Part shown: positions 1-64,000 of the stretch, one piece after another | How the letters are laid out: every line of letters starts with the position of its first letter | Numbering within the stretch: the stretch's first letter is position 1 | Origin: a virus | Lineage: Duplodnaviria > Heunggongvirae > Uroviricota > Caudoviricetes | Direction: 5' to 3' (one strand) | DNA length: 64,000 nt | IMG/VR virus record: IMGVR_UViG_3300008108_000013 | Notes under the pieces: generated by a model | What the model was told of the DNA's origin: nothing | Seen by the model: the letters and a program-made list of their open reading frames with translations, nothing else | Database searches by the model: none | Translations under genes and position numbers: made by a program

Positions 1-384
1 GACCACATCAAGAAAGTATTGGCTAAGCCAATTGATAACAAATTGGTTATGAGTTTGGTGCTACAGTCTATTGACAATTACAATAATGTCACGTATAATG
101 ACACTATCGTAAATGCTGTTACCAATGCAAATAGCCCTTACAAGGTGTTTTTGAGCAAGCTGAAAGGTTTTGAAAAGATCCGCTACAGTGAACAGAGCTT
201 GAAACGTCTGTGCGAACGTTATGCCAAGGGTGTAACTTTCAATCCAGAAACACAAGTTGAAGCTTTCCGCAAGGAATGCCACGCTGTACAGAATCGTTAC
301 CCGTTGCTGGCTTATATGAGCCGTGTACCGGCAGGCGAGTTGGTTGAGTATATTAACATGGTTGACACACAGAAAGGTGTTTAA
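1..384 (+). CDS. hypothetical protein, probably 5'-truncated by the window edge
   Basis: ORF 19..384 is in frame with an open reading frame back to nt 1 (no stop in 1-18). No recognisable motifs. Confidence 0.45.
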   Translation, partial: DHIKKVLAKPIDNKLVMSLVLQSIDNYNNVTYNDTIVNAVTNANSPYKVFLSKLKGFEKIRYSEQSLKRLCERYAKGVTFNPETQVEAFRKECHAVQNRYPLLAYMSRVPAGELVEYINMVDTQKGV

Positions 385-385
385 A

Positions 386-1351
386 ATGAGCTATCCGTTT
401 TTGATTCAAGGCGATAATGTTGTAGTTGTTATTGATAACAAACCGCACACTATCAATAAGACGCACATTACCTATCAAAAGGTAGTTGATGCTATTAAGG
501 CAGGTGATTGGGACGCCGTTAAGGATGCAATCGAGCCTAAGAAGATTGTTCTTAACTACGGTAAGGGCAACGTGTCTATCCAAGGCGAAACATTGTTTTG
601 GAAGGGCACAGAGCTTCATACTACGCTGGCAGTTAAGATGATTGACATGTTGCGTGAAGGCTTTCCGATCGAGCCAATGGTCCACTTTATGGACAATCTG
701 TACCAAAACCCAAGCAAGCGAGCAGTTGATGAACTGTACGGCTTCTTGGAAAAGGGCAATTTGCCTATTACTCCAGATGGTCACTTCCTTGCTTACAAGA
801 AAGTCCGTGCTAACTACATGGACGTTCACAGTGGCACTATGGACAATAGTATTGGTAAGATCGTTGAAATGGAACGCTACAACGTTGACGATAACAAGGA
901 CAATACTTGCTCAACAGGACTTCACTTCTGTAGCAAGGATTACTTGAACTCATTTAGCGGCGAGCGTACTGTTATTGTTAAAATCAACCCACGTGATGTG
1001 GTTAGTATTCCTAGCGACTACAATGCTACTAAGGGCCGTGCTTGCCGTTACGAAGTTGTTGGTGAAATTGATGCAGATAAAGTAGATCAAGCATTTACTC
1101 GTTCTGTACAATCTAACAGTTCTAATTATGATCGACCTGTTAAAGAAGGTGACACTCCTTTTAAAGCAGGCTATAGCAATGGTTATCACGGGTTGTATAA
1201 TGCACAAGATAACTACTACGGCAAAGATCATACAGATTATAGCGAAGGCTATGCTAAAGGACGTCAAGATGCGCTGTGGGGACACCCAGAACGCTATCGC
1301 TATGTTCCGAATGATTTTTCAAAAGGTGCATGGCCTTTTCCTAACCAATAA
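386..1351 (+). CDS. hypothetical protein (phage early-region type)
   Basis: Long ORF. An internal ATG at 386 sits just after the upstream stop, with an aaaggtg RBS. The upstream part of the track ORF 323..1351 overlaps the previous gene, so the start is set at 386. The C-terminal third is Tyr/Gly/Asn-rich. Confidence 0.55.
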   Translation: MSYPFLIQGDNVVVVIDNKPHTINKTHITYQKVVDAIKAGDWDAVKDAIEPKKIVLNYGKGNVSIQGETLFWKGTELHTTLAVKMIDMLREGFPIEPMVHFMDNLYQNPSKRAVDELYGFLEKGNLPITPDGHFLAYKKVRANYMDVHSGTMDNSIGKIVEMERYNVDDNKDNTCSTGLHFCSKDYLNSFSGERTVIVKINPRDVVSIPSDYNATKGRACRYEVVGEIDADKVDQAFTRSVQSNSSNYDRPVKEGDTPFKAGYSNGYHGLYNAQDNYYGKDHTDYSEGYAKGRQDALWGHPERYRYVPNDFSKGAWPFPNQ

Positions 1352-1368
1352 TTAAAACAGCACATAAT

Positions 1369-1392
1369 AGGCCCTACGGGGCCTATTTTTTT
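1369..1392 (+). terminator. rho-independent terminator
   Basis: AGGCCC-tacg-GGGCCT hairpin followed by a T8 run. Confidence 0.7.
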
Positions 1393-1426
1393 GGCCGTTT
1401 TGTGCGGGTGCGGTTTTCTTCGTTTG

Positions 1427-1436
1427 AATAAATACT
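1427..1436 (+). promoter_or_regulatory. T4-type late-promoter-like box AATAAATACT
   Basis: ATAAATAC lies 45 nt upstream of structural gene 1481. The same ATAAATACTG 10-mer recurs upstream of structural gene 41496. Confidence 0.4.
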
Positions 1437-1480
1437 GTGTATTGATCTAGACGATCTAAAGAAATAACGGAGAATAAGCA

Positions 1481-2605
1481 ATGGGCCTACGTATAAGACG
1501 AGGAAGTGACGAAGCAAGGGCAAACACATCTTTAGACCAAGGTGAGTTAGTTTGGACTAGCAGTCAAGGAACAACTGGTGCAAATTATCACCAACTTTGG
1601 GTAGGTACTGGAATAGGTACTGGTGGTGTAAACATCCTAGAAACTTCAGCAGGATACGGCCTATCTTGGGACGCAGAAACACAAAGATTAGAAGTTTCAG
1701 GGCTTACAACCGACGACATTTCAGTTGGACTCAACAACAAATACTTTACTAACGAACTAGCTGTTGACGCGGTTGCAGCCGCATTAGTAGCAGGCAATGC
1801 AACTAACTCAAATATTACGTTTGTCTATTCAAATACACAAGATGACGCAAACAGAATTAATGCTATTGTTTCTCTCGACGGTATTGGTATTACTGATCTA
1901 GTTGATGACACTACACCTCAACTCGGTGGCAATTTAGATTTAAACAGTAACGATATTACAGGTACAGGTAATGTTGACATAACTGGAGATATTGGTCTTG
2001 CTGGCAGCATTGTTGCAGAAGGTGACACTGGAACTTTAACAATTAACGGGACACAACTTTCAGCTAATACAGAATACGTAACCGTCGGAACTAGTGCTTC
2101 TCCTGTTGGTATTATTGTTAAGAATACAGGACTGATTGACGGCCTTAATGTTATTTCTCCATCGACAACAAACAACGGCCCAAATATTGCTTTTTCAGCA
2201 GTAGGCGGTAGTATAGATGCTCCAGAAGTATTAACAGTCGGAGATTCGTTAGGTCAAGTCCGTTTCCAAGGATACCAAGATACTCCAGTTGGTGAAATAC
2301 AAGCCAACATGGTTACTATCAATGCTGTATTAGCAGTAGCAGGTGATGGTGCTAGTATCCTACCAAGAGGCAAACTACAGTTCTTAATTGCTAACGGTCC
2401 TAATCCTGTAGATGCTGCCACAGCAGAATTTAATAAAGATGGTGTATTTTCTGCACCAGTAATGCGCCCAGGATCGTTTACTACTACACAAAGAAATGCA
2501 CTAACACCAGCAGTTGGAATGATCATTTATAACACAACCGCAAACAAATTCCAAGGTTATCAAAACACAGGCGGCTCAACACTTGAGTGGGTTGACCTAA
2601 GTTAA
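1481..2605 (+). CDS. virion structural / tail-fiber-like protein
   Basis: The N-terminus LRIRRGSDEARANTSLDQGELVWTS resembles the QLRRDTAANW..GE N-domain of the tail-fiber gene at 60463. The sequence is Gly/Thr/Asn-rich and fiber-like, and a late-promoter box lies upstream. Confidence 0.55.
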   Translation: MGLRIRRGSDEARANTSLDQGELVWTSSQGTTGANYHQLWVGTGIGTGGVNILETSAGYGLSWDAETQRLEVSGLTTDDISVGLNNKYFTNELAVDAVAAALVAGNATNSNITFVYSNTQDDANRINAIVSLDGIGITDLVDDTTPQLGGNLDLNSNDITGTGNVDITGDIGLAGSIVAEGDTGTLTINGTQLSANTEYVTVGTSASPVGIIVKNTGLIDGLNVISPSTTNNGPNIAFSAVGGSIDAPEVLTVGDSLGQVRFQGYQDTPVGEIQANMVTINAVLAVAGDGASILPRGKLQFLIANGPNPVDAATAEFNKDGVFSAPVMRPGSFTTTQRNALTPAVGMIIYNTTANKFQGYQNTGGSTLEWVDLS

Positions 2606-2627
2606 TAGCACTTATCACTTTAAATAA

Positions 2628-2676
2628 TCCCTAGTTTTAGTAGTGTTAAATACACACTACTTTCTAGGGATTTTTT
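2628..2676 (+). terminator. rho-independent terminator (two-part hairpin + T6)
   Basis: Outer stem tccctag/ctaggga (7 bp) and inner stem agtagtgt/acactact (8 bp) with a 7-nt loop taaatac, then TTTTTT immediately before ATG 2678. Confidence 0.7.
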
Positions 2677-2677
2677 A

Positions 2678-3400
2678 ATGGATAGATTTTTGAAACACCC
2701 ATCAGATCTTAAATTATCTGATTTACAGAATGTCGATTGGGATGTTATAGAACTAAAACCAACTGTTGACCACAAGGCGTTAATGGAGTGGTATGATCTA
2801 ATGTCTGTTAAATTAGAGCAGGCCAAATGGATTGCATGTGATGAATACGAAGAAAAATATTTCAATCCAGAATTAAAACGTCGATGGTGGGCGGCCAATC
2901 CTAACAAGTATTCCGATAGACCACCATTCTGGTGGTATATGAATTGGCCTTTAGAACGATATGATCCGTTGCCATTTGCATTCCTAGCCAATAAAGAAAT
3001 CTTTCCAGAAGCATTTTCAGACTCATATAATGATCAAGAGAATCCACTTTTAAAAGAATATAACTTTGGTGCGTTTGAAAATCTCTATAACAAATACGGC
3101 AAATACTTACGTGCTATTAGAACAATAGTTCTTCCGGAAGGAGCAGGGTTGGGGCTTCATGTCGACATGCCATATCCTAATGTTATTATTAGATTACACA
3201 TACAGCTAGATGCTAATGAAAATTGTGAATGGCAATTTGGACATGCCGCTGATAGAAGATACGTAATGGAGCCAGGAAAGATGTACTTAGTTAATACTGC
3301 TGTTCCGCATAGTGTAGCAAATTTCGGAGGCCCAGACTGGGTAGTAATTTATGGAACTCCTAACAAAGAAGATATTGAAGAAATGTTAGGATTAGAATAA
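2678..3400 (+). CDS. AspH-like (aspartyl/asparaginyl beta-hydroxylase family) 2OG/Fe(II) cupin oxygenase
   Basis: HxD...H facial triad (LGLHVDMPYPN ... AVPHSVAN). Paralogous to 6558, 8738, 9387 and 14844. Confidence 0.6.
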   Translation: MDRFLKHPSDLKLSDLQNVDWDVIELKPTVDHKALMEWYDLMSVKLEQAKWIACDEYEEKYFNPELKRRWWAANPNKYSDRPPFWWYMNWPLERYDPLPFAFLANKEIFPEAFSDSYNDQENPLLKEYNFGAFENLYNKYGKYLRAIRTIVLPEGAGLGLHVDMPYPNVIIRLHIQLDANENCEWQFGHAADRRYVMEPGKMYLVNTAVPHSVANFGGPDWVVIYGTPNKEDIEEMLGLE

Positions 3401-3401
3401 C

Positions 3402-4232
3402 ATGGCACATTTAAATGTAATAGTTCCTTCTGAGATTGATTACTGGCCTTATTCTTATCCAGATAATCCAGTGTCAACTACTACAGAGTTTGCTGGCCCA
3501 GATAGCCGAGAATTGTACGAAAGAAATTTAAAATACTTACCCCAAGATTGGATTTATCGTAAAACAGATATAGAATATTCCTTTAACAGTAGTAGGTTAA
3601 GAATGAACAAGGATATCGAGAATGTTGATCAATCTTATATATTGTTTAGCGGTACTAGTTATACAATGGGAGTAGGAATTAAAGAAGAAGATCGGTTCTC
3701 TGAAAAAATTAGTAAACAGTTGAATCTGGACTTCATAAACTTTGCAGGTCCTACATATAGTGTTAAAATACAAACAATATCTTTTTTCAATTTATTAAAA
3801 ACAAATCTTCCTCTTCCTAAGGTGTTAGTCGTTGAGTATGCTCCTGAAATAGGATATACCTTTTACAACAATGGAAATTTTGTTTGTGCTAATAAGCCTT
3901 TTTTAAAACACTTGCAAGGACATGATACACAGGCCGATGTTTATAAAACTTTACTCGATACCGATTTCTTTTTTCAAGAAGCAAACATTTATAGAAATAT
4001 GTTGATTGGAACTTGTAAACGGCTTGGAATCAAAATGTTAGAGGTATCCTTTAACATTAACGATAGATTTGTAACTGAAAACGGAATACTTTCCATCGAC
4101 GATGAATATAAAGGTGTTGATATCAGCACAGAGCTTGCTCGAGATGTTAGAATACATAATGGTAATTATTCTGCACATCCGGGAACAGGAATACATCAGT
4201 TGATAACAGATCGACTACTAAAACTAATATGA
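3402..4232 (+). CDS. hypothetical protein, possibly SGNH/GDSL-like hydrolase
   Basis: ILFSGTSYTMGVG (GDSx-like block I) and SAHPGTGIH (DGxHP-like block V). Weak. Confidence 0.3.
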   Translation: MAHLNVIVPSEIDYWPYSYPDNPVSTTTEFAGPDSRELYERNLKYLPQDWIYRKTDIEYSFNSSRLRMNKDIENVDQSYILFSGTSYTMGVGIKEEDRFSEKISKQLNLDFINFAGPTYSVKIQTISFFNLLKTNLPLPKVLVVEYAPEIGYTFYNNGNFVCANKPFLKHLQGHDTQADVYKTLLDTDFFFQEANIYRNMLIGTCKRLGIKMLEVSFNINDRFVTENGILSIDDEYKGVDISTELARDVRIHNGNYSAHPGTGIHQLITDRLLKLI

Positions 4233-4876
4233 GCTCATTGACACTCTTTACATCTGGCAGCACTAAAGAACCAAAAGAAGTTACACATCTTTGGTCAACT
4301 GTTGAGAAGTGCATACTAAGATCAATACAAGAAATAGGTTTAACTCGTTATGACACAGTACTAGATGTCTTTCCGGGAAATGTCATAGCACACTATACAG
4401 TTACAGCCTTTCCGGCAAAATACAGTGGAGCAAGATTAATTACTTCTAACTTTGATCCGTATAACTACATTAAACTATTTCAAAAGTATCAACCTACTTA
4501 TATTGCATTAATTCCTAGACACTATGATATACTGTCAAAGACTAAAGGTTGGAACGAATTAGATATGAGCTGTGTCCGTTATATGGTTATGGGAAGTAGT
4601 AATATCAGCCAATCTACTATAGATACTTTCAGATCCAAGGGTGTACAAACTGTAGCTAACTGGTACGGTATGACTGAAATGCCTCCACCTGTGTTTGTAG
4701 GTTATAATAGTGAATCATTTGATTTTACACCTAGACAAGGCTATACTGTAGAATTTACAGACGAAGGCGAGTGTATAGTTAACGGTGTGTTAACTGGTGA
4801 CTTATTTGATCTTAAGACTAAAAAATTTGTTTCAAGGAAAGTTCAATCTAATGGAAAAACTTGGAAGACAGTTTAG
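4229..4876 (+). CDS. truncated ANL-superfamily adenylate-forming enzyme (mini adenylation core)
   Basis: TSGSTKEPK (A3 P-loop) at residues 8-16, YGMTE (A5) at about residue 147 and TGD (A7) at about residue 198. The protein is only 215 aa and lacks the N- and C-terminal subdomains. ATGA overlap with the previous gene. Confidence 0.5.
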   Translation: MSSLTLFTSGSTKEPKEVTHLWSTVEKCILRSIQEIGLTRYDTVLDVFPGNVIAHYTVTAFPAKYSGARLITSNFDPYNYIKLFQKYQPTYIALIPRHYDILSKTKGWNELDMSCVRYMVMGSSNISQSTIDTFRSKGVQTVANWYGMTEMPPPVFVGYNSESFDFTPRQGYTVEFTDEGECIVNGVLTGDLFDLKTKKFVSRKVQSNGKTWKTV

Positions 4877-5438
4877 AAAATTAGAAGAAAAAGATATTCC
4901 TTCTCTACAGGAATTCTGTGACACTTGTAAAGATCTAGGCTATGTTAATAATCAATCATTTGAAGCTATTAAGTTAGATAAAATGGTAATGCCCTACGGA
5001 CAGTTTTTTGTCGGTGTTGACGATGATAAAATCTTTACCATAGCAGGGGTTCACAGACTGCCTGAGGTAAACGATCGAGCTTGGAGATGTCTTTTTAGAG
5101 GAGCGCAACTTCCTGGGTATACTCCTGCATGGAGCATGGACATATTTAAAAGTGGAATACACTTCAGTCAATTCTTATACCAGCAGATTAAATTTGTACA
5201 AGAACTAGATCCTGATGCAGACTTTTATGTGAGTACCAACGTTCATTCAACTGTAGGTGCTAAGAGCTCTAGAATGAACGATGTTATGATGCCAAGAATA
5301 GCTAAACGTGGTATCTGGACGCTGGCCTTAGAAAACTTCATGCTTTATAATGTTCCGCAGAACCTTTGGAAAATTAACGTTCAGCAGTATATGGAAGCCC
5401 GCGAGCGTTGGCTATCTGGCGAAAGCTGTAGGGATTAA
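4851..5438 (+). CDS. hypothetical protein
   Basis: ORF 4797..5438. The probable start is the MEKLGRQ ATG at 4851, which reduces overlap. No clear motifs; weak GNAT-like resemblance only. Confidence 0.4.
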   Translation: MEKLGRQFRKLEEKDIPSLQEFCDTCKDLGYVNNQSFEAIKLDKMVMPYGQFFVGVDDDKIFTIAGVHRLPEVNDRAWRCLFRGAQLPGYTPAWSMDIFKSGIHFSQFLYQQIKFVQELDPDADFYVSTNVHSTVGAKSSRMNDVMMPRIAKRGIWTLALENFMLYNVPQNLWKINVQQYMEARERWLSGESCRD

Positions 5439-6561
5439 ACAGAGTTTGATTTTCTTGTGGTAAATTAATTTTATCGATCTTATTAAAACTACGCCAATAA
5501 TCTGTGTGATCTAATTTACTAGTTTTAAAATGCAACGAAATAAAACGTCCTAGGTGGGCGTATAACCTACTCCATACCCGATTATACTTTTCAGCTCCTT
5601 GATTATCGTTGAGTAATCTGGCCAGCATTTTAACTGGAGCATGGATAATAAACAACCCTGTTGATTCGAGGGGATCTAAGAATCCTGCACTTAGTCCAAC
5701 CGCTACTACATTTTTCTTCCACGGTTCGGGATTATATTGATTAGAGAATGGAACTTCAAAAATTTTATCTTTCTTTAGGCCTGGAGTCTTTTTAATAAAC
5801 TCATCAACTGCTTGGTCAACACTAACGGCATCTTTGTTAAATGCATAGCCGTTGCCAGTTCGATGATCTAAACTAATTCTCCAACGCCAACCATAATCCA
5901 TTGCATAGGTTTGTGTGTAGTTTGCAGATGGTGCTGTGAAATCTCCAGGACCAGCTACAGCATAATTATTAATTAATCCGTCGTGCTTGACTAAGTTCTG
6001 TCCTAGTGGTTTTCTAATGATAGATCTAAATCCTGTACAATCAATGTATAAATCAGCGGTATACTTACCAGCTCTGCCAACTAAACATTTAACTCCATTT
6101 TCATCTAGTTGAACATCAAGTACATCATCGATGATGTGCTTAACACCTTTTGGAATACAAACAGTATCGCGTAAAGCAATTCCCAATCTAGTAGCATCTA
6201 CGTGATAAGCATGTCTCCACTTTTTAGTAGGCTTAGTTTTTGTTTCTAACCAATGTAACTGTTCTTCGTGTTCCGACTCGTCGAAACAAAAATGGTGCCA
6301 CCACTGATCGTTACCAGTAGTCCAGTTATTATGCTGGATGGTATATTTTCTGATAGCACTACATTTTTCAAAAAGATCTTGTTCAGAGAATCCAACGTCT
6401 TCCAAAAAGTCAACAATACTAGGAACTGTGCTTTCGCCTACTCCGATAATAGGAATATTGTCACTTTCTATGACAGAAATTTTACAGCTAGTTTTATTAG
6501 CAAGATATGCCGCTGCCATCCAGCCTGCACTGCCGCCACCGACTATTAGTATTGTTTTCAT
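5374..6561 (-). CDS. flavin-dependent (tryptophan-type) halogenase
   Basis: N-terminal GGGSAGW FAD-binding motif, GWRWRIS (variant of WxWxIP) and overall halogenase-like length of 395 aa. Confidence 0.75.
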   Translation of the reverse strand: MKTILIVGGGSAGWMAAAYLANKTSCKISVIESDNIPIIGVGESTVPSIVDFLEDVGFSEQDLFEKCSAIRKYTIQHNNWTTGNDQWWHHFCFDESEHEEQLHWLETKTKPTKKWRHAYHVDATRLGIALRDTVCIPKGVKHIIDDVLDVQLDENGVKCLVGRAGKYTADLYIDCTGFRSIIRKPLGQNLVKHDGLINNYAVAGPGDFTAPSANYTQTYAMDYGWRWRISLDHRTGNGYAFNKDAVSVDQAVDEFIKKTPGLKKDKIFEVPFSNQYNPEPWKKNVVAVGLSAGFLDPLESTGLFIIHAPVKMLARLLNDNQGAEKYNRVWSRLYAHLGRFISLHFKTSKLDHTDYWRSFNKIDKINLPQENQTLFNPYSFRQIANARGLPYTAER

Positions 6562-7733
6562 AATCTATATTCTTTATTAATTATATCGTTGACTCTGCCC
6601 ATTGGAATCTTAAACAACAAATGTGTTCTAGTTTTAGACCCTTGATTATGCGTAGCATGAGTTCTTTTCGTATTTATAAGGTAGGCCTTACCTGGTTGTA
6701 GATTATATTTCTTATCTCCAAATATAAAGTAAGATTTTTCGTCTACTTCTATAGGAAAGTGTATTCTTAAATGTGCATCTTTATCAATATGCGGAGGCAA
6801 CATAGAACCAGAAGTATGCGATGTAATTCCAAGTTCTTCAACATCATCAAATGTTTCTAATACCTTTTCGGCGAACCCGAAAACTAAAGGAGTTCTATTA
6901 GTAAATGCAGGTAGCTTTTCATCCTCAGGAGTTGAATCTTTTCCGCTAGGCGGGCTAATTGGTTTACTAGGATTTTTTAAATTACTTAATATACCGTATC
7001 CATGTATTGGGGAGGGTGTATCTAAAGTCCACTCGAGATGTACAAAGTCGTGTTTAACTTTAAAATAGTAGTCAGCTAACTCTTGATAGTTAAATTTAAT
7101 ATTAGGTAGCTCTAGTACATCAAAGTCAAATTGACTTTCATCTAGTAAGTACTCTCGATTTAATATTAAATCAATATCATCTTTATGTAGTTTAAAAATA
7201 AAATGAACTCTATCAGTATCACCTTCATTTTCAACTCCATGAGGTAGAGCTGTATTAATTAGATAGGCATGTCCTTCTTCTAGAACAAAGCTCTCATCTT
7301 CAAATTTAAAATAGCTTTTATCGTTTGCTTTGATAGGTATATGTATCTTAACAAACTCGTCGTTGTCCACATGCATATCGATACGTGTGCCTGGCGGATG
7401 GCCTGCAATTACTGTTTGTCTTACATCTGGAAATGCTTTAATAACTTTACGTGCAAAGCCAAATATCAAATCAGTTGGAACCTTAAAGTCGTTATTTGGG
7501 TGGACTTCGTTATCTTCTTTGACATGATAAGGCGGACAAGGTTTACTTGGATCTTTTAAATTGCTCTGTATAGCCCAGCTATACATATCGGCTACATTAT
7601 GTGTCTTAACATCAAAGTCCTTATCTACAGTCCACTTAAGATGCTGGTAATCGTTAACCACTTGATTGTAGTAATCAAGTAATTCTTTGTAAGAAAATTT
7701 TATATTAGATAATTTTATAACTTTAAAATCCAT
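6558..7733 (-). CDS. tandem-duplicated double AspH-like cupin oxygenase
   Basis: Two complete repeats within one ORF. Each has an N-terminal IKFxYxEL(L/A)DYY segment and an HxD...H cupin core (GHPPGTRIDMHVD..ALPHGVEN and SHTSGSMLPPHIDKD..RTHATHN). Confidence 0.6.
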   Translation of the reverse strand: MDFKVIKLSNIKFSYKELLDYYNQVVNDYQHLKWTVDKDFDVKTHNVADMYSWAIQSNLKDPSKPCPPYHVKEDNEVHPNNDFKVPTDLIFGFARKVIKAFPDVRQTVIAGHPPGTRIDMHVDNDEFVKIHIPIKANDKSYFKFEDESFVLEEGHAYLINTALPHGVENEGDTDRVHFIFKLHKDDIDLILNREYLLDESQFDFDVLELPNIKFNYQELADYYFKVKHDFVHLEWTLDTPSPIHGYGILSNLKNPSKPISPPSGKDSTPEDEKLPAFTNRTPLVFGFAEKVLETFDDVEELGITSHTSGSMLPPHIDKDAHLRIHFPIEVDEKSYFIFGDKKYNLQPGKAYLINTKRTHATHNQGSKTRTHLLFKIPMGRVNDIINKEYRL

Positions 7734-8176
7734 TATACACTCTTTAACATATCATAGACATTACTGTTTATTTCGTCATGTAAAACAGTATTATTAAATA
7801 ATTCACTTATATACATTTCAACTCCTCTGGATCTCGATCGTCCCTTAGCACAATAGATGTGTACTATAGATCCTTGTGGAATAGTTTCAATAAACTTTTT
7901 TAATTCTACTGCTTGTTCTTTGGAACAGGCATGAGCATAAATTATTCTTTGGTCATTATTAAACCAAGGTATAACTTTTAATCCTGTTTTATGTACATCA
8001 TCGAAATATAAATTAATTACGTTTCTATGTTCTTTTTTAAAATAAGGAATTCCGTGTATCCAGCCAGTTGCATTTATACAAATAAAATATTCGTTAAGTA
8101 ACTCAACATTACTGTCGTTGATGTCGGACATGGCCTCTTCAAAGGAGGATCGAGAATATCTTCTAACGTCTAGCAT
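7733..8176 (-). CDS. dual-specificity / tyrosine phosphatase-like protein
   Basis: CX5R P-loop VHIYCAKGRSRSRG with an upstream acidic YFDDVH. Confidence 0.55.
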   Translation of the reverse strand: MLDVRRYSRSSFEEAMSDINDSNVELLNEYFICINATGWIHGIPYFKKEHRNVINLYFDDVHKTGLKVIPWFNNDQRIIYAHACSKEQAVELKKFIETIPQGSIVHIYCAKGRSRSRGVEMYISELFNNTVLHDEINSNVYDMLKSV

Positions 8177-8741
8177 AAAATTCTAAAACACGATTTACTT
8201 TTTCTAATTTTTCGCCTGTTAAAAAATGTTTACCAATAAAGAATTTTAAATCTATATTGGACATTACAGGATTCCTTAACCAAAACTCTATAAGATCCTT
8301 TAGTTGATTTTTACTGATTCCCTCTTTACTATTTGATGTATCTTCAACTTCTGTTATAGTTAAGTGTAGCAGATTAGTTATATCTGTCTTTTTTTCTAAG
8401 GGAATCATCTTACAACGATCTTTTAACTCATGTTTAATTTTTGAATAGGGATCATTTATAGCCTGATAAAAATCTCCCGAAATACTTCCAATGACTAGCA
8501 TATTCGGAACCCACCCATATACATCTTCAAGTAGTTTAATTTGATAATCTTCTACACAGGCGCAATTAATAAACAAGTCTGCTGATCGTGCTTCTTTAAC
8601 TATTTCATCATAGTTGATTGTAAAATCGTATCCTGTAGTTCTACTAAGCTGTACAGTTCCTTCGAACATTTCGAATAACCATTTTCCCAAGAAGTGACTA
8701 GGATTTTCAGAAGACCCGCCGCCGGTCATAACTACTTTCAT
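8163..8741 (-). CDS. hypothetical protein with Rossmann-like N-terminus
   Basis: KVVMTGGGSS Gly-rich N-terminus. No further confident motifs. Confidence 0.3.
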   Translation of the reverse strand: MKVVMTGGGSSENPSHFLGKWLFEMFEGTVQLSRTTGYDFTINYDEIVKEARSADLFINCACVEDYQIKLLEDVYGWVPNMLVIGSISGDFYQAINDPYSKIKHELKDRCKMIPLEKKTDITNLLHLTITEVEDTSNSKEGISKNQLKDLIEFWLRNPVMSNIDLKFFIGKHFLTGEKLEKVNRVLEFYARR

Positions 8742-9394
8742 AGATATAATCCTTTAACATCGTCAGTCCATACTTTTCCATATAAATGTATTCTGTTCGA
8801 ACTACCTTTGTTTTCAACACTATGGGGCAAAGTAGTATTAACTAGATATGCCCACCCAGGTTCCATATGATATTCTTCTCCGTCGATAATCCAATTACTT
8901 TCAAGATTAGTATATATAGGTATGTGTACTCTAATCTTGTCAGGACTGTCTTGATGAGTTATTAACTTAGTTCCTGGTACGTGATCAGTGACTAACCATT
9001 TCTTACTTCGTATAGGCATCGATTGTACAATCTCAAGAGCATAGCCATAAAAGCATTTTCTTGGATTTAGTTTATCATTGTCGTTGTCTTGATACTCTGG
9101 TTTAGCCATTCCTTGCTCAAATGGCTTCGGGCCTGGCTCATCATTACTCCAACAAAGGGTATAGTAGCCTGTATCATCTGGCAATATGTGTCCTGTTGTA
9201 CCAGTCATATCAACGATAGGTTCTTGCCAGACGTGATGATTTTCACCGACTAAAAATTTCCAATCTCGATATTTCGTTTCTAAGTCTTTATACCATTGTT
9301 GCAGTTGTACAGCATCTACCTTAAACCAAGGTTTAACTTTAAATCCAAGATCGACAGAATCAAAGTTCTGTATATACCTTTTCATTTTAGTCAT
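8738..9394 (-). CDS. AspH-like 2OG/Fe(II) cupin oxygenase
   Basis: DHVPGTKLITHQD...RVHIPIYTN...LPHSVEN, the same architecture as 2678. Confidence 0.6.
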   Translation of the reverse strand: MTKMKRYIQNFDSVDLGFKVKPWFKVDAVQLQQWYKDLETKYRDWKFLVGENHHVWQEPIVDMTGTTGHILPDDTGYYTLCWSNDEPGPKPFEQGMAKPEYQDNDNDKLNPRKCFYGYALEIVQSMPIRSKKWLVTDHVPGTKLITHQDSPDKIRVHIPIYTNLESNWIIDGEEYHMEPGWAYLVNTTLPHSVENKGSSNRIHLYGKVWTDDVKGLYL

Positions 9395-10115
9395 TAGTTA
9401 AATCAATAACCTTTGTTAATTGCCAAGGAGCAATTCTAGTAATAATATGAGATCTAAATTCTTTAGACTCGTTGGATGTTCCGTGCCAGTCACCGGTGTT
9501 TAAGATATAAATTTTTCCTAGCTTCATATGGTATTCCCTTTCTTTATTTGGGCCAAAATGAAACTTTGCATTTTCATTTGTTTCTACAGGTATATGTAAC
9601 TTTAAAACTTTACTGTCGAGATGCTGTCTAATATACATACCTGGATGATGAGTAGTAATAATCATCTGTCTAAAAGAGTCTTCACCTAAAACAGATATCA
9701 TTTCTTCTAAGTACCCGAATTTCATTTTTGACATTATCTTAGCATCATCAAAAAACGTATTCCTATTAACTTCAGGAAATAACTCAAGATTGCATTGTTG
9801 CGGAGGCGGTAACGGCTCATATCTTTCTGTTGGCCAAGAAAAGGTAATCCCATCGATAGGACCGCAGTAGTAACCACAATATCCTTCTTCAACCATTTGT
9901 TTACTTAATTCTAAGTCTAACTTTTCCGAGTAGGTATTAAAATTAAATCGCATGTGAGAAAACTTCTCATTTACTTGAGAATACCACTCTGATAATTTAC
10001 TAGTATCGAGCGAATAGTTAAGTTCCAGTAAATCCCAATCATTAGACTCAATTAAAAATTCTTCGGTTATTCCGTGATTTTTGGGATCGTAGTCTTTGAT
10101 AATACGTGCTTTCAA
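9387..10115 (-). CDS. AspH-like 2OG/Fe(II) cupin oxygenase
   Basis: THHPGMYIRQHLD...LHIPVETN...GDWHGTSN. Confidence 0.55.
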   Translation of the reverse strand: MKARIIKDYDPKNHGITEEFLIESNDWDLLELNYSLDTSKLSEWYSQVNEKFSHMRFNFNTYSEKLDLELSKQMVEEGYCGYYCGPIDGITFSWPTERYEPLPPPQQCNLELFPEVNRNTFFDDAKIMSKMKFGYLEEMISVLGEDSFRQMIITTHHPGMYIRQHLDSKVLKLHIPVETNENAKFHFGPNKEREYHMKLGKIYILNTGDWHGTSNESKEFRSHIITRIAPWQLTKVIDLTND

Positions 10116-10153
10116 AATATTTCCTCGGTGATGGAATATTTATTAAATAGAAA

Positions 10154-11188
10154 ATGAGGTGCAAATATTTAGATAACCAAGTGTGCATAAGATCAAACGG
10201 ACAATACAGACTGTGTTGTGCGAGTTTAGAATCTGACAATTTAGAAAATGTTAGAACGCATACTATTGAAGAATGGCGTAACAGTCCAACACACGTTATC
10301 ACAAGACAACAGTTAGAAAATAATATTTGGCCGGATGCGTGTCTTAAATGTAAATTGGACGAAGATGCTGGTAGATCAAGCCAACGATTAAAAACTGCCG
10401 AATATGGCCCGGGACTAACACATTTAGATTTAAGATTTAGCAATAGTTGTAATTTATCTTGTAGTATGTGTTGGCCCGGAAGTTCTTCAAAATTAGTCGA
10501 AGAACACAAAGCATTGGGGGAGTTGTCACCTTGGGGAAGTTTAACCTTTGACCTAGTAAATTGGTACGAAGAAGATTTAGTCGGTAATCTAATTAAATCT
10601 GTTCCTGAATTAAAAGAGGTATACCTCACAGGTGGCGAACCTTTTATGGTTAAAGGCATATTAGACTTTTTAAAAAAGTTAGACGAGAACGTTACTGTAA
10701 GATTTAATACTAACGGTACTTTATACAATGATAAAATTTTTAAAGAATTAAAAAGATTTAAACACGTTAACATTAGTTTTTCCGTAGACGGAATTGGCAA
10801 AGTTAATGATTATATACGTTGGGGAAGTACTTGGAAAGAAATCGAATATAATATAAACAAGTATCAGGAACTTAGCGGTTTCTTTAGTGTTAGCTCTGTA
10901 GTACAAATTTTAAATATCCTTTACATTGATGAACTTAAAGAATGGGTTAAATCTCTAAACTTAGAACACTACGAAACATTCTTGTTGAATCCTAAGCATT
11001 ACTGCCTTTATAACGCTGTGGATGATATAAAAAATACAGTTAAGGGTTACGATCATATTAGAAATATAGAAGCAGATGTCTCAGAACAAAATAAATTTGT
11101 TGAATATACTAATATTTTAGATAACAATAGAAATTGTAAGATAAGAGATTACTTACCGGAGGTTGCAAAACTTTATGGTATTAATTAA
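10154..11188 (+). CDS. radical SAM enzyme, family A (N-terminal Cys-rich extension)
   Basis: CIRSNGQYRLCC ... ACLKCKLDE ... SCNLSCSMC (CxxxCxxC) ... TGGEP ... C-terminal NNRNCKIRDYLPEV. Paralog of 15500, 16788, 18942 and 38120. Confidence 0.7.
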   Translation: MRCKYLDNQVCIRSNGQYRLCCASLESDNLENVRTHTIEEWRNSPTHVITRQQLENNIWPDACLKCKLDEDAGRSSQRLKTAEYGPGLTHLDLRFSNSCNLSCSMCWPGSSSKLVEEHKALGELSPWGSLTFDLVNWYEEDLVGNLIKSVPELKEVYLTGGEPFMVKGILDFLKKLDENVTVRFNTNGTLYNDKIFKELKRFKHVNISFSVDGIGKVNDYIRWGSTWKEIEYNINKYQELSGFFSVSSVVQILNILYIDELKEWVKSLNLEHYETFLLNPKHYCLYNAVDDIKNTVKGYDHIRNIEADVSEQNKFVEYTNILDNNRNCKIRDYLPEVAKLYGIN

Positions 11189-11624
11189 AGAAAATAAAGA
11201 AAAACATAGATCAGTATTCTTCGACGGAGAAAATTATGTCAAGGTGTGGGGCAATACTACTCCGCAGTGGATATCAGAACATGTAAGTATTCTTAATGAG
11301 CTAGTTCCTAACTACGTAATCGAGTATGGCGGCAATTGGATAAAATTTAAAACCGTACAAGGAACACCTGCTAGCGAATTTGATCATACTGAGGAATTTA
11401 TTAACAGAGTCTATAATTTTTGTTTAGAACAAATTGAGAAAACATTGCCGTATGCACACGGTGATTGGGTGTTAAGCAACATAATTATAAAAGAAGATTC
11501 TATGTTTATGGTAGACTGGGATAATGTTGGAATTTACCCTAAAGAAGAAATATATAAAAAACTACACAATGATTTAAAAAGTGCCTTTGGAGAAAAATAC
11601 AAGTATGACACCACAGTCGTTTAG
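11163..11624 (+). CDS. mini kinase, APH/choline-kinase-like catalytic segment
   Basis: HGDWVLSNIII (HGDxxxxN catalytic loop) followed by VDWDNVG (DxD/IDWE-like motif). Only 153 aa. Confidence 0.4.
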   Translation: MQNFMVLIKENKEKHRSVFFDGENYVKVWGNTTPQWISEHVSILNELVPNYVIEYGGNWIKFKTVQGTPASEFDHTEEFINRVYNFCLEQIEKTLPYAHGDWVLSNIIIKEDSMFMVDWDNVGIYPKEEIYKKLHNDLKSAFGEKYKYDTTVV

Positions 11625-12822
11625 TTACCCAACATTAGGTAAAGACGGATTAATTTATTGTCCGCCATACGGTTTAGACGAACCTATGGATTTTATGATT
11701 ACAATAAATCCTAAAACTTTTGATATTCAGAAACTCCCTATTAAGGTTAACAACAGTACAGAAAAATGGACATTTGGAATTACTGTAGATGATAAGATCT
11801 ATTGGTTGCCTTACGGCGAAAGCAAAGTGTTAGTAGTCAATACAACAACAAAGAAGGTCGATTACATTGATATTGATTGGCCTGATAATACAAAAAGCAT
11901 CAAAGGCAAATTTGTTCAAGGACACATTTATAAAAATAAAATTTATGCATTACCTTATGGCGAAGACCAACCACTTGACTACGTATTAATAATAGATACA
12001 ACTACTGATAACGCAGTCCTTAAACCCCTACACTTGCCTGATACCGATACTAAAAAATGGCATCAAAGTGTGTTGCGTGGTAATACAATATATGCTGTAC
12101 CTCGAGGTGGCTCTAAACCGTTTAATTTTGCAATCGAATATAATTGTGACGACTGTAGTGTTAAGTTTATAAACTTTAGCAAATACTATGAAGGGTATCA
12201 AGATACTAGCATGAAGTTTACAACTATAGGTATGATCGACGATATAATCTATGCGGCTCCGTATGGTTACCACGATGATTTTGATTTTTTAATTACAAAT
12301 AAAAAAGGTGAATGGAAATCGGAAAGAACTGGTATAACAGGAACAACAAGAAGATACTTCACTAACATCAAGACAAAAAATGAAAAATTATATTTTCCTC
12401 CTGCAGGCCATCACTCATCATGGAGTAAATTTTTAATCATCGACAGCAATGGCTATAAAACTATAGATCTTGGAATAACAAAGGAAACTAAAAAATACTT
12501 CGCAGGAGTTGAAAATAGCCAAGGCAAAGTCTATTATATTCCCCGAGGCGGATGTGTTTGTGATCCAGATGCCGAATTAAAATTAACCGGAGACCTAGCA
12601 GAAGTATTAGTATTTGATACTAAAGACGATAGTTACTATACTGTCGACGTAAGCAGTTGCTTCACTGATAATACAACTATAGAAAAGTACAATGCCTGTT
12701 GTATTGTCGATGACGTAATATTTGCTATGCCGTACGGTGAAAGCAATTCTTTTCAAACTGTATTAGTTTTTGATACAACACAAGATAAAATTATTAAAAC
12801 GATAGATCTAAATGGCATATAA
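11581..12822 (+). CDS. PYG-repeat protein (beta-propeller-like), paralog 1
   Basis: At least 8 repeats of about 45 aa with the core (I/L)Y(x)(x)P(Y/R)G(E/G)xxx and a trailing DTTT/NTTT (e.g. IYWLPYGESKVLVVNTTT, IYALPYGEDQPLDYVLIIDTTT). The start is uncertain; ATG 11605 is an alternative. Confidence 0.5.
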   Translation: MPLEKNTSMTPQSFSYPTLGKDGLIYCPPYGLDEPMDFMITINPKTFDIQKLPIKVNNSTEKWTFGITVDDKIYWLPYGESKVLVVNTTTKKVDYIDIDWPDNTKSIKGKFVQGHIYKNKIYALPYGEDQPLDYVLIIDTTTDNAVLKPLHLPDTDTKKWHQSVLRGNTIYAVPRGGSKPFNFAIEYNCDDCSVKFINFSKYYEGYQDTSMKFTTIGMIDDIIYAAPYGYHDDFDFLITNKKGEWKSERTGITGTTRRYFTNIKTKNEKLYFPPAGHHSSWSKFLIIDSNGYKTIDLGITKETKKYFAGVENSQGKVYYIPRGGCVCDPDAELKLTGDLAEVLVFDTKDDSYYTVDVSSCFTDNTTIEKYNACCIVDDVIFAMPYGESNSFQTVLVFDTTQDKIIKTIDLNGI

Positions 12823-13963
12823 AGCGTTCCAAGATTTTTATTTAGAAGAATCAATTAAACATCTGTTGTTAACAGAGTATAATGGCTGTTTAGTAAGTCC
12901 TCCCTTTGCTACAGAAAAATGCAAAGACTACAATCAAATTATGATCATCGGAAATGATGTGTCGTTTATTGATTTAGATTTGCCGCCTGCAACTAGCAAG
13001 TTTAATGCTTATACTGTGATAGGAGACAGTCTTTGGCTAATACCGTATGGTATCTGGGATAACTTTAATGTCGTGGTACAATTAAAAGATTTTAAACCTA
13101 TATATCATTATATCGATAAACCAGGAAAAGGCCAATTTTATAATGTAGCATCTAATGGCGAAACTGCTTTTAGTTTTCCTTTAGGGTACGAAGATACAAG
13201 TTTTGGGATCTTTATCAGGGATCAACAAGTCCATACAGTTGAATTTGAAAAACAATCTCAAACAAAATTACACATGGGCTGTGTATATGCAAATGGAAAA
13301 TATTGGAGTGCTCCTAGAGGTGACGAACCTGGCTATGTTAATATGATGAGTTTTGATGGCGAACAGTTAAAGTCGTATCCTATCAACTTGCCTAATCCTA
13401 ACATTACTAGAAAATACACCGATATTATTGTTAAAGGAAACACATTGTATGCTATGCCGTTTGGAGAACAACCGGGTTTGATGGAAGTTATAGAGTTTGA
13501 TACTGTTAGTGAAAATTACAAACTTCACAAACTGAATATGCCAGACGTTGCAAAAAAGTTTAACTGTATGGTAGAAGTTGATGAATATATTATCGGACTA
13601 CCTTACGGAACAAAAGGCGATACAAACAGTCGCTGGGGTATATCTTTTAATACTACAACTAACGATTCTGCTTGTTTTGACTTAGGGGAAGATTTTGCCG
13701 ACGGTGGAAAATATCGTTTTAGATGCGGAGTTAATTTTAATAACAATGCTGTATTTTTTCCTGCTGGTACTCCTGACTGTCCAATAGTTAAAGTCAGTAA
13801 AGACTTAACAATTACTACAAAGCACATTGAGGGCGTTATGTTTGGTAGACCTATTGTACATGACAATAAGTTAAAAGTCTTAGGTTATGATATGCGCGAT
13901 GCTACTAACTCGCTTTATGAGTTTGATGAGAGTTTAAATTACTCTAAAACCTTTTTAAGATAA
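12812..13963 (+). CDS. PYG-repeat protein (beta-propeller-like), paralog 2
   Basis: LWLIPYGIWDNF, YWSAPRGDEPGY, LYAMPFGEQPGL and IIGLPYGTKGDT repeats. Confidence 0.5.
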   Translation: MAYKAFQDFYLEESIKHLLLTEYNGCLVSPPFATEKCKDYNQIMIIGNDVSFIDLDLPPATSKFNAYTVIGDSLWLIPYGIWDNFNVVVQLKDFKPIYHYIDKPGKGQFYNVASNGETAFSFPLGYEDTSFGIFIRDQQVHTVEFEKQSQTKLHMGCVYANGKYWSAPRGDEPGYVNMMSFDGEQLKSYPINLPNPNITRKYTDIIVKGNTLYAMPFGEQPGLMEVIEFDTVSENYKLHKLNMPDVAKKFNCMVEVDEYIIGLPYGTKGDTNSRWGISFNTTTNDSACFDLGEDFADGGKYRFRCGVNFNNNAVFFPAGTPDCPIVKVSKDLTITTKHIEGVMFGRPIVHDNKLKVLGYDMRDATNSLYEFDESLNYSKTFLR

Positions 13964-14844
13964 ATGTCGCTAAGACAACTACATTTATTAGTACCGCAGA
14001 CAATCGGACTGTTAGGGAGTATAAAAGAATCTATAGTTCCAATCTTGCCGCCTTGCTGACAATCTGCTCGATAAACATCTCCCCACTGATCAATACTAAC
14101 CATATGCTGTCCTGCCCAGCATTTCCATCCTTTGAAGTTATTAAGACCCTTTAGTATTAAATCGTTACCCGATACTCGCTGTCCGTCTAATGCTATTTCA
14201 CCTCGATGCATCTTGTAGTCATTAACTGATCTAAAATAAGGCCACTGGTTTATGATTCTTCTTTGTTGTTCTGTGTAATCAGCAACTTCATTAGAGATGT
14301 GATTTATATCGCTTTTATCTAAAATAACTTTTGGCCATACAATAACATTAGGTGATCCGTTATACAACTTATCAGCTACTGCTAGTAGCTCATCAAATTT
14401 ATCAGGCACTAGCATTAGGTTGACTGCTACTACTCCTTTAATTGTTTGAGCAACATTAACGCAATGATCAACATCAGCATACTCTGGATGGTAGCTAAGT
14501 ATCATGCCATCAGTATAGTTACTAATAGATTTAAAATATTCAACACTTTGACTGCCGTTAGTTAAAAAGCTAAAAGTATGGCCTTGTTCTTTAACTACTT
14601 TAGCCATGTCAATAAAGTGTTTCCAATAAGTCGGTTCACCGCCGCTGATTCGATAGCAAATTTCCTTGCCCGGCAAATTAAAATTTTCTATAAATCTCTT
14701 AACTGATTCCCAAGTCGGCCAACCTGAACTACCATCATGCAAATTGCTAGGGCAATAACTACACCTATAATTACATTTGTTTGATAGTGTCCAGCTGACT
14801 AGAAACCAATCTTCTTTTTTAGGATCGAGATAAGTTAATTTCAT
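13939..14844 (-). CDS. radical SAM/SPASM-like enzyme, family B
   Basis: SNKCNYRCSYCPS (CxxxCxxC), ISGGEPTYW, HPEYADVDH and a C-terminal Cys cluster (CWAG..CQQGG..CGTNKCSC). Confidence 0.7.
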   Translation of the reverse strand: MKLTYLDPKKEDWFLVSWTLSNKCNYRCSYCPSNLHDGSSGWPTWESVKRFIENFNLPGKEICYRISGGEPTYWKHFIDMAKVVKEQGHTFSFLTNGSQSVEYFKSISNYTDGMILSYHPEYADVDHCVNVAQTIKGVVAVNLMLVPDKFDELLAVADKLYNGSPNVIVWPKVILDKSDINHISNEVADYTEQQRRIINQWPYFRSVNDYKMHRGEIALDGQRVSGNDLILKGLNNFKGWKCWAGQHMVSIDQWGDVYRADCQQGGKIGTIDSFILPNSPIVCGTNKCSCLSDIYLKKVLE

Positions 14845-15503
14845 TAGTACACATTCATTCCGTGTTTAAGGATAATATCATGTGTACGTTGATTTAATTT
14901 AACTGTTAATATCATTGAATAGACACTATCAGTAAAACTAAACACAGAATGTTCTCTTTGGAAATTAGCAAAGTAAAAATAGCCAGGATCAAAGTACAAC
15001 GGTTTACCATCAAGTAACTGTACATAGTTCTCCGGCTTGCACTTTCCAAATGTCATTATAAGGCGTAGGTATTCTGGTGCAGGGCCTGGATAGTCTACGT
15101 GCGGCGGAAAGAACCCGCCAGCATCTAATTTTAAAAAATGTACACGACCGATATCTGGTCTAAAAATATCAACTACTTGCTGTATCTCAGGAAGTGCATG
15201 ATATACTTGTGTTGGCGTTGTGAAGTTATCATCTTTTAAATCAACATCATGATAATTTTGTAAGTAACCAAAACTGTTTAAGTGATAGTTATCCATGACA
15301 TCGCCTGTGTGGCTAGTTACAGGTAACCCCCACCTATTATTGTGCGTATCTTTTTTTAAGTTATAAGGGCACCAGTTATCTTTAAATTGTAAAAGGTCGT
15401 GCTCTAACTTCAATGGTTCGACACGAAGTTTTAATTTAAGGTACAGACCTAAGTTTGTTAGGCTGTGCCATAGCAACCCTCTTTCAATTTCTTCATTAGT
15501 CAT
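14844..15503 (-). CDS. cupin 2OG/Fe(II) oxygenase-like protein (divergent AspH-like)
   Basis: GRVHFLKLDAGGFFPPHVD ... FQREHSVFSF (HxD...H). Confidence 0.45.
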   Translation of the reverse strand: MTNEEIERGLLWHSLTNLGLYLKLKLRVEPLKLEHDLLQFKDNWCPYNLKKDTHNNRWGLPVTSHTGDVMDNYHLNSFGYLQNYHDVDLKDDNFTTPTQVYHALPEIQQVVDIFRPDIGRVHFLKLDAGGFFPPHVDYPGPAPEYLRLIMTFGKCKPENYVQLLDGKPLYFDPGYFYFANFQREHSVFSFTDSVYSMILTVKLNQRTHDIILKHGMNVY

Positions 15504-16795
15504 AATATTTTTAAGTCCGGAAAAATTTTCCTAAAATCTGTATTCCTTGTTTGGTCACATATTTCTAAATACTCAACAGTACTAGGTAATTTAGAAGACC
15601 AGTCTTCGGACATCATGTATCCGATTAATCCTTCCCAACGCTGTTTTCCGTATGTGTTATTTACAAAACCAGGATCTTGGTACTCATTTAAAAAGGCTTC
15701 AATCCTAGATTTTGCCAATTGTTTTAACTCTAACGGCAAAACTTTAACATTTAAATAGCTTGGTAAGTACACCAAATGCAATCCGATAACACCGCCACCA
15801 TATGGATATAGATTAATCTTTTTAAAGTTAGATTGAATCTTCCAGCGAGCTAGATCAGTTATGTATAGGACATTTAGTAACTGAACAGCGCAGGCAACAT
15901 TTATAGTAATATGATCAGGTGTATTGTCTAACTTATTCAAGTTTGTAACAACGTCTGCCCACTTACTAGGATAACGAATGTAGTCATTGTGTTCACCAAG
16001 TGCATCTATACTAAAATTAAACTTAACCTGTTTGAATTGATTCCAAAGATCAAACAACTTGTCAGGTAGCTCTAAACCGTTTGAGTTGTATCTTAATATA
16101 CAGTTCTTAGCATGTCCACTTTCTACCATGAACTCTAATATTTTATAGTGCTCGGGTATTAGTAAAGGTTCACCACCGGCAAAGTACAACTCTTTGATAT
16201 TGTGTGCTTGAGCCTTCATGTTTTCTAAGAAGGCGCTATCCTTATACCAGGTGTAATCAAATGTTCTATCCCAACCTTGATCTTGTTTAAGCTCAACAGT
16301 CTTATACTTAGGATACTGTTGTTTCCAATCTTTAATCCAGCTTGAACTATCGTGTGGACTACACATGACACATTTTAGTTGACATAAGTTACCCAAACGC
16401 AAGTCGAAGTAGGGTATATCAACAGGTAATGTTCCGTCTGAACCTGTCTTAGTAACAATGCTATCAATATCAACACGATCCTTCCATACCATAGTTTCCC
16501 ATTGACGTTTACTTGTGATACCTTTACTTTCTTCTTCAAAACATTTAGTACAACTATTCGGAACTTCACCATTAAGCATTTGTAAACGAGTTGTCTTCAT
16601 GCTTTCGCTATTCCATACTTCGTCTATAGAATGCTTTGCTAAGTTTAAAACCTGTCCTTGGTGTTTAACTAATCCTGCTTCTTTGTCGTCAACTATTCCT
16701 GCACCGCTAGCATTGGCCGTGCAACATACTCTTACATCACCGTTTGGTCTTGTAGCGATATGAATCCAAGGAAGTGGGCAAAAGGTCTTACTCAA
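15500..16795 (-). CDS. radical SAM enzyme, family A
   Basis: MSKTFCPLPWIHIATRPNGDVRVCC, NSCTKCFEEE, GNLCQLKCVMC, AGGEP and C-terminal QTRNTDFRKIFPDL. Confidence 0.75.
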   Translation of the reverse strand: MSKTFCPLPWIHIATRPNGDVRVCCTANASGAGIVDDKEAGLVKHQGQVLNLAKHSIDEVWNSESMKTTRLQMLNGEVPNSCTKCFEEESKGITSKRQWETMVWKDRVDIDSIVTKTGSDGTLPVDIPYFDLRLGNLCQLKCVMCSPHDSSSWIKDWKQQYPKYKTVELKQDQGWDRTFDYTWYKDSAFLENMKAQAHNIKELYFAGGEPLLIPEHYKILEFMVESGHAKNCILRYNSNGLELPDKLFDLWNQFKQVKFNFSIDALGEHNDYIRYPSKWADVVTNLNKLDNTPDHITINVACAVQLLNVLYITDLARWKIQSNFKKINLYPYGGGVIGLHLVYLPSYLNVKVLPLELKQLAKSRIEAFLNEYQDPGFVNNTYGKQRWEGLIGYMMSEDWSSKLPSTVEYLEICDQTRNTDFRKIFPDLKIL

Positions 16796-18104
16796 AAAGC
16801 TCTCCTAGTTCTGGAGTAACATCTAAAATGTTTTGATTGCGGCGCTGGTCGATAACTTTTGTAAATCTAACAAACTCAGGAATACGTTCTTGTGATAGAT
16901 CTTCCTGATCCATGAAGTTTAAAATTGATTTTAGTATAGAAACTGATGCAGACTTTACATTGTCATTTAGATCACTTTCTAAGAATTTGTTAATCCAGCT
17001 ATCGTAATGTAACTTTAATTTATTTCTTATAGACTCTGGATACATCCTAACACTAACACAATATGGTTTGTGTACAGGGTGTGTAGTTATAACAGGTCTT
17101 TTCTCTCTAGAATTAATTTTTTTAAATCCGCTATCAACTAATTTCCACCACATAAATTCCGGCAAGTGAAAAGCATTGTAGGCACTAACAGTGTATGTTA
17201 TATGGACCATAACGTTAGGATTTTGTTGACATATCTCATCTAGCTGTATTAAGTTCTTAAGGGTAGTATTCCATTTAATAGGATATCGTTGATACTCTTG
17301 CATAGACCCCATGCCGTCAACGCTGGCACCTATTCTAACTTGTTTAAACTGTGTCCAAAGTTCTAAAACTTTTTTCGGTAATGATGTGATATTTGTATTA
17401 TATTCTAGGATTATTTTTGAAGCTCGACCAGCGGCAATACACTTTTCTAAGAATAGAGTATGCCTATCTATAATTAAAGGCTCTCCGCCTGCCATGTAAA
17501 CGTGTTCAATATTATTAATTTGTTCTTCTATCTGCTGCCAAAAGAATTCTGACTCGTGCCAGTTGTAATCATCAGTGACAAACCTTCCTTTGTCGTTCCT
17601 TATCAAATGGACCCACCCGTGACTATCTAAGAACCCCTGCTTTTGATCATACGCAACCCAATCCTCATACCACGAGTGGCTGTCTGTTGGCCCGCACATA
17701 CGACAGGCAAGATTACAGGTGTTACCGAATCTTAAATCGTAATAGCGAGTATCTAAGTTTATACTCCCATCATCGTTTGTACTGTTTACTGCATCTTCGT
17801 AAGTAAAGTTCCACTGATCAATTTCGTTAAGACGTCTGCTAGACATACCAGATTCTTCTTCTTGCTGGCATCTTTTACATTCATCACTCCACACACCATT
17901 AATAATATTCTTCCGAATCTCTTTAATCATGATAGCATTTTTAGCATCAACTATAGAATCTTTACCTGCATTAAAGGGTGTTCCATCATCTTTTCTTGCA
18001 GTTCCTTGATTAGGAGTCACGTTGGCTTGGCAACAAACACGCATGTCGCCATTGTTGCGTACTGCTTGATGTATCCAAGGTAAAGGACAGAATGTTTTAG
18101 ACAT
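16788..18104 (-). CDS. radical SAM enzyme, family A (tandem paralog)
   Basis: MSKTFCPLPWIHQAVRNNGDMRVCC, DECKRCQQEE, GNTCNLACRMC, AGGEP and C-terminal QRRNQNILDVTPEL. Confidence 0.75.
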   Translation of the reverse strand: MSKTFCPLPWIHQAVRNNGDMRVCCQANVTPNQGTARKDDGTPFNAGKDSIVDAKNAIMIKEIRKNIINGVWSDECKRCQQEEESGMSSRRLNEIDQWNFTYEDAVNSTNDDGSINLDTRYYDLRFGNTCNLACRMCGPTDSHSWYEDWVAYDQKQGFLDSHGWVHLIRNDKGRFVTDDYNWHESEFFWQQIEEQINNIEHVYMAGGEPLIIDRHTLFLEKCIAAGRASKIILEYNTNITSLPKKVLELWTQFKQVRIGASVDGMGSMQEYQRYPIKWNTTLKNLIQLDEICQQNPNVMVHITYTVSAYNAFHLPEFMWWKLVDSGFKKINSREKRPVITTHPVHKPYCVSVRMYPESIRNKLKLHYDSWINKFLESDLNDNVKSASVSILKSILNFMDQEDLSQERIPEFVRFTKVIDQRRNQNILDVTPELGELFE

Positions 18105-18954
18105 TAAGTAGATACCTCATAAGAGAACTTATTCCCACTAGCTCTCCGCTTCTATCTATAGCTACATGGATAGCCTTAGTCTGAGTTAGATCGAAGTCCC
18201 TGCAGACTTTTTCATTCACGTCAGCATATTTTTTCCAAAAGTAATCTGGTTCAATATTGTTTAAGATATAAAGTGCAACGATTGTGGTCATTCGATTGCA
18301 CATATGAAAGTCATTCATTATGCTAATAGAGTCGGCTTTCTCTTCTTTAGTCCATCTTAAACCAATTCTATTCCAACCCAGTCCTAGACCTTTTGAAAGG
18401 CTGATGCCTAGTGATACAATAGCAGGATGATCAAAATTAAAATCAATTGTGCGGCTACATGTAATCCATGCTCCGTCGACATGCACAGGAATATTTTTTT
18501 TGGCACATTCATCTAAAATTCCATTCATGCCTGTATGAATATCAGCAGTACCTGGAAAAGGTAAAGAAATTATTAAAGGAATTCCGGGGATCAATGTGCC
18601 GGGTATAGATCTTGTAAAAGAATAACCTAATCTTTCGTGATACTTATAATCACCTTCAATTGTCTGTACGTACCCGGACATATATAAATTATCAATAAAC
18701 TGTGTACATCCGTTAATTATATCGACTCTGTTAAAGGTTTCAAGTCCTCTTATTTGATTCAAGGTCGACGCAGTTAACCAACTAATCATTTTATCTTTAA
18801 AAATATTATGTACGTTATCCGTGTGATCAGGCACCCAACCGTTATAACCAGTTAATGTTGAATTAAACAATGACTCAAGATGACTATCGCAAAAAGGTTT
18901 TAATCTACCTTTTTGTAAATAATCTTGAGAATATTCAGGTGCTATTCTTTCCAT
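18097..18954 (-). CDS. PLP-dependent aminotransferase-like protein (short)
   Basis: SLSKGLGLGWNRIG matches the SxSK...GxRxG PLP-lysine region of fold-type I aminotransferases. The protein is only 285 aa. Confidence 0.4.
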   Translation of the reverse strand: MERIAPEYSQDYLQKGRLKPFCDSHLESLFNSTLTGYNGWVPDHTDNVHNIFKDKMISWLTASTLNQIRGLETFNRVDIINGCTQFIDNLYMSGYVQTIEGDYKYHERLGYSFTRSIPGTLIPGIPLIISLPFPGTADIHTGMNGILDECAKKNIPVHVDGAWITCSRTIDFNFDHPAIVSLGISLSKGLGLGWNRIGLRWTKEEKADSISIMNDFHMCNRMTTIVALYILNNIEPDYFWKKYADVNEKVCRDFDLTQTKAIHVAIDRSGELVGISSLMRYLLNV

Positions 18955-20219
18955 TCTAACATCATCTCATAACACTTTGGAAATACTTCTTTCCAATTAA
19001 TATTTTGTAAACTAGACATCTTAAAGAAAAAGTCTTTAAGATCCTTTCGTCCTTGGATTATTTCATCAACGGTTATAGGCATTTTATTTGCGTACAATTC
19101 CCATTGGTTTAATTTAGAAAGTATCTCCGTATCTGTTGTTTTAGATCGTAGATAGACGAACATCCTATTTCTTTGATCCTCAGACAGTAATCCTATATTT
19201 AAATATTTAGGATTCATAACCGGATGACTTACTACACCAGCAAATGTATCTTTATTAATCTTTTTAAAATTCTTATTCTTTAACCAAAGCATCCAATCGA
19301 CTATGTTTTCTAAATTTAAAATCGAAACCGTAGTACTGGTAAAAACAGTAATATTAGCTGGCGTACTGTCAAGTATATCTAAATTCTTTTCTACAACTTT
19401 CCAAGGTGTTGGATATCGTATCGCATGGTTAACATCTGCTGTTCCGTCAACACTGGCACACAACTTAACTATTTTAAAATTTGAAAATAAATTAAAAATA
19501 TAATCGGGTAACACAGTTACATTAATACTATACTCTAATTCAATATCATTGGCAAATCCATTACTAATAAGTGCCTCTAATAAAGCAACGTGTTCTTTAA
19601 CTAGGAATGGTTCGCCGCCACCGAATTTAATCTTTTTAACAAACATCGAATGTTTAGCAACTAACTCGTAATACTCTTTTTGGTTGGCCCAATCAAATAC
19701 CTTTGTGTCGTCGATTGAATATGACACATCATCGATAGAAAAGATACGCTTACCTGTTACCTTTTCTTGTATCTTATACCATTGATTACTTTCTCCAGGA
19801 TAACACATAACACATTGTACGTTACACTTATTACCTAATCGAAGATCTAGGGATAAGATACGGTATTCAGATACTGTGCCGTCAGGGGCAGTGATTGCTC
19901 TAGCGTCTTCTTTGGTAAAATCATACATAGTCGATTCCCATTGATTCCGACTACGTTTACCTGCTTCGCTTTCGATACGACATCGTCTACATTGTTCGGG
20001 CCATTCATTGTTTAAAAATTTAGCACGAACTTCTTTCAACGTTTCGCAATTACTGATATCAAATTTTAAATCGTCAATAGTTAATATCTTTTCGTTCTGC
20101 GTTAACACAGTTTTCTTATTGCCGCCGCTTTGGCTGTGAGAGCATAGTCGCAGATGTCCATTACTTTTAACAGCAATATGACTCCACGGCAACGGACACC
20201 ATTTATCTAAATTGCTCAT
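18942..20219 (-). CDS. radical SAM enzyme, family A
   Basis: MSNLDKWCPLPWSHIAVKSNGHLRLCS, EQCRRCRIES, GNKCNVQCVMC and GGGEP. ATG 20219 is preferred because it matches paralogs; the track start is 20237. Confidence 0.7.
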   Translation of the reverse strand: MSNLDKWCPLPWSHIAVKSNGHLRLCSHSQSGGNKKTVLTQNEKILTIDDLKFDISNCETLKEVRAKFLNNEWPEQCRRCRIESEAGKRSRNQWESTMYDFTKEDARAITAPDGTVSEYRILSLDLRLGNKCNVQCVMCYPGESNQWYKIQEKVTGKRIFSIDDVSYSIDDTKVFDWANQKEYYELVAKHSMFVKKIKFGGGEPFLVKEHVALLEALISNGFANDIELEYSINVTVLPDYIFNLFSNFKIVKLCASVDGTADVNHAIRYPTPWKVVEKNLDILDSTPANITVFTSTTVSILNLENIVDWMLWLKNKNFKKINKDTFAGVVSHPVMNPKYLNIGLLSEDQRNRMFVYLRSKTTDTEILSKLNQWELYANKMPITVDEIIQGRKDLKDFFFKMSSLQNINWKEVFPKCYEMMLEWKE

Positions 20220-21168
20220 TAAACCTATCCACTTCACCGCACTGGCGACTACATTCTTTTAACGGACTATTCTCCCATGTACTTGCAATACTGTTAAAGT
20301 ATCCGCTATCAAAAATTTCTGCTAAACTGTTTTCATGTAAGTTAGGATACTTGCCTATCTTATCCATATAATCTATTCTGTTGGGATGGTTAGGATTAAA
20401 CCATTCGTTGTCTAGCCAACAACAAGGAACAACATTTCCTGTAGCACTAACATACAGACTCTTTTCATTGGCTACTTTACAGGTAATCGCTTTAGATTGT
20501 TCAGACACAACAATTTTCTTGCTTTTATCTGTTGGATACAGTATATGTAATGTACGACCTTCTTTATCTAATACTTGTAACTTGTCTTCTTTGAAACGTG
20601 CTGTGTTCTTTGCTACAAAATGTTTGAACCCCATGCGCTGGCTCAATTCTTTACAAATCTCTACTTGGTGTTTATTGTGTTCGAAAATTAACATATCCCA
20701 AGTTGCTGTTCCACCTTCTTTGATAAACAACTTAGCATTATCAAGAATCTTAACCCAGTCTGTGCCAATGCGGTATAAGGGGTGTGTATCAATAAGCCCG
20801 TCAATACCAAATCGAACATGTACATCTAACTTAGCAAGTCCCTTCCAAAAATTTTCACTCTTAGCGGAACCGTTAGTGTTCATGCTTAATTGTATGTCTG
20901 GATTTGCTGATCGCAAGTATTCAAAAATCTTTAATGTATCCTTAGCAATAATGGGGTCGCCTAAGTTACCACACATATATAACCTGTCTAACTGCTTTAT
21001 AATACCGTCGGGGAACCACTCTTTAAACTGTTCAAGTGTAATCTCGTCAATTGTAATAAAAGGATTTTCAATGCCGCCTTGAATGTTACGGGCACACATA
21101 GGACAACTAGCCTGACAACGACTGGTAACTTCTAAGTGAACTGTCCTAATATCCGTTAGTTTATACAT
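20203..21168 (-). CDS. radical SAM/SPASM-like enzyme (distinct type)
   Basis: TSRCQASCPMC (CxxxCxxC) at the N-terminus. C-terminal Cys-rich region TCKV...PCCWLDNEW...CSRQCGE. Confidence 0.7.
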   Translation of the reverse strand: MYKLTDIRTVHLEVTSRCQASCPMCARNIQGGIENPFITIDEITLEQFKEWFPDGIIKQLDRLYMCGNLGDPIIAKDTLKIFEYLRSANPDIQLSMNTNGSAKSENFWKGLAKLDVHVRFGIDGLIDTHPLYRIGTDWVKILDNAKLFIKEGGTATWDMLIFEHNKHQVEICKELSQRMGFKHFVAKNTARFKEDKLQVLDKEGRTLHILYPTDKSKKIVVSEQSKAITCKVANEKSLYVSATGNVVPCCWLDNEWFNPNHPNRIDYMDKIGKYPNLHENSLAEIFDSGYFNSIASTWENSPLKECSRQCGEVDRFNEQFR

Positions 21169-22168
21169 TCAACTTCCTTTTAGGAATCTTAACCTCTGTC
21201 GGGCAATTACAATATAACTGCTGACAGCGTGTAGTTGTGATTACATCAGGAGTAAACTTTGACTCAAACTCAGGGTCGTATATAGAAAATCTATTAACAC
21301 CACCAAACATATTTCTTGCACCACAGCTACCGCTAATAACACCATCTCGCTCTATAGCAAATCTATCTACGCCCAAGTTACAATCCCAGCCTGTAAAGTA
21401 ATGCCAACCATTTTGAATTACTTTAAAAGTATCAGCCGGTATCTCTTCTCCAGAATCCATAACTACACGCATGTCGGATTTAGAATCCTGGATCCTTCCG
21501 AGATCTCTTTGTTTCTGTATCCACTCTACAGGAGGAATTTTTTTCATCTTCTGTTCAGTATAGGCAATCTGTTCCGGAGTAAATCCTTTTATTTCACCGT
21601 CAGTAAATATAGGTTTAGTCTTTAACACCCACGGTGTAGGATGTGCCTTCATTTTCTCGGCTATCTCAACACAGCGATCCCAGTGTAAAGGATCCATTAA
21701 TACCTGTGCATTGATTAGCACATCAGTATTATAAAACACCCAATCCATTACTTCAATGATATGGTCGACATCCGCAAATTCATTATGTACACTAATACTA
21801 ATATCATCAAAGTACTTTGCATACTCCATCCAGAATCTCATAGTTCTTGATGCGTTAGTAACTATACTAATTTTACAGTCATGATTTTTACTAAAATATT
21901 CTGCAAATTCACCTAGCTCTGGCCATAGACTCGGCTCACCGCCGGTCAAGTTTATACGCACATTTTGTTTGCCAAGATGTTCTTTGTATATCTTTAACAT
22001 ATGGCTGAGATTCTTAGTGACCATATTAAAGTCTGTAGGGAATCGATACTTGCCATCATTACAGCCGTCGTAGCAATAATGACACTTATAGTTACACAAC
22101 GTTCCTATGATGTATTCGATTCTCAAGACACCGTCAAAGTCTTTATTTAAGATTGCTATCGGCTTCAT
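21161..22168 (-). CDS. radical SAM/SPASM-like enzyme, family B
   Basis: GTLCNYKCHYC, LTGGEPSLW, HNEFADVDH and a C-terminal CNLG..SGSCGARN..RCQQLYCNCP. Confidence 0.7.
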   Translation of the reverse strand: MKPIAILNKDFDGVLRIEYIIGTLCNYKCHYCYDGCNDGKYRFPTDFNMVTKNLSHMLKIYKEHLGKQNVRINLTGGEPSLWPELGEFAEYFSKNHDCKISIVTNASRTMRFWMEYAKYFDDISISVHNEFADVDHIIEVMDWVFYNTDVLINAQVLMDPLHWDRCVEIAEKMKAHPTPWVLKTKPIFTDGEIKGFTPEQIAYTEQKMKKIPPVEWIQKQRDLGRIQDSKSDMRVVMDSGEEIPADTFKVIQNGWHYFTGWDCNLGVDRFAIERDGVISGSCGARNMFGGVNRFSIYDPEFESKFTPDVITTTRCQQLYCNCPTEVKIPKRKLNV

Positions 22169-22758
22169 TTCTTACCTATTATCATAAAACGTTTATATAA
22201 CGGTAGATCCAATTCGCCGGAATATAAAATTTGTTCTAGTCCTGATTGCTGTTTAAATTCTTCTAAATCTCGAGCAATACGAACATGTTCCGGAATACTG
22301 TAATTGTTACTCTGTAACACAATTAAACTATCGTGTGGAAGCCCCGATAGCCACAGATCATATTCGTCTTGTGTAATGTGTTCGCAACTAGTGTTAATAA
22401 CAACATCTGCATCACTTCTAATATTACACATATCGGCTGTGATTGCTCTAAACTTACCTTTTTCTAATTCGATCTGATTCATATTATGAGCGATTTCTTC
22501 GCACTCAGGATCGATATCAATACTACGAATATAGTGACAAGGCACATTACTTTGAAATAACATACTCGCTAGTGTTCCAACCCAACCGCCGTGAATATCC
22601 ACACTAACGCTAGAATGTACTAATTCGTCTAAATTATCTATTAACCATTCTTTACTTAATATTTGGCCGCGCCAAAACGCATCCATAGTACGAATAGGAT
22701 CTTTACTGTTTCGTATGGCTCTCATCCAATGATGTAAATGTTCTGTGTCTATTTGCAT
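22165..22758 (-). CDS. hypothetical protein, possibly class I SAM-dependent methyltransferase
   Basis: VDIHGGWVGT (motif I-like Gly-rich loop) and DADVVINTS. Weak. Confidence 0.3.
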   Translation of the reverse strand: MQIDTEHLHHWMRAIRNSKDPIRTMDAFWRGQILSKEWLIDNLDELVHSSVSVDIHGGWVGTLASMLFQSNVPCHYIRSIDIDPECEEIAHNMNQIELEKGKFRAITADMCNIRSDADVVINTSCEHITQDEYDLWLSGLPHDSLIVLQSNNYSIPEHVRIARDLEEFKQQSGLEQILYSGELDLPLYKRFMIIGKK

Positions 22759-23723
22759 TTTGGTATTTTACTATCCGCTGAACTTACGCAACTAGGTGTA
22801 ATACAGCTTTGAGGTTGTTTAAATAATTCAAAGTTATCTAGTGTTCCTAAAGATTGGTCGTGACAACTGTAACTTCTCTTGACCTCAGTTCCCCTAATTA
22901 TAACACTCTGGTATCCTGAATTGCAAGTCCAATTATTAAATTTATTAAAACCAAAAGAATTAAATCTTTCAGCTTGATCGAATAGGTATTCTGTCCCAGA
23001 GTTATCATAAAGAGCAATCTGATAAACATCTTCTCCATTTGACGACTGAGGAAATCCTTCTCTCATTAAATGTAGCATTTCCTCAGTATAACCATCAACA
23101 ATCGCAGTAGCATCTAAAGTACTCTGCGGTTTTAAGGTAACACTTATTCCTCTTTTATGTAGGCGTTCCATGCGTTCATATAATGTATAAAATTGATCTG
23201 GAACCATAACTTGATTAACTGTAAGCAAAACATTTTCATACATTAATTGTAAACACTTGTCTCCGAATTCTTGTTCTTTGGCAAACTCTGCATGGTAGCT
23301 GGCAGTGATACTTCTGCGCTGTAGTGTAGATGTAACACTGGCCCAGTTCTTCCACCAATTAGTTCCAGGACTCAAATTTGTAGTCATGTGAATACTTTGG
23401 TAAGGACTTTCTAAATCTTTTTCTACATGTTTTGTTAGATCTAAAAGGTGTTTATAAGCAGTAGGTTCTCCGCCACTAAAACTCCAATGAAATTCTGTAA
23501 ATCCGTTACGTCTTGCTTGGCGCTTTATCTCATCAACTGTTTGTTTGTAAACATCTAACGGTTGGAAGTCAAGTCGATCACTTCTTGCATAGGGCCAACA
23601 GTACGAACAGTTATAATTACAAAAACGACCTAGTATCCAGCTAACCGAAAACAGAGGTCGATTTAACATTGTTCTTTGTCCAAAACGGACTATTTTTTCG
23701 AATGGAATGGTAGAAAATAGCAT
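22749..23723 (-). CDS. radical SAM/SPASM-like enzyme, family B
   Basis: GRFCNYNCSYCWP, FSGGEPTAY and a C-terminal Cys cluster (CNSG..SCHD..SCITPSC..KCK). Confidence 0.7.
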   Translation of the reverse strand: MLFSTIPFEKIVRFGQRTMLNRPLFSVSWILGRFCNYNCSYCWPYARSDRLDFQPLDVYKQTVDEIKRQARRNGFTEFHWSFSGGEPTAYKHLLDLTKHVEKDLESPYQSIHMTTNLSPGTNWWKNWASVTSTLQRRSITASYHAEFAKEQEFGDKCLQLMYENVLLTVNQVMVPDQFYTLYERMERLHKRGISVTLKPQSTLDATAIVDGYTEEMLHLMREGFPQSSNGEDVYQIALYDNSGTEYLFDQAERFNSFGFNKFNNWTCNSGYQSVIIRGTEVKRSYSCHDQSLGTLDNFELFKQPQSCITPSCVSSADSKIPKCK

Positions 23724-23764
23724 CAGGTGTATTTAACTAGCTAACAACATGGGTCCAAAATAAG

Positions 23765-23793
23765 TTGACTTTAACTGAAAACGAATATATACT
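23765..23793 (+). promoter_or_regulatory. sigma70-type promoter TTGACT-17-TATACT
   Basis: -35 at 23765-23770 and -10 at 23788-23793. The -10 ends 6 nt before the first base of the tRNA-like gene at 23800. Confidence 0.6.
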
Positions 23794-23799
23794 ATGCAT

Positions 23800-23914
23800 G
23801 TAGACGTGAGTGGAATTGGTAGACCTCCCCTATGGTAAGTATCAAACTGCCATAGGGGGCCTGGGCCTAGCCAATATGGCGGCTTTGTAGGTTCGAATCC
23901 TACCGTCTACACCA
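23800..23914 (+). tRNA. atypical tRNA-like gene (115 nt; tRNA-Leu-like D-loop, unresolved anticodon arm)
   Basis: Perfect 7-bp acceptor stem gtagacg/cgtctac. T-arm gtagg-TTCGAAT-cctac. Discriminator A plus encoded CCA. D-loop GGAATTGGTAGAC as in tRNA-Leu. Between them lies a 10-bp perfect hairpin tcccctatgg/ccataggggg with a 14-nt loop that does not fit a canonical anticodon arm. Confidence 0.5.
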
Positions 23915-23938
23915 GATTAACTACACACAGAGGCACAG

Positions 23939-24274
23939 ATGAAAAAGACTATCGTTATCTTTACTGCTCTTTCTTTTATTTTTGTTAGTTCAGCAGTGGC
24001 TGGTCCGATCGTAGACGCTGACCCAAATAAGATGTATAACTTTGACAAAGGATCTAAGACCATGTCCGTTACATGGCATGTAGTTGATAATCCTCTAGCA
24101 GAGTGCGACAAGGAGAGTAAGAGAGTCGGCAACGGCGGCTTTGCCTATAAAGTACAGGCCTGTGCATTTTGGACTAAGACTCAATGCACTATTATTACAG
24201 GCAAGCGTGATAACCACGACACTATTGGACATGAGTTTCGCCACTGTTTTCAAGGCCACTGGCATTCGCAATGA
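23939..24274 (+). CDS. small secreted protein with C-terminal HExxH-like motif
   Basis: N-terminal signal peptide MKKTIVIFTALSFIFVSSAVA. C-terminal GHEFRHCFQGHWH. Confidence 0.45.
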   Translation: MKKTIVIFTALSFIFVSSAVAGPIVDADPNKMYNFDKGSKTMSVTWHVVDNPLAECDKESKRVGNGGFAYKVQACAFWTKTQCTIITGKRDNHDTIGHEFRHCFQGHWHSQ

Positions 24275-24675
24275 CTAGAGATTTAGTTGAAGACATTTAT
24301 AAAGATTCCGAAATCTTAAACAAGATTCGGACACGTGACGACTATGCTCAAAACTTGTATGCGGCATGGTGTAATATGCAGTGGTGTCCAAAAGAACTTT
24401 GGCCCACCCTCCGGCAAGATCCCGACAAAGACCTTTGGTCCGCTAGTTGGCGTAGTGCTGGTGGTATAGTAGCGCGGTTTCGTAATAACGGTGAAGACTA
24501 TATGGATTATTACTGTAGTGGTATGGGTGGTGTTGCCACTTACGATTTGAAAGAAGGCGAAGAATATATGGCTCAAAAGAAATTTGTGCCTGAGGGAACT
24601 ATTACAGACGAGATTGCCACAGATCTTGACAGGATAGGATGGTTTCCTGTACCATACGACGATGACAAGATTTAA
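24271..24675 (+). CDS. hypothetical protein
   Basis: ORF with ATGA overlap to the upstream gene. Trp-rich. Confidence 0.45.
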   Translation: MTRDLVEDIYKDSEILNKIRTRDDYAQNLYAAWCNMQWCPKELWPTLRQDPDKDLWSASWRSAGGIVARFRNNGEDYMDYYCSGMGGVATYDLKEGEEYMAQKKFVPEGTITDEIATDLDRIGWFPVPYDDDKI

Positions 24676-24693
24676 AGTTAAAGTAAATACAAC

Positions 24694-24873
24694 ATGGAAA
24701 ACGAAAAACTTATTTTTACAGCAGAAGAGATCTTCCAAGAAATACCTGGAGATCCAGACAATGTTATAATGAAATTTCCCGATGAAGTTTTAAAATTAAC
24801 AGGCTGGAAAGAAGGCGACATTTTAGATATCAACATAGAGGACGGAAAAATCGTAGTAAAAAAGAATGGCTAA
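24694..24873 (+). CDS. small hypothetical protein (59 aa)
   Basis: Not in the ORF track. ATG at 24694 and TAA at 24871, overlapping the IF-1 start by 8 nt. Confidence 0.3.
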   Translation: MENEKLIFTAEEIFQEIPGDPDNVIMKFPDEVLKLTGWKEGDILDINIEDGKIVVKKNG

Positions 24874-25084
24874 AGACGACATCATTGAACTCACAGGCAC
24901 AGTAGACGAAGTACTTCCCGGTAGTATGTTTAGGGTAAAGGTAGAAAATATGCAGGCCGTTTTACTCTGTTACATGGGCGGGAAACTAAAACAAAATAAG
25001 ATTAGGATAATCTTAGGAGATAAGGTCAAACTAGAAGTAAGTCCATATGACCTTACGAAGGGTAGAATAACTTATAGGCTGTAA
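24866..25084 (+). CDS. infA: translation initiation factor IF-1 homolog
   Basis: 72 aa. AKDDIIELTGTV..LPGSMFRVKVENMQAV..KLKQNKIRIILGDKVKLEVSPYDLTKGRITYR aligns along the full length with bacterial IF-1 (S1-like fold). Confidence 0.8.
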   Translation: MAKDDIIELTGTVDEVLPGSMFRVKVENMQAVLLCYMGGKLKQNKIRIILGDKVKLEVSPYDLTKGRITYRL

Positions 25085-25086
25085 TT

Positions 25087-25752
25087 ATGAACTCGGTAAT
25101 GGAGACAATTTGTGCGATTTGTAATTCAATTTTGAGTCGCACAAGATCAGGAATAAGTTTCCAAAAGCTAGTAAATCAAATACGCCGAGAATTCAAATCT
25201 AACTACCTAGAAATTAAAGTCACAACAGTGAGAGATAAATCTCTCAACGAAGAAATATTCTATGCCAACGGATATTATGATCCTACTGATGACCAAGAAG
25301 GTGACCGTTGTATAGAATTGGTCATAACTCATAACTTTATCAAAGATCGAATTTGGTATGAAGAACCTATCAAGCAATTATTGATACAGGTTTTTGATAC
25401 TGTAGTTCACGAACTAAGACATCAACGACAGTATCGAAAAAGACATTTCCAAATGGGCACTGATCGCGGAACTGGATATAAAGAATATCTAGCCGATCCA
25501 GAAGAGGTTGATGCATATTCGATCAGCATAGCAATCGAACTTTGCCGAAGTTTAGGAAAAACTAGAGCTTTGAGATATCTCCACAATATCGACAAACTGA
25601 GCCGATTTAAAATAAGTGGTAATTTTGTTAGCCCATGTTTGGCTTCTTATCGTGCAGAATTTCCCAATCCGTCGGATCCGATTGTAAAAGAATTAGCCAA
25701 AAAAATCTATATACGATTAAAAAAGATTGACACAGACTACATTTTCCAGTAA
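25087..25752 (+). CDS. putative Zn-metallopeptidase (HExxH)
   Basis: VVHELRHQ HExxH motif. SprT-like possibility. Confidence 0.35.
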   Translation: MNSVMETICAICNSILSRTRSGISFQKLVNQIRREFKSNYLEIKVTTVRDKSLNEEIFYANGYYDPTDDQEGDRCIELVITHNFIKDRIWYEEPIKQLLIQVFDTVVHELRHQRQYRKRHFQMGTDRGTGYKEYLADPEEVDAYSISIAIELCRSLGKTRALRYLHNIDKLSRFKISGNFVSPCLASYRAEFPNPSDPIVKELAKKIYIRLKKIDTDYIFQ

Positions 25753-25785
25753 AATATAGACAATACAACTCACACAGAGAGCGAA

Positions 25786-26472
25786 ATGAAATATCCACTT
25801 CAGACTGTATTGGAACTGGCCTGCGCCGCACAGCGTACCAACAGTGACTATATCAAGCAAACTCAACCTGTTTATTCCGAAGACAACAAGTTAATGTCCT
25901 ATAAGTGGGACAACAAACTATTAATGCTGATTACACTTGGAGCTTCTAGTTATACTCCAAGTGACGACGGACTGAAACCCCCGTTGCTCTGTACTAAAAA
26001 AGAAGATTCAGACCTTGCTGAAGAAATTAAAAAATACTATCGCCGATTGATGTTTTCAGCAGTACAGGGCGACAATGAATTTCAAACCGAGGTTAATTCA
26101 CTACTCAATTCCGAGGAGGTGCCAGACAATCGTTTTGGGTTTATTGCTTGTTTGCCCAGCGTGTACAAAAGAGATGTTAGCCGCAAACAAGTAGAAAAAA
26201 AGAGCAAAACTGTTGATAAAGAGTTTTTAGCCGATGTAGGATCGAATATTTTGGATAAAGATTGTGAAGTGATAGCATGTCAACGTTCAAAAAACTTTGA
26301 TGCTTTTAATGTTGATGCTATAATCGACAACAAGATGGTCTCATGGATGAGCAAATATGAGCTCAAACTTGGACCCGCAGTTGTTGTTAAAGCAAAGGTT
26401 AAAGATCACAATGCTCATTGGAAGTATGAAAACCCAGTGACCCGTTTAAATTATGTAAAGGCTGTACAATGA
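25786..26472 (+). CDS. hypothetical protein
   Basis: ORF only. Confidence 0.45.
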   Translation: MKYPLQTVLELACAAQRTNSDYIKQTQPVYSEDNKLMSYKWDNKLLMLITLGASSYTPSDDGLKPPLLCTKKEDSDLAEEIKKYYRRLMFSAVQGDNEFQTEVNSLLNSEEVPDNRFGFIACLPSVYKRDVSRKQVEKKSKTVDKEFLADVGSNILDKDCEVIACQRSKNFDAFNVDAIIDNKMVSWMSKYELKLGPAVVVKAKVKDHNAHWKYENPVTRLNYVKAVQ

Positions 26473-27059
26473 AACTAGAACTAGACGAACAGTTATGCCA
26501 AAAGTATCCTAAGATATTTGCTAACCGGCATGCTGACATGAAAACAACCTGTATGTGTTGGGGGTTTGAATGCGGCGATGGTTGGTACAATTTGTTAGAT
26601 CATCTGTGCAATAGTATCCAACACCATATCGATTGGTCCATACGTCAAAATGAAATGGATTTAAAATACAACTCTATGGTCGAAGATCTAAAGGCTGGAA
26701 AAGATAGTTCATTTAGAGAATATACTAAAGGCCTTTATGAAACAGTTGCAGAAGATCGAAAAAAAGAAATCCTTAAAAACGGTTTAAGAAAAGTTAAAGA
26801 TTCAATCCCTCAGGTAGTAGCAGATCAAGTTAAAGAAAAGTTTGGTACACTACGTTTTTACTATCACGGTGGTGATGATCAAATTAGAGGTATGGTAAGT
26901 TTGGCAGAAAGCCTAAGTGCTTCAATGTGTGAAGGATGCGGCATTCCGTCAAAGGTGCAAAACGATGGTGGTTGGTACAGTAACATCTGTCCTGTTTGTC
27001 GTGACTTACGAGAACAAGAACGTGTTCAAATGATGAAAAGTAATGGATTTGAAGAATGA
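26469..27059 (+). CDS. hypothetical Cys-rich protein
   Basis: CMCWGFECGDGW ... CEGCG ... CPVCRD pairs, a possible Zn-binding protein. Confidence 0.45.
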   Translation: MKLELDEQLCQKYPKIFANRHADMKTTCMCWGFECGDGWYNLLDHLCNSIQHHIDWSIRQNEMDLKYNSMVEDLKAGKDSSFREYTKGLYETVAEDRKKEILKNGLRKVKDSIPQVVADQVKEKFGTLRFYYHGGDDQIRGMVSLAESLSASMCEGCGIPSKVQNDGGWYSNICPVCRDLREQERVQMMKSNGFEE

Positions 27060-27322
27060 CTAAAGAAATTAAAATTCAATTTGCACCAGGATGCTTTGAT
27101 AACTTCGAAGGTTCTCAGGAAGAGCTCGACGGACTCATTGCCGAAATACAACAGATGTTCGAAGGAAAGACTCCGGAAGAAATTGAAGCTATGAGTAATA
27201 GAATCAATCCCGACGATCTATCTGAGGAAGAATTGGCACAACTAGCCGAAGCTATGCTTGATGAGGAAGAATTGGATGAACTTGAACAAATGGGTATGCC
27301 TCGTAAAAGGAAACTGCAATGA
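27056..27322 (+). CDS. small highly acidic protein
   Basis: Glu/Asp-rich (EEELAQLAEAMLDEEELDELEQ) with a basic tail PRKRKLQ. Confidence 0.45.
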   Translation: MTKEIKIQFAPGCFDNFEGSQEELDGLIAEIQQMFEGKTPEEIEAMSNRINPDDLSEEELAQLAEAMLDEEELDELEQMGMPRKRKLQ

Positions 27323-27882
27323 TCACTCTTAAAGAATATCTAGAAGCAATTGATTATAAAATCACCGAAGGCTCCGACTACGGTTGGGGTTGTTACGGCC
27401 CAAATGCGAGATACCTAGACTCATATAAAGAAGATCGGTATAGCATTAGTGCTATCTTTGATAGCCAAAACCAATTTGTCTACGCTGTTGAATTATGGGA
27501 TTATGTAAACCATCGAGAATATCGTTGGCAACATCCTAATTACAAGGAAGAATATCTAGCCGAATCTAAAGAGAGAGGTATTGATCCAACAGAATCGCTT
27601 GACGACAGTAAGTTCATCGATTTGGACGTAACAGAAGATATTCTGGAAAAGATCGCCAAAGTTGTAGCAGGAGAAGATTACGACACTCGTGTCAAAATCG
27701 AAGTTGACTTTTCAGATGAAGATCTGCTTCAATACATGAAACTAGCACACGAAATGGACATTACATTTAACGAGCTAGTTGAACGTGCTGTCAAAGCCGC
27801 AATCGACGACTTTGAGCGTGATCCAGATACATTTAAACAAAACGCAGAGAGATTTATAAATGAAAATTACCCTAGCGTCTGA
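27319..27882 (+). CDS. hypothetical acidic protein
   Basis: ORF only. Confidence 0.45.
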   Translation: MITLKEYLEAIDYKITEGSDYGWGCYGPNARYLDSYKEDRYSISAIFDSQNQFVYAVELWDYVNHREYRWQHPNYKEEYLAESKERGIDPTESLDDSKFIDLDVTEDILEKIAKVVAGEDYDTRVKIEVDFSDEDLLQYMKLAHEMDITFNELVERAVKAAIDDFERDPDTFKQNAERFINENYPSV

Positions 27883-28714
27883 TCTCCACTTAGAGTTTTC
27901 AGACTGCTACGACCTTAAAAACGAGAACAATGCGAACGTATTGATCCTTGGTGGCGACATCATGATTGCCGAGGATCTTCACGACCATCCTTATGTTCCT
28001 AGTATCTACGAATACGGTTCATTTGCTGAACTAGGTCGTAAGCAGAAGCGTGTTCAGACATTCCGTGACTTCCTGAAGCGTATGAGCAACCTGTTTCCGC
28101 ATGTTATCTATGTTGCAGGTAACCACGAATTCTATCACGGCAAGTGGGTTAAGGGTATCCAGTACCTCAGAGACGAGTGTTCCCAGTTCCCCAATGTTCA
28201 CTTCTTAGAGCGTGATTCGATTAAGATCGACGATGTTATATTTGTCGGCGGAACACTATGGACTGATATGAACAAAGGTGATCCTCTCACTCTTCATGCT
28301 GTTCGTGATATGATGAACGATTTCCGTATCATTAAAAACGATGAAAAGGGCTATACTAACCTTAAGCCTGCGGATACTGTTATTCGTCATCGCGAAACAC
28401 TGGCATACATCAAAACTGTAATTGCTGAAAAGCCAGATGAAAAGTTTGTTGTTGTAGGACACCACAGTCCAAGTCACCAAAGTATCCATGAAGGATACCG
28501 ACATGAAACTCTCATGAATGGTGCATATCATAGTGACTTGAGTGAGTTTATTTTGGATCATCCGCAGATCAAACTGTGGACACATGGCCATACTCATCAC
28601 TGTTTTGATTATGTAATAGGCGAAACTCGTGTTGTTTGTAATCCACGTGGTTACCAAAGCGATGGTTACAGCGAGAATACTGGCTGGAATCCTAATATTA
28701 TTTTGGAGGTTTAA
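27860..28714 (+). CDS. calcineurin-like metallophosphoesterase
   Basis: DLHLE, GGDIM, GNHEF, GHHSP and GHTHH metal-binding blocks. Confidence 0.75.
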   Translation: MKITLASDLHLEFSDCYDLKNENNANVLILGGDIMIAEDLHDHPYVPSIYEYGSFAELGRKQKRVQTFRDFLKRMSNLFPHVIYVAGNHEFYHGKWVKGIQYLRDECSQFPNVHFLERDSIKIDDVIFVGGTLWTDMNKGDPLTLHAVRDMMNDFRIIKNDEKGYTNLKPADTVIRHRETLAYIKTVIAEKPDEKFVVVGHHSPSHQSIHEGYRHETLMNGAYHSDLSEFILDHPQIKLWTHGHTHHCFDYVIGETRVVCNPRGYQSDGYSENTGWNPNIILEV

Positions 28715-28888
28715 ATGACAGAAGAAAAGAAAGTAGTAACTGTAACTGAAATGCTACGACAGACAGGCAATAACACTGCCTTCTTTCTAGGTAAGGTTGC
28801 AGAACATATTGAACAGTTGGAGAGCGAGATCGCTCAACTTCGTAAACGTGTCGAAGAATTAGAAAATGAACGTTCAGACAACATTTAA
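28715..28888 (+). CDS. small coiled-coil hypothetical protein (57 aa)
   Basis: Not in the ORF track. MTEEKKVV...LESEIAQLRKRVEELENE. Overlaps the start of 28866. Confidence 0.3.
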   Translation: MTEEKKVVTVTEMLRQTGNNTAFFLGKVAEHIEQLESEIAQLRKRVEELENERSDNI

Positions 28889-29162
28889 CGAAAAAGAGCT
28901 TAAACTCTTTAAACGCTGGCTCAAAGGCTGTCTTGCCTTTGGGCCGGTCACTGTTACCTTTACTAAAAAAGACGGCAGTGAAAGAATCATGGAGTGTACG
29001 ACAGCACTATCACTAGTACCTGAAGATGCGGCTGATCCTATGATTCCTAAAAGAGAAAAGAAAGTCAACGAAGAAGTATGTCCTGTTTATGACATTGAAT
29101 CCAAGGCTTGGCGCAGTTTTCGTTGGGATAGTATCAAACAAGTTAGACTGGAAATTAAATGA
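28866..29162 (+). CDS. hypothetical protein
   Basis: ORF only. Confidence 0.4.
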   Translation: MNVQTTFNEKELKLFKRWLKGCLAFGPVTVTFTKKDGSERIMECTTALSLVPEDAADPMIPKREKKVNEEVCPVYDIESKAWRSFRWDSIKQVRLEIK

Positions 29163-29557
29163 CAGCACCTCTGCGTGATGACCTAATGGTTCAACAGCAG
29201 ATTAGAAACAGTTGGGAGCATATGATCGGAGTCATTATGCTCAACCAAACTGGGCGAAAACCCGTAAAAACAGTACTACCAAACTTTCTTGATCTTTGGC
29301 CTACACCAAAAGATTTCCTAAATGCACACCATATGACTGTTAAAAAAGTAATACGTCCATTAGGAATGACCAATGTTCGATATAAAAGACTGCGTCAAAT
29401 GACCAAAGATTACTTGACGTGGGACGGTAGTGATGCTACAATGCTTTATGGAATTGGAAAATATGGTTCTGATTCTTATGAAATTTTCTTTAAGCAAAAC
29501 TATTCTGTAAAACCCACGGATAAGGAACTTATCCGATATCTGAAAGAAGAAGTATGA
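29159..29557 (+). CDS. hypothetical protein
   Basis: ORF with ATGA-type coupling to neighbours. Confidence 0.45.
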   Translation: MTAPLRDDLMVQQQIRNSWEHMIGVIMLNQTGRKPVKTVLPNFLDLWPTPKDFLNAHHMTVKKVIRPLGMTNVRYKRLRQMTKDYLTWDGSDATMLYGIGKYGSDSYEIFFKQNYSVKPTDKELIRYLKEEV

Positions 29558-30003
29558 AGATTGGACTTAGCTATAGCCGTTGCGTTCGTGACATTGTAGA
29601 AGGCAAAGTTGATATCAATGATGTTTTGGTTATTGTTGCTCGAACCGACTTCGATCCACGAGATGACATGCAATGGCAGGGTATTTGGCAGGGCTACGGT
29701 GGTGGCAGTGACGGCAATATGATGCGTGGCTTCTTTGGTGGTAGTCATCCAGAGTGGGCCGGATATACCGACGTAGACGAAGATCGTTTTCGTAGTGTTA
29801 GTATTGAACTTTGGGAATCTGGAAAATTTCACCAGCCTCGTAAATTTGGCTCACACCCACGCAGACTTCCTCATATTTGGTTAGAAACAGTTCTTCCTAG
29901 CGAAGAGCTAGACAAGAATCCAGGAATCAAAGCCGCTTGGAATAAATTCCAGACATTGGCTAGCCTGTCTAGTGTAAACCTAAATGAAGATCACAGCGTG
30001 TGA
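29554..30003 (+). CDS. hypothetical protein
   Basis: ORF only. Confidence 0.45.
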   Translation: MKIGLSYSRCVRDIVEGKVDINDVLVIVARTDFDPRDDMQWQGIWQGYGGGSDGNMMRGFFGGSHPEWAGYTDVDEDRFRSVSIELWESGKFHQPRKFGSHPRRLPHIWLETVLPSEELDKNPGIKAAWNKFQTLASLSSVNLNEDHSV

Positions 30004-30530
30004 AGACTCTACCTTTAATTCTAACTTTTTTGGCTTTTCCTGTATTAGCAGATAACTGCCGTATGCAGGAAACCAGCCAAATGACCAGCCAGCGTAAAGT
30101 CGGCGAAGTTATAAATTTGGTTAAAAATAAAAGTCATAATCGTTGCGAAGTCAAGTATCAAATAGATGTTGATGGCAAGAAACATTTGGTTTCGTGGGTA
30201 CAAACTGGCTTGTATCAGGAAGAAATACTGTGCCAAATGGCAATCCAAAATGGCACTAACGATCTATTAGTCCGATTGCCCGGAGTCTACCAAACCGAAA
30301 CCATTATCAAGTGTAAAGAAAAAACTTATCCAAAATCGATCACCAAGGGGTATGAAGGTGAAGAAATAGAATTTGGTACACACCCACAAGCACCTGGATA
30401 TCGTAGAATTGGTACAGCGTCTAACTGTAGATTCTTTATTGGTTGGACTGCAAACGGCTATTCCGAAAGAACCCAAGGCGTCATCTGCGAAAATAAAAAC
30501 AATCTTTGGACAGTTGTGGACAAGTTCTGA
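30000..30530 (+). CDS. secreted protein (signal peptide)
   Basis: MKTLPLILTFLAFPVLA signal peptide. Confidence 0.5.
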   Translation: MKTLPLILTFLAFPVLADNCRMQETSQMTSQRKVGEVINLVKNKSHNRCEVKYQIDVDGKKHLVSWVQTGLYQEEILCQMAIQNGTNDLLVRLPGVYQTETIIKCKEKTYPKSITKGYEGEEIEFGTHPQAPGYRRIGTASNCRFFIGWTANGYSERTQGVICENKNNLWTVVDKF

Positions 30531-30531
30531 C

Positions 30532-30560
30532 TTGACCTTTTTCTCTAATTGTGATATAAT
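30532..30560 (+). promoter_or_regulatory. sigma70 promoter TTGACC-17-TATAAT
   Basis: -35 at 30532-30537 and -10 at 30555-30560, upstream of the small membrane-protein operon. Confidence 0.6.
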
Positions 30561-30591
30561 AACAATATCGTAATTCGATAGAGAGGCATTT

Positions 30592-30720
30592 ATGAAGGCA
30601 TTTATTTTAGGCACTATCTTTGGTTTGGTACTAGCTACTGTTGGTTTCAGCGGTATCGCTCGTATTCTTGACCGAGGAGTTGATACAGTTAAAACACACT
30701 CACAGGAGATGGCAAAATGA
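30592..30720 (+). CDS. small membrane protein (42 aa)
   Basis: Not in the track. MKAFILGTIFGLVLATVGFSGIARIL is a single transmembrane helix. Confidence 0.4.
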   Translation: MKAFILGTIFGLVLATVGFSGIARILDRGVDTVKTHSQEMAK

Positions 30721-30851
30721 AAGTAGTATTCTCATTTATCATTGTCGGTATGCTGACAGCATGTAGTACTTCCGCTGGATTAGTTAAAGGTCTAGGAGAA
30801 GATATCAAAGCTGGTACCGACTGGACAGCTTCTAAAATCAAATCTAACTAA
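30717..30851 (+). CDS. entericidin-like small lipoprotein
   Basis: Not in the track. MKVVFSFIIVGMLTACSTSAGLVKGLGEDIKAG has a lipobox LTAC followed by a GxGEDI motif, as in EcnA/EcnB. ATGA overlap with the previous ORF. Confidence 0.55.
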   Translation: MKVVFSFIIVGMLTACSTSAGLVKGLGEDIKAGTDWTASKIKSN

Positions 30852-30861
30852 GGACAAAAAA

Positions 30862-31425
30862 ATGAAAAAGACTCTACTACTTCTACCTCTTGTAGCAGTT
30901 ATGACTGCCTGCGGCACTACTGATCCTTATGGGAAACGTGCTGACATGGAACGTGAACGTCAAGAACGCTATGTAGAACGTTCAATCGACAAGGCACCTA
31001 AGTGGATGTTTGAATTGCCTAACAGTACCAGTGCAGTTTACGAAAACGGTACTGCGGTTAGTGGTGATTGGATGATGGCTGATGCTAAAGCCAAAGCAAC
31101 CGCTTATGGCAAACTTTGTATGCTAGCCGGTGGTACTGCTAGTCAGCAGACTAAAATCTACCGTACAGATTCCGAAGCAACGTCAACTGAACTCAGTGAA
31201 CAGGCAATTAAAACTTCATGCAAGGCTGTTGACCTGACGGGTGCTGAAGTTGCCAAAGACGGAATTAAAGTTGTCCAAGAGGGCAATCGATATCGTGTAT
31301 ATGTACTAGTAGCTTTGCCTACCGGCGATGCTAACATCCTACGCAAATACAAAGATGCTCAACGTCAACGAGAAATTGCCGCACAGCGAGCACCAGAAGC
31401 ATTTAAAGAAATGGAACGTCAATGA
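30862..31425 (+). CDS. lipoprotein
   Basis: Signal peptide with lipobox VMTAC. Confidence 0.55.
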   Translation: MKKTLLLLPLVAVMTACGTTDPYGKRADMERERQERYVERSIDKAPKWMFELPNSTSAVYENGTAVSGDWMMADAKAKATAYGKLCMLAGGTASQQTKIYRTDSEATSTELSEQAIKTSCKAVDLTGAEVAKDGIKVVQEGNRYRVYVLVALPTGDANILRKYKDAQRQREIAAQRAPEAFKEMERQ

Positions 31426-31598
31426 TTAAAATTATTCTAGCATTTCTCATAGCCTTTGGTATTTGCTATTTTGGTATTAAAGGCTATAGAGATCTAACCG
31501 GCAAGGACAAATGGGCATTGACAAAACTTGTAGGATACAGTATATTCTGTAGTGTTTTAGCAATCGCTGTACTGATTGCTATTGTTATTATTTTTTAA
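31422..31598 (+). CDS. small two-TM membrane protein (58 aa)
   Basis: Not in the track. ATGA overlap with the previous gene. Two hydrophobic helices. Confidence 0.4.
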   Translation: MIKIILAFLIAFGICYFGIKGYRDLTGKDKWALTKLVGYSIFCSVLAIAVLIAIVIIF

Positions 31599-31607
31599 GG
31601 ACTTAAA

Positions 31608-32405
31608 ATGAAACGTATTTTCACTCTCTCTATTCTCGCCGCCGCAGTTCTTGCTACTGGCTGTACTCGTATCGAAACCGGTGAGGTTGGTGTACGGGTC
31701 GGTTTTGACAAACAGGTTAAACCTGGTGAACTGCTACCTGGCTCATTCAATCAAACTATCATCGGCGATGTCTTGACGTTCCCAGTCAAAGACGTTAACG
31801 TTATTCTTGAGAACATGACCCCCGTTGCTAAAGATAACAGCACCATGAAAGACTTGGATGCTGTGGTTGTTTACAACATCAATCCGCAGAGCGTAGCTGA
31901 ACTCTACAGCACCAAGAACAAGGCATTCCACGCCGAGTTCAAAGGCGACACTTATGTGATGTATAATTATGTTGTACAGAATGCTCGTAACGCTATCTAC
32001 AAAGCGGCTCGTAAGTACGAAGCATTGGACATGGCAGACAATCGTGAACCGATGGAGAAGTTTATTCAGGAAGAAATTACTCGCAATCTTGCTGAAGAAA
32101 AACTAGACGGCACTATCATGATCAGCCAAGTGTTGATCCGTAATGTTGTACCAGCAGATAGTGTCGTAGAATCAGCTAACGCTCTTGTTCGTGCTAAGAA
32201 CGAATACAAGCAGAAGGAAGTTGAAGTTCAAACAGCTAAGAAAGAAGCAGAACGTATGGCCGCGTTGGCTAATAACTCTGCTAGTTCGATCGCATTTATG
32301 AATGCACAGGCCGCATTGAATATTTCGGAAGGTATCAAGAATGGTAAGGTACAGACTATTGTTGTACCGGCTAACTTCAATGCTTTGATGTTGCCTAAAC
32401 AGTAA
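31608..32405 (+). CDS. SPFH (band-7/prohibitin/HflKC-like) domain lipoprotein
   Basis: Lipobox LATGC. SPFH-like core followed by a C-terminal coiled-coil KEVEVQTAKKEAERMAAL. Confidence 0.7.
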   Translation: MKRIFTLSILAAAVLATGCTRIETGEVGVRVGFDKQVKPGELLPGSFNQTIIGDVLTFPVKDVNVILENMTPVAKDNSTMKDLDAVVVYNINPQSVAELYSTKNKAFHAEFKGDTYVMYNYVVQNARNAIYKAARKYEALDMADNREPMEKFIQEEITRNLAEEKLDGTIMISQVLIRNVVPADSVVESANALVRAKNEYKQKEVEVQTAKKEAERMAALANNSASSIAFMNAQAALNISEGIKNGKVQTIVVPANFNALMLPKQ

Positions 32406-32944
32406 TGAAACTGTTCGGACGCACAGGCGGCTACTACCTATTCTGGACAGGCTTTGTCTACTTCTGGATAGGTATGTACCTTGCTTTCACACATGCCGCC
32501 CTCCCAGAAATTGCTACAGCATTATGGATTTGTGTTTTAGCTCTACCTTTCGTAATTCCTCCGATTGGTAGATATTTTAACTTAGATGTGAGATGGGATA
32601 TGAACTTTTTAAGTTTTTTAGGATTTGGAAAAATGGTCAAAGACGGTGCAGATGTTTTAGAGTTTCCTAAGCCAAAAGCAGTTCCTCCGATGCCAGAAGT
32701 GCAACCTCCTGCTCCAAAAGAAGAACCTGCTAAAGTTTTTTATCGCCTTGGACTAACTGATAACAATCGAGTTGCGTTTCATATGGGCTATAGTGAAATT
32801 ACCATGAACAAAGATGGCTGTCAACAAATGATTGATCAGATTGCTTTCTTCCAAAGTCAATTATACGACGAAGGTGGTCCAAGTGACGACCCAGATGGAG
32901 GATTGCCGGTGCCAGAAGAAGTTGAAAATAAAAAGGCGGCGTAA
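32405..32944 (+). CDS. membrane protein with Pro-rich linker (possible SPFH partner)
   Basis: Two TM helices, a PPMPEVQPPAPKEEP linker and ATGA coupling to the SPFH gene. Confidence 0.45.
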   Translation: MKLFGRTGGYYLFWTGFVYFWIGMYLAFTHAALPEIATALWICVLALPFVIPPIGRYFNLDVRWDMNFLSFLGFGKMVKDGADVLEFPKPKAVPPMPEVQPPAPKEEPAKVFYRLGLTDNNRVAFHMGYSEITMNKDGCQQMIDQIAFFQSQLYDEGGPSDDPDGGLPVPEEVENKKAA

Positions 32945-33132
32945 TGAGTGGACGTGGAATTATAATGCAAGAACCCGATACTGTTTGCGAACTGTGCGGG
33001 AAAATTGATGAGTGTAGGCCTTATGGCGCAAACGATGAACAAATCTGTTTTGATTGTGCTATGGCTACACCCGAATCACAGGCCATTGCTGAAAAGAAAA
33101 TGGCTAGATATATTTTTGGAGAAGAAGAATAA
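32944..33132 (+). CDS. small zinc-ribbon protein
   Basis: CELCGK...CFDC. Confidence 0.35.
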   Translation: MSGRGIIMQEPDTVCELCGKIDECRPYGANDEQICFDCAMATPESQAIAEKKMARYIFGEEE

Positions 33133-33752
33133 TGCCTCGTTTAGTACCTACTATTATTGAAAAAGAAGCACACGGCGAACGTGCCTATGACATTTACAGT
33201 CGATTACTCAAGGATCGTATTGTTATGCTAGATTCAGATGTTGATGAACACATGTCTAGCCTAATTGTAGCACAACTACTATTTTTGGAAAGCCAAGGTA
33301 ATGAAGATATTAACTTCTTCATTAATAGCCCGGGCGGTAGTGTAACAGCAGGATTGGCTATCTATGATACCATGCAGTTTATCAAACCAGACATCGCAAC
33401 CTATGTTGTAGGTCAAGCCGCAAGTATGGGCTCATTTTTGTCCCAAGCAGGCACTCCAGGTAAAAGGTTTGTCTTGCCCGAAAGCCGGACAATGATCCAT
33501 CGTGTTAGTTCAGGTACTCCGGGTACCCGTGGTAGTGTTCATGTACAAGAGCTACAGTTTGAAGATGCTGTACGGGCTATGGAAGAGTCAAAAAGACTGA
33601 ATAAACGACTAACCGAACTATATGTTAAGCACAATACTAAGGGTAAAACCTACGAAGAACTGTTCGATACTATGAAATTTGACACATTTTTAAGTGCCGA
33701 AGAAGCAGTAAACTACGGTTTAGCGGACAAAGTTATAACTCAACGTCCTTGA
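33132..33752 (+). CDS. clpP: ATP-dependent Clp protease proteolytic subunit ClpP
   Basis: ERAYDIYSRLLKDRIVML N-terminus, GQAASMGS (catalytic Ser) and MIHRV (His). Full-length cellular-type ClpP. Confidence 0.85.
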   Translation: MPRLVPTIIEKEAHGERAYDIYSRLLKDRIVMLDSDVDEHMSSLIVAQLLFLESQGNEDINFFINSPGGSVTAGLAIYDTMQFIKPDIATYVVGQAASMGSFLSQAGTPGKRFVLPESRTMIHRVSSGTPGTRGSVHVQELQFEDAVRAMEESKRLNKRLTELYVKHNTKGKTYEELFDTMKFDTFLSAEEAVNYGLADKVITQRP

Positions 33753-33776
33753 GTTCTTTTGGGTTTTCTGCTATAG

Positions 33777-33784
33777 TATAAATA
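33777..33784 (+). promoter_or_regulatory. T4-type late promoter TATAAATA
   Basis: Exact TATAAATA 25 nt upstream of the GTG start of the second ClpP gene. Confidence 0.45.
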
Positions 33785-33809
33785 TACGCAGATAATCAAA
33801 GGGCCCATC

Positions 33810-34385
33810 GTGAAAAAACTAGAGGATTTTTCCGCTTCAGATCGTATTGATGTAAAATTACTCGAAAATCATACGCATTTCCTAGTAGGCGAAATTGACG
33901 AAAATAATGTCAACGAATGTATCAAATGGATAACCTACGAAAGTTTTGATACTAAAGAAAAAACGATAACTCTGTACATTAATTCAACAGGTGGTGATCT
34001 TTACCAAGCATTTGCCCTTATTGATGTGATGCAGAACAGTCATCATCCTATACGTGTTATAGGTATCGGTGCTGTGATGAGTGCGGCATTTTTAATATTT
34101 GCTAGCGGAACTAAGGGCGAAAGATTTGCCGCTCCAAACACTAGTTTTATGTGTCATCAGTTTTCGGCAGGCGTTGAAGCCAAATATCACGATATCAAAG
34201 CCGAAATGAAAGAAAATGAATCTCTTAACACTAAGATGGTTCAAATTCTAAAAGAAGCCACAGGACTAGCACCTTCCAAAATTAAGTCTAAACTACTTCC
34301 AGCCAGCGATGTTTATCTAACAGCCGACGAAGTTGTAGAATTGGGTGTTGCAGATTACGTCCTCGGTGTTGAAGACGAAGAATAA
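33810..34385 (+). CDS. ClpP paralog (second proteolytic subunit)
   Basis: Aligns with ClpP. GAVMSAAF has Ser in the catalytic position and MCHQF has His. GTG start. Divergent from the first copy. Confidence 0.65.
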   Translation: MKKLEDFSASDRIDVKLLENHTHFLVGEIDENNVNECIKWITYESFDTKEKTITLYINSTGGDLYQAFALIDVMQNSHHPIRVIGIGAVMSAAFLIFASGTKGERFAAPNTSFMCHQFSAGVEAKYHDIKAEMKENESLNTKMVQILKEATGLAPSKIKSKLLPASDVYLTADEVVELGVADYVLGVEDEE

Positions 34386-34388
34386 GTC

Positions 34389-34417
34389 TTGACAATTTTT
34401 CCTTAAGAAACTATAAT
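34389..34417 (+). promoter_or_regulatory. perfect-consensus sigma70 promoter TTGACA-17-TATAAT
   Basis: -35 at 34389-34394 and -10 at 34412-34417, 30 nt upstream of the DNA ligase ATG. Confidence 0.65.
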
Positions 34418-34446
34418 AATAACATTATAGTTAACTAGGATTCAAA

Positions 34447-35766
34447 ATGAAATTTCCATGGGAAGTTATTAGCGATTTAGAATCTGACAATAGCCGTTTG
34501 GCTAAAGAAGATGTTGTACAGAGAGAAGCAGTTGCAGGTAACAATGTTTTTTTTGAAGGCTGTCGATTGGCCCTAGATCCAATGATCACTTTTGGTCTTA
34601 AACAAATACCGGAGAAAAAAGATGAAGATGGCCCTGGCTTACCTTGGGATGGTTTTAATAGTGTTGTTCAGCGTCTACGTGATCGTAAGCTCACCGGTAA
34701 CGTTGCCCGTAGTGCCGTTGACACGTTGATGAATACTGCGACTAAGTCGCAATGGAACAATTGGTATCGTCGTATCCTTATCAAGGACTTGCGTTGTGGT
34801 ACTAGCGAAAAAACCATCAACAAAGTTGTAGAAAAGAAATGGCCAGAGTATTCAGTTCCTATTTTTAGTTGTCAGCTTGCTCACGATAGTGCTAATCACG
34901 AGAGCAAGGTTTCTGGACGTAAACTTATCGAAGTTAAACTCGATGGTGTTCGCGTTCTTACTATTGTTCGTACAGATGGTCGCGTTGAGCAGTTTAGTCG
35001 TAATGGTAAAGAGCTAGTAAACTTTGAACACATTACTAAGCAAATTAGCGAAGTCGTAAAGAAGGATCCTCCTAAATACGATCTTGTCTTAGACGGCGAA
35101 GTTATGTCTAGTAGTTTCCAAGACTTGATGAAGCAAGTACATCGCAAAAGTGATGTAGCCGCAAATGATGCTGTACTACATTTATTCGACCTTTGTCCCT
35201 TGGACAAGTTCCAGGAAGGATCTTGGGATAAAGATCAAGAAACTCGTAGTGCTTATGTTAAAGCCTGGATAGAAAAACATCAAGCAGATTTACCTAATGT
35301 TGCCTGTTTAACGTTCGAAGATGTAGATCTAGACACTGATATAGGCAAAAAACGATTTAAAGAAATTAATCAAAAGGCTATTGACGGTGGCTACGAAGGC
35401 ATTATGATTAAAGATCCTAATGCTGGTTATGAATGTAAACGTAGTGTGGCTTGGCTCAAGCTGAAACCGTTTATCGAAGTAAGCCTTGATGTTGTTGCCG
35501 TAGAAGAAGGCACTGGTCGTAATGTAGGTAAACTTGGTGCTTTAGTTTGTGAAGGTGTAGATGATGGAAAGTCGATACGAGTTAATGTTGGCAGTGGGTT
35601 TAGTGATGACCAGCGCAGTGGTTTTTGGAATTTTAAAGAAGACTGTGTGGGTATGGTTGCGGAAGTACGTGCAGATGCTATCACGCAAAATCAAGATGGC
35701 AGTTATTCGTTACGGTTTCCCAGGTTTTTACGTTTTAGGGGGCTCACACATGGCGAGAAAATATAA
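34447..35766 (+). CDS. ATP-dependent DNA ligase
   Basis: Motif I KLDGVR (KxDG). Nucleotidyltransferase and OB-domain length of 439 aa. Confidence 0.8.
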   Translation: MKFPWEVISDLESDNSRLAKEDVVQREAVAGNNVFFEGCRLALDPMITFGLKQIPEKKDEDGPGLPWDGFNSVVQRLRDRKLTGNVARSAVDTLMNTATKSQWNNWYRRILIKDLRCGTSEKTINKVVEKKWPEYSVPIFSCQLAHDSANHESKVSGRKLIEVKLDGVRVLTIVRTDGRVEQFSRNGKELVNFEHITKQISEVVKKDPPKYDLVLDGEVMSSSFQDLMKQVHRKSDVAANDAVLHLFDLCPLDKFQEGSWDKDQETRSAYVKAWIEKHQADLPNVACLTFEDVDLDTDIGKKRFKEINQKAIDGGYEGIMIKDPNAGYECKRSVAWLKLKPFIEVSLDVVAVEEGTGRNVGKLGALVCEGVDDGKSIRVNVGSGFSDDQRSGFWNFKEDCVGMVAEVRADAITQNQDGSYSLRFPRFLRFRGLTHGEKI

Positions 35767-35998
35767 TATTCGGCGTTCGATGCACAAGGACATGCTCTAC
35801 GGAGCATTACTTGAGTTGGTACAAAATCAACGTGTTTGGCACGAAAGCTCTGTAAGTCCAGAGTATAGCCACTTGACGGAAGAAGGTAAAGACGCTATCA
35901 TACATATTGTTGAAGAAATGTTTAGAGGATTGCAGACAATTCACAAACAAGAAATTAAAGAAGAAGCAAAGAAACAAACAATGGAGGCATTAAAGTGA
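35750..35998 (+). CDS. hypothetical protein
   Basis: Internal ATG MARKYNI of track ORF 35561..35998. The upstream part lies inside the ligase gene. Confidence 0.35.
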   Translation: MARKYNIRRSMHKDMLYGALLELVQNQRVWHESSVSPEYSHLTEEGKDAIIHIVEEMFRGLQTIHKQEIKEEAKKQTMEALK

Positions 35999-36369
35999 CG
36001 AATCCTTTTCGTGATCAAGAAAAATTTATGAAGGCCTGCGATCAAAGTGTCGAAGGCTGGAACCAGGAGCAATTTAATCTGTATGTTAATTTAATCGATG
36101 AAGAATACAATGACGAACTTAAGACCGCCATTGCTAATTGCGACCCAGTTGAAATCGTAGATGCACTAACAGATATTCTAGTTGTTACTATTGGCGCACT
36201 GCACAGCATGGGTGCAGACGGCGAAGGCGCCTGGAAAGAAGTTATGCGTACTAACTTTGCCAAGATTGACAAAGAAACTGGCAAGGTGCGTAAACGCGAG
36301 GACGGAAAAGTCTTAAAACCCGTGGGCTGGACACCGCCCGAATTAAATAAGTTTTTAACTAAGGAGTAA
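35995..36369 (+). CDS. mazG: MazG-like nucleotide pyrophosphohydrolase
   Basis: All-alpha NTP-PPase signature. EExxDE-like acidic pairs (IDEEYNDELKTAIAN, DALTDILVV). Confidence 0.7.
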   Translation: MTNPFRDQEKFMKACDQSVEGWNQEQFNLYVNLIDEEYNDELKTAIANCDPVEIVDALTDILVVTIGALHSMGADGEGAWKEVMRTNFAKIDKETGKVRKREDGKVLKPVGWTPPELNKFLTKE

Positions 36370-36372
36370 ACT

Positions 36373-37062
36373 ATGTTTGGATCTAGTTACACAGGCGGTG
36401 CAGTTTACCGTTCAGCAAGTGATATTAATGGTGCAATGGGTCGAGTTTACGGACACATGGGACTTGCAGTTATCACATCAATGATTGTTAGTTTTTTAGT
36501 AGGCAATAATACTACACTCATGCAGTTCTTTTTTACCGGGGCAATGAAGTGGGTTGTAATTTTTGCACCGCTGGTGGCTATTCTAGCTGTTAGCTTCGCA
36601 ATGGATAAGTTTAGTAAATCTGCATTACAACTATTTTTACATGGATTTGCCGCACTAATGGGATTGAGTTTTGCTACAATTTTTGTAGTCTATAACATGG
36701 GCAGTATTGTAAGTGCATTTATGAGTGCCGCAGTTTTATTTGGCGTCATGAGTTTTTATGGTTACTTTACTAAAAAGAATCTAGACAGTGTTGGCCAATT
36801 TATGTTTATTGGTTTGATTGCTATCATTATTGCTAGTATCATCAATATCTTCATTGGTAGTACTGTAATGCAAATGGTAATTTCAGCTATTGCTGTTATT
36901 ATTTTCCTAGGATTGACTGCCTACGACACACAAAAGATTCGTGAAATGGTCAGTTATGACAATGACGGTAAGGCCGAGGTAATGGGTGCATTGACACTAT
37001 ATCTCGACTTCATTAATCTGTTCTTAAACTTGCTACAACTGTTCGGCGGACGTAAGGATTAA
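36373..37062 (+). CDS. Bax inhibitor-1 / YccA family membrane protein
   Basis: Seven hydrophobic segments. The N-terminal GAVYRSA..MGRVYGHMGLAV is typical of BI-1/YccA. Confidence 0.7.
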   Translation: MFGSSYTGGAVYRSASDINGAMGRVYGHMGLAVITSMIVSFLVGNNTTLMQFFFTGAMKWVVIFAPLVAILAVSFAMDKFSKSALQLFLHGFAALMGLSFATIFVVYNMGSIVSAFMSAAVLFGVMSFYGYFTKKNLDSVGQFMFIGLIAIIIASIINIFIGSTVMQMVISAIAVIIFLGLTAYDTQKIREMVSYDNDGKAEVMGALTLYLDFINLFLNLLQLFGGRKD

Positions 37063-37063
37063 A

Positions 37064-37888
37064 ATGCGTAATTACTGGACTTGCTCAAAATTCGCAGACT
37101 GGATTCGAGGTACTACTAAAGGTGGTGCCAAGACTTCTGAAGGCTGGAACGAATGGGAAAAGCGAGCCAAAGCTGAACACCCTATTCGTTGGTGGATTGC
37201 CGAAGAAGGTTTGGACAAGATACAAGACGTATGGTGTTATATTCCAGAAAGATTGAATGATGTTCGCTACTATATTAATAACCGTTGGGTTACTCGCACT
37301 CATTGTCTTACCGCTCACCCTCGAGATATCCCCCGCGGCGAGTGGAGGGACGTAGGCAACAGATTCCTGCCATGCTTGTTTAACGAGCTTGTCGATTTTG
37401 TTGAAGTAGAACAGGCATGGCACCATGTAATGTGGGACGAAGAGGCTCGTAAAAAATACAAAACCCCATGGTGGCGCAGTGGTTGGCTGCGTTGGAGAAC
37501 TTGGCGTTGTCCTGAAGCAGGTATCGATTATCTCAAATGGGCAATGACTTTAACTAACAAAGACTTTATCGAAGAAGGCGAAAAAGAAGAACCTACCTAT
37601 CAAGCCAAAGCCGCTAAAGAAATTCTTGAGCTTTATACTTGGTGGAAAGAAGTCTATCCCAATCGCCCAGAACCCATGGAAGCCAGTGGCTGGAGTGCGT
37701 ATTGCGATGCTATGCGTGATAAGTATCCCGGTAGTTTTATGGCTAGCCTAAACAGCAAAGATCCCGAAGATCGTAAAGCCAGCGACAAAGCTCACAAGCT
37801 ACTTCGTAAAATTGAAGCGGCTTATGAAAAAGAAGATGAGGCTATGATGATTCGTCTTATTAAGATTCGTGAATCATTGTGGACATAG
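37064..37888 (+). CDS. hypothetical Trp-rich protein
   Basis: ORF only. Confidence 0.45.
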   Translation: MRNYWTCSKFADWIRGTTKGGAKTSEGWNEWEKRAKAEHPIRWWIAEEGLDKIQDVWCYIPERLNDVRYYINNRWVTRTHCLTAHPRDIPRGEWRDVGNRFLPCLFNELVDFVEVEQAWHHVMWDEEARKKYKTPWWRSGWLRWRTWRCPEAGIDYLKWAMTLTNKDFIEEGEKEEPTYQAKAAKEILELYTWWKEVYPNRPEPMEASGWSAYCDAMRDKYPGSFMASLNSKDPEDRKASDKAHKLLRKIEAAYEKEDEAMMIRLIKIRESLWT

Positions 37889-38112
37889 TCTATAGGCAAG
37901 ACCGAAGAAAGTGGATAGCAGAGGTTTGGAGCGATGACCAATCCGAACCTCTTGTTGCGGAAGGTTTCAAAGAACCTTATCCAGAAGAATTATATGTTGA
38001 AATAAATCAATGGTGTATTGATACACTAGGGTATCATGCCCGCACAGCCTATCACATATTTGAATTTAAAAGACGTTCAGACCTGGACTGGTTTCTATTA
38101 AGGTGGCAATAA
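37879..38112 (+). CDS. hypothetical small protein
   Basis: ORF only. Confidence 0.4.
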   Translation: MDIVYRQDRRKWIAEVWSDDQSEPLVAEGFKEPYPEELYVEINQWCIDTLGYHARTAYHIFEFKRRSDLDWFLLRWQ

Positions 38113-38119
38113 TTACTAT

Positions 38120-39499
38120 ATGGATAATAAAATCGTTTGGTTAAAACAAATAAAAAAGGACCTAGACAAAGTCGGGCCAGGCATGTGTCTAGCAAAATGG
38201 GTTCAAACAACATTACACCTTCATAACGGACACACTCATAGCTGTCACCATCCCGACACACACAAAGTTCCTTTAGAAGAGATTGCTGTAAATCCAAGTG
38301 CGTTACATAATACCAATTTCAAAAAAGAGCAGAGAAAATTAATGATGACTGGACAACGTCCAGCAGAGTGTCACTATTGCTGGAATGTTGAGGATAATGT
38401 TCCTCCGGGCGTTGATGATGTCTTTAGCGATAGGGTTTATAAAAGTGCCAACTCTAAATGGGCAGGCCCAAAACATTATGCTGAAGTTCTTAACATCGGC
38501 TGGCAGGGTGATATTAATCCGACATATCTCGAAGTAAGTTTTAGTTACGCTTGTAATTTTAAGTGCTCATATTGCAGTCCGCAGATTAGTTCAAAATGGA
38601 TGGAAGAAATTAAAGAGTATGGCGAATATCCGACTACGCTGAGATACAACGGTTTAGATCATATCAACTACCAAAACAAAATGCCTATCCCGGAAAGAGA
38701 AGATAATCCATATACAGATGCATTCTGGAAGTGGTGGCCCGAAATATATAACACCCTTCACACGTTTAGAATTACCGGCGGCGAACCGTTAATGACTAAA
38801 CATACTTTTCGTACATTAGATTACGTTATTGAAAATCCTAATCCTGAACTAGAACTTGCGATTAATTCTAACCTATGTGTTCCTGATAAATTATTTGATG
38901 AGTTTATAGAAAAAGTTAAAATTATTACAGAAAATAAACTAGTCAAGCAATTTACACTCTATACAAGTTGCGAAGCTACTGGAAAAAAAGCAGAATACAT
39001 TCGTCACGGATTAGATTATAACAAGTGGATCTCTAATTGTAATCGTTATCTAAAAGAAATTCCTGCCGGTAATTTTAGTATTATGTCAACATACAACGCT
39101 CTTTCAATAACTTCGTATATGGAGTTTTTAAAAGATGTTCTTATTCTTAAATTAAAATATGCAAATAAAGAATTACACAGGACAATTAATATAGACATAC
39201 CGTACTTAGATAATCCTAAATGGATGAGCGTTAGAATCTTGCCAACATCTTACATATCTTTAATACAAGAACAGGTTCAATATATGAAAGACAATCATTG
39301 CGATGGCAAAGGTTTTCAACACTGGGAAGTTGAAAAGCTAGATAGGATACAGTATCTTATCAAAGAAGATCCAGAACAATCCTGGCTTAAAGATTTTTAT
39401 ATGTTTTTTAACGAACACGATCGAAGAAGAAATACGGATTTTAAAAATACGTTCCCTGAATTAATTGATTTTTATCACGCATGTCAACAAATAAAATAA
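38120..39499 (+). CDS. radical SAM enzyme, family A (distant fifth copy)
   Basis: MCLAKW...NGHTHSCHHP, AECHYCWNVE, YACNFKCSYCSP, TGGEP and C-terminal DRRRNTDFKNTFPEL. Confidence 0.7.
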   Translation: MDNKIVWLKQIKKDLDKVGPGMCLAKWVQTTLHLHNGHTHSCHHPDTHKVPLEEIAVNPSALHNTNFKKEQRKLMMTGQRPAECHYCWNVEDNVPPGVDDVFSDRVYKSANSKWAGPKHYAEVLNIGWQGDINPTYLEVSFSYACNFKCSYCSPQISSKWMEEIKEYGEYPTTLRYNGLDHINYQNKMPIPEREDNPYTDAFWKWWPEIYNTLHTFRITGGEPLMTKHTFRTLDYVIENPNPELELAINSNLCVPDKLFDEFIEKVKIITENKLVKQFTLYTSCEATGKKAEYIRHGLDYNKWISNCNRYLKEIPAGNFSIMSTYNALSITSYMEFLKDVLILKLKYANKELHRTINIDIPYLDNPKWMSVRILPTSYISLIQEQVQYMKDNHCDGKGFQHWEVEKLDRIQYLIKEDPEQSWLKDFYMFFNEHDRRRNTDFKNTFPELIDFYHACQQIK

Positions 39500-40161
39500 A
39501 AAGACTTTTTTCTTTTGGTTCAGAATTTACTAACTATAATTGGTTTACCTGGGCTGAAATACTTGCCGATGACCTTAGTATTCCTTTGTATAATTACGGA
39601 GGAAAAAACTTTAACAACAGAGAAATTTTTGATTGTGTAATGAAAACTGATGGCATTTATAAATTTACCAGCAATGATATTGTTGTAGTACAATGGGTGC
39701 AGGGAAATATAGACGATCTATCTTTGGTCAAAGCAACAGGTTCATTAATGGAACTGAAACAGACTGAGTATCATTTTATTTCGTCAGTACCGTTCCTTGA
39801 TCAAAAAACAAGAAATTCTGAAAGTAATAGAAAAGTCATTGCATCATATCATGAATATTTTTCGAAGATTCAGAAAGACTTTTCTACTGTCCTTTGGAAT
39901 AACGATCTAGAGAAAAAATATCGAGACGATTTTCAATCATTAGGTTATCTGTTCAAAGACCCAACACCTAATCCAATACAGCATCTAGAGTATTTTGAAA
40001 GAACTTTTTGGAAGGTTAATCCAAAAACAAAGAATAGTGTACAAAGGTGTCATCTTCTTTGGACAGAAAAAATCAAATCAAACTGCACCAAAAATAAATT
40101 AAATTTGGACTCCTACACAAAAGAAGAACTGTTCGAACTTAAAGATACTACCAATCTTTAA
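39481..40161 (+). CDS. hypothetical protein
   Basis: ORF overlapping the end of 38120. Confidence 0.45.
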   Translation: MSTNKIKRLFSFGSEFTNYNWFTWAEILADDLSIPLYNYGGKNFNNREIFDCVMKTDGIYKFTSNDIVVVQWVQGNIDDLSLVKATGSLMELKQTEYHFISSVPFLDQKTRNSESNRKVIASYHEYFSKIQKDFSTVLWNNDLEKKYRDDFQSLGYLFKDPTPNPIQHLEYFERTFWKVNPKTKNSVQRCHLLWTEKIKSNCTKNKLNLDSYTKEELFELKDTTNL

Positions 40162-40164
40162 CGG

Positions 40165-40193
40165 TTGACAGATATAGCCATTGGCTATATAAT
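40165..40193 (+). promoter_or_regulatory. perfect-consensus sigma70 promoter TTGACA-17-TATAAT
   Basis: -35 at 40165-40170 and -10 at 40188-40193, upstream of 40227. Confidence 0.65.
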
Positions 40194-40226
40194 AACTATA
40201 TTGAAACTTAGATAGGAGCATTTCAA

Positions 40227-41417
40227 ATGGCTAAAGCCGCAACCAAAACCCGTGTAACCAAAAAGCAAGTTATTGCTCATCGTACTCGTGCCGTAAAAGA
40301 CACTAGCCCGACTTGGGATGGTTGTGAAGATTGGGGTGCTGATCAGTTCTATTCACACTTCCGTAGATCTATGGATTACTATCGTTTAGAAACTGATGGT
40401 AAGTTTGCTAAACCGTCAGTGATTAAGTGGATGGAAACCGTAGGCTGTGCCAAAAGTGATATCCTTGCAATTAAAAAAGTAAAGGACAGTCGTATTAGCG
40501 GCACAATGGGTGCTATTGCTTCCTGTTTACTTCGCGGTATGACTCCGCAACGTGCAGACTTCAATGGGGGCCGCGATACTACCGAATGGTTGCGTAAGGC
40601 CATTGTTGAGGCTATTTCTGCAGGTAAGGATGATATCGAAGAAGAAGAAAAGAAAGAGACTAAACCAACTGGTCCGATTATTAGTATTCAAGATCGCGTT
40701 CGTGAAGCCACATATGCTATGACCGAAGAAATCGAAGACGCTATCGAAGCATGGCAAAAGGACCCAGAAAGTTTTGATCCAAAAGCATTCAAAGTTCTTA
40801 ATCTTCTAAAAGGCAAACAGGCCAAAGCCGCACACGCTCGTATTATCCGTGACTTTTACGGTCGAGATTTAGCCGAGCTTTTGGAATTGTCTAGCGGTAA
40901 AGCTGACGAGCAGTTGCGTGAAGGCTACAGTCATCGCAGTCGCAAGCAAATTAAAAAGTTCATCGAATTCCTACAAGAAATTGAAAGTGCTTGTAATATG
41001 CTCATGCAAGAGGCTAAAGTTAATAAAAAGCCTCGTGCCCGTAAGGCTGTACCTGCAGAGAAGATTGTTGCTAAACTCAAGTACAAAAAGACAGACGAGC
41101 CTCTCAAACTAGTATCTATTAACCCAACAGATATTCTAGGCGCTAAAGAGCTTTGGGTTTACAATACTAAATCTCGTAAACTAGGCAAGTATGTTGCCAC
41201 TGAGTATGCAGAACTCGGAGTTAAGGGCACTACTATTACAGGCTTTAACGAAGCACAGAGTATCTGTAAGACTATTCGCAAGCCAGAAGAGAAGCTTAAA
41301 GAGTTTAAGGCGGCGGGTAAGGTACAGTTGCGTAAGTTCTTAGACGACATCAATGCTACAGATACTAAGATGAACGGCAGGATTAATGAAGAAATAATCC
41401 TACTTAAAGTAGCATAA
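40227..41417 (+). CDS. hypothetical protein (strongly expressed early-type gene)
   Basis: Flanked by a perfect promoter and a strong terminator. Charged and Lys-rich. No recognised motif. Confidence 0.5.
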   Translation: MAKAATKTRVTKKQVIAHRTRAVKDTSPTWDGCEDWGADQFYSHFRRSMDYYRLETDGKFAKPSVIKWMETVGCAKSDILAIKKVKDSRISGTMGAIASCLLRGMTPQRADFNGGRDTTEWLRKAIVEAISAGKDDIEEEEKKETKPTGPIISIQDRVREATYAMTEEIEDAIEAWQKDPESFDPKAFKVLNLLKGKQAKAAHARIIRDFYGRDLAELLELSSGKADEQLREGYSHRSRKQIKKFIEFLQEIESACNMLMQEAKVNKKPRARKAVPAEKIVAKLKYKKTDEPLKLVSINPTDILGAKELWVYNTKSRKLGKYVATEYAELGVKGTTITGFNEAQSICKTIRKPEEKLKEFKAAGKVQLRKFLDDINATDTKMNGRINEEIILLKVA

Positions 41418-41420
41418 AAT

Positions 41421-41446
41421 AGGGCCGAGAGGCCCTATTTTTTTGG
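41421..41446 (+). terminator. rho-independent terminator
   Basis: AGGGCC-gaga-GGCCCT hairpin plus T8. Confidence 0.7.
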
Positions 41447-41469
41447 CTTTCGGTTACTCGTTGTTCAAG

Positions 41470-41477
41470 ATAAATAC
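41470..41477 (+). promoter_or_regulatory. late-promoter-like ATAAATAC box
   Basis: The same ATAAATACTG as at 1427, 19 nt upstream of the ATG at 41496. Confidence 0.4.
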
Positions 41478-41495
41478 TGGACGAGAGACCTATTT

Positions 41496-42950
41496 ATGAG
41501 CCAAATTTTTACCATTGAAAACGACCGAGTCGTAATTAAAAAACTAGCCTTAGAAGAGTTATCAGGTGATCTAACTGTTAGCGGTACACTTACAGTTGAT
41601 AATCTTGTTGTTAAAAACTCTGAGGAAACAGAGAAACCAGTATTAGAAAACTTCGGTAACTGGGAAGAATCTCACGAACCAGATTTACAGACTAAAGGAT
41701 TCTCGTGGACATGGGCTAATGGAACTACGCACCTAGCTTATCGAAACGGCGGAAGAATATGGACCAGCGGACATATTGATTTAGAACCAACTAAGTCATT
41801 TATGATCGATGGTATCGCTGTTCTAAGCAAAAACGAACTAGGTTCTCAAATCACAAAAAGTAAATTAAAAGAAGTCGGTTCTCTAAAAGATCTAACAGTT
41901 TTAGGAAATACCGCACTCGGTGAATTTGCGATTTTTAATGCCACTGTTAACAGACTAGGTCTTAATACTGAAGAACCTAATGGTACATTTAGTGTTGTAG
42001 AAAATAATGTTGAATTAGTTGTTACATCACAAAAAGAAAATGTCGGTCACATAGGAACACATACTAACAGTGATTTAGAAATTATAAGTGATAATACAAC
42101 ACGAATTACTGTTAAAAATAACGGACAGATTATTTTTGGAAATCCGTCAACAAATAATGCAGATGTTAGAATTTACGGAACCCTGCATGTTGAAACAGTC
42201 GTTGCTGATAATAGAATTGATAGGTATCAACCTTTAGAATTTAGATCTTCTAAAGATGCAGGTATTTACGGCCAGGGCCTAGTTTGGACAGGACAAGGAA
42301 GTGCCCGTAGATTAGTCATGCTGGCTAATCCAGATAGAATTTTCTCTTCGGAATCTTTTGATCTTGCCACTGATCAAAGTTATCATATAGGTGGTGTTTC
42401 TGTATTATCTAGCGTAGGATTAGGAAAGTCTGTTACACAGTCTAATTTAAGTAAATTAGGAACACTAGAAAATCTAGCAGTTGAAGGTGAAACAGTATTT
42501 TTAGGAGATGTAAATGCCAGTCGATCAGTTATTAATGCAAAATCTATACTGTTTAATGACGGCGACGAGTTTACTATCACTAACTCAAAATTAAACGGAA
42601 ATAGGAAGATTTCTTTTTCTGTAAACAATGATGAAACATACTATGCCGACCTCAATGAAATAATTATCGGTAACAAACAAAATATTCGTAGACCAGTTAA
42701 AGTATTTGGTCAAATGAGTGTAGGGATTAATAACCCAGAGGAAGGTGTTGATCTTGCAGTAAAAGGCAATATACAATTCTCAAATAAAAAGTTTGTCACC
42801 GGTCCGTCAGTACCAACATCAGGAAACTTCAACAAGGGTGATATTTGTTGGAATGAAAATCCAGTTGCTGATAATTATGTTGGATGGATTTGTATAGAAG
42901 CAGGTGCGCCTGGTCGCTGGTTACCGTTCGGCAGTATTGCACGTCAATAA
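41496..42950 (+). CDS. virion structural-like protein
   Basis: Internal repeats (SKLKEVGSLKDLTVLGNTALGEF and SNLSKLGTLENLAVEGETVFLGDV). Late box upstream. Confidence 0.45.
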   Translation: MSQIFTIENDRVVIKKLALEELSGDLTVSGTLTVDNLVVKNSEETEKPVLENFGNWEESHEPDLQTKGFSWTWANGTTHLAYRNGGRIWTSGHIDLEPTKSFMIDGIAVLSKNELGSQITKSKLKEVGSLKDLTVLGNTALGEFAIFNATVNRLGLNTEEPNGTFSVVENNVELVVTSQKENVGHIGTHTNSDLEIISDNTTRITVKNNGQIIFGNPSTNNADVRIYGTLHVETVVADNRIDRYQPLEFRSSKDAGIYGQGLVWTGQGSARRLVMLANPDRIFSSESFDLATDQSYHIGGVSVLSSVGLGKSVTQSNLSKLGTLENLAVEGETVFLGDVNASRSVINAKSILFNDGDEFTITNSKLNGNRKISFSVNNDETYYADLNEIIIGNKQNIRRPVKVFGQMSVGINNPEEGVDLAVKGNIQFSNKKFVTGPSVPTSGNFNKGDICWNENPVADNYVGWICIEAGAPGRWLPFGSIARQ

Positions 42951-42980
42951 TATCAGTTTTTAATTTATCTTTTTTTGCCC

Positions 42981-42988
42981 ATAAATAT
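42981..42988 (+). promoter_or_regulatory. late-promoter-like ATAAATAT box
   Basis: Upstream of the 43008 start. Confidence 0.35.
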
Positions 42989-43007
42989 TTGCTCACAGAG
43001 GCATATC

Positions 43008-43334
43008 ATGGGCAAAATTACACAACAACTTCATAAACAAATCACAGGCTGGAGAATATATTCTGTCGTAGCACCAGCAGTATTCACAGCCGTGTCAGCA
43101 TGGCTGTATCTTCAATTCGGAACACCGTTTGAAACTATTTTTTATACAGGATTGATTGTATTATCAGTTACCTGTATCAGTTGGTGGCATTGGAGTCTAT
43201 CTACTATGGTTACAATGCTATCCATTATGAAAGATACCGACGACCATTTCGAAGGCGTTCAAAATGAACTTAAACGTCTTCGAGAACATATGAAACCGGA
43301 CTTACATGTAGTCAAAACTGTTGACAAACGATAA
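43008..43334 (+). CDS. small membrane protein
   Basis: The internal ATG 43008 (MGKITQQ) is preceded by a cagagg RBS, whereas track start 42975 lacks one. Two TM helices. Confidence 0.45.
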   Translation: MGKITQQLHKQITGWRIYSVVAPAVFTAVSAWLYLQFGTPFETIFYTGLIVLSVTCISWWHWSLSTMVTMLSIMKDTDDHFEGVQNELKRLREHMKPDLHVVKTVDKR

Positions 43335-43430
43335 GAACAAAGTATAATTACATTATGCGGTCTTAGGCATTCAACCCGCAATATAAATTCTGCATGCCAT
43401 CAAACTTGCTCAACTATAAGGAGACTAGAG

Positions 43431-44015
43431 ATGGCAATTAAAATCAAAGCAACTAAAGTTTTTAAATATCTACCCTGCGGTCACGCTCAATATTTTGATC
43501 TTGAACCTGATGGTAGTCCTGGCGAGTGTGCCAGTGTTCACGGTTATGATCGAGAAGTTGAATTTACCTTTGCGGGTGAAATTGACGACTATGGTTGGAT
43601 CATTCCATTTGGTGAACTAGCACCAGTTAAAGCATTCTTAGAATACTACTTCGATCACGTGACTGTTCTTCCCGCAGATGATCCAAGATTGGGTCAAATT
43701 ACAAAAGAACTTACTGTACCTGGAGGTCTATTAGGTACACTTCGTGTTCTCCCTAGCGGTGTGTCGATGGAAATGAGTTCGATTTTTATTTGGGAACATG
43801 TTAATCATTACGTATATAAAGTAACCAATGGTCGCTGTTATGTAGAGCGTGTTCGTGTTTATGAACACAATCGCAATGATGCTATGTGCGAAGTAGATGA
43901 AGTCACAGCTAAAACAGACGCACAGCGTAAAATGACCGGCGGCGAAGTACTGCCAATGAAGCCACGCTGGGCCTGGGAAGCTCCAAAAGATCTTATCCAA
44001 AGATTGGAACAATAA
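43431..44015 (+). CDS. 6-pyruvoyl-tetrahydropterin synthase / QueD-like protein
   Basis: CxxxxHGH-like ECASVHGYD motif in the expected position. Weak overall. Confidence 0.4.
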   Translation: MAIKIKATKVFKYLPCGHAQYFDLEPDGSPGECASVHGYDREVEFTFAGEIDDYGWIIPFGELAPVKAFLEYYFDHVTVLPADDPRLGQITKELTVPGGLLGTLRVLPSGVSMEMSSIFIWEHVNHYVYKVTNGRCYVERVRVYEHNRNDAMCEVDEVTAKTDAQRKMTGGEVLPMKPRWAWEAPKDLIQRLEQ

Positions 44016-44097
44016 TTGCTAAAGAAATTTTGGCGTATATGGGCCAAGGCGCTAGGCGAAAAAGCAGGTGATTCGGACTCTGAAGCGGACCGAATCG

Positions 44098-44126
44098 CTT
44101 GCATTAGAACTGTAATTGTGTTAATA
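44098..44126 (+). promoter_or_regulatory. sigma70-like promoter TTGCAT-17-TAATAT
   Basis: Lies in the 160-nt intergenic region upstream of uvdE. Coordinates are approximate. Confidence 0.35.
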
Positions 44127-44175
44127 TACATTATCACTAACTTTTTTATCGTCGCAGGCGTTATAAGGCATTGGA

Positions 44176-45195
44176 ATGGCTAAAATTGGTTTCGCATGTA
44201 AATGGATTGACTTTCCTAATCAAGTCGACGGCATTAAACCCAAAGATGCTTGTAAGCAGTATAATACCGGTGCTACAACTGTAGCTTGGTTAAATAGACA
44301 GAGCAGAGATGTTGCAGAACAAAAGCTCTGGGACCTTATGGTTCAAAATATCGAAGCAACACACAAACTCGTAAAGCGAGTAGGAGAATTGGATGAATCC
44401 CTTAGGATGGTTCGTATTAGCAGTGATATCCTTCCTGTATATACTGAGCCCAAGTGGTCTTACTTTTGGCGCAGACTCGACGTTGTGGACTACTGTGATC
44501 GGCATTTTAAACTTGTTGGCGATAGTGCTCGTAGAAGCGGCGTTCGTCTTTCTTTTCATCCTGGCCAGTTCACTGTTCTTGCTAGCGATAATCCTGAAAT
44601 TGTCAAAAGATCAATAGAGGAGTTTGAGTATCATGCAGATATGGCCCGTTGGATGGGGTACGGTAAATCATTTCAGGACTTTAAAATCAATGTCCACATC
44701 GCGGGTAGAGCCGGTCCAGAAGGTATCCGACAAGCCCATAAGAGACTCAGTCCAGAAGCCCGTAACTGTATTACCATCGAAAACGAAGAAAACGCCTGGG
44801 GCTTAGATGATTGCCTTACTCTTTCTGATATTATCCCTATCGTTCTTGATATACACCATCATTGGGTCCGAGAAGGAGAGTATATCAATAGTCAAGACTC
44901 AAGAGTTAAACAGGTGGAAGCGAGTTGGCGTGGTGTTCGTCCTGCTATGCATTACAGCGTATCTCGTGAAGATATACTCACCGGACACAGTACAAGTGTT
45001 TTGCCAGATTACAAAGCTCTGTTAGAATCTGGATATAAAAAAGCAAAGCTCAGAGCACACTCTGATTTTTATTGGAACAAGGAAGTTAATAATTGGGCAA
45101 TAAGTTTTCTAGACCAGTTCGACATAATGTGCGAAAGCAAAGGCAAGAATCTAGCCAGTATGGAACTGTACAAACAGTGGAAGGGAATCGAATGA
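44176..45195 (+). CDS. uvdE: UV-damage endonuclease UvdE/Uve1 family
   Basis: TIM-barrel UvdE blocks (RISSDILPVY, GVRLSFHPGQF, CITIENEENAW, LDIHHH). Confidence 0.75.
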   Translation: MAKIGFACKWIDFPNQVDGIKPKDACKQYNTGATTVAWLNRQSRDVAEQKLWDLMVQNIEATHKLVKRVGELDESLRMVRISSDILPVYTEPKWSYFWRRLDVVDYCDRHFKLVGDSARRSGVRLSFHPGQFTVLASDNPEIVKRSIEEFEYHADMARWMGYGKSFQDFKINVHIAGRAGPEGIRQAHKRLSPEARNCITIENEENAWGLDDCLTLSDIIPIVLDIHHHWVREGEYINSQDSRVKQVEASWRGVRPAMHYSVSREDILTGHSTSVLPDYKALLESGYKKAKLRAHSDFYWNKEVNNWAISFLDQFDIMCESKGKNLASMELYKQWKGIE

Positions 45196-45386
45196 TAACC
45201 AGAGAAAAACTAATACATCATATCGAAACCATGCGTGAAAGGCATGATGAACTCGATAAGCAGATTAAAGAATTATACGAACATCATGCCAATGATCTAA
45301 AAGTAGAAGAACTTAAAAAGAAAAAGCTCAAACTCAAAGATGAGATTGAGCAAACAAGTTCAAAGTTAAAGAAAATTGATCAATAA
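45192..45386 (+). CDS. small coiled-coil protein (DUF465/YdcH-like)
   Basis: MITREKLIHHIETMRERHDELDKQIKELYEHHANDL. ATGA overlap with the uvdE stop. Confidence 0.4.
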   Translation: MITREKLIHHIETMRERHDELDKQIKELYEHHANDLKVEELKKKKLKLKDEIEQTSSKLKKIDQ

Positions 45387-45412
45387 AAAAGGGCCACTAG
45401 GGCCCTTTTTTT
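45385..45412. terminator. bidirectional rho-independent terminator
   Basis: AAAAAA-GGGCC-acta-GGGCCC-TTTTTTT is flanked by A and T runs. It serves plus gene 45192..45386 and minus gene 45411..45710. Confidence 0.65.
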
Positions 45413-45710
45413 ATGCCTTTGGTTTACGGCCGCGAGCTTTTTTAACAGTATCTTTTGCTTTAGTGGTGGCTTTTTTAACACCAGCCTTAGCTTTTTCTTT
45501 AACTACTGCAACGTCAGCTGAATCAACCTTACCGTCTTTGTTAACATCGGCGGTAGCTTTTACACCCTCGACGACATTTTGAACGGCGGCTGTTGCATCA
45601 GCAACGTCAACCTTACCGTCTTGATTAACATCAAAACTTTTGGCATTTCTATTGTAGTACCAGAAACCAGCAACTGCTAAAATTGCGACAGCAATTAGAA
45701 GTAATTCCAT
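45411..45710 (-). CDS. small membrane-anchored protein with two dockerin/EF-hand-like Ca-loop motifs and a Lys-rich tail
   Basis: N-terminal TM helix, DVNQDGKVDVAD and DVNKDGKVDSAD loops, and C-terminal KKATTKAKDTVKKARGRKPKA. Confidence 0.5.
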   Translation of the reverse strand: MELLLIAVAILAVAGFWYYNRNAKSFDVNQDGKVDVADATAAVQNVVEGVKATADVNKDGKVDSADVAVVKEKAKAGVKKATTKAKDTVKKARGRKPKA

Positions 45711-45763
45711 AGTTGTCTCCTTGTTGATTATTTAGTTTTAAATACGCTACTATATATTTTATT

Positions 45764-46678
45764 ATGAAAAATACGCCAATAGTTACTGTTACTTGTACCA
45801 GAGATCTGCCATTACTTGAATTGCAGGCGCAAAGTGTGTATCATTACTTAGATACAGAATGTCCTGTTTATATCATTGTAAATGAATCTAATATGTTAGA
45901 TTGGTTAGATTACTTTGATAAAAATATAAGACATTTTTACGATAAGCATAAACTTAAAATACTATTTAGAGATGCGTTTCCTGGAGAATGGCAACAATGG
46001 ATACCTAGTAAAATTAACCCATGGCATGTGGGCTGGGAAACCCAACAAATATTAAAGTTGGCTATAGCAGAGCATTTAACTACAGATGCATTTCTAGTCT
46101 GCGACAGCCAGAATTTTTTGATTAAAAACTGGTCAGCCGATTATAATATTCCTGAGGGGAAGATTCCTTACAGGACAGGAATTTATGCTATGCCAATAGA
46201 CATATGGCAAGAATATTCAAAACGTCTAGACCTGGATCTAAAATCTCCTAATTCTCAAACTATATCAATGTGTACCCCGATTTTTTTACACACTCAATTA
46301 GTTCAAAGTCTAATCAAAAGCAAAGGTGGCGTACAAAAATTTAGCAGTTGGTTTAAAACTGCTTCCAGAGTAAAAAGCGAATTTGTATTATATGCTCTGT
46401 GGGCTGAAAAACACGGCGGGCTTAACAAATTACACTATTGCGTCGAAGACTGGGCTAGTCCGTATTTGCGAGATAGCAATAATTTTGATTATGATTTTGA
46501 GAAATTTATAAATTTTATCGGAGTACACGAACCACATTCTTGGATCAGTGTTAACCATCGTAGCTGGGGCGATATGAGTGGCAAACAATATCAGAGATTA
46601 AAAGCTAAATTATTAGAATATAAACTAGAACCAAAATTTGACGAATATCGTAGCACTTACGTTGACTACAAATTCTAA
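45764..46678 (+). CDS. hypothetical protein
   Basis: ORF only. Confidence 0.45.
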   Translation: MKNTPIVTVTCTRDLPLLELQAQSVYHYLDTECPVYIIVNESNMLDWLDYFDKNIRHFYDKHKLKILFRDAFPGEWQQWIPSKINPWHVGWETQQILKLAIAEHLTTDAFLVCDSQNFLIKNWSADYNIPEGKIPYRTGIYAMPIDIWQEYSKRLDLDLKSPNSQTISMCTPIFLHTQLVQSLIKSKGGVQKFSSWFKTASRVKSEFVLYALWAEKHGGLNKLHYCVEDWASPYLRDSNNFDYDFEKFINFIGVHEPHSWISVNHRSWGDMSGKQYQRLKAKLLEYKLEPKFDEYRSTYVDYKF

Positions 46679-46690
46679 ATAAATATCACT

Positions 46691-47254
46691 ATGTATAATT
46701 TTATCAAGTGGGCTACTCTACAAGAAAGCCATACTCCCAAAACCTTAGAACAACTAATTCTTCCTTATAAAAAGGACGAACTAGATCCTGTTCTTTCTGA
46801 AGATACGATAAAATTACACTACGGTAAACTGTATAAAACTTATGTTGAAAGATACAATGCTGGGGAGGGCGATCCCGATTTTAACGAAGCAGGCGCATTC
46901 TTACATCATATTCTTTTCGAACAATTCCAAGTTCCTAGCGGCAACAACAATCCTGACGGCTCTGCAGGAGAGTTTATCAATAAACATTTTAAGTCTTACG
47001 AAGCATTTAAAGACGCTTTTAACAAAGAAGCAATGGCTATACAAGGCTCGGGGTGGGTATATTTGGCTCGTAACGGTGAAATAAAAACCATTAAAAATCA
47101 CCAAATCAAACAAGACATCGTGCTACTCATAGACTGGTGGGAACATGCGTTTATCTTAGATTACGGATCAGATAAAAAACGTTATCTTGAGAACCAATGG
47201 AAGATTATAAACTGGAACGTAATAAGTGCTAGAATTGGTCTAGTGTCTTCATAG
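46691..47254 (+). CDS. Fe/Mn superoxide dismutase family protein
   Basis: LPYKKDELDPVLSEDTIKLHYGK (first His ligand), AFLHH (second His), GSGWVYL and DWWEHAF (Asp and His ligands). All four metal ligands are conserved. Confidence 0.7.
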   Translation: MYNFIKWATLQESHTPKTLEQLILPYKKDELDPVLSEDTIKLHYGKLYKTYVERYNAGEGDPDFNEAGAFLHHILFEQFQVPSGNNNPDGSAGEFINKHFKSYEAFKDAFNKEAMAIQGSGWVYLARNGEIKTIKNHQIKQDIVLLIDWWEHAFILDYGSDKKRYLENQWKIINWNVISARIGLVSS

Positions 47255-47516
47255 AGCTTACAGGCATATCCCATATTCTACGTGCTTCTACACCCTTTTC
47301 TTGTGCAAACTTTTTAGCATCACAATCTCCGCATACATGATAGTAGTTGTTGTTTAAACGCTTGGGATCCATGTTACCCTTATCTCGTTTAAATATCCCC
47401 TGACAACAATCACAACGAAAGATCAAAACAGTTTTTTTTCTTGTGTAGGCATGCATCGTACCGTACTTACTCTTACGGTAGTGAGCTTGTTGTGCGTATT
47501 CTTGTCCTATGTACAT
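47229..47516 (-). CDS. small zinc-ribbon protein
   Basis: CDCCQG...CGDCD, convergent with the SOD gene. Confidence 0.35.
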   Translation of the reverse strand: MYIGQEYAQQAHYRKSKYGTMHAYTRKKTVLIFRCDCCQGIFKRDKGNMDPKRLNNNYYHVCGDCDAKKFAQEKGVEARRIWDMPVSSMKTLDQF

Positions 47517-47576
47517 AACTGTATTTACATTAAGGTTATAAAAATGTTTTGCTAAATATGATATCGAGGGGTAAAT

Positions 47577-47900
47577 GTGATTACAATTACTGATTCAGCA
47601 AAACAAAAAATTAAAGATCTTCTCTATGAAGAAGGGAATCCTAACCTAGCACTAAGAACATTTGTCCAAGGTGGCGGATGCAGTGGTTTTAGTTATGGAT
47701 TTACATTTGACGAAGAAATCAACGAAGATGATTTCGAACTACCCTTAGATGAATTTAAATTACTTGTAGACAGCATGAGTATGCAGTATCTACAAGGTGC
47801 AGAAATCGATTATAAAGAAGAGCTAATGGGCTCTCAATTCACTATTAAAAATCCCAACGCAGTAACTACCTGCGGGTGTGGTTCCAGTTTCGGAGTATAA
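47577..47900 (+). CDS. A-type Fe-S cluster carrier (IscA/ErpA/HesB family)
   Basis: GGGCSGFSY and C-terminal CGCGSSF signature cysteines. GTG start with a gagggg RBS. Confidence 0.8.
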
Positions 47901-47905
47901 AATAA

Positions 47906-50900
47906 ATGGCAAAGCAAATTATTGATATTGGTGTACAAGGTAACGACGGTACCGGCGACAGTATTCGCGAATCGTTCCGCAAAGTTAATGAAAACTTTAC
48001 AGAACTATATGCTGTCTTTGGTATTGAAGGATCTATTGATTTTACCGCGTTAGGCGATACCCCGAACAGTTACGAAGCTAATCAGCTGATCATGGCTAAC
48101 AATGCCGGTGATTCGCTAACTGCTAGAACTATCATCGGCGAGGGTGCTGTAAGTATTGATACTGATGATAACGGAAAAATCATATTTTCTGTCGATCAGA
48201 TTGGCTTGGCTGCTGACCAGGAGCCAGCACTTGCAAACTATCTAAATGCTAATAACTTTTCTATTGTTCGCCTAGCAGATCCTAGCCAAACTATAGTTGA
48301 TATTTGGAATCTTAACAATGCCAGCTTGCCAACTACTCTCGACGAACTGCCCGTAACTGTTGGCTACGCCAATGACAATTACCTACGTGTAAGCGGAGAA
48401 CAGGTATCAACAGTATTGCGTGTACGCGATGAGCCTACATTTCCAGACGTAGAAGATCCAGATTATGACGGTTCTCTAGTCGGAAACTATCTATCAACTG
48501 AAGCAGTACAAAGAAAATTTGTCGTAAGTCGCCAGGGTGATGCGATGACTGGTCCTTTATTCTTAAACGACCATCCAAGTCCGTTAGCAGGGCAAGGCAC
48601 ACCAAACGGTATTACTGACCTACAGGCTGCAACAAAATACTATGTAGATAATCAGGTATTCTCAAGTGCTGTTAACTTGTTTGTTAGCGGTGCTACTGGT
48701 GATGATTTACAACAAAGAACACCGGCGGGTAAAGAAGGTCGTTACTGGCAATATGCTTATAAAACGATCGGTGCTGCCGCTTTGGCTGCAGAAAACATCA
48801 TTAATCTTGCTAACCAAGAACCTGGACCATACCGTCAACGTTTAAGCTACACAATTGGTCCTGACCAGTATTTTAGTACTGTACAAGAAGTAACTCTTAT
48901 CGACGGAAACACAAAAACTGAAGGTTATCAAGATGCTTTTGATCTGCTACAAGTTAACAAAGAGTTCATCCAAGCAGAAACTATCGCTTATATCAATAAC
49001 AAATACGTAAACAGTTTTACATACGATGAGGCTCAATTCAATGCTGATATACAGTTTGCACTTGAAAGTGTTGCAAACGATATTGTAGTTGGATCTACAT
49101 TTAATTCCACTCGTGCGGCAGTTGCCTATTACACTGGACCAAATAGCGATAAATTAGCGTCGCAGTTAGTTCAAACTATCGAAGCAATTAAATATGCTCG
49201 AGATGAAGTATTAAACTTTTCTTATGATGACGATAAGCTGGCCAATTATGTTGGGCAGGTTATTGATGCACTATGCTATGACTTAGTATTCCAATCAAAT
49301 TATCAAAGTATCCAAGCAGGTATTTTCTTTGCAGATGCAGGAACAGACATTAGCGTTCCGCAAATGGTTCAACTATTATTAGAAATTGAAGAACAGATCA
49401 CTGCTCTCGGCGCAGTCAGCGGACCAAGTGCGCCGCCTGCGGCTGCTCAATCTATTACTGATAATATTGCGGTTATCATCGACATTATAACCGGGGATAC
49501 TATTCCAGAACCAAGTATGCCAGATTTATCCAACACCCCAGTTGGAAGATCTAGTGCTAGAGATTTAGTATTAGCTAACATTCCGTTCCTACAAGCAGAG
49601 ACTATTGCATTCTTAGGTGCAGAATATCCTACACTAGCCTACAACAAAGAAAAATGCCGTAGAGATATAAAATATATACTCTGGAGTTTAGTCTACGACT
49701 TTATGTATGATGGTAATCTACAAAGCGTATATGCTGGATTAAGATATTGGACTGGGACTACACGAAATATTGCGTCATATGAAATTGAACCGTTTAATGA
49801 TGTCCTTGAATATATGAGGACATTGTTAGTATCTATAGTTAACAGCGACAGTCCAACCACTGTATACCAACAAAGTTTTAGACAGTATAGAAACGAAACA
49901 TTAATCAACGGTAGCATTGTTTTATCTTCAATCGATGACAACATTGATGCTATCAAAGCAATTATCACTAATTACCTTTCTGCTCCGGCAGTTGTATTAC
50001 CAACAGTAACTAATCCGCCAATCGCGGCAACTATTATTACTGCTAGGAATGCTATACAAACAGAAAAACCTGCTTATCAAGATTTTGCAATCGATTACAT
50101 CGACGAAAACTTCCCTGTAATTAATGATCCTGATATCCTAACCGACATCGAAGAAAGATTCCAAATAATTATTGATTTACTGACTCTAGGTCTCCAAGGC
50201 AGAGAAAACTCTAACTATACAATACCAGTGGGAACTAGTATCGGTGCGTTCCATGCCCAGGCATTAATAATGGGCAACTTAGATTTTATTGCTTCTCAAA
50301 CAGAAGGATATTTAATTGCCAATCATGGCGGATATTCTTATGATTCTGTGATTTTCCAACAACATATTAAAGATATCACCGAAGCAGTTGTTTATGACCT
50401 AATCTACGGTGGTAACTCTGCTATTAGCTATAAAGCAAATCAATTATTTGCTGCCGAAGTAACTGGAAATGAAATTTTAGATACGTTTTCATATACTGCT
50501 GGTTTAATTACCAACAGTATTATACAGAATCTAGGAGCATCTCCTATCTATTCAATAACAACTGCGGCCGGCTTAACACAATTTATTGATGCTACTAATT
50601 ACCCAGGCGGTGGTGGCGCGGCGCCTTCAATTAATAACCTCTTTAATATTTTACAGGCAATTATCGATGGTGATGAAGGTCCTACTGTACAAACACCAGT
50701 CTTAGACGGATACAGTTCGATTAGAAGAAGTGCTAGAAATATTATTCTATTAAACCGTGCACCTGTAGCACAAAGAACTCTAGATTTCTTAAATGCTAAC
50801 TACCAAGGTGGCTTTAACTACGACGAAGCAATTTGCTACAGAGACTTGGGATTAATTATCGATGCTATGAGCATTGATATAATTACAGGCGGAACTTATC

Positions 50901-53900
50901 AAAGTATTACTGCTGGTAAGAGCTACTACAGAAATGCTAGTGCTAGGGCTATCGCTATCGGAACACAGCTAACTGAAACTCTTGATGCAATTAATTTTGC
51001 TAAAGGAGTAGCAGTACAAGTATTAGAACAAACAACTGCTAGTCGTTACCAAAGTTTAATTACACAAACATTAAACCCTGCAAAAATTGCAAGTCCACAA
51101 GCAGTTACTGATTTACAAAATAATATGGACATCATCGTTACGATTATTAACGGTGGTGTTGGCGTAGCACCAACTCCGAGCTTTGGAACAGGTATATGGC
51201 GAGTTGAAATTTCCAATGGTGGTAACGGATTCGTCGACCAAGGTGCACCGGGTAATAACGATATTATTCCTGCCAAGGTGTTAGTCGGTATTGATTCTGC
51301 GGCCTATGGTAGTATTGTAAGATATGTTCGTGGTTATACTATCAATACAGACATTATTGAAGTACGCCTTACTAAGCCAGGATTCTTTACCGTTAATGAA
51401 CAAATCGAATTCGGTGAAACTATTCGTGATATCAACATTGTTATTCAAGTTGAAGCAGGTATATATCTCGAAGACTACCCAATTAAAGTTCCGCCTAATG
51501 TTTCTATAAGAGGCGATGAATTCCGTAGAACTATTGTTAGACCAAGAGATAGAATTTCTCAAAGTCCGTGGCGTAAAGTATTCTTCTATCGTGACTCAGT
51601 TATCGATGCTCTAGAACTAGGATTGATCGATACTGAAAACGATTATGCAACTGAATCAACTATCGACCTAGGTGGTACTAGTGATAAGATTGTTGTTACA
51701 TTGAATGTAGGTCAAGTTCCGAGTTCATGGGTTGGAAAAATCCTTATGGATGACAGACCTGCTGTTTCTGTCACTGGAACTAGTGCATCAAACAACAGAG
51801 TGACAACTGCTACTGCACACAACTATGAAGTAGGAAATCCTATTATCTTTACAGAAACCATAGGCGGTTTAATTGCCAATAGAAAATATTATGTATATGA
51901 TGTTCCTACAACTTCAACCTTTAGAGTTGCAGATAACCTAACAAATCCAACACCGTTGACGCTGACTACAGATTCAACAGCGTCATCTGTGCTACGTTAT
52001 GATCGCCGAGGCAAAGCAGTTGTTGATAGTGTGTCTGGAAACTTTGCAAACTGTTCAGTAATCTATCCATTCCAGTCAAGCGGAGAACTAGCTATCGGCG
52101 AATGGCATTTATACGAACCGCTTAACTACGGACGACACTATCTAGTAGATCCGTTAGATGTTGATAGCCCGGCTAAAAATAACAAAGATATTGACGTTAT
52201 GTTGTGTAACGATGCTAATCGTATCAGCAACTTAACATTCCAAGGACACGGTGGATTCTCAATGGTCCTTGATCCAGAAGGAACTATTAAGACTAAATCA
52301 CCTTATGGCCAAGTTTGTTCTTCATTCAGTCAGTCGAATAACCGCAAGCGTTTTGCTGGCGGACAGTTTGTTGACGGATTTACTGGCCGATTAAAAGGTA
52401 AAATTATCAGTGTTGAATACGACGGTATTACCAGTTTCGATCTAACAAACCTAACTAATGGTAGCGGCTACACTCCAACGACCGGTTCTGTAACATACAC
52501 TAGCGTCCCTGTTACTGGTTTAACTTATACAGCAACTAGTGTAAACGGTACTACAAATAAAGTTTTACTTGATGTAACAGAAGAAGAACTAGGAGATCTA
52601 GTCCCAGGAAGTGCTGTTACTTTCAGTGGAACTACATTCGGTGGTATTGAAGCAGGTCGTAGATATTACATTAATACAATCTATGTAACTAAGGAAATTA
52701 CTCTAAGTCTTACACAAAGTACAGATATTTCAGATGTTGTTGATCTAACATCAGGATCTGGAACTATGACTATGGTCAACGGTGGTGTAAATGCCACTGC
52801 TGATGTCACTGTTATCAACGGTGTTGTAACTAACGTCATCATCAACCAAGCTGGCGAATACTGGACAGAAGGTGAATTGATCACTGTTGATTCTGCAGAC
52901 ATTGGAGGGACAGGTAGCGGTTTTAACACACCGATCGGTGCTGTTAATGGAAAAGGGGTACAAATTAATGTACGTGGTGGAAAGAACAGCGGTTTAGATA
53001 TTCGCCCACCACAGCCTCCATGTGCTTTCTTTGTTCAGGGTATTCGTTATCAGGTCAACGACGTTGTTAGCTGGACTCCTAACTCGTTCAATTACGATTC
53101 GGACAAGTGTGCCCGAGATGTTGAGATCATCGTAAATGCCGTTTTAGAAGATTCGATCTTCGGCACAAATTATCAAACTATCACTGCCGGTCTAGCATAC
53201 ATTAGAAGCTATAGCTCAGTAGTAACAAGCCAACAAAAAGAACAAACGATAGACGGCTTAAACTATGCTAGAGATTTAATCTACGATCTAGCCACAGATA
53301 ATGCAACTAAGTTAGCAATAAGAACTAACATGAAGATTATCACTGACATTATTGAAGCTGTCAGTGAGTCTGCGGCGCCTAGTTTAACTTACACAGATCC
53401 TACAACACCAGCAAGCGGAACTAGTTTAATCGGTTCCAATCAGGCGGCCGCAGTTATCATCGATAATAAAGAATTTTTACAAGAAGAAGTTGTTTCTTAT
53501 ATCGCAGACGAATTAGGAAGTATTCCAGGGTATGACGAAGCTACCTGTGCCCGTGATGTAGGTTATATTATTGACGCTATGGTCTTTGATATTCTCTACG
53601 GTGGTAATACTGCTACGATAGTTGCGGCTGAAGCATATTTCGATGGTACTGGTGAAAATACTGTTGAACCGCAAATTTCTGCCTTCCAAGATGCTCTTGG
53701 TAGATTAAAAGATATTATAGGATTTATTATTACATCAGATCCGGGCGCCTGGACTAAATCTCCATCTAATGGATTAACTCAGACTAACGGATTCCCCGGA
53801 GATAGCGGATCTGTTTCTACAGCAGAATCGTTAGTACAGATTGTAATTAATGTAGTGTCTAACGGGTTAGGTGTTGTTCCTGCAGATGACGAACCTACAT

Positions 53901-56900
53901 TTGCAAATGGTGTTGAATATGTAACTATCAACCCTGATAGAATTGAAATACTTAACAATATCAATCTTGTAAAAGAAAGAACAATAGCTTACCTTGATAG
54001 TCTATATCGAGGCGGCACAGTAATCTTAACACTAGATACTTCTACACCATTTAATGCACAAGGTGCATACGACAATGAAATTTGTTCAAGAGACGTTGGT
54101 TTAATCATCGACGCTGTCTTGTATGATATGGTGTTAGGTTCTAATTATCAAACTATTAAAGCTGGTGTTTCTTATACACGAGCAACTGCTAGTGCTGTTA
54201 TTACTTCTCAGAAAACACAGACATTAGCTGGTTTAGATCAAACTAGAAATCTAGTATTAAATGAAGTATTAAATCCTATTGCTAGAGAAAGTATCGTTGA
54301 TAGTATGGCTTTGATCAATTCTATCATTGATCAAGGTGTTACCGCGGCGCCTGCAATATCATATCCTTCTAGTCCTAGCACTACTGCTAACGCAGGAAAA
54401 GTTAGAGATAACATAGTTGCTAATAGAAATTTCATTGCAGAAGAAGTTGTTGCTTGGATTGCGGCTTCATTTAATTTAAAGAATTATTCAAATTACAGTT
54501 CTGTAACAACTCGTCGAGATATGGGCTACATCATTGATGCCATGGTGTACGATATCGTTTACGGCGGCAACTCGATGACCTATGACATTTCTGAATCTTT
54601 CTATTCTAAGATTACAGGTGCAAGTCAGATCGACGGAGTTGAAGAACTATACACAGCGGCATTAGGTAGAATGACGGTTATTTTACAACAGGTTGTAACT
54701 AACGCTGGCGTAACACGCAGTCCAGGGACTGTATCAACACAGACTATAAATCCTGCATACGCTATATTAGTTTCTGATGCAGAATATACAAAAATAGAAA
54801 CTCTAACTGATATCGTAACAGACTATGTTGAAGACGGCGATTTTGATACAGCTACAACTAGAACCACTCCAACCATAAGTGGCCTAGATGCAGATCTATT
54901 AGCAGAAAGAACTAGCATCCTGTCTGTCAAAGATGATATTAGAAAAGAAACTATAACATTTATTAATGATGGTGCAGACCTAACTATTAACATCGAGATG
55001 GGCGGTAACAAGTCTATGTTGGCCAACGACTTTGCGATGATTAACGATTTAGGCTATGCGATTGTATGTACTAACGGTGGTATATCAGAACAAGTTTCAA
55101 CATTCACATACTACTGTCATACTCACTACTGGGCCAACAACGGTGGACAGATTCGTTCTGTAGCAGGTTCAAATGCACACGGTACATATGGTCTACGTGC
55201 TAGTGGATTTGATGTAACTGAAAAACCAGATGCAGTAACTCTTGCTCATGACATGGTGCAGACTGCAAGAGTTTATAAGTCTGGCGAATATGCAGACGAG
55301 ATGACACCAACTACCGGTAAGCAGGCTCTGAGTATCTTTATTCTAGGTTATAGTTACAAACCATTTAATAATTCTGAAGTAGAAATAGATCATAGTATGG
55401 CCGGCTTGGGTATAGTTCGATATGAAGTTAGCTCTATCGAAAATACTCCAGTGTCAATTGGTGGACAAACTGTTCTTAAGATGAACTTGTCTACTACAGG
55501 TAATAACGGAACTAGCTCAACTGGTCTAGCTACAGCCTTGTATGACGGGCAACAGATTACTATACGTGTCTTACAAAATATCAAGTTTAATAATATTGAT
55601 AACGTTAATCCAACTCGTCCAAGTACTGCTCTACAGTACAACGACAACTTAGCCGACATTTATCGTATTCTTGCATATAACTTAAATGAGTCAACAGGCG
55701 AATTACTACCAGATAACGTGTCGATTCTACAGTCTGATGCATCATTTAACTATTATAAGTTCACTACTGATCTCAATAATCTAGGAACTTTAGACTGGGA
55801 TTATGCTTTAGAGATTACCGATCTTACTGCTGATGGCACTACTGTCACTGTCGAGTTTGCCGCACAAACGTTTGCTCCGTTTGAAATCGGAGAGTACATC
55901 AGTGTTCAACAGACTGTTAGTGATGGTACTAATACTGAATCGTTTAACGGTGCATATCTCGTAACTGATGTCGGTGTTGACTTTGTTGAATTTGCCAGCA
56001 CAGTCACTGATAACTGGGTCGAAGGTGGTTATGTAGGAGATAAAACCCAGGGTTCTAGAGTAGGCGACATTAAACTTGCTGTACTTGAAATCGGACAGGC
56101 TACAGTTATTGCACAGATCAACAAAGGAACCTATGTCGTAGGTTGGCATGGTCGAACACATCGTGTAGATGGTTACACCGTTCCTTTAAAAATCGCACAA
56201 GGATCTTATGTAAGCTATACCGCTGGAACTAACACATTATTAGTAAATGGTGTGTCGGGTACTATCGAAATAGGCGACGAGATATTTGGTACTGGATGGG
56301 CTGGAGAAACTGTTGTTAGCGTTACAGAACCACCATCAGTAGGCGGAGATTACACTATCGTTGTTTCCGGAGACCCAAGTACTACTCCAACAGGAACGAT
56401 TACATTTGGTATCCAAAGAAACGGTTACTTAAGAATTGATCCTAATCCTGTACAGAACTTAGTCGGTGACGGTTCGGGTATTGATGCTCTTTCTTTTGTA
56501 AGTAAGACCAATCCAGCTAGTGGATTAAAATTTGTTACCTATAATGTACCTTGGACTCCAAACACACCTCCTATCGCAGATGCATGGTATAAGATAGCTG
56601 GGCAAGAAAATCAAAATTATAATGATTGGCATCAGGTATCGGGGGTATTAAGTAAGACACAATTAACTGTTAGTAGCACTTCAAACCTAACAGTAGGTAT
56701 GGTGGTTACCAGCGTAAGTCCAGGAACTGTTATTCAAGCAGGCACTATCATCCAAAGTATTGATGCCGCAGATAAATTTACAGTAAGTCCGGCATGTTGG
56801 GTTCCTGCAGGTTCTCTAGTAAGTTCGACTATTGTGGCTACACTTGCAAGTATTATTATCAGTAATGCAGGTACAAACTATACATCGGGCGCACCAATCA

Positions 56901-59900
56901 TTACATTCGTCGGCGGCGATCCTATCGTTCCTGCGATTGCAACCTGTACAGTCTTAAATGGTAGTATCGAAACTGTTACTGTAGTAAGTCCAGGTTACGG
57001 TTATCAAGATACACCTATCATACAACTAAGTTATGGTAATGGTTTGCTTACAGCAGTACTAACCAGCTCTCCGATTGTCGATACAACAGCATTAGCTGGT
57101 ACTAGCACAAATCAAATTACTGTTGCCTATGAAGACAATCCTGGTATTTTCGAGTTGCAAGATCAGGCAGTGTTTACTGCAAGTATTAGCGACGGACTAG
57201 GTGGAGCCGGTACTCAATTAGATGTCTCTGCTGTTGAAGTTGGTGTAATTAAAGTCGGCCAAACTATCAGCGGTACTGGTATCACTGCTGGAACAAAGAT
57301 TACTGCATTTGTATCCGGAACTCCGGGCGGCATTGGAGTTTACACCGTTGATACTAGTCAATCAGTTATTGCACCGATTGAAGTAACTGCTGAAGTTATT
57401 CTAAGCGGATTTACCAGCAAGACAGGACCTGCGGTATTTGTTGGTAGCATTAGCGGAACTACACTAACTGTTGCTTCACTGACATCAGGAACTATTGCGA
57501 TAGGTCAAGTAATTACCGGAACTGGTATTACAGCGAATACTTATATTATTGGAGGTAGTGCATCTACATGGACTGTAAGCACTAGCCAAACTGTAGGCTC
57601 GGGTACTACTATTACCGCAGGATATGCTGTAGTACTAAACTTCCCAACACAGTCTAGTGCTCCAACTGCAAGTCGTTGGTATGAAATTAGCGGAAATACT
57701 AATCCGCTTTACAATGGAATATATTATGCTGTAGCTTCTACAACATCGACTATTACACTGTCATATCCTAATGACCCAGGAACATGGAGTTCGTCAACTG
57801 ATACTAAACTCGACGGACTGACTGCTTCTGCTATTACAGAAAGTCTAGGATTCAGCAAACCTTTCCCAGAAGAGGGTGCTGTAACTATGCGACTTGGATA
57901 TCCAAGAAACGCTGATGCACAGATTACTGTTCGTATTTCAACTTGCCGTGCAACAGGGCATGACTTCTTAGACATTGGTACTGGTAGTTACTCAACAACT
58001 AACTATCCTGTAACAATTTATGGTAATCCTGTTTTAAGTAAACAACAGGCCAATGAAGTTATTGAAGACGGTGTCGGTCGTGTATTCTATGTAACGTCAG
58101 ACCAAAACGGTATCTTCCGTGTAGGTCGTTTCTTTACAGTTGACCAAGGTACTGGTACAGTTACATTCTCAGCGTCTATTGCGTTGAGTAACTTGGACGG
58201 TATTGGTTTCAAACGAGGTGTTGTTGTTAGTGAATTCTCAACTGACAGCTCGATGACTAACAATGCTCCTGAAATTGTTCCAGTGCAGTCAGCTGTTCGT
58301 GGGTATATCGACAAGCGTCTAGGCCTAGACCATGGAGGCGGTCCTGTTCCATTAAACAACTTAATTGGCCCAGGTTATCTAGCTCTTAACGGTTCGTTAA
58401 CTATGAAGGGTAACCTTAACATGGGTACCTTTAGTATTACTAACCTAGCAACACCGTTGATTACAGATGCTGGTACTAATGCGGCTAACAAATTCTATGT
58501 TGACCAAGCAATCAGCGAGTTCGACGAGTTTGAAGAACTAAGAGATGTACAGTTTAACAGTTTAGTTGAAGGTGAGATTCCGGTATGGGATCAAAGCACT
58601 GTATTCAACATCATCGGTGGACTAGGTAATGGTAACACATTAACTGTTAACTTTGCCACACAGGCAACTGCACCTTTCCCAATTGGCAGCATTATTGTTG
58701 TAAGTGGTGTTACTCCCGCAAACTACAATGGAACTTATATTGTAACTAGTTGTACAACTAACTCTGTAAGTTTCGATAGCGATGTAGTCGATGCGTATTC
58801 TAGTGGTGGTACAGTTAAAGCTAATAAATGGCGAAACATACAACTACCTAACAACTCTGCTACTAGCGATGTATTATTAACATACAACGGTGTCACTGGA
58901 AAAATAACCAGCACTATTCAATCTGGCAAGATTGTTAACAGTATGGTCAGTGCTACCGCAGGCATTGAGCAGAGCAAACTAGCGATGACTGCGGCCAGTA
59001 CCCGTGCTAGTGCTACAGGTATTGCACAGTCTAATCTAGGACTTGCCAGCTTTAAAGACATTGAGTTCCAAGCAACTAATGGTTGGATTGAACTTAAGAG
59101 TGCTACTAGTGCATCAACAGGTGTTACCCATGCTAAACTTCAATGGATGTCGCAAGGTACTATTTTAGGACGTGCGGCGGGTACAGGTACAGGGGCAGCT
59201 GGGGAGATTTCATTTGGAACAGTAGTTGCCAGCGGTGACGGTGTTAAGAATGCACCATTTGCTGCCAACGGTGCTATGACTGTTACCTACGATGGTAGCA
59301 ATCCATCTAATAACAGTTATAGCGTAACAAGCATTTCTACAACTGGTTCAAGCAATAGCTTGACAAAGACTGACGGCAGTGGAAACTTGAACATATCTGG
59401 TGGTTATGTTAATGCTACTTCTTTAAGAATTAGTTCAAACACTATCATAGATGTTAACGTTGGTACTAATGCTTCACAATTCTATACTCCAGGATCTTAT
59501 AACTTCTTATCTGCTACTGGTACTAATAGTTCTAACTCAACTGTTACATTGAACGGTGGTACTTTAGATGTTACTGCCGGTACATTAAAATCAGACGATT
59601 TAACTACAGGAGGTACTTCAACAGCAGGTACTATTACTGGAGACTGGTCATTAGCCAGTACTAGTGTTTTAGATGTAACTGCCGGAACACTATATACTGA
59701 TACTATCGTATCAAGTAGGACTAACGCGGCTGCAACAGGTTCGATTCGAGGTTACTGGTCACTTGATGGTTCAAGTCGACTTGAAGCGACTTATGCAGAC
59801 TTGGCAGAATACTACGAGAGTGATCAGGAATATCGCCCAGGTACTGTTCTAGTTTTTGGTGGAACTAAAGAAGTTACAACTAGTAATATACTAAACGATA

Positions 59901-60169
59901 CTAGACTAGCAGGAGTTGTAACAACTAATCCAGCTTATATTATGAATAGAGAACAAACTGGAACCAGGGCCTGCGTTGCACTTATTGGTCGAGTTCCATG
60001 TTGGGTAGTAGGAAGAGTCAAAAAAGGCGATATGCTGACAACAGCATCTACTCCAGGTTGTGCTGTTAAGGCCATGAATCCGACACTAGGTGCTATCATA
60101 GGCAAAGCATTAGAAGACAAGGATTACGGTGAAGCCGGAGTCATTCAAGTCGCAGTGGGGAGATCATAA
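47906..60169 (+). CDS. giant (4087 aa) virion structural / fiber-like protein with multiple internal repeat families
   Basis: Single 12.3-kb ORF. The N-terminal [35 protein letters not shown] domain is shared with 60169. There are at least 9 copies of a ~150-250 aa repeat with the core C(A/R)RD(V/M)G(Y/L)IIDA(M/V)xxD(I/L)xYGGN(Y/T)QxIxAG. The C-terminal half is Gly/Thr/Ser/Val-rich with duplicated FA(A/T)Q(T/A)xAPFxIG...NG(A/T)Y(L/I)VT domains. Confidence 0.8.
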
Positions 60170-60444
60170 TGACCAAACAAGTAATCAACGTTGGAACAAC
60201 ACCAAACGATCGCACAGGCGATCCGTTGCGTACAGCGTTTAACAAAATAAACGAAAACTTTAATGAACTTTATATATTAACAAGTGGTACTGGAGCAGAA
60301 CTAAGTGAACTTGCTCAAGACTATGCGGCGGAAATGTTTGTTAATGAAACTCATAACGGTGTTAGCGTAACATATGATGATATTGAAAATAAAATAAGAT
60401 TATCAGTAAATATAGATGGTGGCAACGCTTCTACTACATTTTAA
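60169..60444 (+). CDS. small paralog of the giant-protein N-terminal domain
   Basis: [35 protein letters not shown] parallels the first 35 aa of 47906. 1-nt stop/start overlap. Confidence 0.55.
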   Translation: MTKQVINVGTTPNDRTGDPLRTAFNKINENFNELYILTSGTGAELSELAQDYAAEMFVNETHNGVSVTYDDIENKIRLSVNIDGGNASTTF

Positions 60445-60462
60445 ATTATAGGAATAGATAAA

Positions 60463-63400
60463 ATGGCAAATAGAATTCAATTAAGAAGAGATACTGCGGC
60501 AAATTGGGAAGATGCTGATCCAACGTTGGCTGCTGGAGAAGTAGGCGTTGACCTTACTAATCGAAAAATTAAAATCGGCGACGGATCTACTAAATGGACT
60601 GACCTAGACTACTGGGATGATCAAGAACCAAATCCATTTGATGGCTCATATAACAGCCTAACAGGTAAGCCAACTCTATTCAGCGGTAGTTACAGTGACT
60701 TAACTAACAAACCCAGTCTGTTTAGCGGTAGCTATAACGATCTAACCAACAAGCCAACTATTCCAGATTTAGGCAATGTAGGACAGCATGTTTTACCTAG
60801 TACAGACAATACCTACGATCTAGGATCACCAACAAAACAATGGCGTGATATATTTGTCAGCGAAGGAAGTATCTATATCGGTGATGTTAAACTCAGCAAC
60901 GATAGTGGAACACTACTAGTACAGAGAGTCACCGATGCTGGTCTAGTTACAGAAGAACCGGTTGAAGCTCCGGGTGTTGTAACTACTGACAGATTGGTCA
61001 ATGGTATTAATACGTTTGTTCTCAATGCCGATGGCACCGTAGAGATCAATGGTGAACCTTTCACCGGAGGCGGTGGATCTATATCAGTTGGCGATGGTCA
61101 AGGACCTAGCGTCGAAAATGTCACAGAAATTTTAATCAACGGTACTATTACAGAAATAGAACCTGGTTTAGTAGGTATTAGTGTAGGCAGTGGAGATGCG
61201 ATCGTCAACGGTGATAACTCATTAACCATAGACGGCAGTGGTAACGCTATATTTCAAGGTGACGGTGCAGGCAACGGAGTTAATCGCGGACTAGAGTGGG
61301 ACTACGGTGCTGAACAAAACAATGGTACAAACTCTATGGTTCGCCAAGACGTCAGTGGTCTAAGTGTAAAGGCTTGGACAGAAGGCGACGGTGGCGGACC
61401 AACAGGCGGCAGCGAAAATGGTGGTTCAGCAACAGTAAACATTCGTACCAATCAAGGTGATAATGAAAAATGGTGGATATTTGACGGAGCAGGTAATTTA
61501 ACGTTACCGACAGGTGGTGATATCCTAGACGAAAATGGCGATTCAGTATTAGGTTTAACCAACGATAAAGAAGTCAAAGTTACAGTGGGCAACACAGAAT
61601 ACTTTGCCCTAATTAGTCGTGCCCAGCAGGCAGATACCAACGGTGTATCACCGCAGGCTGTGGCCTATGATGGGGACGGTAATATGATTACCCTACACGT
61701 CAGTCTTTACGACATAGGCAACGACAAACTAGTCATTTCAAAGTTTGACGATGCAGGATCATTATTGTGGCAAACGCAACTGAACAATCACGATGTTGAC
61801 CTAAGTGTAAATGCTGATCTAGTAGTGTTTGATGACAACAGTATGGTGATAACATTTACCATTGACAGTTACAGTACTACTGACAGAGACAGCATCGCCG
61901 TAATGAAACTTGACGATGAAGGCGGTCTAGTATGGAGCAAGGTGCTAACTGGTAATCAAGAAGTTGAAATTAATGAACTTATTACTCCTAGTGTAAACAC
62001 CATATCATTGGTAAATGTTGAAGGCACAGACTATCAGGTAGTATCTGTTGGCAATGACTATACTTGGTTACCGGTAGGAGCGGTGTTCTCAGAAAGCACA
62101 GACAGCGTTAACTGGACCATACTAGGTAATTTATCAGCCGTTACCTATGACAGTGGAACTAATACTTCCAGCCTACGATTTCCACTTGGCACATTCTCAG
62201 GCGATCTAGATTCTCCTACTAAATCTTACAGATTCAGTTATGATCAAGTCAACAGTTGGCACGAAACTAGTGCTATCACTACAGACGGTGATGACGTGTT
62301 TGTGATCGCAGAATATCAAGACGGTGCTAGCGGACCTAACCTAACCAAAGCAGCCATACTGAAACTGGCGGGCACTAACGGTAATTTAATATGGGCTAAG
62401 ATATTAGAAGTTCCAGGTAGTGTAGCTGAAATGTACGGGGCAGATGTAGGAGCAGACGGCAACATTGTGGCCGTGGGTTATTATAGTCCCGATGGCCCTG
62501 GACTAACAGGAGCCTGGGTCAACAAGTTTGACGGCACTACCGGTGCTTATATCTGGGGCACTGCAATCCAAGGGTTAGGTGAAGTTAATGCTGCCGGTGG
62601 CGATATTGTGGTAGACAGCCAGAACAACGTGTTTGTCACCTTAAACACTCGTGAAGATATTGTTATTGACCTTGGGACCACTACCAAAACCATAGCCTAC
62701 ATAGTCAAGATTGACAGCACCGGTGACATAGTATGGAGCCGCAGAGCGGGACCAGGACCTTGTGCTAGTGTAGCATCAGGTATTGACTGCGACGACACAG
62801 GTAATGTTTATCTAAGTGTTCTAACAGTCACACAGGACAATCCTATTAGAGACGTTAATGAGTTTGGAACCACTGGTAAGACCACTATGGCTCTGGCCAA
62901 GTACAGCACAGACGGTGAAGTACTGTGGCAGAGATACATTGAGTCAGATCATTATGAATTCATTGGCTATGATGATATTGGCAACAGCGACTACGATTAC
63001 AACTTCAACTACAATCGTGCCCGCAATCTAAGCCTAGGCCCTAACGGTAAGTTGGCCATACAAGGCTCAGTGCTTGAGGAAGACAGCGATGGTTCCTTCG
63101 GCGGTGATAGAAACAAACAGGGTGTGGTTCTACAGATAGATCAAGATGGCCGTGAAATGACCATAGGATCTAGTTCAGACAAATTCACTGTAGTTGCCAG
63201 CCGTATTCCAGGCAAGTTCGTTACATTACCTGCTGTAGAAGGTCTAGCAGAGGGTGTACTAACAGACCTCACAGAAGATGTATTAGTGGTTACACCAACA
63301 CTGACCTTTGTGGACGCTGAATTAGCACAGGTTCGTTCAACATCACAGCCATATGAATATGTATTTGGCAACGATGGTACACTGACCATACCTAACGATG

Positions 63401-64000
63401 GTGATATTCGCCTAACACAAACACAAATTGGTTGGTTCTCCGTATTTGGACAAGCCAATAATAACAACAACGATATTTGGTTCCGTGCCAACTGTGTAGA
63501 TCCCGCCACAGGTGACGTCTATGCCGTGGGTCAAGATGACAACAGCGGTGACGGTATCGTAGTTCGCTACAACAGCCAAGGACAGGTAGTATGGAGTATT
63601 AAACTCAACGACGTCACTAACGGTAACAACACTCGTTGTAACGCTGTCAAGATCCATCCAACCAACGGCAACATTGTAGTACTATGCGAATACTATGGCA
63701 ATTATACAGGAGCATTGTTCCTACAAATTGATCCAGAAACTGCTCGTGTAGTAGTCAGTGCTGGATTTAGAGACAGTGGAGACAATAACAGTGCTATACC
63801 TTATGACTTTAGTTTTGACGGTGCTGGCAACATCATTGTCGTTGGTCGTAAGTTTGACGAGTATAACAGCGTTTCTATAACTCCACAAACTGGTAGTACT
63901 ACCAGCACATTATATGTTCTACGATCAGTGGGCGATGTTAATGCCAACGACTGGTATGTAAGTGGCACAGGCATTACTGGTCGTGCTAGTATAAACACAG
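60463..64000 (+). CDS. tail-fiber protein (3' end beyond window)
   Basis: Open frame from ATG 60463 to the window end. The N-terminus MANRIQLRRDTAANWEDADPTLAAGEVGVDLTNRKIKIGDGSTKW is a phage fiber N-domain. It has three Phage_fiber_2-type repeats (GSYNSLTGKPTLF, SGSYSDLTNKPSLF, SGSYNDLTNKPTIP). Confidence 0.65.
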   Translation, partial: MANRIQLRRDTAANWEDADPTLAAGEVGVDLTNRKIKIGDGSTKWTDLDYWDDQEPNPFDGSYNSLTGKPTLFSGSYSDLTNKPSLFSGSYNDLTNKPTIPDLGNVGQHVLPSTDNTYDLGSPTKQWRDIFVSEGSIYIGDVKLSNDSGTLLVQRVTDAGLVTEEPVEAPGVVTTDRLVNGINTFVLNADGTVEINGEPFTGGGGSISVGDGQGPSVENVTEILINGTITEIEPGLVGISVGSGDAIVNGDNSLTIDGSGNAIFQGDGAGNGVNRGLEWDYGAEQNNGTNSMVRQDVSGLSVKAWTEGDGGGPTGGSENGGSATVNIRTNQGDNEKWWIFDGAGNLTLPTGGDILDENGDSVLGLTNDKEVKVTVGNTEYFALISRAQQADTNGVSPQAVAYDGDGNMITLHVSLYDIGNDKLVISKFDDAGSLLWQTQLNNHDVDLSVNADLVVFDDNSMVITFTIDSYSTTDRDSIAVMKLDDEGGLVWSKVLTGNQEVEINELITPSVNTISLVNVEGTDYQVVSVGNDYTWLPVGAVFSESTDSVNWTILGNLSAVTYDSGTNTSSLRFPLGTFSGDLDSPTKSYRFSYDQVNSWHETSAITTDGDDVFVIAEYQDGASGPNLTKAAILKLAGTNGNLIWAKILEVPGSVAEMYGADVGADGNIVAVGYYSPDGPGLTGAWVNKFDGTTGAYIWGTAIQGLGEVNAAGGDIVVDSQNNVFVTLNTREDIVIDLGTTTKTIAYIVKIDSTGDIVWSRRAGPGPCASVASGIDCDDTGNVYLSVLTVTQDNPIRDVNEFGTTGKTTMALAKYSTDGEVLWQRYIESDHYEFIGYDDIGNSDYDYNFNYNRARNLSLGPNGKLAIQGSVLEEDSDGSFGGDRNKQGVVLQIDQDGREMTIGSSSDKFTVVASRIPGKFVTLPAVEGLAEGVLTDLTEDVLVVTPTLTFVDAELAQVRSTSQPYEYVFGNDGTLTIPNDGDIRLTQTQIGWFSVFGQANNNNNDIWFRANCVDPATGDVYAVGQDDNSGDGIVVRYNSQGQVVWSIKLNDVTNGNNTRCNAVKIHPTNGNIVVLCEYYGNYTGALFLQIDPETARVVVSAGFRDSGDNNSAIPYDFSFDGAGNIIVVGRKFDEYNSVSITPQTGSTTSTLYVLRSVGDVNANDWYVSGTGITGRASINT

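Follow-up and report, generated by a model that had tools for sequence, protein, structure and literature searches.

Two adjoining cassettes of predicted envelope proteins, one built around an SPFH lipoprotein, in an uncultured tailed phage

Introduction

SPFH proteins form large rings or cages, and NfeD partners have been proposed to promote their oligomerisation (PMC13086221). In the SPFH–NfeD pairs of E. coli (QmcA–YbbJ), S. aureus (FloA–NfeD) and Pyrococcus (PH1511–PH1510), the SPFH gene adjoins a co-transcribed gene for a small multi-TM partner. In the E. coli HflK/HflC–FtsH system, the SPFH domain lies on the periplasmic side of the envelope and HflK/C cages enclose the FtsH protease (PMC12048511, PMC13086221). 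Phages also encode SPFH lipoproteins, which have been detected by mass spectrometry in infected cells or virion preparations and whose function is described as 'poorly understood' (PMC10892097, PMC7760394); in Pasteurella, an HflK/C-like protein encoded by a prophage is located in outer-membrane vesicles (PMC9872710). The phage members of phrog_200 are mostly lipoproteins, and a small two-TM ORF often precedes them.

Two other lipoprotein families are relevant to the locus described here. EcnA and EcnB are annotated in E. coli as an antidote and the bacteriolytic lipoprotein that it counters, respectively, and are encoded as a tandem pair. The LPP20 family (H. pylori Lpp20/HP1456, HP1454 and Tip-alpha) comprises lipoproteins with a β-α-β core, and phage entries named 'LPP20 lipoprotein' include one from Campylobacter phage CP8.

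We analysed a 64,000-nt stretch of the genome of an uncultured tailed phage (the window) and compared it with 215 related viral loci. An earlier note had read the interval from 30,000 to 32,944 as a single membrane module. Our data indicate that it holds two independently inherited cassettes of predicted exported envelope proteins, which happen to adjoin.

Results

Organisation of the interval

All seven ORFs claimed for the interval are present in the ORF listing, on the + strand, and DNA-metabolism and ClpP genes flank the cassettes. The junctions between genes had all been described as ATGA overlaps; two are of this type, and the remainder comprise three TAATG and one GTGA couplings and two gaps of 9–10 nt. 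The small ORFs had been proposed to be genuine genes, and we agree, as they are conserved among contigs of related phages and show dN/dS values of 0.24–0.37 (tm42, 0.24; lipo44, 0.25; tm58, 0.37), which, like those of sec176 (0.47) and the SPFH gene (0.068), were obtained with saturated dS. Nine sigma70 sites matching at least 11 of 12 positions occur in the window against 3.4 expected, and four perfect sites all lie on the + strand. The general idea of an envelope-directed protein set driven by a host-type promoter holds, and we conclude that host RNA polymerase transcribes the operon of both cassettes in this uncultured phage.

Cassette A: a membrane peptide and two lipoproteins

The gene preceding cassette A, sec176 (30,000–30,530, + strand, GTG start), encodes a predicted secreted periplasmic protein with six cysteines and a Sec signal peptide (MKTLPLILTFLAFPVLA up to the cleavage point, then DN). 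It has no lipobox and matched no Pfam, PHROG or NCBIfam family. We regard it as a backbone gene 5' of the cassette: a homologue precedes tm42 in 35 of the 54 lipo44 loci, and phage Melnitz carries a resembling protein at the same position.

Cassette A (30,532–31,425, + strand) begins with promoter P1 (30,532–30,560, + strand), a sigma70-type TTGACC-17-TATAAT site that also has an extended −10 TG and falls within the 61 nt separating sec176 from tm42. The earlier note had located this site and its sequence correctly, yet called it perfect, which it is not in the strict sense (11 of 12 positions match). The note also had it drive three small ORFs; it directly precedes two of them, tm42 and lipo44, whereas the third, the 58-aa ORF, comes after lipo187. 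A site scoring at least 11/12 recurs 58–67 nt upstream of the tm42 ATG in 33 of 37 unique relatives, which are related and non-independent sequences, and in 3% of random 100-nt windows; P1 is thus above chance by this comparison.

The first gene, tm42 (30,592–30,720, + strand), encodes a membrane peptide of 42 aa that spans the membrane once, by a TM helix at its N-terminus, and ends in a polar tail of 20 aa; the TM calls here and below are those of a simple hydropathy script used in place of TMHMM or SignalP. No family was matched in Pfam, PHROG or NCBIfam. Of the 54 lipo44 loci, 52 carry tm42, which in 43 of these 52 sits at exactly −125 nt, with an ATGA overlap with lipo44.

The second gene, lipo44 (30,717–30,851, + strand), encodes a 44-aa lipoprotein with an LTAC lipobox (Cys16, Ser at +2), a G-L-G-E-D-I motif and a four-residue insertion relative to the 38-aa form. 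EcnA and EcnB, whose reference sequences we checked from K-12, share its design: 38–48 aa, a signal peptide, a lipobox Cys and the motif C-[NS]-T-x-x-G-x-G-[EK]-D-I. The proposed entericidin identity stands at the level of the family, with 33 of 39 members matching PF08085 and 37 of 39 the NCBIfam EcnB model, but Pfam does not detect the window copy by itself (no PF08085 match at E ≤ 1) and matches NCBIfam EcnB weakly (E = 0.005). By hhalign, the family aligns with EcnB at 96.7% probability, and with the mature peptides of EcnB and EcnA at 92.6% and 88.4%, respectively. Several features nevertheless set lipo44 apart: the scores are far under the curated equivalog cutoffs, and lipo44 is a single gene rather than one of a tandem toxin/antidote pair, is phage-borne, follows a sigma70 consensus promoter and is coupled both to tm42 and to an LPP20-like lipoprotein. 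The family numbers 167 metagenomic proteins and matched no counterpart in GenBank phages. The lipo44 peptide may have a toxic or antidote role.

The last gene of the cassette, lipo187 (30,862–31,425, + strand), encodes a lipoprotein with an MTAC lipobox (Cys17, Gly at +2) and an LPP20-like β-α-β4 core. It has BFVD matches to phage LPP20 lipoproteins; a Pfam search returned no PF02169 sequence match, and Foldseek against the PDB no significant match. Unlike LPP20 proteins, lipo187 has long additional N- and C-terminal helices flanking the core and two invariant cysteines. As had been claimed, lipo44, lipo187 and the SPFH protein each pass the PS51257-type PROSITE lipobox rule.

Cassette B: a membrane hairpin with an embedded promoter and an SPFH lipoprotein

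Cassette B (31,422–32,405, + strand) opens with tm58 (31,422–31,598, + strand), which encodes a 58-aa membrane hairpin of two helices; its loop is conserved, carries a net positive charge (K/R 3.9 vs D/E 1.5) and is predicted to be cytoplasmic. Its 59 unique homologues align without a single indel. The gene lies immediately 5' of the SPFH gene in 75 of 81 SPFH loci, although the neighbourhoods of the pair are highly variable. Phage BUCT-ZZ01 has a 58-aa counterpart, Acinetobacter and Synechococcus phages carry analogous two-TM ORFs upstream of SPFH, and hairpin–SPFH pairing occurs in six of the eight phage lineages examined, whereas no such hairpin was found beside cellular SPFH homologues. 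Judged by gene order, tm58 is a phage-specific upstream partner of the SPFH gene.

A second sigma70-type promoter, P2 (31,518–31,546, + strand; TTGACA-17-TATATT), lies inside the reading frame of tm58, at a distance of 90 nt from the downstream SPFH ATG. Its −35 hexamer coincides with codons L33–T34 and its −10 hexamer spans S40-I41-F42. Among the 59 unique tm58 homologues, which again are non-independent, the homologous position scores at least 11/12 in 32 (54%) and at least 10 in 36, against 1.4% and 8.3%, respectively, under a synonymous-codon null. Conservation of the LTK and YSI residues overlaps the promoter hexamers and may reflect constraint at the DNA level.

The SPFH gene (spfh265; 31,608–32,405, + strand) encodes a protein with an ATGC lipobox (Cys19, Thr at +2), an SPFH domain at residues 21–214 and, after it, a helical region; a TIVVP strand motif lies at the C-terminus. 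The profile check bears out the SPFH/Band-7 assignment of the earlier note (PF01145, E = 1.8e-18), and spfh265 also matches the phrog_200 'lipoprotein' family (E = 2.4e-31). The 5650 close relatives of spfh265 belong to a compact 350-cluster group in which an h-h-h-P strand motif is conserved at the C-terminus; a lipobox is present in 81 representatives, none with Asp at +2, and a plain TM anchor in about 7–9. The nearest cellular homologues, from Bdellovibrio and Bacteriovorax, are stand-alone lipoproteins encoded by lone genes, with neither hairpin nor FtsH context. These comparisons place spfh265, with its predicted lipid anchor, in a distinct SPFH (stomatin/HflK-like) subfamily. The phage SPFH lipoproteins of phrog_200 belong to the same family, with tblastn matches in 190 phage records, but share only 27–46% identity with spfh265, and the clade of the window differs from them in its fixed 58-aa hairpin with embedded promoter. 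With a predicted cytoplasmic loop and nearly nothing in the periplasm, tm58 is hard to picture in direct contact with an outer-membrane SPFH protein.

The cassettes are separately inherited

The single co-evolving module of the earlier note did not survive comparison of related loci, in which tm42–lipo44–lipo187 and tm58–SPFH mostly occur apart. Like tm42, lipo187 is found in 52 of the 54 lipo44 loci, whereas the tm58–SPFH pair is present in only 14 of the 54. The interval is therefore best described as cassette A (P1, tm42, entericidin-like lipo44, LPP20-like lipo187) and cassette B (tm58 with P2, then the SPFH lipoprotein), separately inherited and merely juxtaposed. Both behave like accessory, mosaic genes.

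Downstream genes

A Pro-rich membrane protein, pro179 (32,405–32,944, + strand), had been put forward as the SPFH partner. It consists of a hydrophobic region at the N-terminus, a linker rich in Pro and a small domain at the C-terminus. It was detected at roughly 10 of the 81 SPFH loci and 26 of the 54 lipo44 loci, its homologues lie at variable distance and often lack the TM part, and it matched no Pfam, PHROG or NCBIfam family; the conserved partner is instead tm58. Next follows zn62 (32,944–33,132, + strand; phrog_18256, E = 1.9e-07), a small CxxC...CxxC zinc-ribbon-like protein that is cytoplasmic and, while part of the same operon, not an envelope protein. Two ClpP paralogues come after it (33,132–33,752 and 33,810–34,385, + strand; PF00574, E = 4e-61 and 2.4e-36). 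ClpP is a backbone gene, following lipo187 in 40 of 54 loci with or without SPFH.

The BI-1/YccA-family membrane protein (36,373–37,062, + strand) proved, as proposed, to carry a full-length Bax1-I domain (PF01027, E = 2.2e-53). It belongs to this family but is no YccA equivalog, the match to that model scoring 27.8 bits (E = 1.9e-06) where the cutoff is 353. BI-1 is common in the phage clade, with at least 596 IMG/VR loci from uncultured viruses, yet complete genomes of cultured phages essentially lack it, the GenBank phage matches being eight fragmentary records only. Because BI-1 and SPFH lie within 5–7 kb of each other in just 4 of the 58 SPFH loci and 6 of the 57 BI-1 loci, the two are inherited independently, and by this measure BI-1 is without syntenic linkage to either cassette.

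Discussion

We tentatively favour, at somewhat below even odds, a reading in which the two cassettes encode envelope proteins that would remodel or stabilise the host envelope early on, with superinfection exclusion as a by-product or alternative. Host RNA polymerase would transcribe both cassettes early after infection, and Sec, Lgt, Lsp and Lnt would export and lipidate lipo44, lipo187 and spfh265. The three lipoproteins would reach the inner leaflet of the outer membrane, a prediction made because none has Asp at +2, under a sorting rule that is enterobacterial and may not be that of the host. In the periplasm, spfh265 may, like other SPFH proteins, oligomerise to form a ring- or cage-shaped scaffold; we argue this from family analogy and the sequence motif only, because the AF2 model reached a pLDDT of 47.6. 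By analogy with NfeD, tm58 might serve spfh265 as a minimal membrane partner, and spfh265 and the cassette A lipoproteins would together remodel or stabilise the infected host's envelope. The parallel with SPFH–NfeD pairs has clear bounds: tm58 is a hairpin only, without the OB-fold domain (no PF01957 match); spfh265 is predicted to be lipid-anchored and periplasmic, whereas the SPFH proteins of those pairs are TM-anchored and cytoplasmic; the pairing is specific to phages, and no such partner accompanies the cellular SPFH proteins of the subfamily; and in the phage the SPFH promoter sits within the partner ORF.

The earlier note had suggested another role, in which the SPFH lipoprotein would act as HflK/C and BI-1 as YccA, jointly reprogramming the host FtsH protease and hence membrane proteolysis. 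The SPFH domain, a lipobox-predicted periplasmic location that fits HflK/C topology, the automatic naming of many spfh265 homologues as 'HflC' by JGI, the confirmed BI-1 family with its weak YccA equivalog match, the 4 kb between the two genes in one genome and the known enclosure of FtsH by HflK/C cages all speak for it. Against this, synteny lends the FtsH logic no support, since SPFH and BI-1 are so rarely neighbours, the YccA score is far under its cutoff and the closest cellular SPFH homologues have no FtsH context. Moreover, spfh265 had no NCBIfam HflK or HflC match at E ≤ 1, no solved SPFH protein, HflK/C included, was detectable by sequence or profile, and spfh265 is a single protein with a lipobox, in contrast to a heterodimer with N-terminal TM helices. 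We consider this role very improbable. A function in lysis or its timing, with the small TM proteins holin- or antiholin-like, the lipoproteins spanin-like or bacteriolytic like EcnB, and the SPFH protein restraining lysis until due, seems to us quite unlikely. Small TM proteins adjoining small lipoproteins recall a holin/spanin arrangement, and the annotations of EcnB and EcnA fit. In Melnitz, a tm42-like ORF, the lipo187 homologue and a SleB-like cell-wall hydrolase with a hydrophobic N-terminus follow one another, a hint of lysis that counts against envelope remodelling, but Melnitz has no entericidin-like gene. No endolysin adjoins the cassettes in the window or in the 54 and 81 related loci, where ClpP, ligase and DNA-metabolism genes are found instead; the promoters are of host sigma70 consensus, with the late motif TATAAATA in 0 of 59 tm58-upstream regions; the tm42 tail, at just 20 aa, is too short for an i-spanin; and lipo187 is a globular LPP20-fold protein.

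Superinfection exclusion as the principal function, which we hold to be unlikely while still worth weighing, would have the lipoproteins and membrane peptides, made early, act by masking or inactivating either a receptor or a route of DNA entry. Comparable early envelope proteins are T5 Llp and Cor, lipoproteins that act on FhuA, and T4 Imm and Sp. The strong, conserved host-type promoter, which implies early expression, the predicted outer-membrane location of three lipoproteins without Asp at +2 and the accessory, mosaic behaviour of the cassettes agree with such a role, as does the annotation 'superinfection exclusion' of a gene 5' of the SPFH lipoprotein in Kuttervirus SJ3. That annotation is, however, unverified, and the SJ3 protein is soluble and unrelated to tm58; none of the cassette proteins resembles known exclusion proteins in searches including Pfam, PHROG and NCBIfam; and the low dN/dS of spfh265 (0.07, with saturated dS) and its close bacterial chromosomal homologues are atypical for fast-evolving receptor-masking proteins. 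Early envelope remodelling or stabilisation remains our preferred reading; if exclusion were the true function, later phages would be blocked and progeny would not be lost on cell debris.

Gene organization of the envelope locus

All open reading frames (ORFs) proposed in the earlier note were found, on the + strand. The gene sec176 (30000–30530) starts with GTG and encodes a secreted protein with a signal peptide (MKTLPLILTFLAFPVLA, followed by DN) and six cysteines. Downstream of it lie tm42 (30592–30720), encoding a single N-terminal transmembrane (TM) helix and a polar tail of 20 residues, the small lipoprotein gene lipo44 (30717–30851), the lipoprotein gene lipo187 (30862–31425), tm58 (31422–31598), encoding two TM helices, the SPFH lipoprotein gene spfh265 (31608–32405) and pro179 (32405–32944), encoding a membrane protein with a Pro-rich linker. 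TM helices were called with a simple hydropathy script. The region 3′ of pro179 codes for a 62-residue zinc-ribbon-like protein (zn62), two ClpP paralogues, an ATP-dependent DNA ligase, a MazG-like protein and a BI-1 homologue (36373–37062, + strand).

Judging from their junctions, these genes are closely packed and probably coupled. The gene preceding sec176 (orf149) overlaps it by GTGA, tm42/lipo44 and lipo187/tm58 overlap by ATGA, and spfh265/pro179, pro179/zn62 and zn62/clpP1 overlap by TAATG, whereas gaps of 9–10 nt, each with an AAGGA ribosome-binding site, precede lipo187 and spfh265. The uniform ATGA coupling described previously therefore does not stand.

The whole window contains nine σ70-type sites matching at least 11 of 12 consensus positions, compared with about 3.4 expected. 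Four are perfect TTGACA-16/17-TATAAT sites (71, 34389, 40165 and 43321), all on the + strand, and the three compared with the ORF map (34389, 40165 and 43321) are intergenic. From these sites, the host σ70 RNA polymerase evidently serves many operons of the block.

Several other features of the window deserve mention. The ClpP paralogues are arranged in tandem (33132–33752 and 33810–34385), the first being canonical (PF00574, E = 4e-61) and the second divergent (E = 2.4e-36), and could possibly form a heteromeric ClpP. A − strand block (5374–23723) encodes a Trp-halogenase-like flavoenzyme (5374–6561; PF04820, E = 3e-86), an adjoining ORF that may be a second copy (6558–7733) and at least three radical-SAM/SPASM enzymes (15500–16795, 16788–18104 and 18942–20237), and resembles a biosynthetic or modification cluster carried by the phage. 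A further radical-SAM protein is encoded at 38120–39499 (+), and a single giant ORF of 4087 residues spans 47906–60169 (+). Megablast of the region against GenBank phages returned no match, nor did any PADLOC model match the nine proteins searched at E ≤ 0.1.

Two cassettes with separate inheritance

To compare gene neighborhoods, we fetched 80 viral loci around SPFH relatives, 54 around lipo44 relatives and 80 around BI-1 relatives; these loci are pattern-matched relatives, at most 80 per query, in which the window proteins were located by tblastn. The resulting synteny departs from the single envelope module put forward in the earlier note and reveals two units, each inherited apart.

The lipo44 loci share a stable backbone. 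A tm42 gene is present in 52 of 54, at exactly −125 nt in 43 of them (a 42-codon ORF with an ATGA overlap), and lipo187 is likewise detected in 52, all but one of which place it at +107 to +145. The backbone further comprises orf149 (45/54), sec176 (35/54) and ClpP (40/54), and the tm58–SPFH pair occurs in only 14 of the 54 loci, always inserted between lipo187 and ClpP. Conversely, tm58 lies immediately upstream of the SPFH gene (~186 or 272 nt) in 75 of 81 SPFH loci, whereas lipo44, lipo187 and sec176 are found in just 3 and tm42 in 10. The remaining SPFH neighbors vary widely across the 81 loci and include ligase, RNR and many unrelated ORFs. A pro179-like sequence is present in about 10 of the 81, often without its TM part, which removes pro179 from consideration as a conserved SPFH partner. 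On this comparative evidence, we interpret the promoter P1 together with tm42, lipo44 and lipo187 (cassette A, 30532–31425) as a lineage-conserved unit within a stable backbone, and tm58 with the SPFH gene (cassette B, 31422–32405) as a pair travelling separately, both of which the window happens to carry.

Two further arrangements were considered and rejected. SPFH and ClpP do not represent a split 'long NfeD', as ClpP comes after cassette A with or without SPFH and ClpP1 is a full-length canonical ClpP. Likewise, a terminator 3′ of the SPFH gene, which would complete a moron, was detected in only 8 of 62 loci and none is conserved. Separately, a 53–61-residue ORF starting with MLWTLILFAH or MWALIIAL and containing two cysteines directly follows the SPFH stop codon in four loci (L014, L023, L044 and L048); it is absent from the window.

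Purifying selection acts on all of the small ORFs. The dN/dS ratios are 0.24 for tm42, 0.25 for lipo44, 0.24 for lipo187, 0.37 for tm58 and 0.47 for sec176, and the SPFH gene is exceptionally constrained (0.068). The conservation of the small ORFs in related phage loci, on which the earlier claim depended, is thereby upheld (dN/dS 0.24–0.37 for the cassette ORFs). Since synonymous sites are saturated (median dS 1.2–1.9), the high SPFH identity across contexts is attributable to constraint and not to recent transfer.

Cassette A combines a host-type promoter with entericidin-like and LPP20-like lipoproteins

P1 (30532–30560) reads TTGACC-17-TATAAT with a TG extension and matches 11 of 12 consensus positions, so that the promoter reported previously is retained but its perfect consensus is not. 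A TTGACA-17-TATAAT match of at least 11/12 lies 58–67 nt upstream of the tm42 ATG in 33 of 37 unique upstream regions, whereas only 3% of 100-nt windows drawn at random from these loci reach that score; the hexamers are conserved among relatives and the spacers vary. Many of the lipo44 loci (L099–L152) also have a conserved leader between the −10 element and the tm42 start, approximately ACATGTTCAACA(A/C)ACA(T/C)AGA(A/G)GGCA, which may represent an operator or RNA element; the window leader downstream of P1 differs (AACAATATCGTAATTCGATAGAGAGGCA).

Lipidation was predicted with a PROSITE PS51257-type rule (Cys at position 15–35 and K/R within the first seven residues), which lipo44 (Cys16), lipo187 (Cys17) and the SPFH protein (Cys19) all satisfy. 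The lipobox Cys is invariant in family alignments A3 and A4, with one exception in A2 (P0020, Asp at −1). The +2 residues are Ser in lipo44, Gly in lipo187 and Thr in spfh265, none being Asp. The expectation of envelope-directed phage genes under a host-type promoter is borne out by P1 and by these export and lipidation signals.

The lipo44 product (44 residues, C16, GLGEDI at residues 25–30) is a member of a family that counts 167 metagenomic proteins, 38–45 residues long. The window copy has no match to PF08085 at E ≤ 1 and only a weak one to the NCBIfam EcnB model (E = 0.005; 16.5 bits, cutoff 94); taken alone, it nearly failed the entericidin profile search. We attribute this to a four-residue insertion (SAGL) after the lipobox. 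Among 39 aligned family members, 33 match PF08085 (best E = 6e-4) and 37 match EcnB (best E = 3.5e-8), every NCBIfam score remaining under the curated cutoffs. The family profile aligns with Escherichia coli EcnB at 96.7% probability and, when compared with the mature peptides alone, with EcnB at 92.6% and EcnA at 88.4% (sequences from K-12), and the motif C-[NS]-T-x-x-G-x-G-[EK]-D-I is common to the family and to EcnA/EcnB. These profile data indicate that lipo44 is entericidin-like and not an EcnA/B orthologue: the likeness proposed in the earlier note holds for the family and is barely detectable in the window copy. EcnA and EcnB form a tandem toxin/antidote pair, whereas each phage locus holds one entericidin-like gene, with tm42 and lipo187 as its neighbors. 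A tblastn search of GenBank phages with the entericidin-like consensus gave no match.

No family was assigned to lipo187 by sequence (PF02169, the Pfam LPP20 family, gave no match at E ≤ 1), and its 811 homologues are all unannotated. Searching BFVD with an AF2 model built from a 57-sequence alignment (pLDDT 75.8) returned phage 'LPP20 lipoprotein' entries, on the basis of which we designate lipo187 a predicted LPP20-fold lipoprotein with additional terminal helices; a profile search of the PDB yielded only a spurious PilA match (E = 0.023). Among cultured phages, a lipo187 homologue (31% identity) occurs solely in the Methylophilales phage Melnitz (MZ577097, 2620–4681), in which a 40-residue lipoprotein, a 210-residue sec176-like lipoprotein, a 45-residue tm42-like ORF, the lipo187 homologue and a SleB-like cell-wall hydrolase with a hydrophobic N-terminus follow one another, with no entericidin-like gene. 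This likeness hints at the host range (Methylophilales) and at a possible connection with lysis.

A promoter embedded in the tm58 hairpin gene

tm58 is invariably 58 residues long, with zero indels among 59 unique sequences. The loop carries a net positive charge (3.9 K/R to 1.5 D/E), predicting a cytoplasmic loop with both termini on the periplasmic face. No Pfam match rose beyond noise and the NfeD OB-fold (PF01957) was not detected in tm58; as a membrane-protein gene adjoining and co-oriented with an SPFH gene (75/81 loci), it occupies an NfeD-like position. Similar hairpins accompany SPFH genes more broadly: of the 8 phage lineages compared, 6 have an ORF with two TM helices immediately 5′ of the SPFH gene, namely this clade (58 residues), BUCT-ZZ01 (58), an Acinetobacter T4-like phage (90), an N4-like phage (85), phiAB441 (92) and Synechococcus phage S-CREM1 (53). 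AM24 and Kuttervirus SJ3 lack such an ORF at that position.

A separate promoter 5′ of tm58 can be dismissed, as just 4 of 59 unique upstream regions score at least 11/12, as can a T4-type late TATAAATA motif (0/59). A σ70-type site absent from the earlier note, P2 (31518–31546; 11/12), instead lies within tm58, its −35 element coinciding with codons L33-T34 and its −10 element spanning S40-I41-F42. At this position, 32 of the 59 unique homologues score at least 11/12 (eight are perfect) and 36 at least 10/12, compared with 1.4% and 8.3%, respectively, when the same proteins are back-translated with family codon usage; the sequences are related and the counts are hence not independent. Several low-scoring homologues carry a shifted site instead. 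The retention of P2 where synonymous sites are otherwise saturated indicates that selection maintains a σ70 promoter for the SPFH gene inside the upstream ORF, a clean case of overlapping protein and regulatory coding.

A predicted lipid-anchored SPFH subfamily common to phages and Bdellovibrionota

Membrane scaffolds of the SPFH type occur ubiquitously, and their functions in bacteria are debated. To our knowledge, the well-studied members are all anchored via a TM helix or hairpin. Profile matches identify spfh265 as a bona fide SPFH/Band-7 protein, in line with the earlier assignment: it aligns with PF01145 over profile positions 2–176 of 176 (67.6 bits, cutoff 23.6, E = 1.8e-18) and falls into PHROG 200, 'lipoprotein' (E = 2.4e-31). 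Searched exhaustively with phmmer, 1.84 billion representatives yielded only 350 clusters at E ≤ 1e-3, with proteins of ~255–290 residues. No NCBIfam model, including the HflK and HflC equivalogs, matched at E ≤ 1, and sequence and profile searches of PDB chains returned only unrelated proteins at E ≤ 10 and no solved SPFH chain.

A lipoprotein signal peptide, in which the A-T-G-C lipobox is invariant, provides the predicted anchor in place of an HflK/C-type N-terminal TM segment. Among 126 representatives, 81 have a lipobox and about 7–9 a plain TM anchor, the rest being mostly N-terminally truncated fragments; Asp at +2 was never found among the representatives checked. In 45 of the 80 full-length members, a hydrophobic strand followed by Pro (TIVVP in the window) is placed ~16 residues before the C-terminus. 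This motif occurs elsewhere in these sequences at 0.05 per 40 residues and may resemble the stomatin oligomerization segment 'STIVFPLPI'. Together with a predicted long helical region, the conserved C-terminal h-h-h-P motif gives indirect evidence for a putative assembly into large homo-oligomeric rings or cages. An AF2 model of the monomer, built from a shallow 23-sequence alignment, reached a pLDDT of 47.6 and was unused for fold searches.

The nearest cellular homologues (57–72% identity) are chromosomal genes of six complete Bdellovibrio genomes and of Bacteriovorax/Bacteriovoracaceae MAGs, along with single MAG contigs of Comamonadaceae, Leptospiraceae, Spirochaetota and Noviherbaspirillum. 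The Bdellovibrionota proteins (L085, L087–L090 and L092 from Bdellovibrio; L086 and L093–L095 from Bacteriovorax/Bacteriovoracaceae) are 63–70% identical and have the mature N-terminus C-TRIETGEVG; we found no literature on them. The cellular gene stands alone among ordinary, varying neighbors, with no tm58, and the Bdellovibrio copies are not prophage genes, their neighborhoods being ordinary chromosomal ones that depend on the species. The most similar cellular protein (72% identity; L084, a Comamonadaceae MAG contig, 3938–4738) has lost the lipobox Cys (…LLIAMAFVFITRIETGEVG) and appears to be anchored by an uncleaved TM segment, like a few other family members.

The BI-1 homologue is not linked to SPFH

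The BI-1 assignment is confirmed by PF01027 (181.6 bits, cutoff 34.1, E = 2.2e-53), and the YccA equivalog scores 27.8 bits against a cutoff of 353. The gene is present in at least 596 IMG/VR viral loci and in eight GenBank phage records, all fragmentary and unannotated; in these collections, BI-1 is very common in an uncultured viral clade and almost missing from the genomes of cultured phages. Of the 57 BI-1 loci that extend at least 5 kb upstream, 6 contain SPFH and 10–11 contain cassette A, the usual neighbors being ClpP (26), ligase (23) and a downstream 274-residue ORF (28). Reciprocally, BI-1 occurs in 4 of 58 SPFH loci with enough downstream sequence. Such co-occurrence leaves an SPFH–BI-1 system without syntenic support, and we reject the linkage.

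Discussion

We infer the function of the cassettes as follows. The host RNA polymerase would transcribe them early, and the three lipoproteins would be exported, lipidated and, if the +2 rule of enterobacteria applies, directed to the outer membrane. The SPFH lipoprotein may form an oligomeric ring or cage that faces the periplasm, the hairpin serving as a minimal partner by analogy with NfeD, and the cassette products would remodel or stabilize the envelope. SPFH cages and their partnership with NfeD have been described (PMC13086221, PMC12048511), phage SPFH lipoproteins have been seen by mass spectrometry with their function called poorly understood (PMC10892097, PMC7760394), and a Pasteurella prophage-encoded HflK/C-like protein occurs in outer-membrane vesicles (PMC9872710).

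The idea that SPFH and BI-1 control FtsH, as HflK/C and YccA do, is not supported: no HflK/HflC match was found, the YccA score is far under its cutoff and SPFH and BI-1 are rarely neighbors. Superinfection exclusion by the cassettes is plausible, although they have no likeness to known exclusion proteins and SPFH conservation is unusually high for such a role. A function in lysis or its timing would fit Melnitz, where the tm42-like ORF and the lipo187 homologue precede the cell-wall hydrolase; however, neither the window nor any of 135 related loci places a hydrolase beside the cassettes, whose promoters are of early type. Nor do the genes resemble Rz/Rz1 spanins, as only ~20 residues follow the TM helix of tm42 and no endolysin gene adjoins the cassettes, either here or in the related loci.

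More speculatively, and with a low probability in our estimation, the hairpin–SPFH pair would give rise to an undescribed type of SPFH assembly, in which a lipid-anchored ring or cage faces the periplasm, possibly from the outer membrane. A phage-specific 58-residue inner-membrane hairpin would take the place of NfeD in nucleating or positioning it, a promoter contained in the hairpin codons would make its expression autonomous, and it would derive from a lipoprotein family otherwise encoded on the chromosomes of predators that enter the periplasm (Bdellovibrio, Bacteriovorax).

All components come from known families, and SPFH lipoproteins of phages have already been annotated. What is new is the phage-specific hairpin–SPFH pair with its promoter embedded in the hairpin ORF, the compact, predicted lipid-anchored SPFH subfamily common to phages and Bdellovibrionota, the three-gene entericidin-like/LPP20-like cassette in phages and the abundance of BI-1 in an uncultured clade. 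Entericidin activity has long been unclear; the trio of entericidin-like, tm42 and LPP20-like genes extends the entericidin family into phages and provides a defined set for probing this activity. A compact, strongly constrained, lipid-anchored periplasmic SPFH subfamily, if such it is, would be a tractable model for SPFH biology, and the hairpin–SPFH pair with its self-contained promoter, found in phages of several families, is a candidate general tool for host-envelope management. Should the proposed assembly exist, many unrelated phages (T4-like, N4-like and jumbo) would share a portable device that corrals or protects host envelope components during infection, and cassette A, which encodes the entericidin-like peptide, would form another, distinct set of envelope effectors.

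Follow-up and report, generated by a model that had tools for sequence, protein, structure and literature searches.

A compact superoxide dismutase and an ErpA-type carrier upstream of a giant fibre gene

The window analysed here, a stretch of 64 kb (64,000 nucleotides), belongs to a freshwater jumbo phage that has not been cultivated; its relatives, among them IMGVR_UViG_3300027708_000012, reach 345 kb, and its group is distant kin of the PA5oct-like phages. The locus of interest encodes a compact superoxide dismutase (SOD) and an ErpA-type carrier of Fe-S clusters, with a minus-strand gene for a zinc-ribbon-like protein (Znr) between them and the gene of a giant tail-fibre-like protein, with a T4 gp10-like N terminus, behind them (Table 1). 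UvdE and a PTPS/QueD-like gene, both named in the initial annotation, were confirmed by Pfam in the same stretch. A putative terminator hairpin splits the UvdE-DUF465 unit from the genes 3' of it, and synteny patterns limit the DUF6492 gene to a subset of the clade. None of 50,697 phage records was matched when the 1.2-kb region was searched as DNA.

Table 1. Features of the window discussed in the text, with the evidence for each
Feature	Position	Strand	Evidence or remark
Radical-SAM gene of the island	10154-11188	+	CxxxCxxC/Pfam
Radical-SAM gene of the island	13939-14844	-	CxxxCxxC/Pfam
Radical-SAM gene of the island	15500-16795	-	CxxxCxxC/Pfam
Radical-SAM gene of the island	16788-18104	-	CxxxCxxC/Pfam
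Radical-SAM gene of the island	18942-20237	-	CxxxCxxC/Pfam
Radical-SAM gene of the island	20203-21168	-	CxxxCxxC/Pfam
Radical-SAM gene of the island	21161-22168	-	CxxxCxxC/Pfam
Radical-SAM gene of the island	22749-23723	-	CxxxCxxC/Pfam
Ninth radical-SAM-like gene, CNFKCSYC	38120-39499	+	Pfam 23.2 bits, under the gathering score of 29.5
PTPS/QueD-like protein	43431-44015	+	Pfam PTPS 52.7 bits; PHROG QueD-like
UvdE UV-damage endonuclease	44176-45195	+	Pfam 132.7 bits
Bidirectional intrinsic-terminator-like hairpin	45384-45413		A-run, GGGCC stem, T-run; read from sequence
DUF6492 protein	45764-46678	+	Pfam; 12 nt 5' of the SOD gene, same orientation
Compact ("mini") Fe/Mn-family SOD, 187 aa	46691-47254	+	Pfam, PDB alignments, invariant columns, AF2/Foldseek
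Zinc-ribbon-like Znr, 95 aa	47229-47516	-	Clade-specific; conserved Cys/His
Znr-ErpA divergent intergenic region, 60 nt	47517-47576		Upstream sequences from 73 distinct loci
ErpA-type A-type Fe-S carrier, 107 aa, GTG start	47577-47900	+	NCBIfam ErpA
Tail-fibre-like protein, 4087 aa	47906-60169	+	PHROGs tail-fibre and baseplate-connector matches

The gene order UvdE-SOD-Znr(-)-ErpA-fibre is kept in most of 152 related loci. In 81 out of 105 related loci the gene next upstream of the SOD is UvdE, at a distance of 250-700 bp. SOD and carrier are not adjacent: they are separated by Znr, which is encoded on the opposite strand and was found in 148 of the 152 loci, its 3' end overlapping that of the SOD gene by 26 nt. 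Hence, the two genes do not form one operon and are not co-transcribed here. The giant fibre gene always starts 6-10 nt past the last ErpA codon, judging by the spacing across loci (the gap after the ErpA stop is 5 nt in the window), so that ErpA and the fibre gene are probably co-transcribed.

The 233 homologs of Znr all lack a Pfam domain; the invariant residues of the protein are C35, C38, C62, C65, H22, and H60. Throughout the clade, the DNA sequence of the spacer between Znr and ErpA is strongly conserved; it carries a GAGGG ribosome-binding site and, about 17 nt 5' of the ErpA start, a box resembling (N)ATAAATA. The ATAAATA motif occurs upstream of starts four times, against 0.16 expected, and this box may be a T4-type late promoter. 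Sigma-70 promoters were also sought in the spacer, with nothing convincing; the T4-late-like box is suggestive only.

Two conserved proteins with different relatives

The SOD was recognized as an Fe/Mn enzyme in the initial annotation, and this was borne out by the profiles PF00081 and PF02777 and by the fold. The C-terminal domain (Sod_Fe_C) scores 84.4 bits (cut-off 20.9) and the N-terminal one (Sod_Fe_N) 35.4 bits (cut-off 27), the latter over profile positions 7-42 of 82 only. In the AlphaFold model (pLDDT 83, pTM 0.81), the N-terminal domain is a helical hairpin of two long helices with a shortened connection, and Foldseek aligns the model with solved Fe/Mn SODs at TM scores of about 0.71-0.79. 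The metal ligands, H43 (in LHY), H72, D148, and H152 (in D..WEH), are 100% kept in 81 unique sequences of the clade and are also found in the homologs of PA5oct and Vibrio phages. All four proposed ligand sites thus stand, with one correction: in the "HH" pair only H72 is a ligand, and H73 varies (D/N/H). Tyr51, the equivalent of Tyr34, is invariant, as is Leu47, which takes the place of His30. There is no outer-sphere Gln: Ala69 occupies the Fe-type position (Gln69) and an invariant His137 (N136-H137) the Mn-type one (Gln146). The structure of a Q69H FeSOD (1ZA5) is among the fold matches. We considered that the gene could encode a decaying pseudo-enzyme and rejected this because every catalytic-site residue is invariant. 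Both the SOD and the ErpA gene are real and under selection.

Compared with cambialistic and Fe-type bacterial SODs (Porphyromonas gingivalis 1QNN/1UES, Bacteroides fragilis SodFM2 8AVL, Escherichia coli FeSOD 1ISA), the phage protein has the same two-domain fold (TM 0.75-0.78), the His-His-Asp-His ligands, Tyr34, the GSGW tryptophan, and the D-x-W-E-H motif, but its identity to them is only 26-33%. It also differs in spacing, with 24-29 residues from the first to the second ligand instead of 45-55, and 26 from the Trp to the Asp instead of 33-35, as well as in the Leu for His30 and in having the invariant His137 and a Gln at neither canonical outer-sphere position. Its best score on the NCBIfam SodA/SodB equivalogs is 84.3 bits, against a cut-off of 348. 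Judged by these profiles, it belongs to the family but is not orthologous to the bacterial enzymes of those names.

Sequence comparison places the compact SOD in a viral subfamily that is common to PA5oct and a Vibrio jumbo phage. PA5oct gp223 (annotated as hypothetical), the "sodB" products of MIJ3 and Callisto, and the SOD of Vibrio phage 2.275.O have all the diagnostic residues and are 36-39% identical to the protein of the window. These are jumbo phages whose structural genes resemble those of T4 and which also encode a giant structural protein. Their SOD genes lie next to a KTSC gene or to genes for ClpS and a gp222-like protein rather than Fe-S genes, and ErpA was not found in these genomes. 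SOD and radical-SAM (rSAM) proteins go unmentioned in the main text of the PA5oct paper, and likewise in the MIJ3 paper. The Vibrio phage SOD and P0311 gave no matches as IMG/VR queries. With its Leu for His30, its His for the outer-sphere Gln, and its shortened hairpin, the subfamily is uncharacterised and could be useful for work on SOD structure and function.

The second protein had been described as an A-type carrier with three signature cysteines, and here the profiles agree and are more specific. It scores 75.2 bits on Fe-S_biosyn (PF01521) and 166.7 bits on the NCBIfam ErpA model NF010147 (cut-off 117), and falls under the equivalog cut-offs of IscA and SufA; by these scores it qualifies as a bona fide ErpA. 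Cys35 (GGGCSGF) and Cys99 and Cys101 (CGCGSSF) are invariant in 80 unique sequences and align with those of Haemophilus influenzae HI1723 (2APN), which the protein matches with 131 bits. Its length, the three cluster-binding cysteines, and the above-cut-off ErpA score are common to it and the bacterial proteins of H. influenzae and E. coli. Identity to proteobacterial ErpAs is 54-72%, and 63-72% to those of Burkholderiales, Neisseriales, and Methylococcales. Unlike them, it is phage encoded, forms a monophyletic clade against 72 bacterial ErpAs, has a phage-like base composition (a GC3 of 27%, resembling the giant fibre gene), and directly precedes a tail-fibre gene. No gene nearby is better conserved: the median identity is 87% for ErpA, against 71-75% for SOD, UvdE, p396, and Znr.

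We saw no isc or suf partner genes in the window. A-type carriers are rare among reference phage genomes, with two credible records in 50,697. Most tblastn matches to ErpA, SOD, and SufB in the phage collection (Acinetobacter MD-2021a, Salmonella, Staphylococcus, Listeria) were set aside, being contigs of bacteria or the margins of prophages that are catalogued as phages. ErpA-like genes are encoded by the huge phages LR756504 and LR756511, with no rSAM gene within 20 kb. When the huge-phage carrier was used as a query, three loci were matched.

Fe-S biogenesis genes behind the SOD in related phages

In IMG/VR, 408 loci were matched by the SOD and 323 by ErpA, and both genes are present in the same order in 134 of the 152 loci that were fetched. 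The association of the SOD with an Fe-S carrier is thus a conserved, non-random pairing. It extends to other lineages of compact SODs, which are only 33-65% identical in this protein. There, the gene directly 3' of the SOD encodes ErpA, a divergent A-type carrier, SufC-SufD, or a full sufBCDS-sufE/T-sufA operon. ErpA starts 0-6 nt after the SOD in L274, the lineage of 3300032312_001422, where it was assigned by its 67-68% identity to the ErpA of the window, and in L260, where it scores 149.5 bits on the ErpA model. In L258/L259 the SOD overlaps a divergent A-type carrier by 4 nt, with a ferritin gene nearby, and in L272 a carrier lies 7 kb downstream. A related clade (clade B) has SufC-SufD between SOD and fibre gene in eight loci, and one of its members, L282, has SufB (822 bits, cut-off 717), SufC, SufD, SufS, a SufE/SufT fusion, and SufA, all between SOD and fibre. 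Clade B includes 3300013093_000017 and 3300013094_000017, of 230-260 kb, and 3300012665_000990, which has the SUF operon. Suf genes are limited to clade B; none was seen in the 152 loci of the clade of the window (clade A). Hence, clade B relatives hold parts or all of the bacterial SUF system (sufABCDSE) at the position where the window has a terminal carrier only. Apart from Znr, we saw no cargo in the slot between SOD and fibre that is unrelated to Fe-S clusters. A SufB of Microcystis phage MaAM05 was considered as a precedent and set aside: it is at the end of the record, among panB, panC, and sufBCDS-iscU, and looks cellular.

Since related phages fill the position after the SOD with other Fe-S assembly genes, the pairing looks functional, and this recurrence supports the existence of a phage module of SOD and Fe-S biogenesis. 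SUF is the Fe-S pathway adapted to oxidative stress, which fits with a SOD as its neighbour. Against such a module, some members of clade B have nothing, or Znr only, between SOD and fibre, and an Fe-S gene beside the SOD is absent in the PA5oct type, the Vibrio/TARA type, L266, and L270. SOD and ErpA are also transcribed separately in the window, some members of clade A keep ErpA with no SOD, rSAM enzymes are reported to resist superoxide, and the SOD lacks His30 and the canonical outer-sphere Gln, so that its level of activity is conjectural. Furthermore, shared ancestry, and not selection acting repeatedly, could account for part of the pairing. The ErpA of L260 is 53-61% identical to the ErpAs of the clade of the window and 48-58% to bacterial ones.

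The two genes could also be auxiliary genes of independent function that descent has kept as neighbours, with no direct functional coupling. The SOD would then belong to a kit for UV and oxidative damage and for proteostasis (UvdE, HhH-GPD glycosylase, MazG-like protein, DNA ligase, ClpP, BI-1), inherited from an ancestor common with the PA5oct-like phages, and ErpA would be a later gene of host origin that boosts the general supply of Fe-S clusters. The usual upstream neighbour of the SOD is indeed UvdE, the SOD of PA5oct lies amid ClpX, ClpS, Hsp20, FtsH, BI-1, ligase, MazG, and EndoIII-like genes with no ErpA, and genes of the same kind are found 10-18 kb upstream in the window. The histories of the two proteins differ, the SOD having 36-39% identity to its counterparts in PA5oct and the Vibrio phage, and ErpA 63-72% to bacterial ErpAs; the genes are in separate transcription units; and the SOD is dispensable in some members. 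This account has difficulties with the recurrence: at least four sets of Fe-S genes directly follow highly diverged SODs, in three cases overlapping or nearly touching the SOD gene, and such carriers are scarce in reference phages. We regard it as unlikely, although not so unlikely as to be neglected.

A different use of the SOD would be in the particle. It could be associated with the virion or the fibre and deployed with it, as proposed for some giant-virus SODs, and not be an intracellular partner of Fe-S proteins. Its backbone position directly 5' of the giant fibre gene, at 91 bp in some clade B loci, is in line with this, and the PA5oct homolog gp223 was flagged by ESI-MS/MS in a particle preparation (PMC7318152). 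The same list, however, also includes non-structural enzymes (thymidylate synthase, RNR, GTP cyclohydrolase), we saw no signal or anchoring feature in the protein, and the recurrent Fe-S neighbours would be left unexplained. We therefore consider this very improbable.

Radical-SAM genes and the proposed role of the slot

The pairing had been interpreted as a support system for ten rSAM proteins of the phage. We found nine rSAM ORFs with a CxxxCxxC motif in the window, seven above the Pfam gathering score and two just below it. Eight of them form an island at 10154-23723, several with SPASM domains (CxxxCxxC motifs; Pfam Radical_SAM and SPASM), and in the window no other phage-encoded demand for [4Fe-4S] clusters is as large. 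Genes for an Asp/Asn hydroxylase-like protein and a halogenase are also found in the island. At the position of the ninth gene, rSAM homologs (orthologs or other rSAMs, one to four per locus) are present in 46 of 53 informative loci of the ErpA clade. The ErpA clade is thus rich in rSAM genes throughout. As an IMG/VR query, an rSAM protein matched only five loci, with identities of 48-52%; these proteins have diverged too far for contigs to be matched by name.

If both genes existed primarily to mature and protect the many rSAM enzymes of the phage, rSAMs and carrier would be expected together. To some extent they are. Clade A loci, with ErpA, have 56 CxxxCxxC ORFs of at least 200 aa (0.31 per 10 kb), and clade B, without ErpA, has no such ORF of at least 180 aa in 266 kb of flanks, a comparison that covers 10 kb per side in clades that are not independent. 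L255, an independent viral lineage, combines an A-type carrier with rSAM/SPASM genes, as do marine viral genomes, and L266 has a B12-rSAM gene directly 5' of its compact SOD. The wealth of rSAMs in the ErpA clade, the carrier with rSAMs in L255 and in the marine genomes, and the conserved pairing itself are the part of the initial interpretation that stands. The specific tie of the SOD to rSAM enzymes is not supported. PA5oct has the compact SOD and neither ErpA, a CxxxCxxC ORF, nor a Pfam-confirmed rSAM, and around nine members of clade A are cleanly without SOD yet keep ErpA, among which L101 and L137 have rSAM homologs upstream of ErpA in the examined sequence. No rSAM is found within 10 kb in L274 and L260, both with ErpA, nor in the Suf-bearing loci of clade B, and the two huge phages with ErpA-like genes also lack one nearby. 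Moreover, viperin and HemN were reported to be resistant to superoxide and H2O2 (PMC9576991). Finally, KVP40-like phages and RsoM2USA have rSAMs with neither SOD nor ErpA. The radical-SAM reading is thus supported only in part: a SOD dedicated to helping rSAM enzymes is not supported, and we find it doubtful that such enzymes are the primary reason for both genes. The pairing looks functional, though a specific service to the rSAM enzymes of the phage is conjectural.

Virus-encoded Fe-S assembly genes are already known as auxiliary metabolic genes. The idea of a carrier with rSAM clients is itself not new, since it was published in 2017 for marine environmental viral genomes that encode an A-type carrier and/or IscU with many rSAM genes, up to 12 (Nishimura et al. 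2017, PMC5332604). The viral carrier was proposed to serve both viral and host Fe-S proteins (PMC5332604), and erpA/iscU genes are present in HMO-2011-type phages (PMC9038755). The window has in common with the former genomes a carrier and multiple rSAM genes, nine ORFs in 64 kb. It differs from the viruses of both studies, in which no SOD is mentioned, in that its carrier is an ErpA ortholog of the betaproteobacterial type, found in freshwater jumbo phages and fixed beside a compact SOD and a giant fibre gene, with relatives that have Suf genes in the same slot. The present analysis adds a widespread group of freshwater jumbo phages in which the place of a compact SOD of a distinct kind is fixed, with Fe-S biogenesis genes repeatedly behind it. 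The pairing suggests that infection in oxic, sunlit water is limited jointly by the control of superoxide and the supply of Fe-S clusters, and it provides a concrete module for tests, made of SOD, ErpA or Suf, and rSAM clients.

On balance, we lean towards a conserved phage slot for SOD and Fe-S biogenesis genes just 5' of the giant fibre gene, with a proposed role in the supply and protection of Fe-S clusters. The gene identities, the conserved metal sites, the synteny, and the recurrent pairing are observed, and from them we infer enzymatic activity, cluster recipients, expression timing, and benefit to the phage. The compact SOD would be the old, fixed element of the slot, and the gene or genes after it an exchangeable Fe-S biogenesis cargo. 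In clade A, an ErpA of the betaproteobacterial type may have been acquired once and later matched to the base composition of the phage; other lineages have ErpA or another A-type carrier directly against the SOD gene, and clade B has SufCD or a full SUF operon. The setting could be an aerobic, sunlit infected host that no longer induces its own SoxRS, OxyR, and IscR responses. Phage ErpA would allow more [4Fe-4S] clusters to be inserted into apo-proteins; the largest encoded demand for these clusters may come from the nine or more rSAM/SPASM enzymes of the phage. By holding superoxide low, the SOD would protect the clusters being assembled or carried, as well as other labile Fe-S enzymes, and prevent the release of iron.

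A bolder version of this role concerns the fibre itself. The cassette could be a self-contained Fe-S supply tolerant to oxidative stress (a whole SUF in some relatives), co-expressed with the giant fibre and feeding rSAM/SPASM enzymes that, with the hydroxylase-like protein and the halogenase, modify proteins of the virion after translation, the 4087-aa fibre among them. We rate this as quite unlikely, and expression timing, the identity of the clients, and the modification of the fibre are speculation. What is observed is the cassette itself and how tightly it is coupled to the gene of the fibre.

The superoxide dismutase and the A-type carrier

The reading frame of the Fe/Mn superoxide dismutase (SOD) matches Sod_Fe_C (Pfam, 84.4 bits) and, over profile positions 7-42 of 82 only, Sod_Fe_N (35.4 bits). 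The four metal ligands that the initial annotation had recognized are invariant across relatives (H43, H72, D148, H152), and its SOD domain assignment holds. The protein does not reach SodA/SodB equivalog status (NCBIfam, 84 bits against a cut-off of 348). Among solved structures, its top sequence matches are the cambialistic SOD of P. gingivalis and B. fragilis SodFM2, and its AlphaFold model, for which 30 relatives were used (pLDDT 83, pTM 0.81), can be superposed on Fe/Mn SODs at TM 0.71-0.79. Eleven metagenomic contigs, the longest of 215 kb, carry an identical SOD.

This SOD belongs to a compact viral subfamily, apparently undescribed in the literature searched, that is also found in the jumbo phages PA5oct, MIJ3 and Callisto and in Vibrio phage 2.275.O (36-39% identity). 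About 30 clusters (50% identity) of a library of 1.84 billion proteins fall in it, and the viral structure library BFVD gave only two SOD matches. Its members have the ligand set His-His-Asp-His, a Leu where His30 would be, a retained Tyr34, and an invariant His137 instead of Gln at either canonical outer-sphere position. The first and second ligands are 24-29 residues apart, whereas ordinary SODs have 45-55, and the GSGW tryptophan lies 26 residues from the Asp ligand, compared with 33-35.

The carrier passes the NCBIfam ErpA equivalog model (166.7 bits, cut-off 117), can be aligned over the full length with H. influenzae HI1723, and keeps the three signature cysteines noted initially (C35, C99 and C101, invariant across relatives). 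Of the ErpAs of cellular organisms, the nearest found belong to Burkholderiales, Neisseriales and Methylococcales (63-72% identity), the phage ErpAs form a single clade in a neighbour-joining tree with 72 bacterial sequences, and the composition is phage-like (GC3 of 27%). Taken together, these data point to one old acquisition, the donor being probably a betaproteobacterial host lineage. SOD and ErpA differ in origin.

Features of the window and of one related locus (window positions unless stated)
Feature	Location	Strand	Remarks
Radical-SAM (rSAM) island	2678-23723		
Five Asp/Asn beta-hydroxylase-like cupins	2678-3400; 6558-7733 (two stretches); 8738-9394; 9387-10115		in rSAM island
AMP-binding fragment	4229-4876		in rSAM island
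Flavin-dependent Trp-halogenase homolog	5374-6561		in rSAM island; 290 bits
rSAM ORFs with SPASM-like stretch	10154-11188; 15500-16795	+; -	
ORFs with similar N-termini	16788-18104; 18942-20237	-; -	
Stress, repair and proteostasis set	27860-37062		
Terminator-like hairpin	~45384-45413	bidirectional	closes UvdE-DUF465 unit
Dockerin-like protein	45411-45710	-	99 aa
SOD	46691-47254	+	187 aa; both Fe/Mn SOD domains matched
Znr (zinc-ribbon-like)	47229-47516	-	95 aa; overlaps SOD 3' end by 26 nt
Znr-ErpA spacer	47517-47576		60 nt; flanking genes divergent
ErpA	47577-47900	+	107 aa; GTG start, preceded by GAGGGG
Giant fibre gene	47906-60169	+	4087 aa
SUF operon, locus L282 (IMGVR_UViG_3300012665_000990)	10600-15760 of L282		sufB-sufC-sufD-sufS-sufE/sufT-sufA

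Local anatomy and conserved gene order

The SOD and ErpA genes are not an operon. The SOD shares its orientation with a DUF6492 gene 12 nt away, and the minus-strand Znr separates it from ErpA. Znr is a real gene: 148 of the 152 related loci have it, and its four cysteines (C35, C38, C62, C65), arranged as CxxC...CxxC, and two His are invariant. None of its 233 homologs has a Pfam domain, and the matches listed are 67-86% identical to the window protein. It is clade-restricted, has no family assignment, and always adjoins ErpA or, in a related group of 20 loci (clade B), the fibre gene. The DNA of the Znr-ErpA spacer hardly varies between the window and 73 related loci (TATTTACATTAAGRTTATAAAA..TTTGATAAATATCATATCGAGGGC), a conservation far beyond the expectation from the flanking coding sequence. 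The spacer includes, about 17 nt ahead of the ErpA start, a NATAAATA-like box, a motif enriched just upstream of window genes (4 observed, 0.16 expected). Judging by its sequence, this box could be a T4-type late promoter. Only 5 nt separate the ErpA stop codon from the ATG of the tail-fibre-like protein, whose N terminus is T4 gp10-like; in all loci, 6-10 nt lie between the last ErpA codon and the fibre gene start.

Within the fibre protein, a ~50-aa repeat occurs six times, beginning near residues 584, 977, 1735, 1881, 2060 and 2202; its motif is Y(D/N)xxxCxRD(V/I)GxIIDA...GGN/GxNYQ(S/T). In the dockerin-like protein, a hydrophobic helix at the N terminus is accompanied by two dockerin/EF-hand-like calcium-binding repeats and by a tail rich in Lys and Ala; relatives replace it by a shorter Lys/Ala-rich ORF (e.g., L099:9414-9620).

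No DNA-level relative of the 1.2-kb SOD-ErpA region was found among 50,697 phage records. IMG/VR yielded 408 SOD and 323 ErpA loci (63-93% identity, contigs up to 345 kb). The 152 fetched loci, the window's own relatives (clade A), keep the order p396, p484 (fibre-like), PTPS, UvdE, a variable part (DUF465, dockerin-like, DUF6492), SOD, Znr, ErpA and giant fibre; the UvdE and PTPS/QueD-like genes first noted in this stretch are both upstream (Pfam). ErpA is the most conserved neighbourhood gene (median identity 87%), with SOD, UvdE, p396 and Znr at 71-75% and p484 at 47%. Around nine loci lack the SOD and read UvdE, (DUF465), Znr, ErpA (L099 was checked ORF by ORF).

Iron-sulfur genes in the slot behind the SOD

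The backbone of these loci is a compact SOD upstream of a giant fibre gene; that the SOD is itself virion-associated is very improbable. In clade B (L275-L294; 59-65% identical to the window in SOD, 66-74% in UvdE), the giant fibre gene comes after the SOD in 14 of the 20 loci, as it does in the window, and ErpA is absent. Eight clade B loci (L276, L281, L284, L286, L287, L291, L293, L294) encode SufC-SufD between SOD and giant fibre gene. The slot of L282 holds a complete SUF operon that stops 2 nt ahead of the fibre gene, comprising SufB (822 bits, cut-off 717), SufC (278 bits, cut-off 213), SufS (417 bits), SufD, a SufE/SufT fusion and SufA. In six clade B loci the slot is empty or has Znr only. 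Clade A loci have no Suf genes. We found no description of phage-borne SufCD or of a full phage SUF operon in the literature searched. One candidate was rejected: the last 13 kb of the Microcystis phage MaAM05 record (MW495066.1, 260819-273876) encode panB, panC, a gluconeogenesis factor and sufBCDS-iscU, look cellular, and could be a misassembly or contamination.

We also compared the context of distant compact-SOD representatives. In L258 and L259 (SOD 33% identical) the SOD overlaps by 4 nt a divergent 109-aa A-type carrier (TIGR00049, 73.7 bits; only 39% identity to the window ErpA). In L260 (SOD 44%; ErpA model 149.5 bits) and L274 (SOD 53%, 289-kb contig; ErpA 67-68% identical to the window's), ErpA follows the SOD by 0-6 nt without Znr, and L272, a 356-kb contig, has a carrier 7 kb downstream. 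Other lineages showed no Fe-S neighbour at the SOD: the PA5oct type (order ClpS, SOD, gp222-like), the Vibrio/TARA type (KTSC, then SOD), L266 (B12-rSAM, small ORF, SOD) and L270. At 2 kb from its fused pair of SOD and A-type carrier, L258 also has a ferritin-family gene (L258:7331-7798, minus strand), which extends the theme to iron storage.

Hence, Fe-S biogenesis genes that differ in kind and origin have repeatedly filled the slot behind the SOD. Such a pattern is difficult to account for unless, in these phages, the removal of superoxide acts jointly with the assembly or delivery of Fe-S clusters, and it weighs against the second-ranked reading, that of two unrelated auxiliary genes, which we regard as unlikely. 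SUF is a pathway adapted to oxidative stress, and ErpA is in E. coli the terminal aerobic [4Fe-4S] carrier; both roles are compatible with the association. The conserved cassette of SOD and Fe-S biogenesis genes is apparently undescribed in the literature searched.

Radical-SAM content and the proposed role of the cassette

The initial annotation counted 10 rSAM proteins and proposed that SOD and carrier support them. The window is indeed rSAM-rich, with nine CxxxCxxC ORFs (eight at 10.1-23.7 kb, one at 38.1 kb), seven of them above the Pfam gathering score. One to four rSAM homologs occur in 46 of the 53 clade A loci extending at least 1.5 kb upstream of p396. They are only 23-72% identical to those of the window, so the rSAM repertoire is hypervariable, whereas ErpA is core. 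The rSAM/SPASM enzymes would be the obvious encoded clients of ErpA in clade A, which makes the ErpA half of the proposal plausible. It has precedent: marine viral genomes encode an A-type carrier with up to 12 rSAM genes, and the carrier was proposed to serve viral Fe-S proteins, with SOD unmentioned (Nishimura et al. 2017, PMC5332604). A phage A-type carrier and its proposed rSAM role are already known. An independent IMG/VR contig (L255) also has a carrier and two rSAM/SPASM genes within 5 kb.

The SOD half fares differently. At least two SOD-less clade A loci still have rSAMs. PA5oct has the SOD, no ErpA match, and no CxxxCxxC ORF of at least 100 aa in its whole genome; its gp162 (L252:30441-31313), annotated as having a "QueE-like radical SAM domain," lacks CxxxCxxC and any Pfam match at E <= 0.001, and may be misannotated or very divergent. 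KVP40-like Vibrio phages and RsoM2USA have rSAMs and neither SOD nor ErpA. On the carrier side, no rSAM was seen within 20 kb of the ErpA-like genes of two huge phages, LR756504 and LR756511. Counted in flanks (metagenomic matches were read 10 kb to each side), clade A has 56 CxxxCxxC ORFs of at least 200 aa (0.31 per 10 kb), and the clade B flanks (266 kb) have none of at least 180 aa. The clades are related, and such co-occurrences are not independent events. In addition, viperin and HemN were found to withstand both superoxide and H2O2 in vitro, and E. coli cells stressed with these two oxidants showed no effect on RSE-dependent pathways (Rohaun and Imlay 2022, PMC9576991).

A cassette strictly dedicated to rSAM enzymes would fit the rSAM-rich clade A, but the presence of the SOD does not follow rSAM content, and there are cassettes with no rSAM in view; we consider this reading distinctly unlikely. 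We lean, with some reserve, towards a general module for Fe-S supply under oxidative stress.

The rSAM island, with its cupins and halogenase homolog, resembles a tailoring island for peptides, proteins or small molecules, in which O2-dependent and O2-sensitive enzymes are mixed. The SPASM-like Cys-rich stretch of two of its ORFs is N-terminal (residues ~3-85), before the CxxxCxxC core (Pfam), and two rSAM paralogs share a "CPLPW" start. The stress, repair and proteostasis set resembles the PA5oct SOD neighbourhood and comprises a metallophosphoesterase, WYL_2, a Cys-free HhH-GPD glycosylase, SPFH/Band-7, two ClpP paralogs, an ATP-dependent DNA ligase, a MazG-like protein and a Bax1-I/YccA-like membrane protein.
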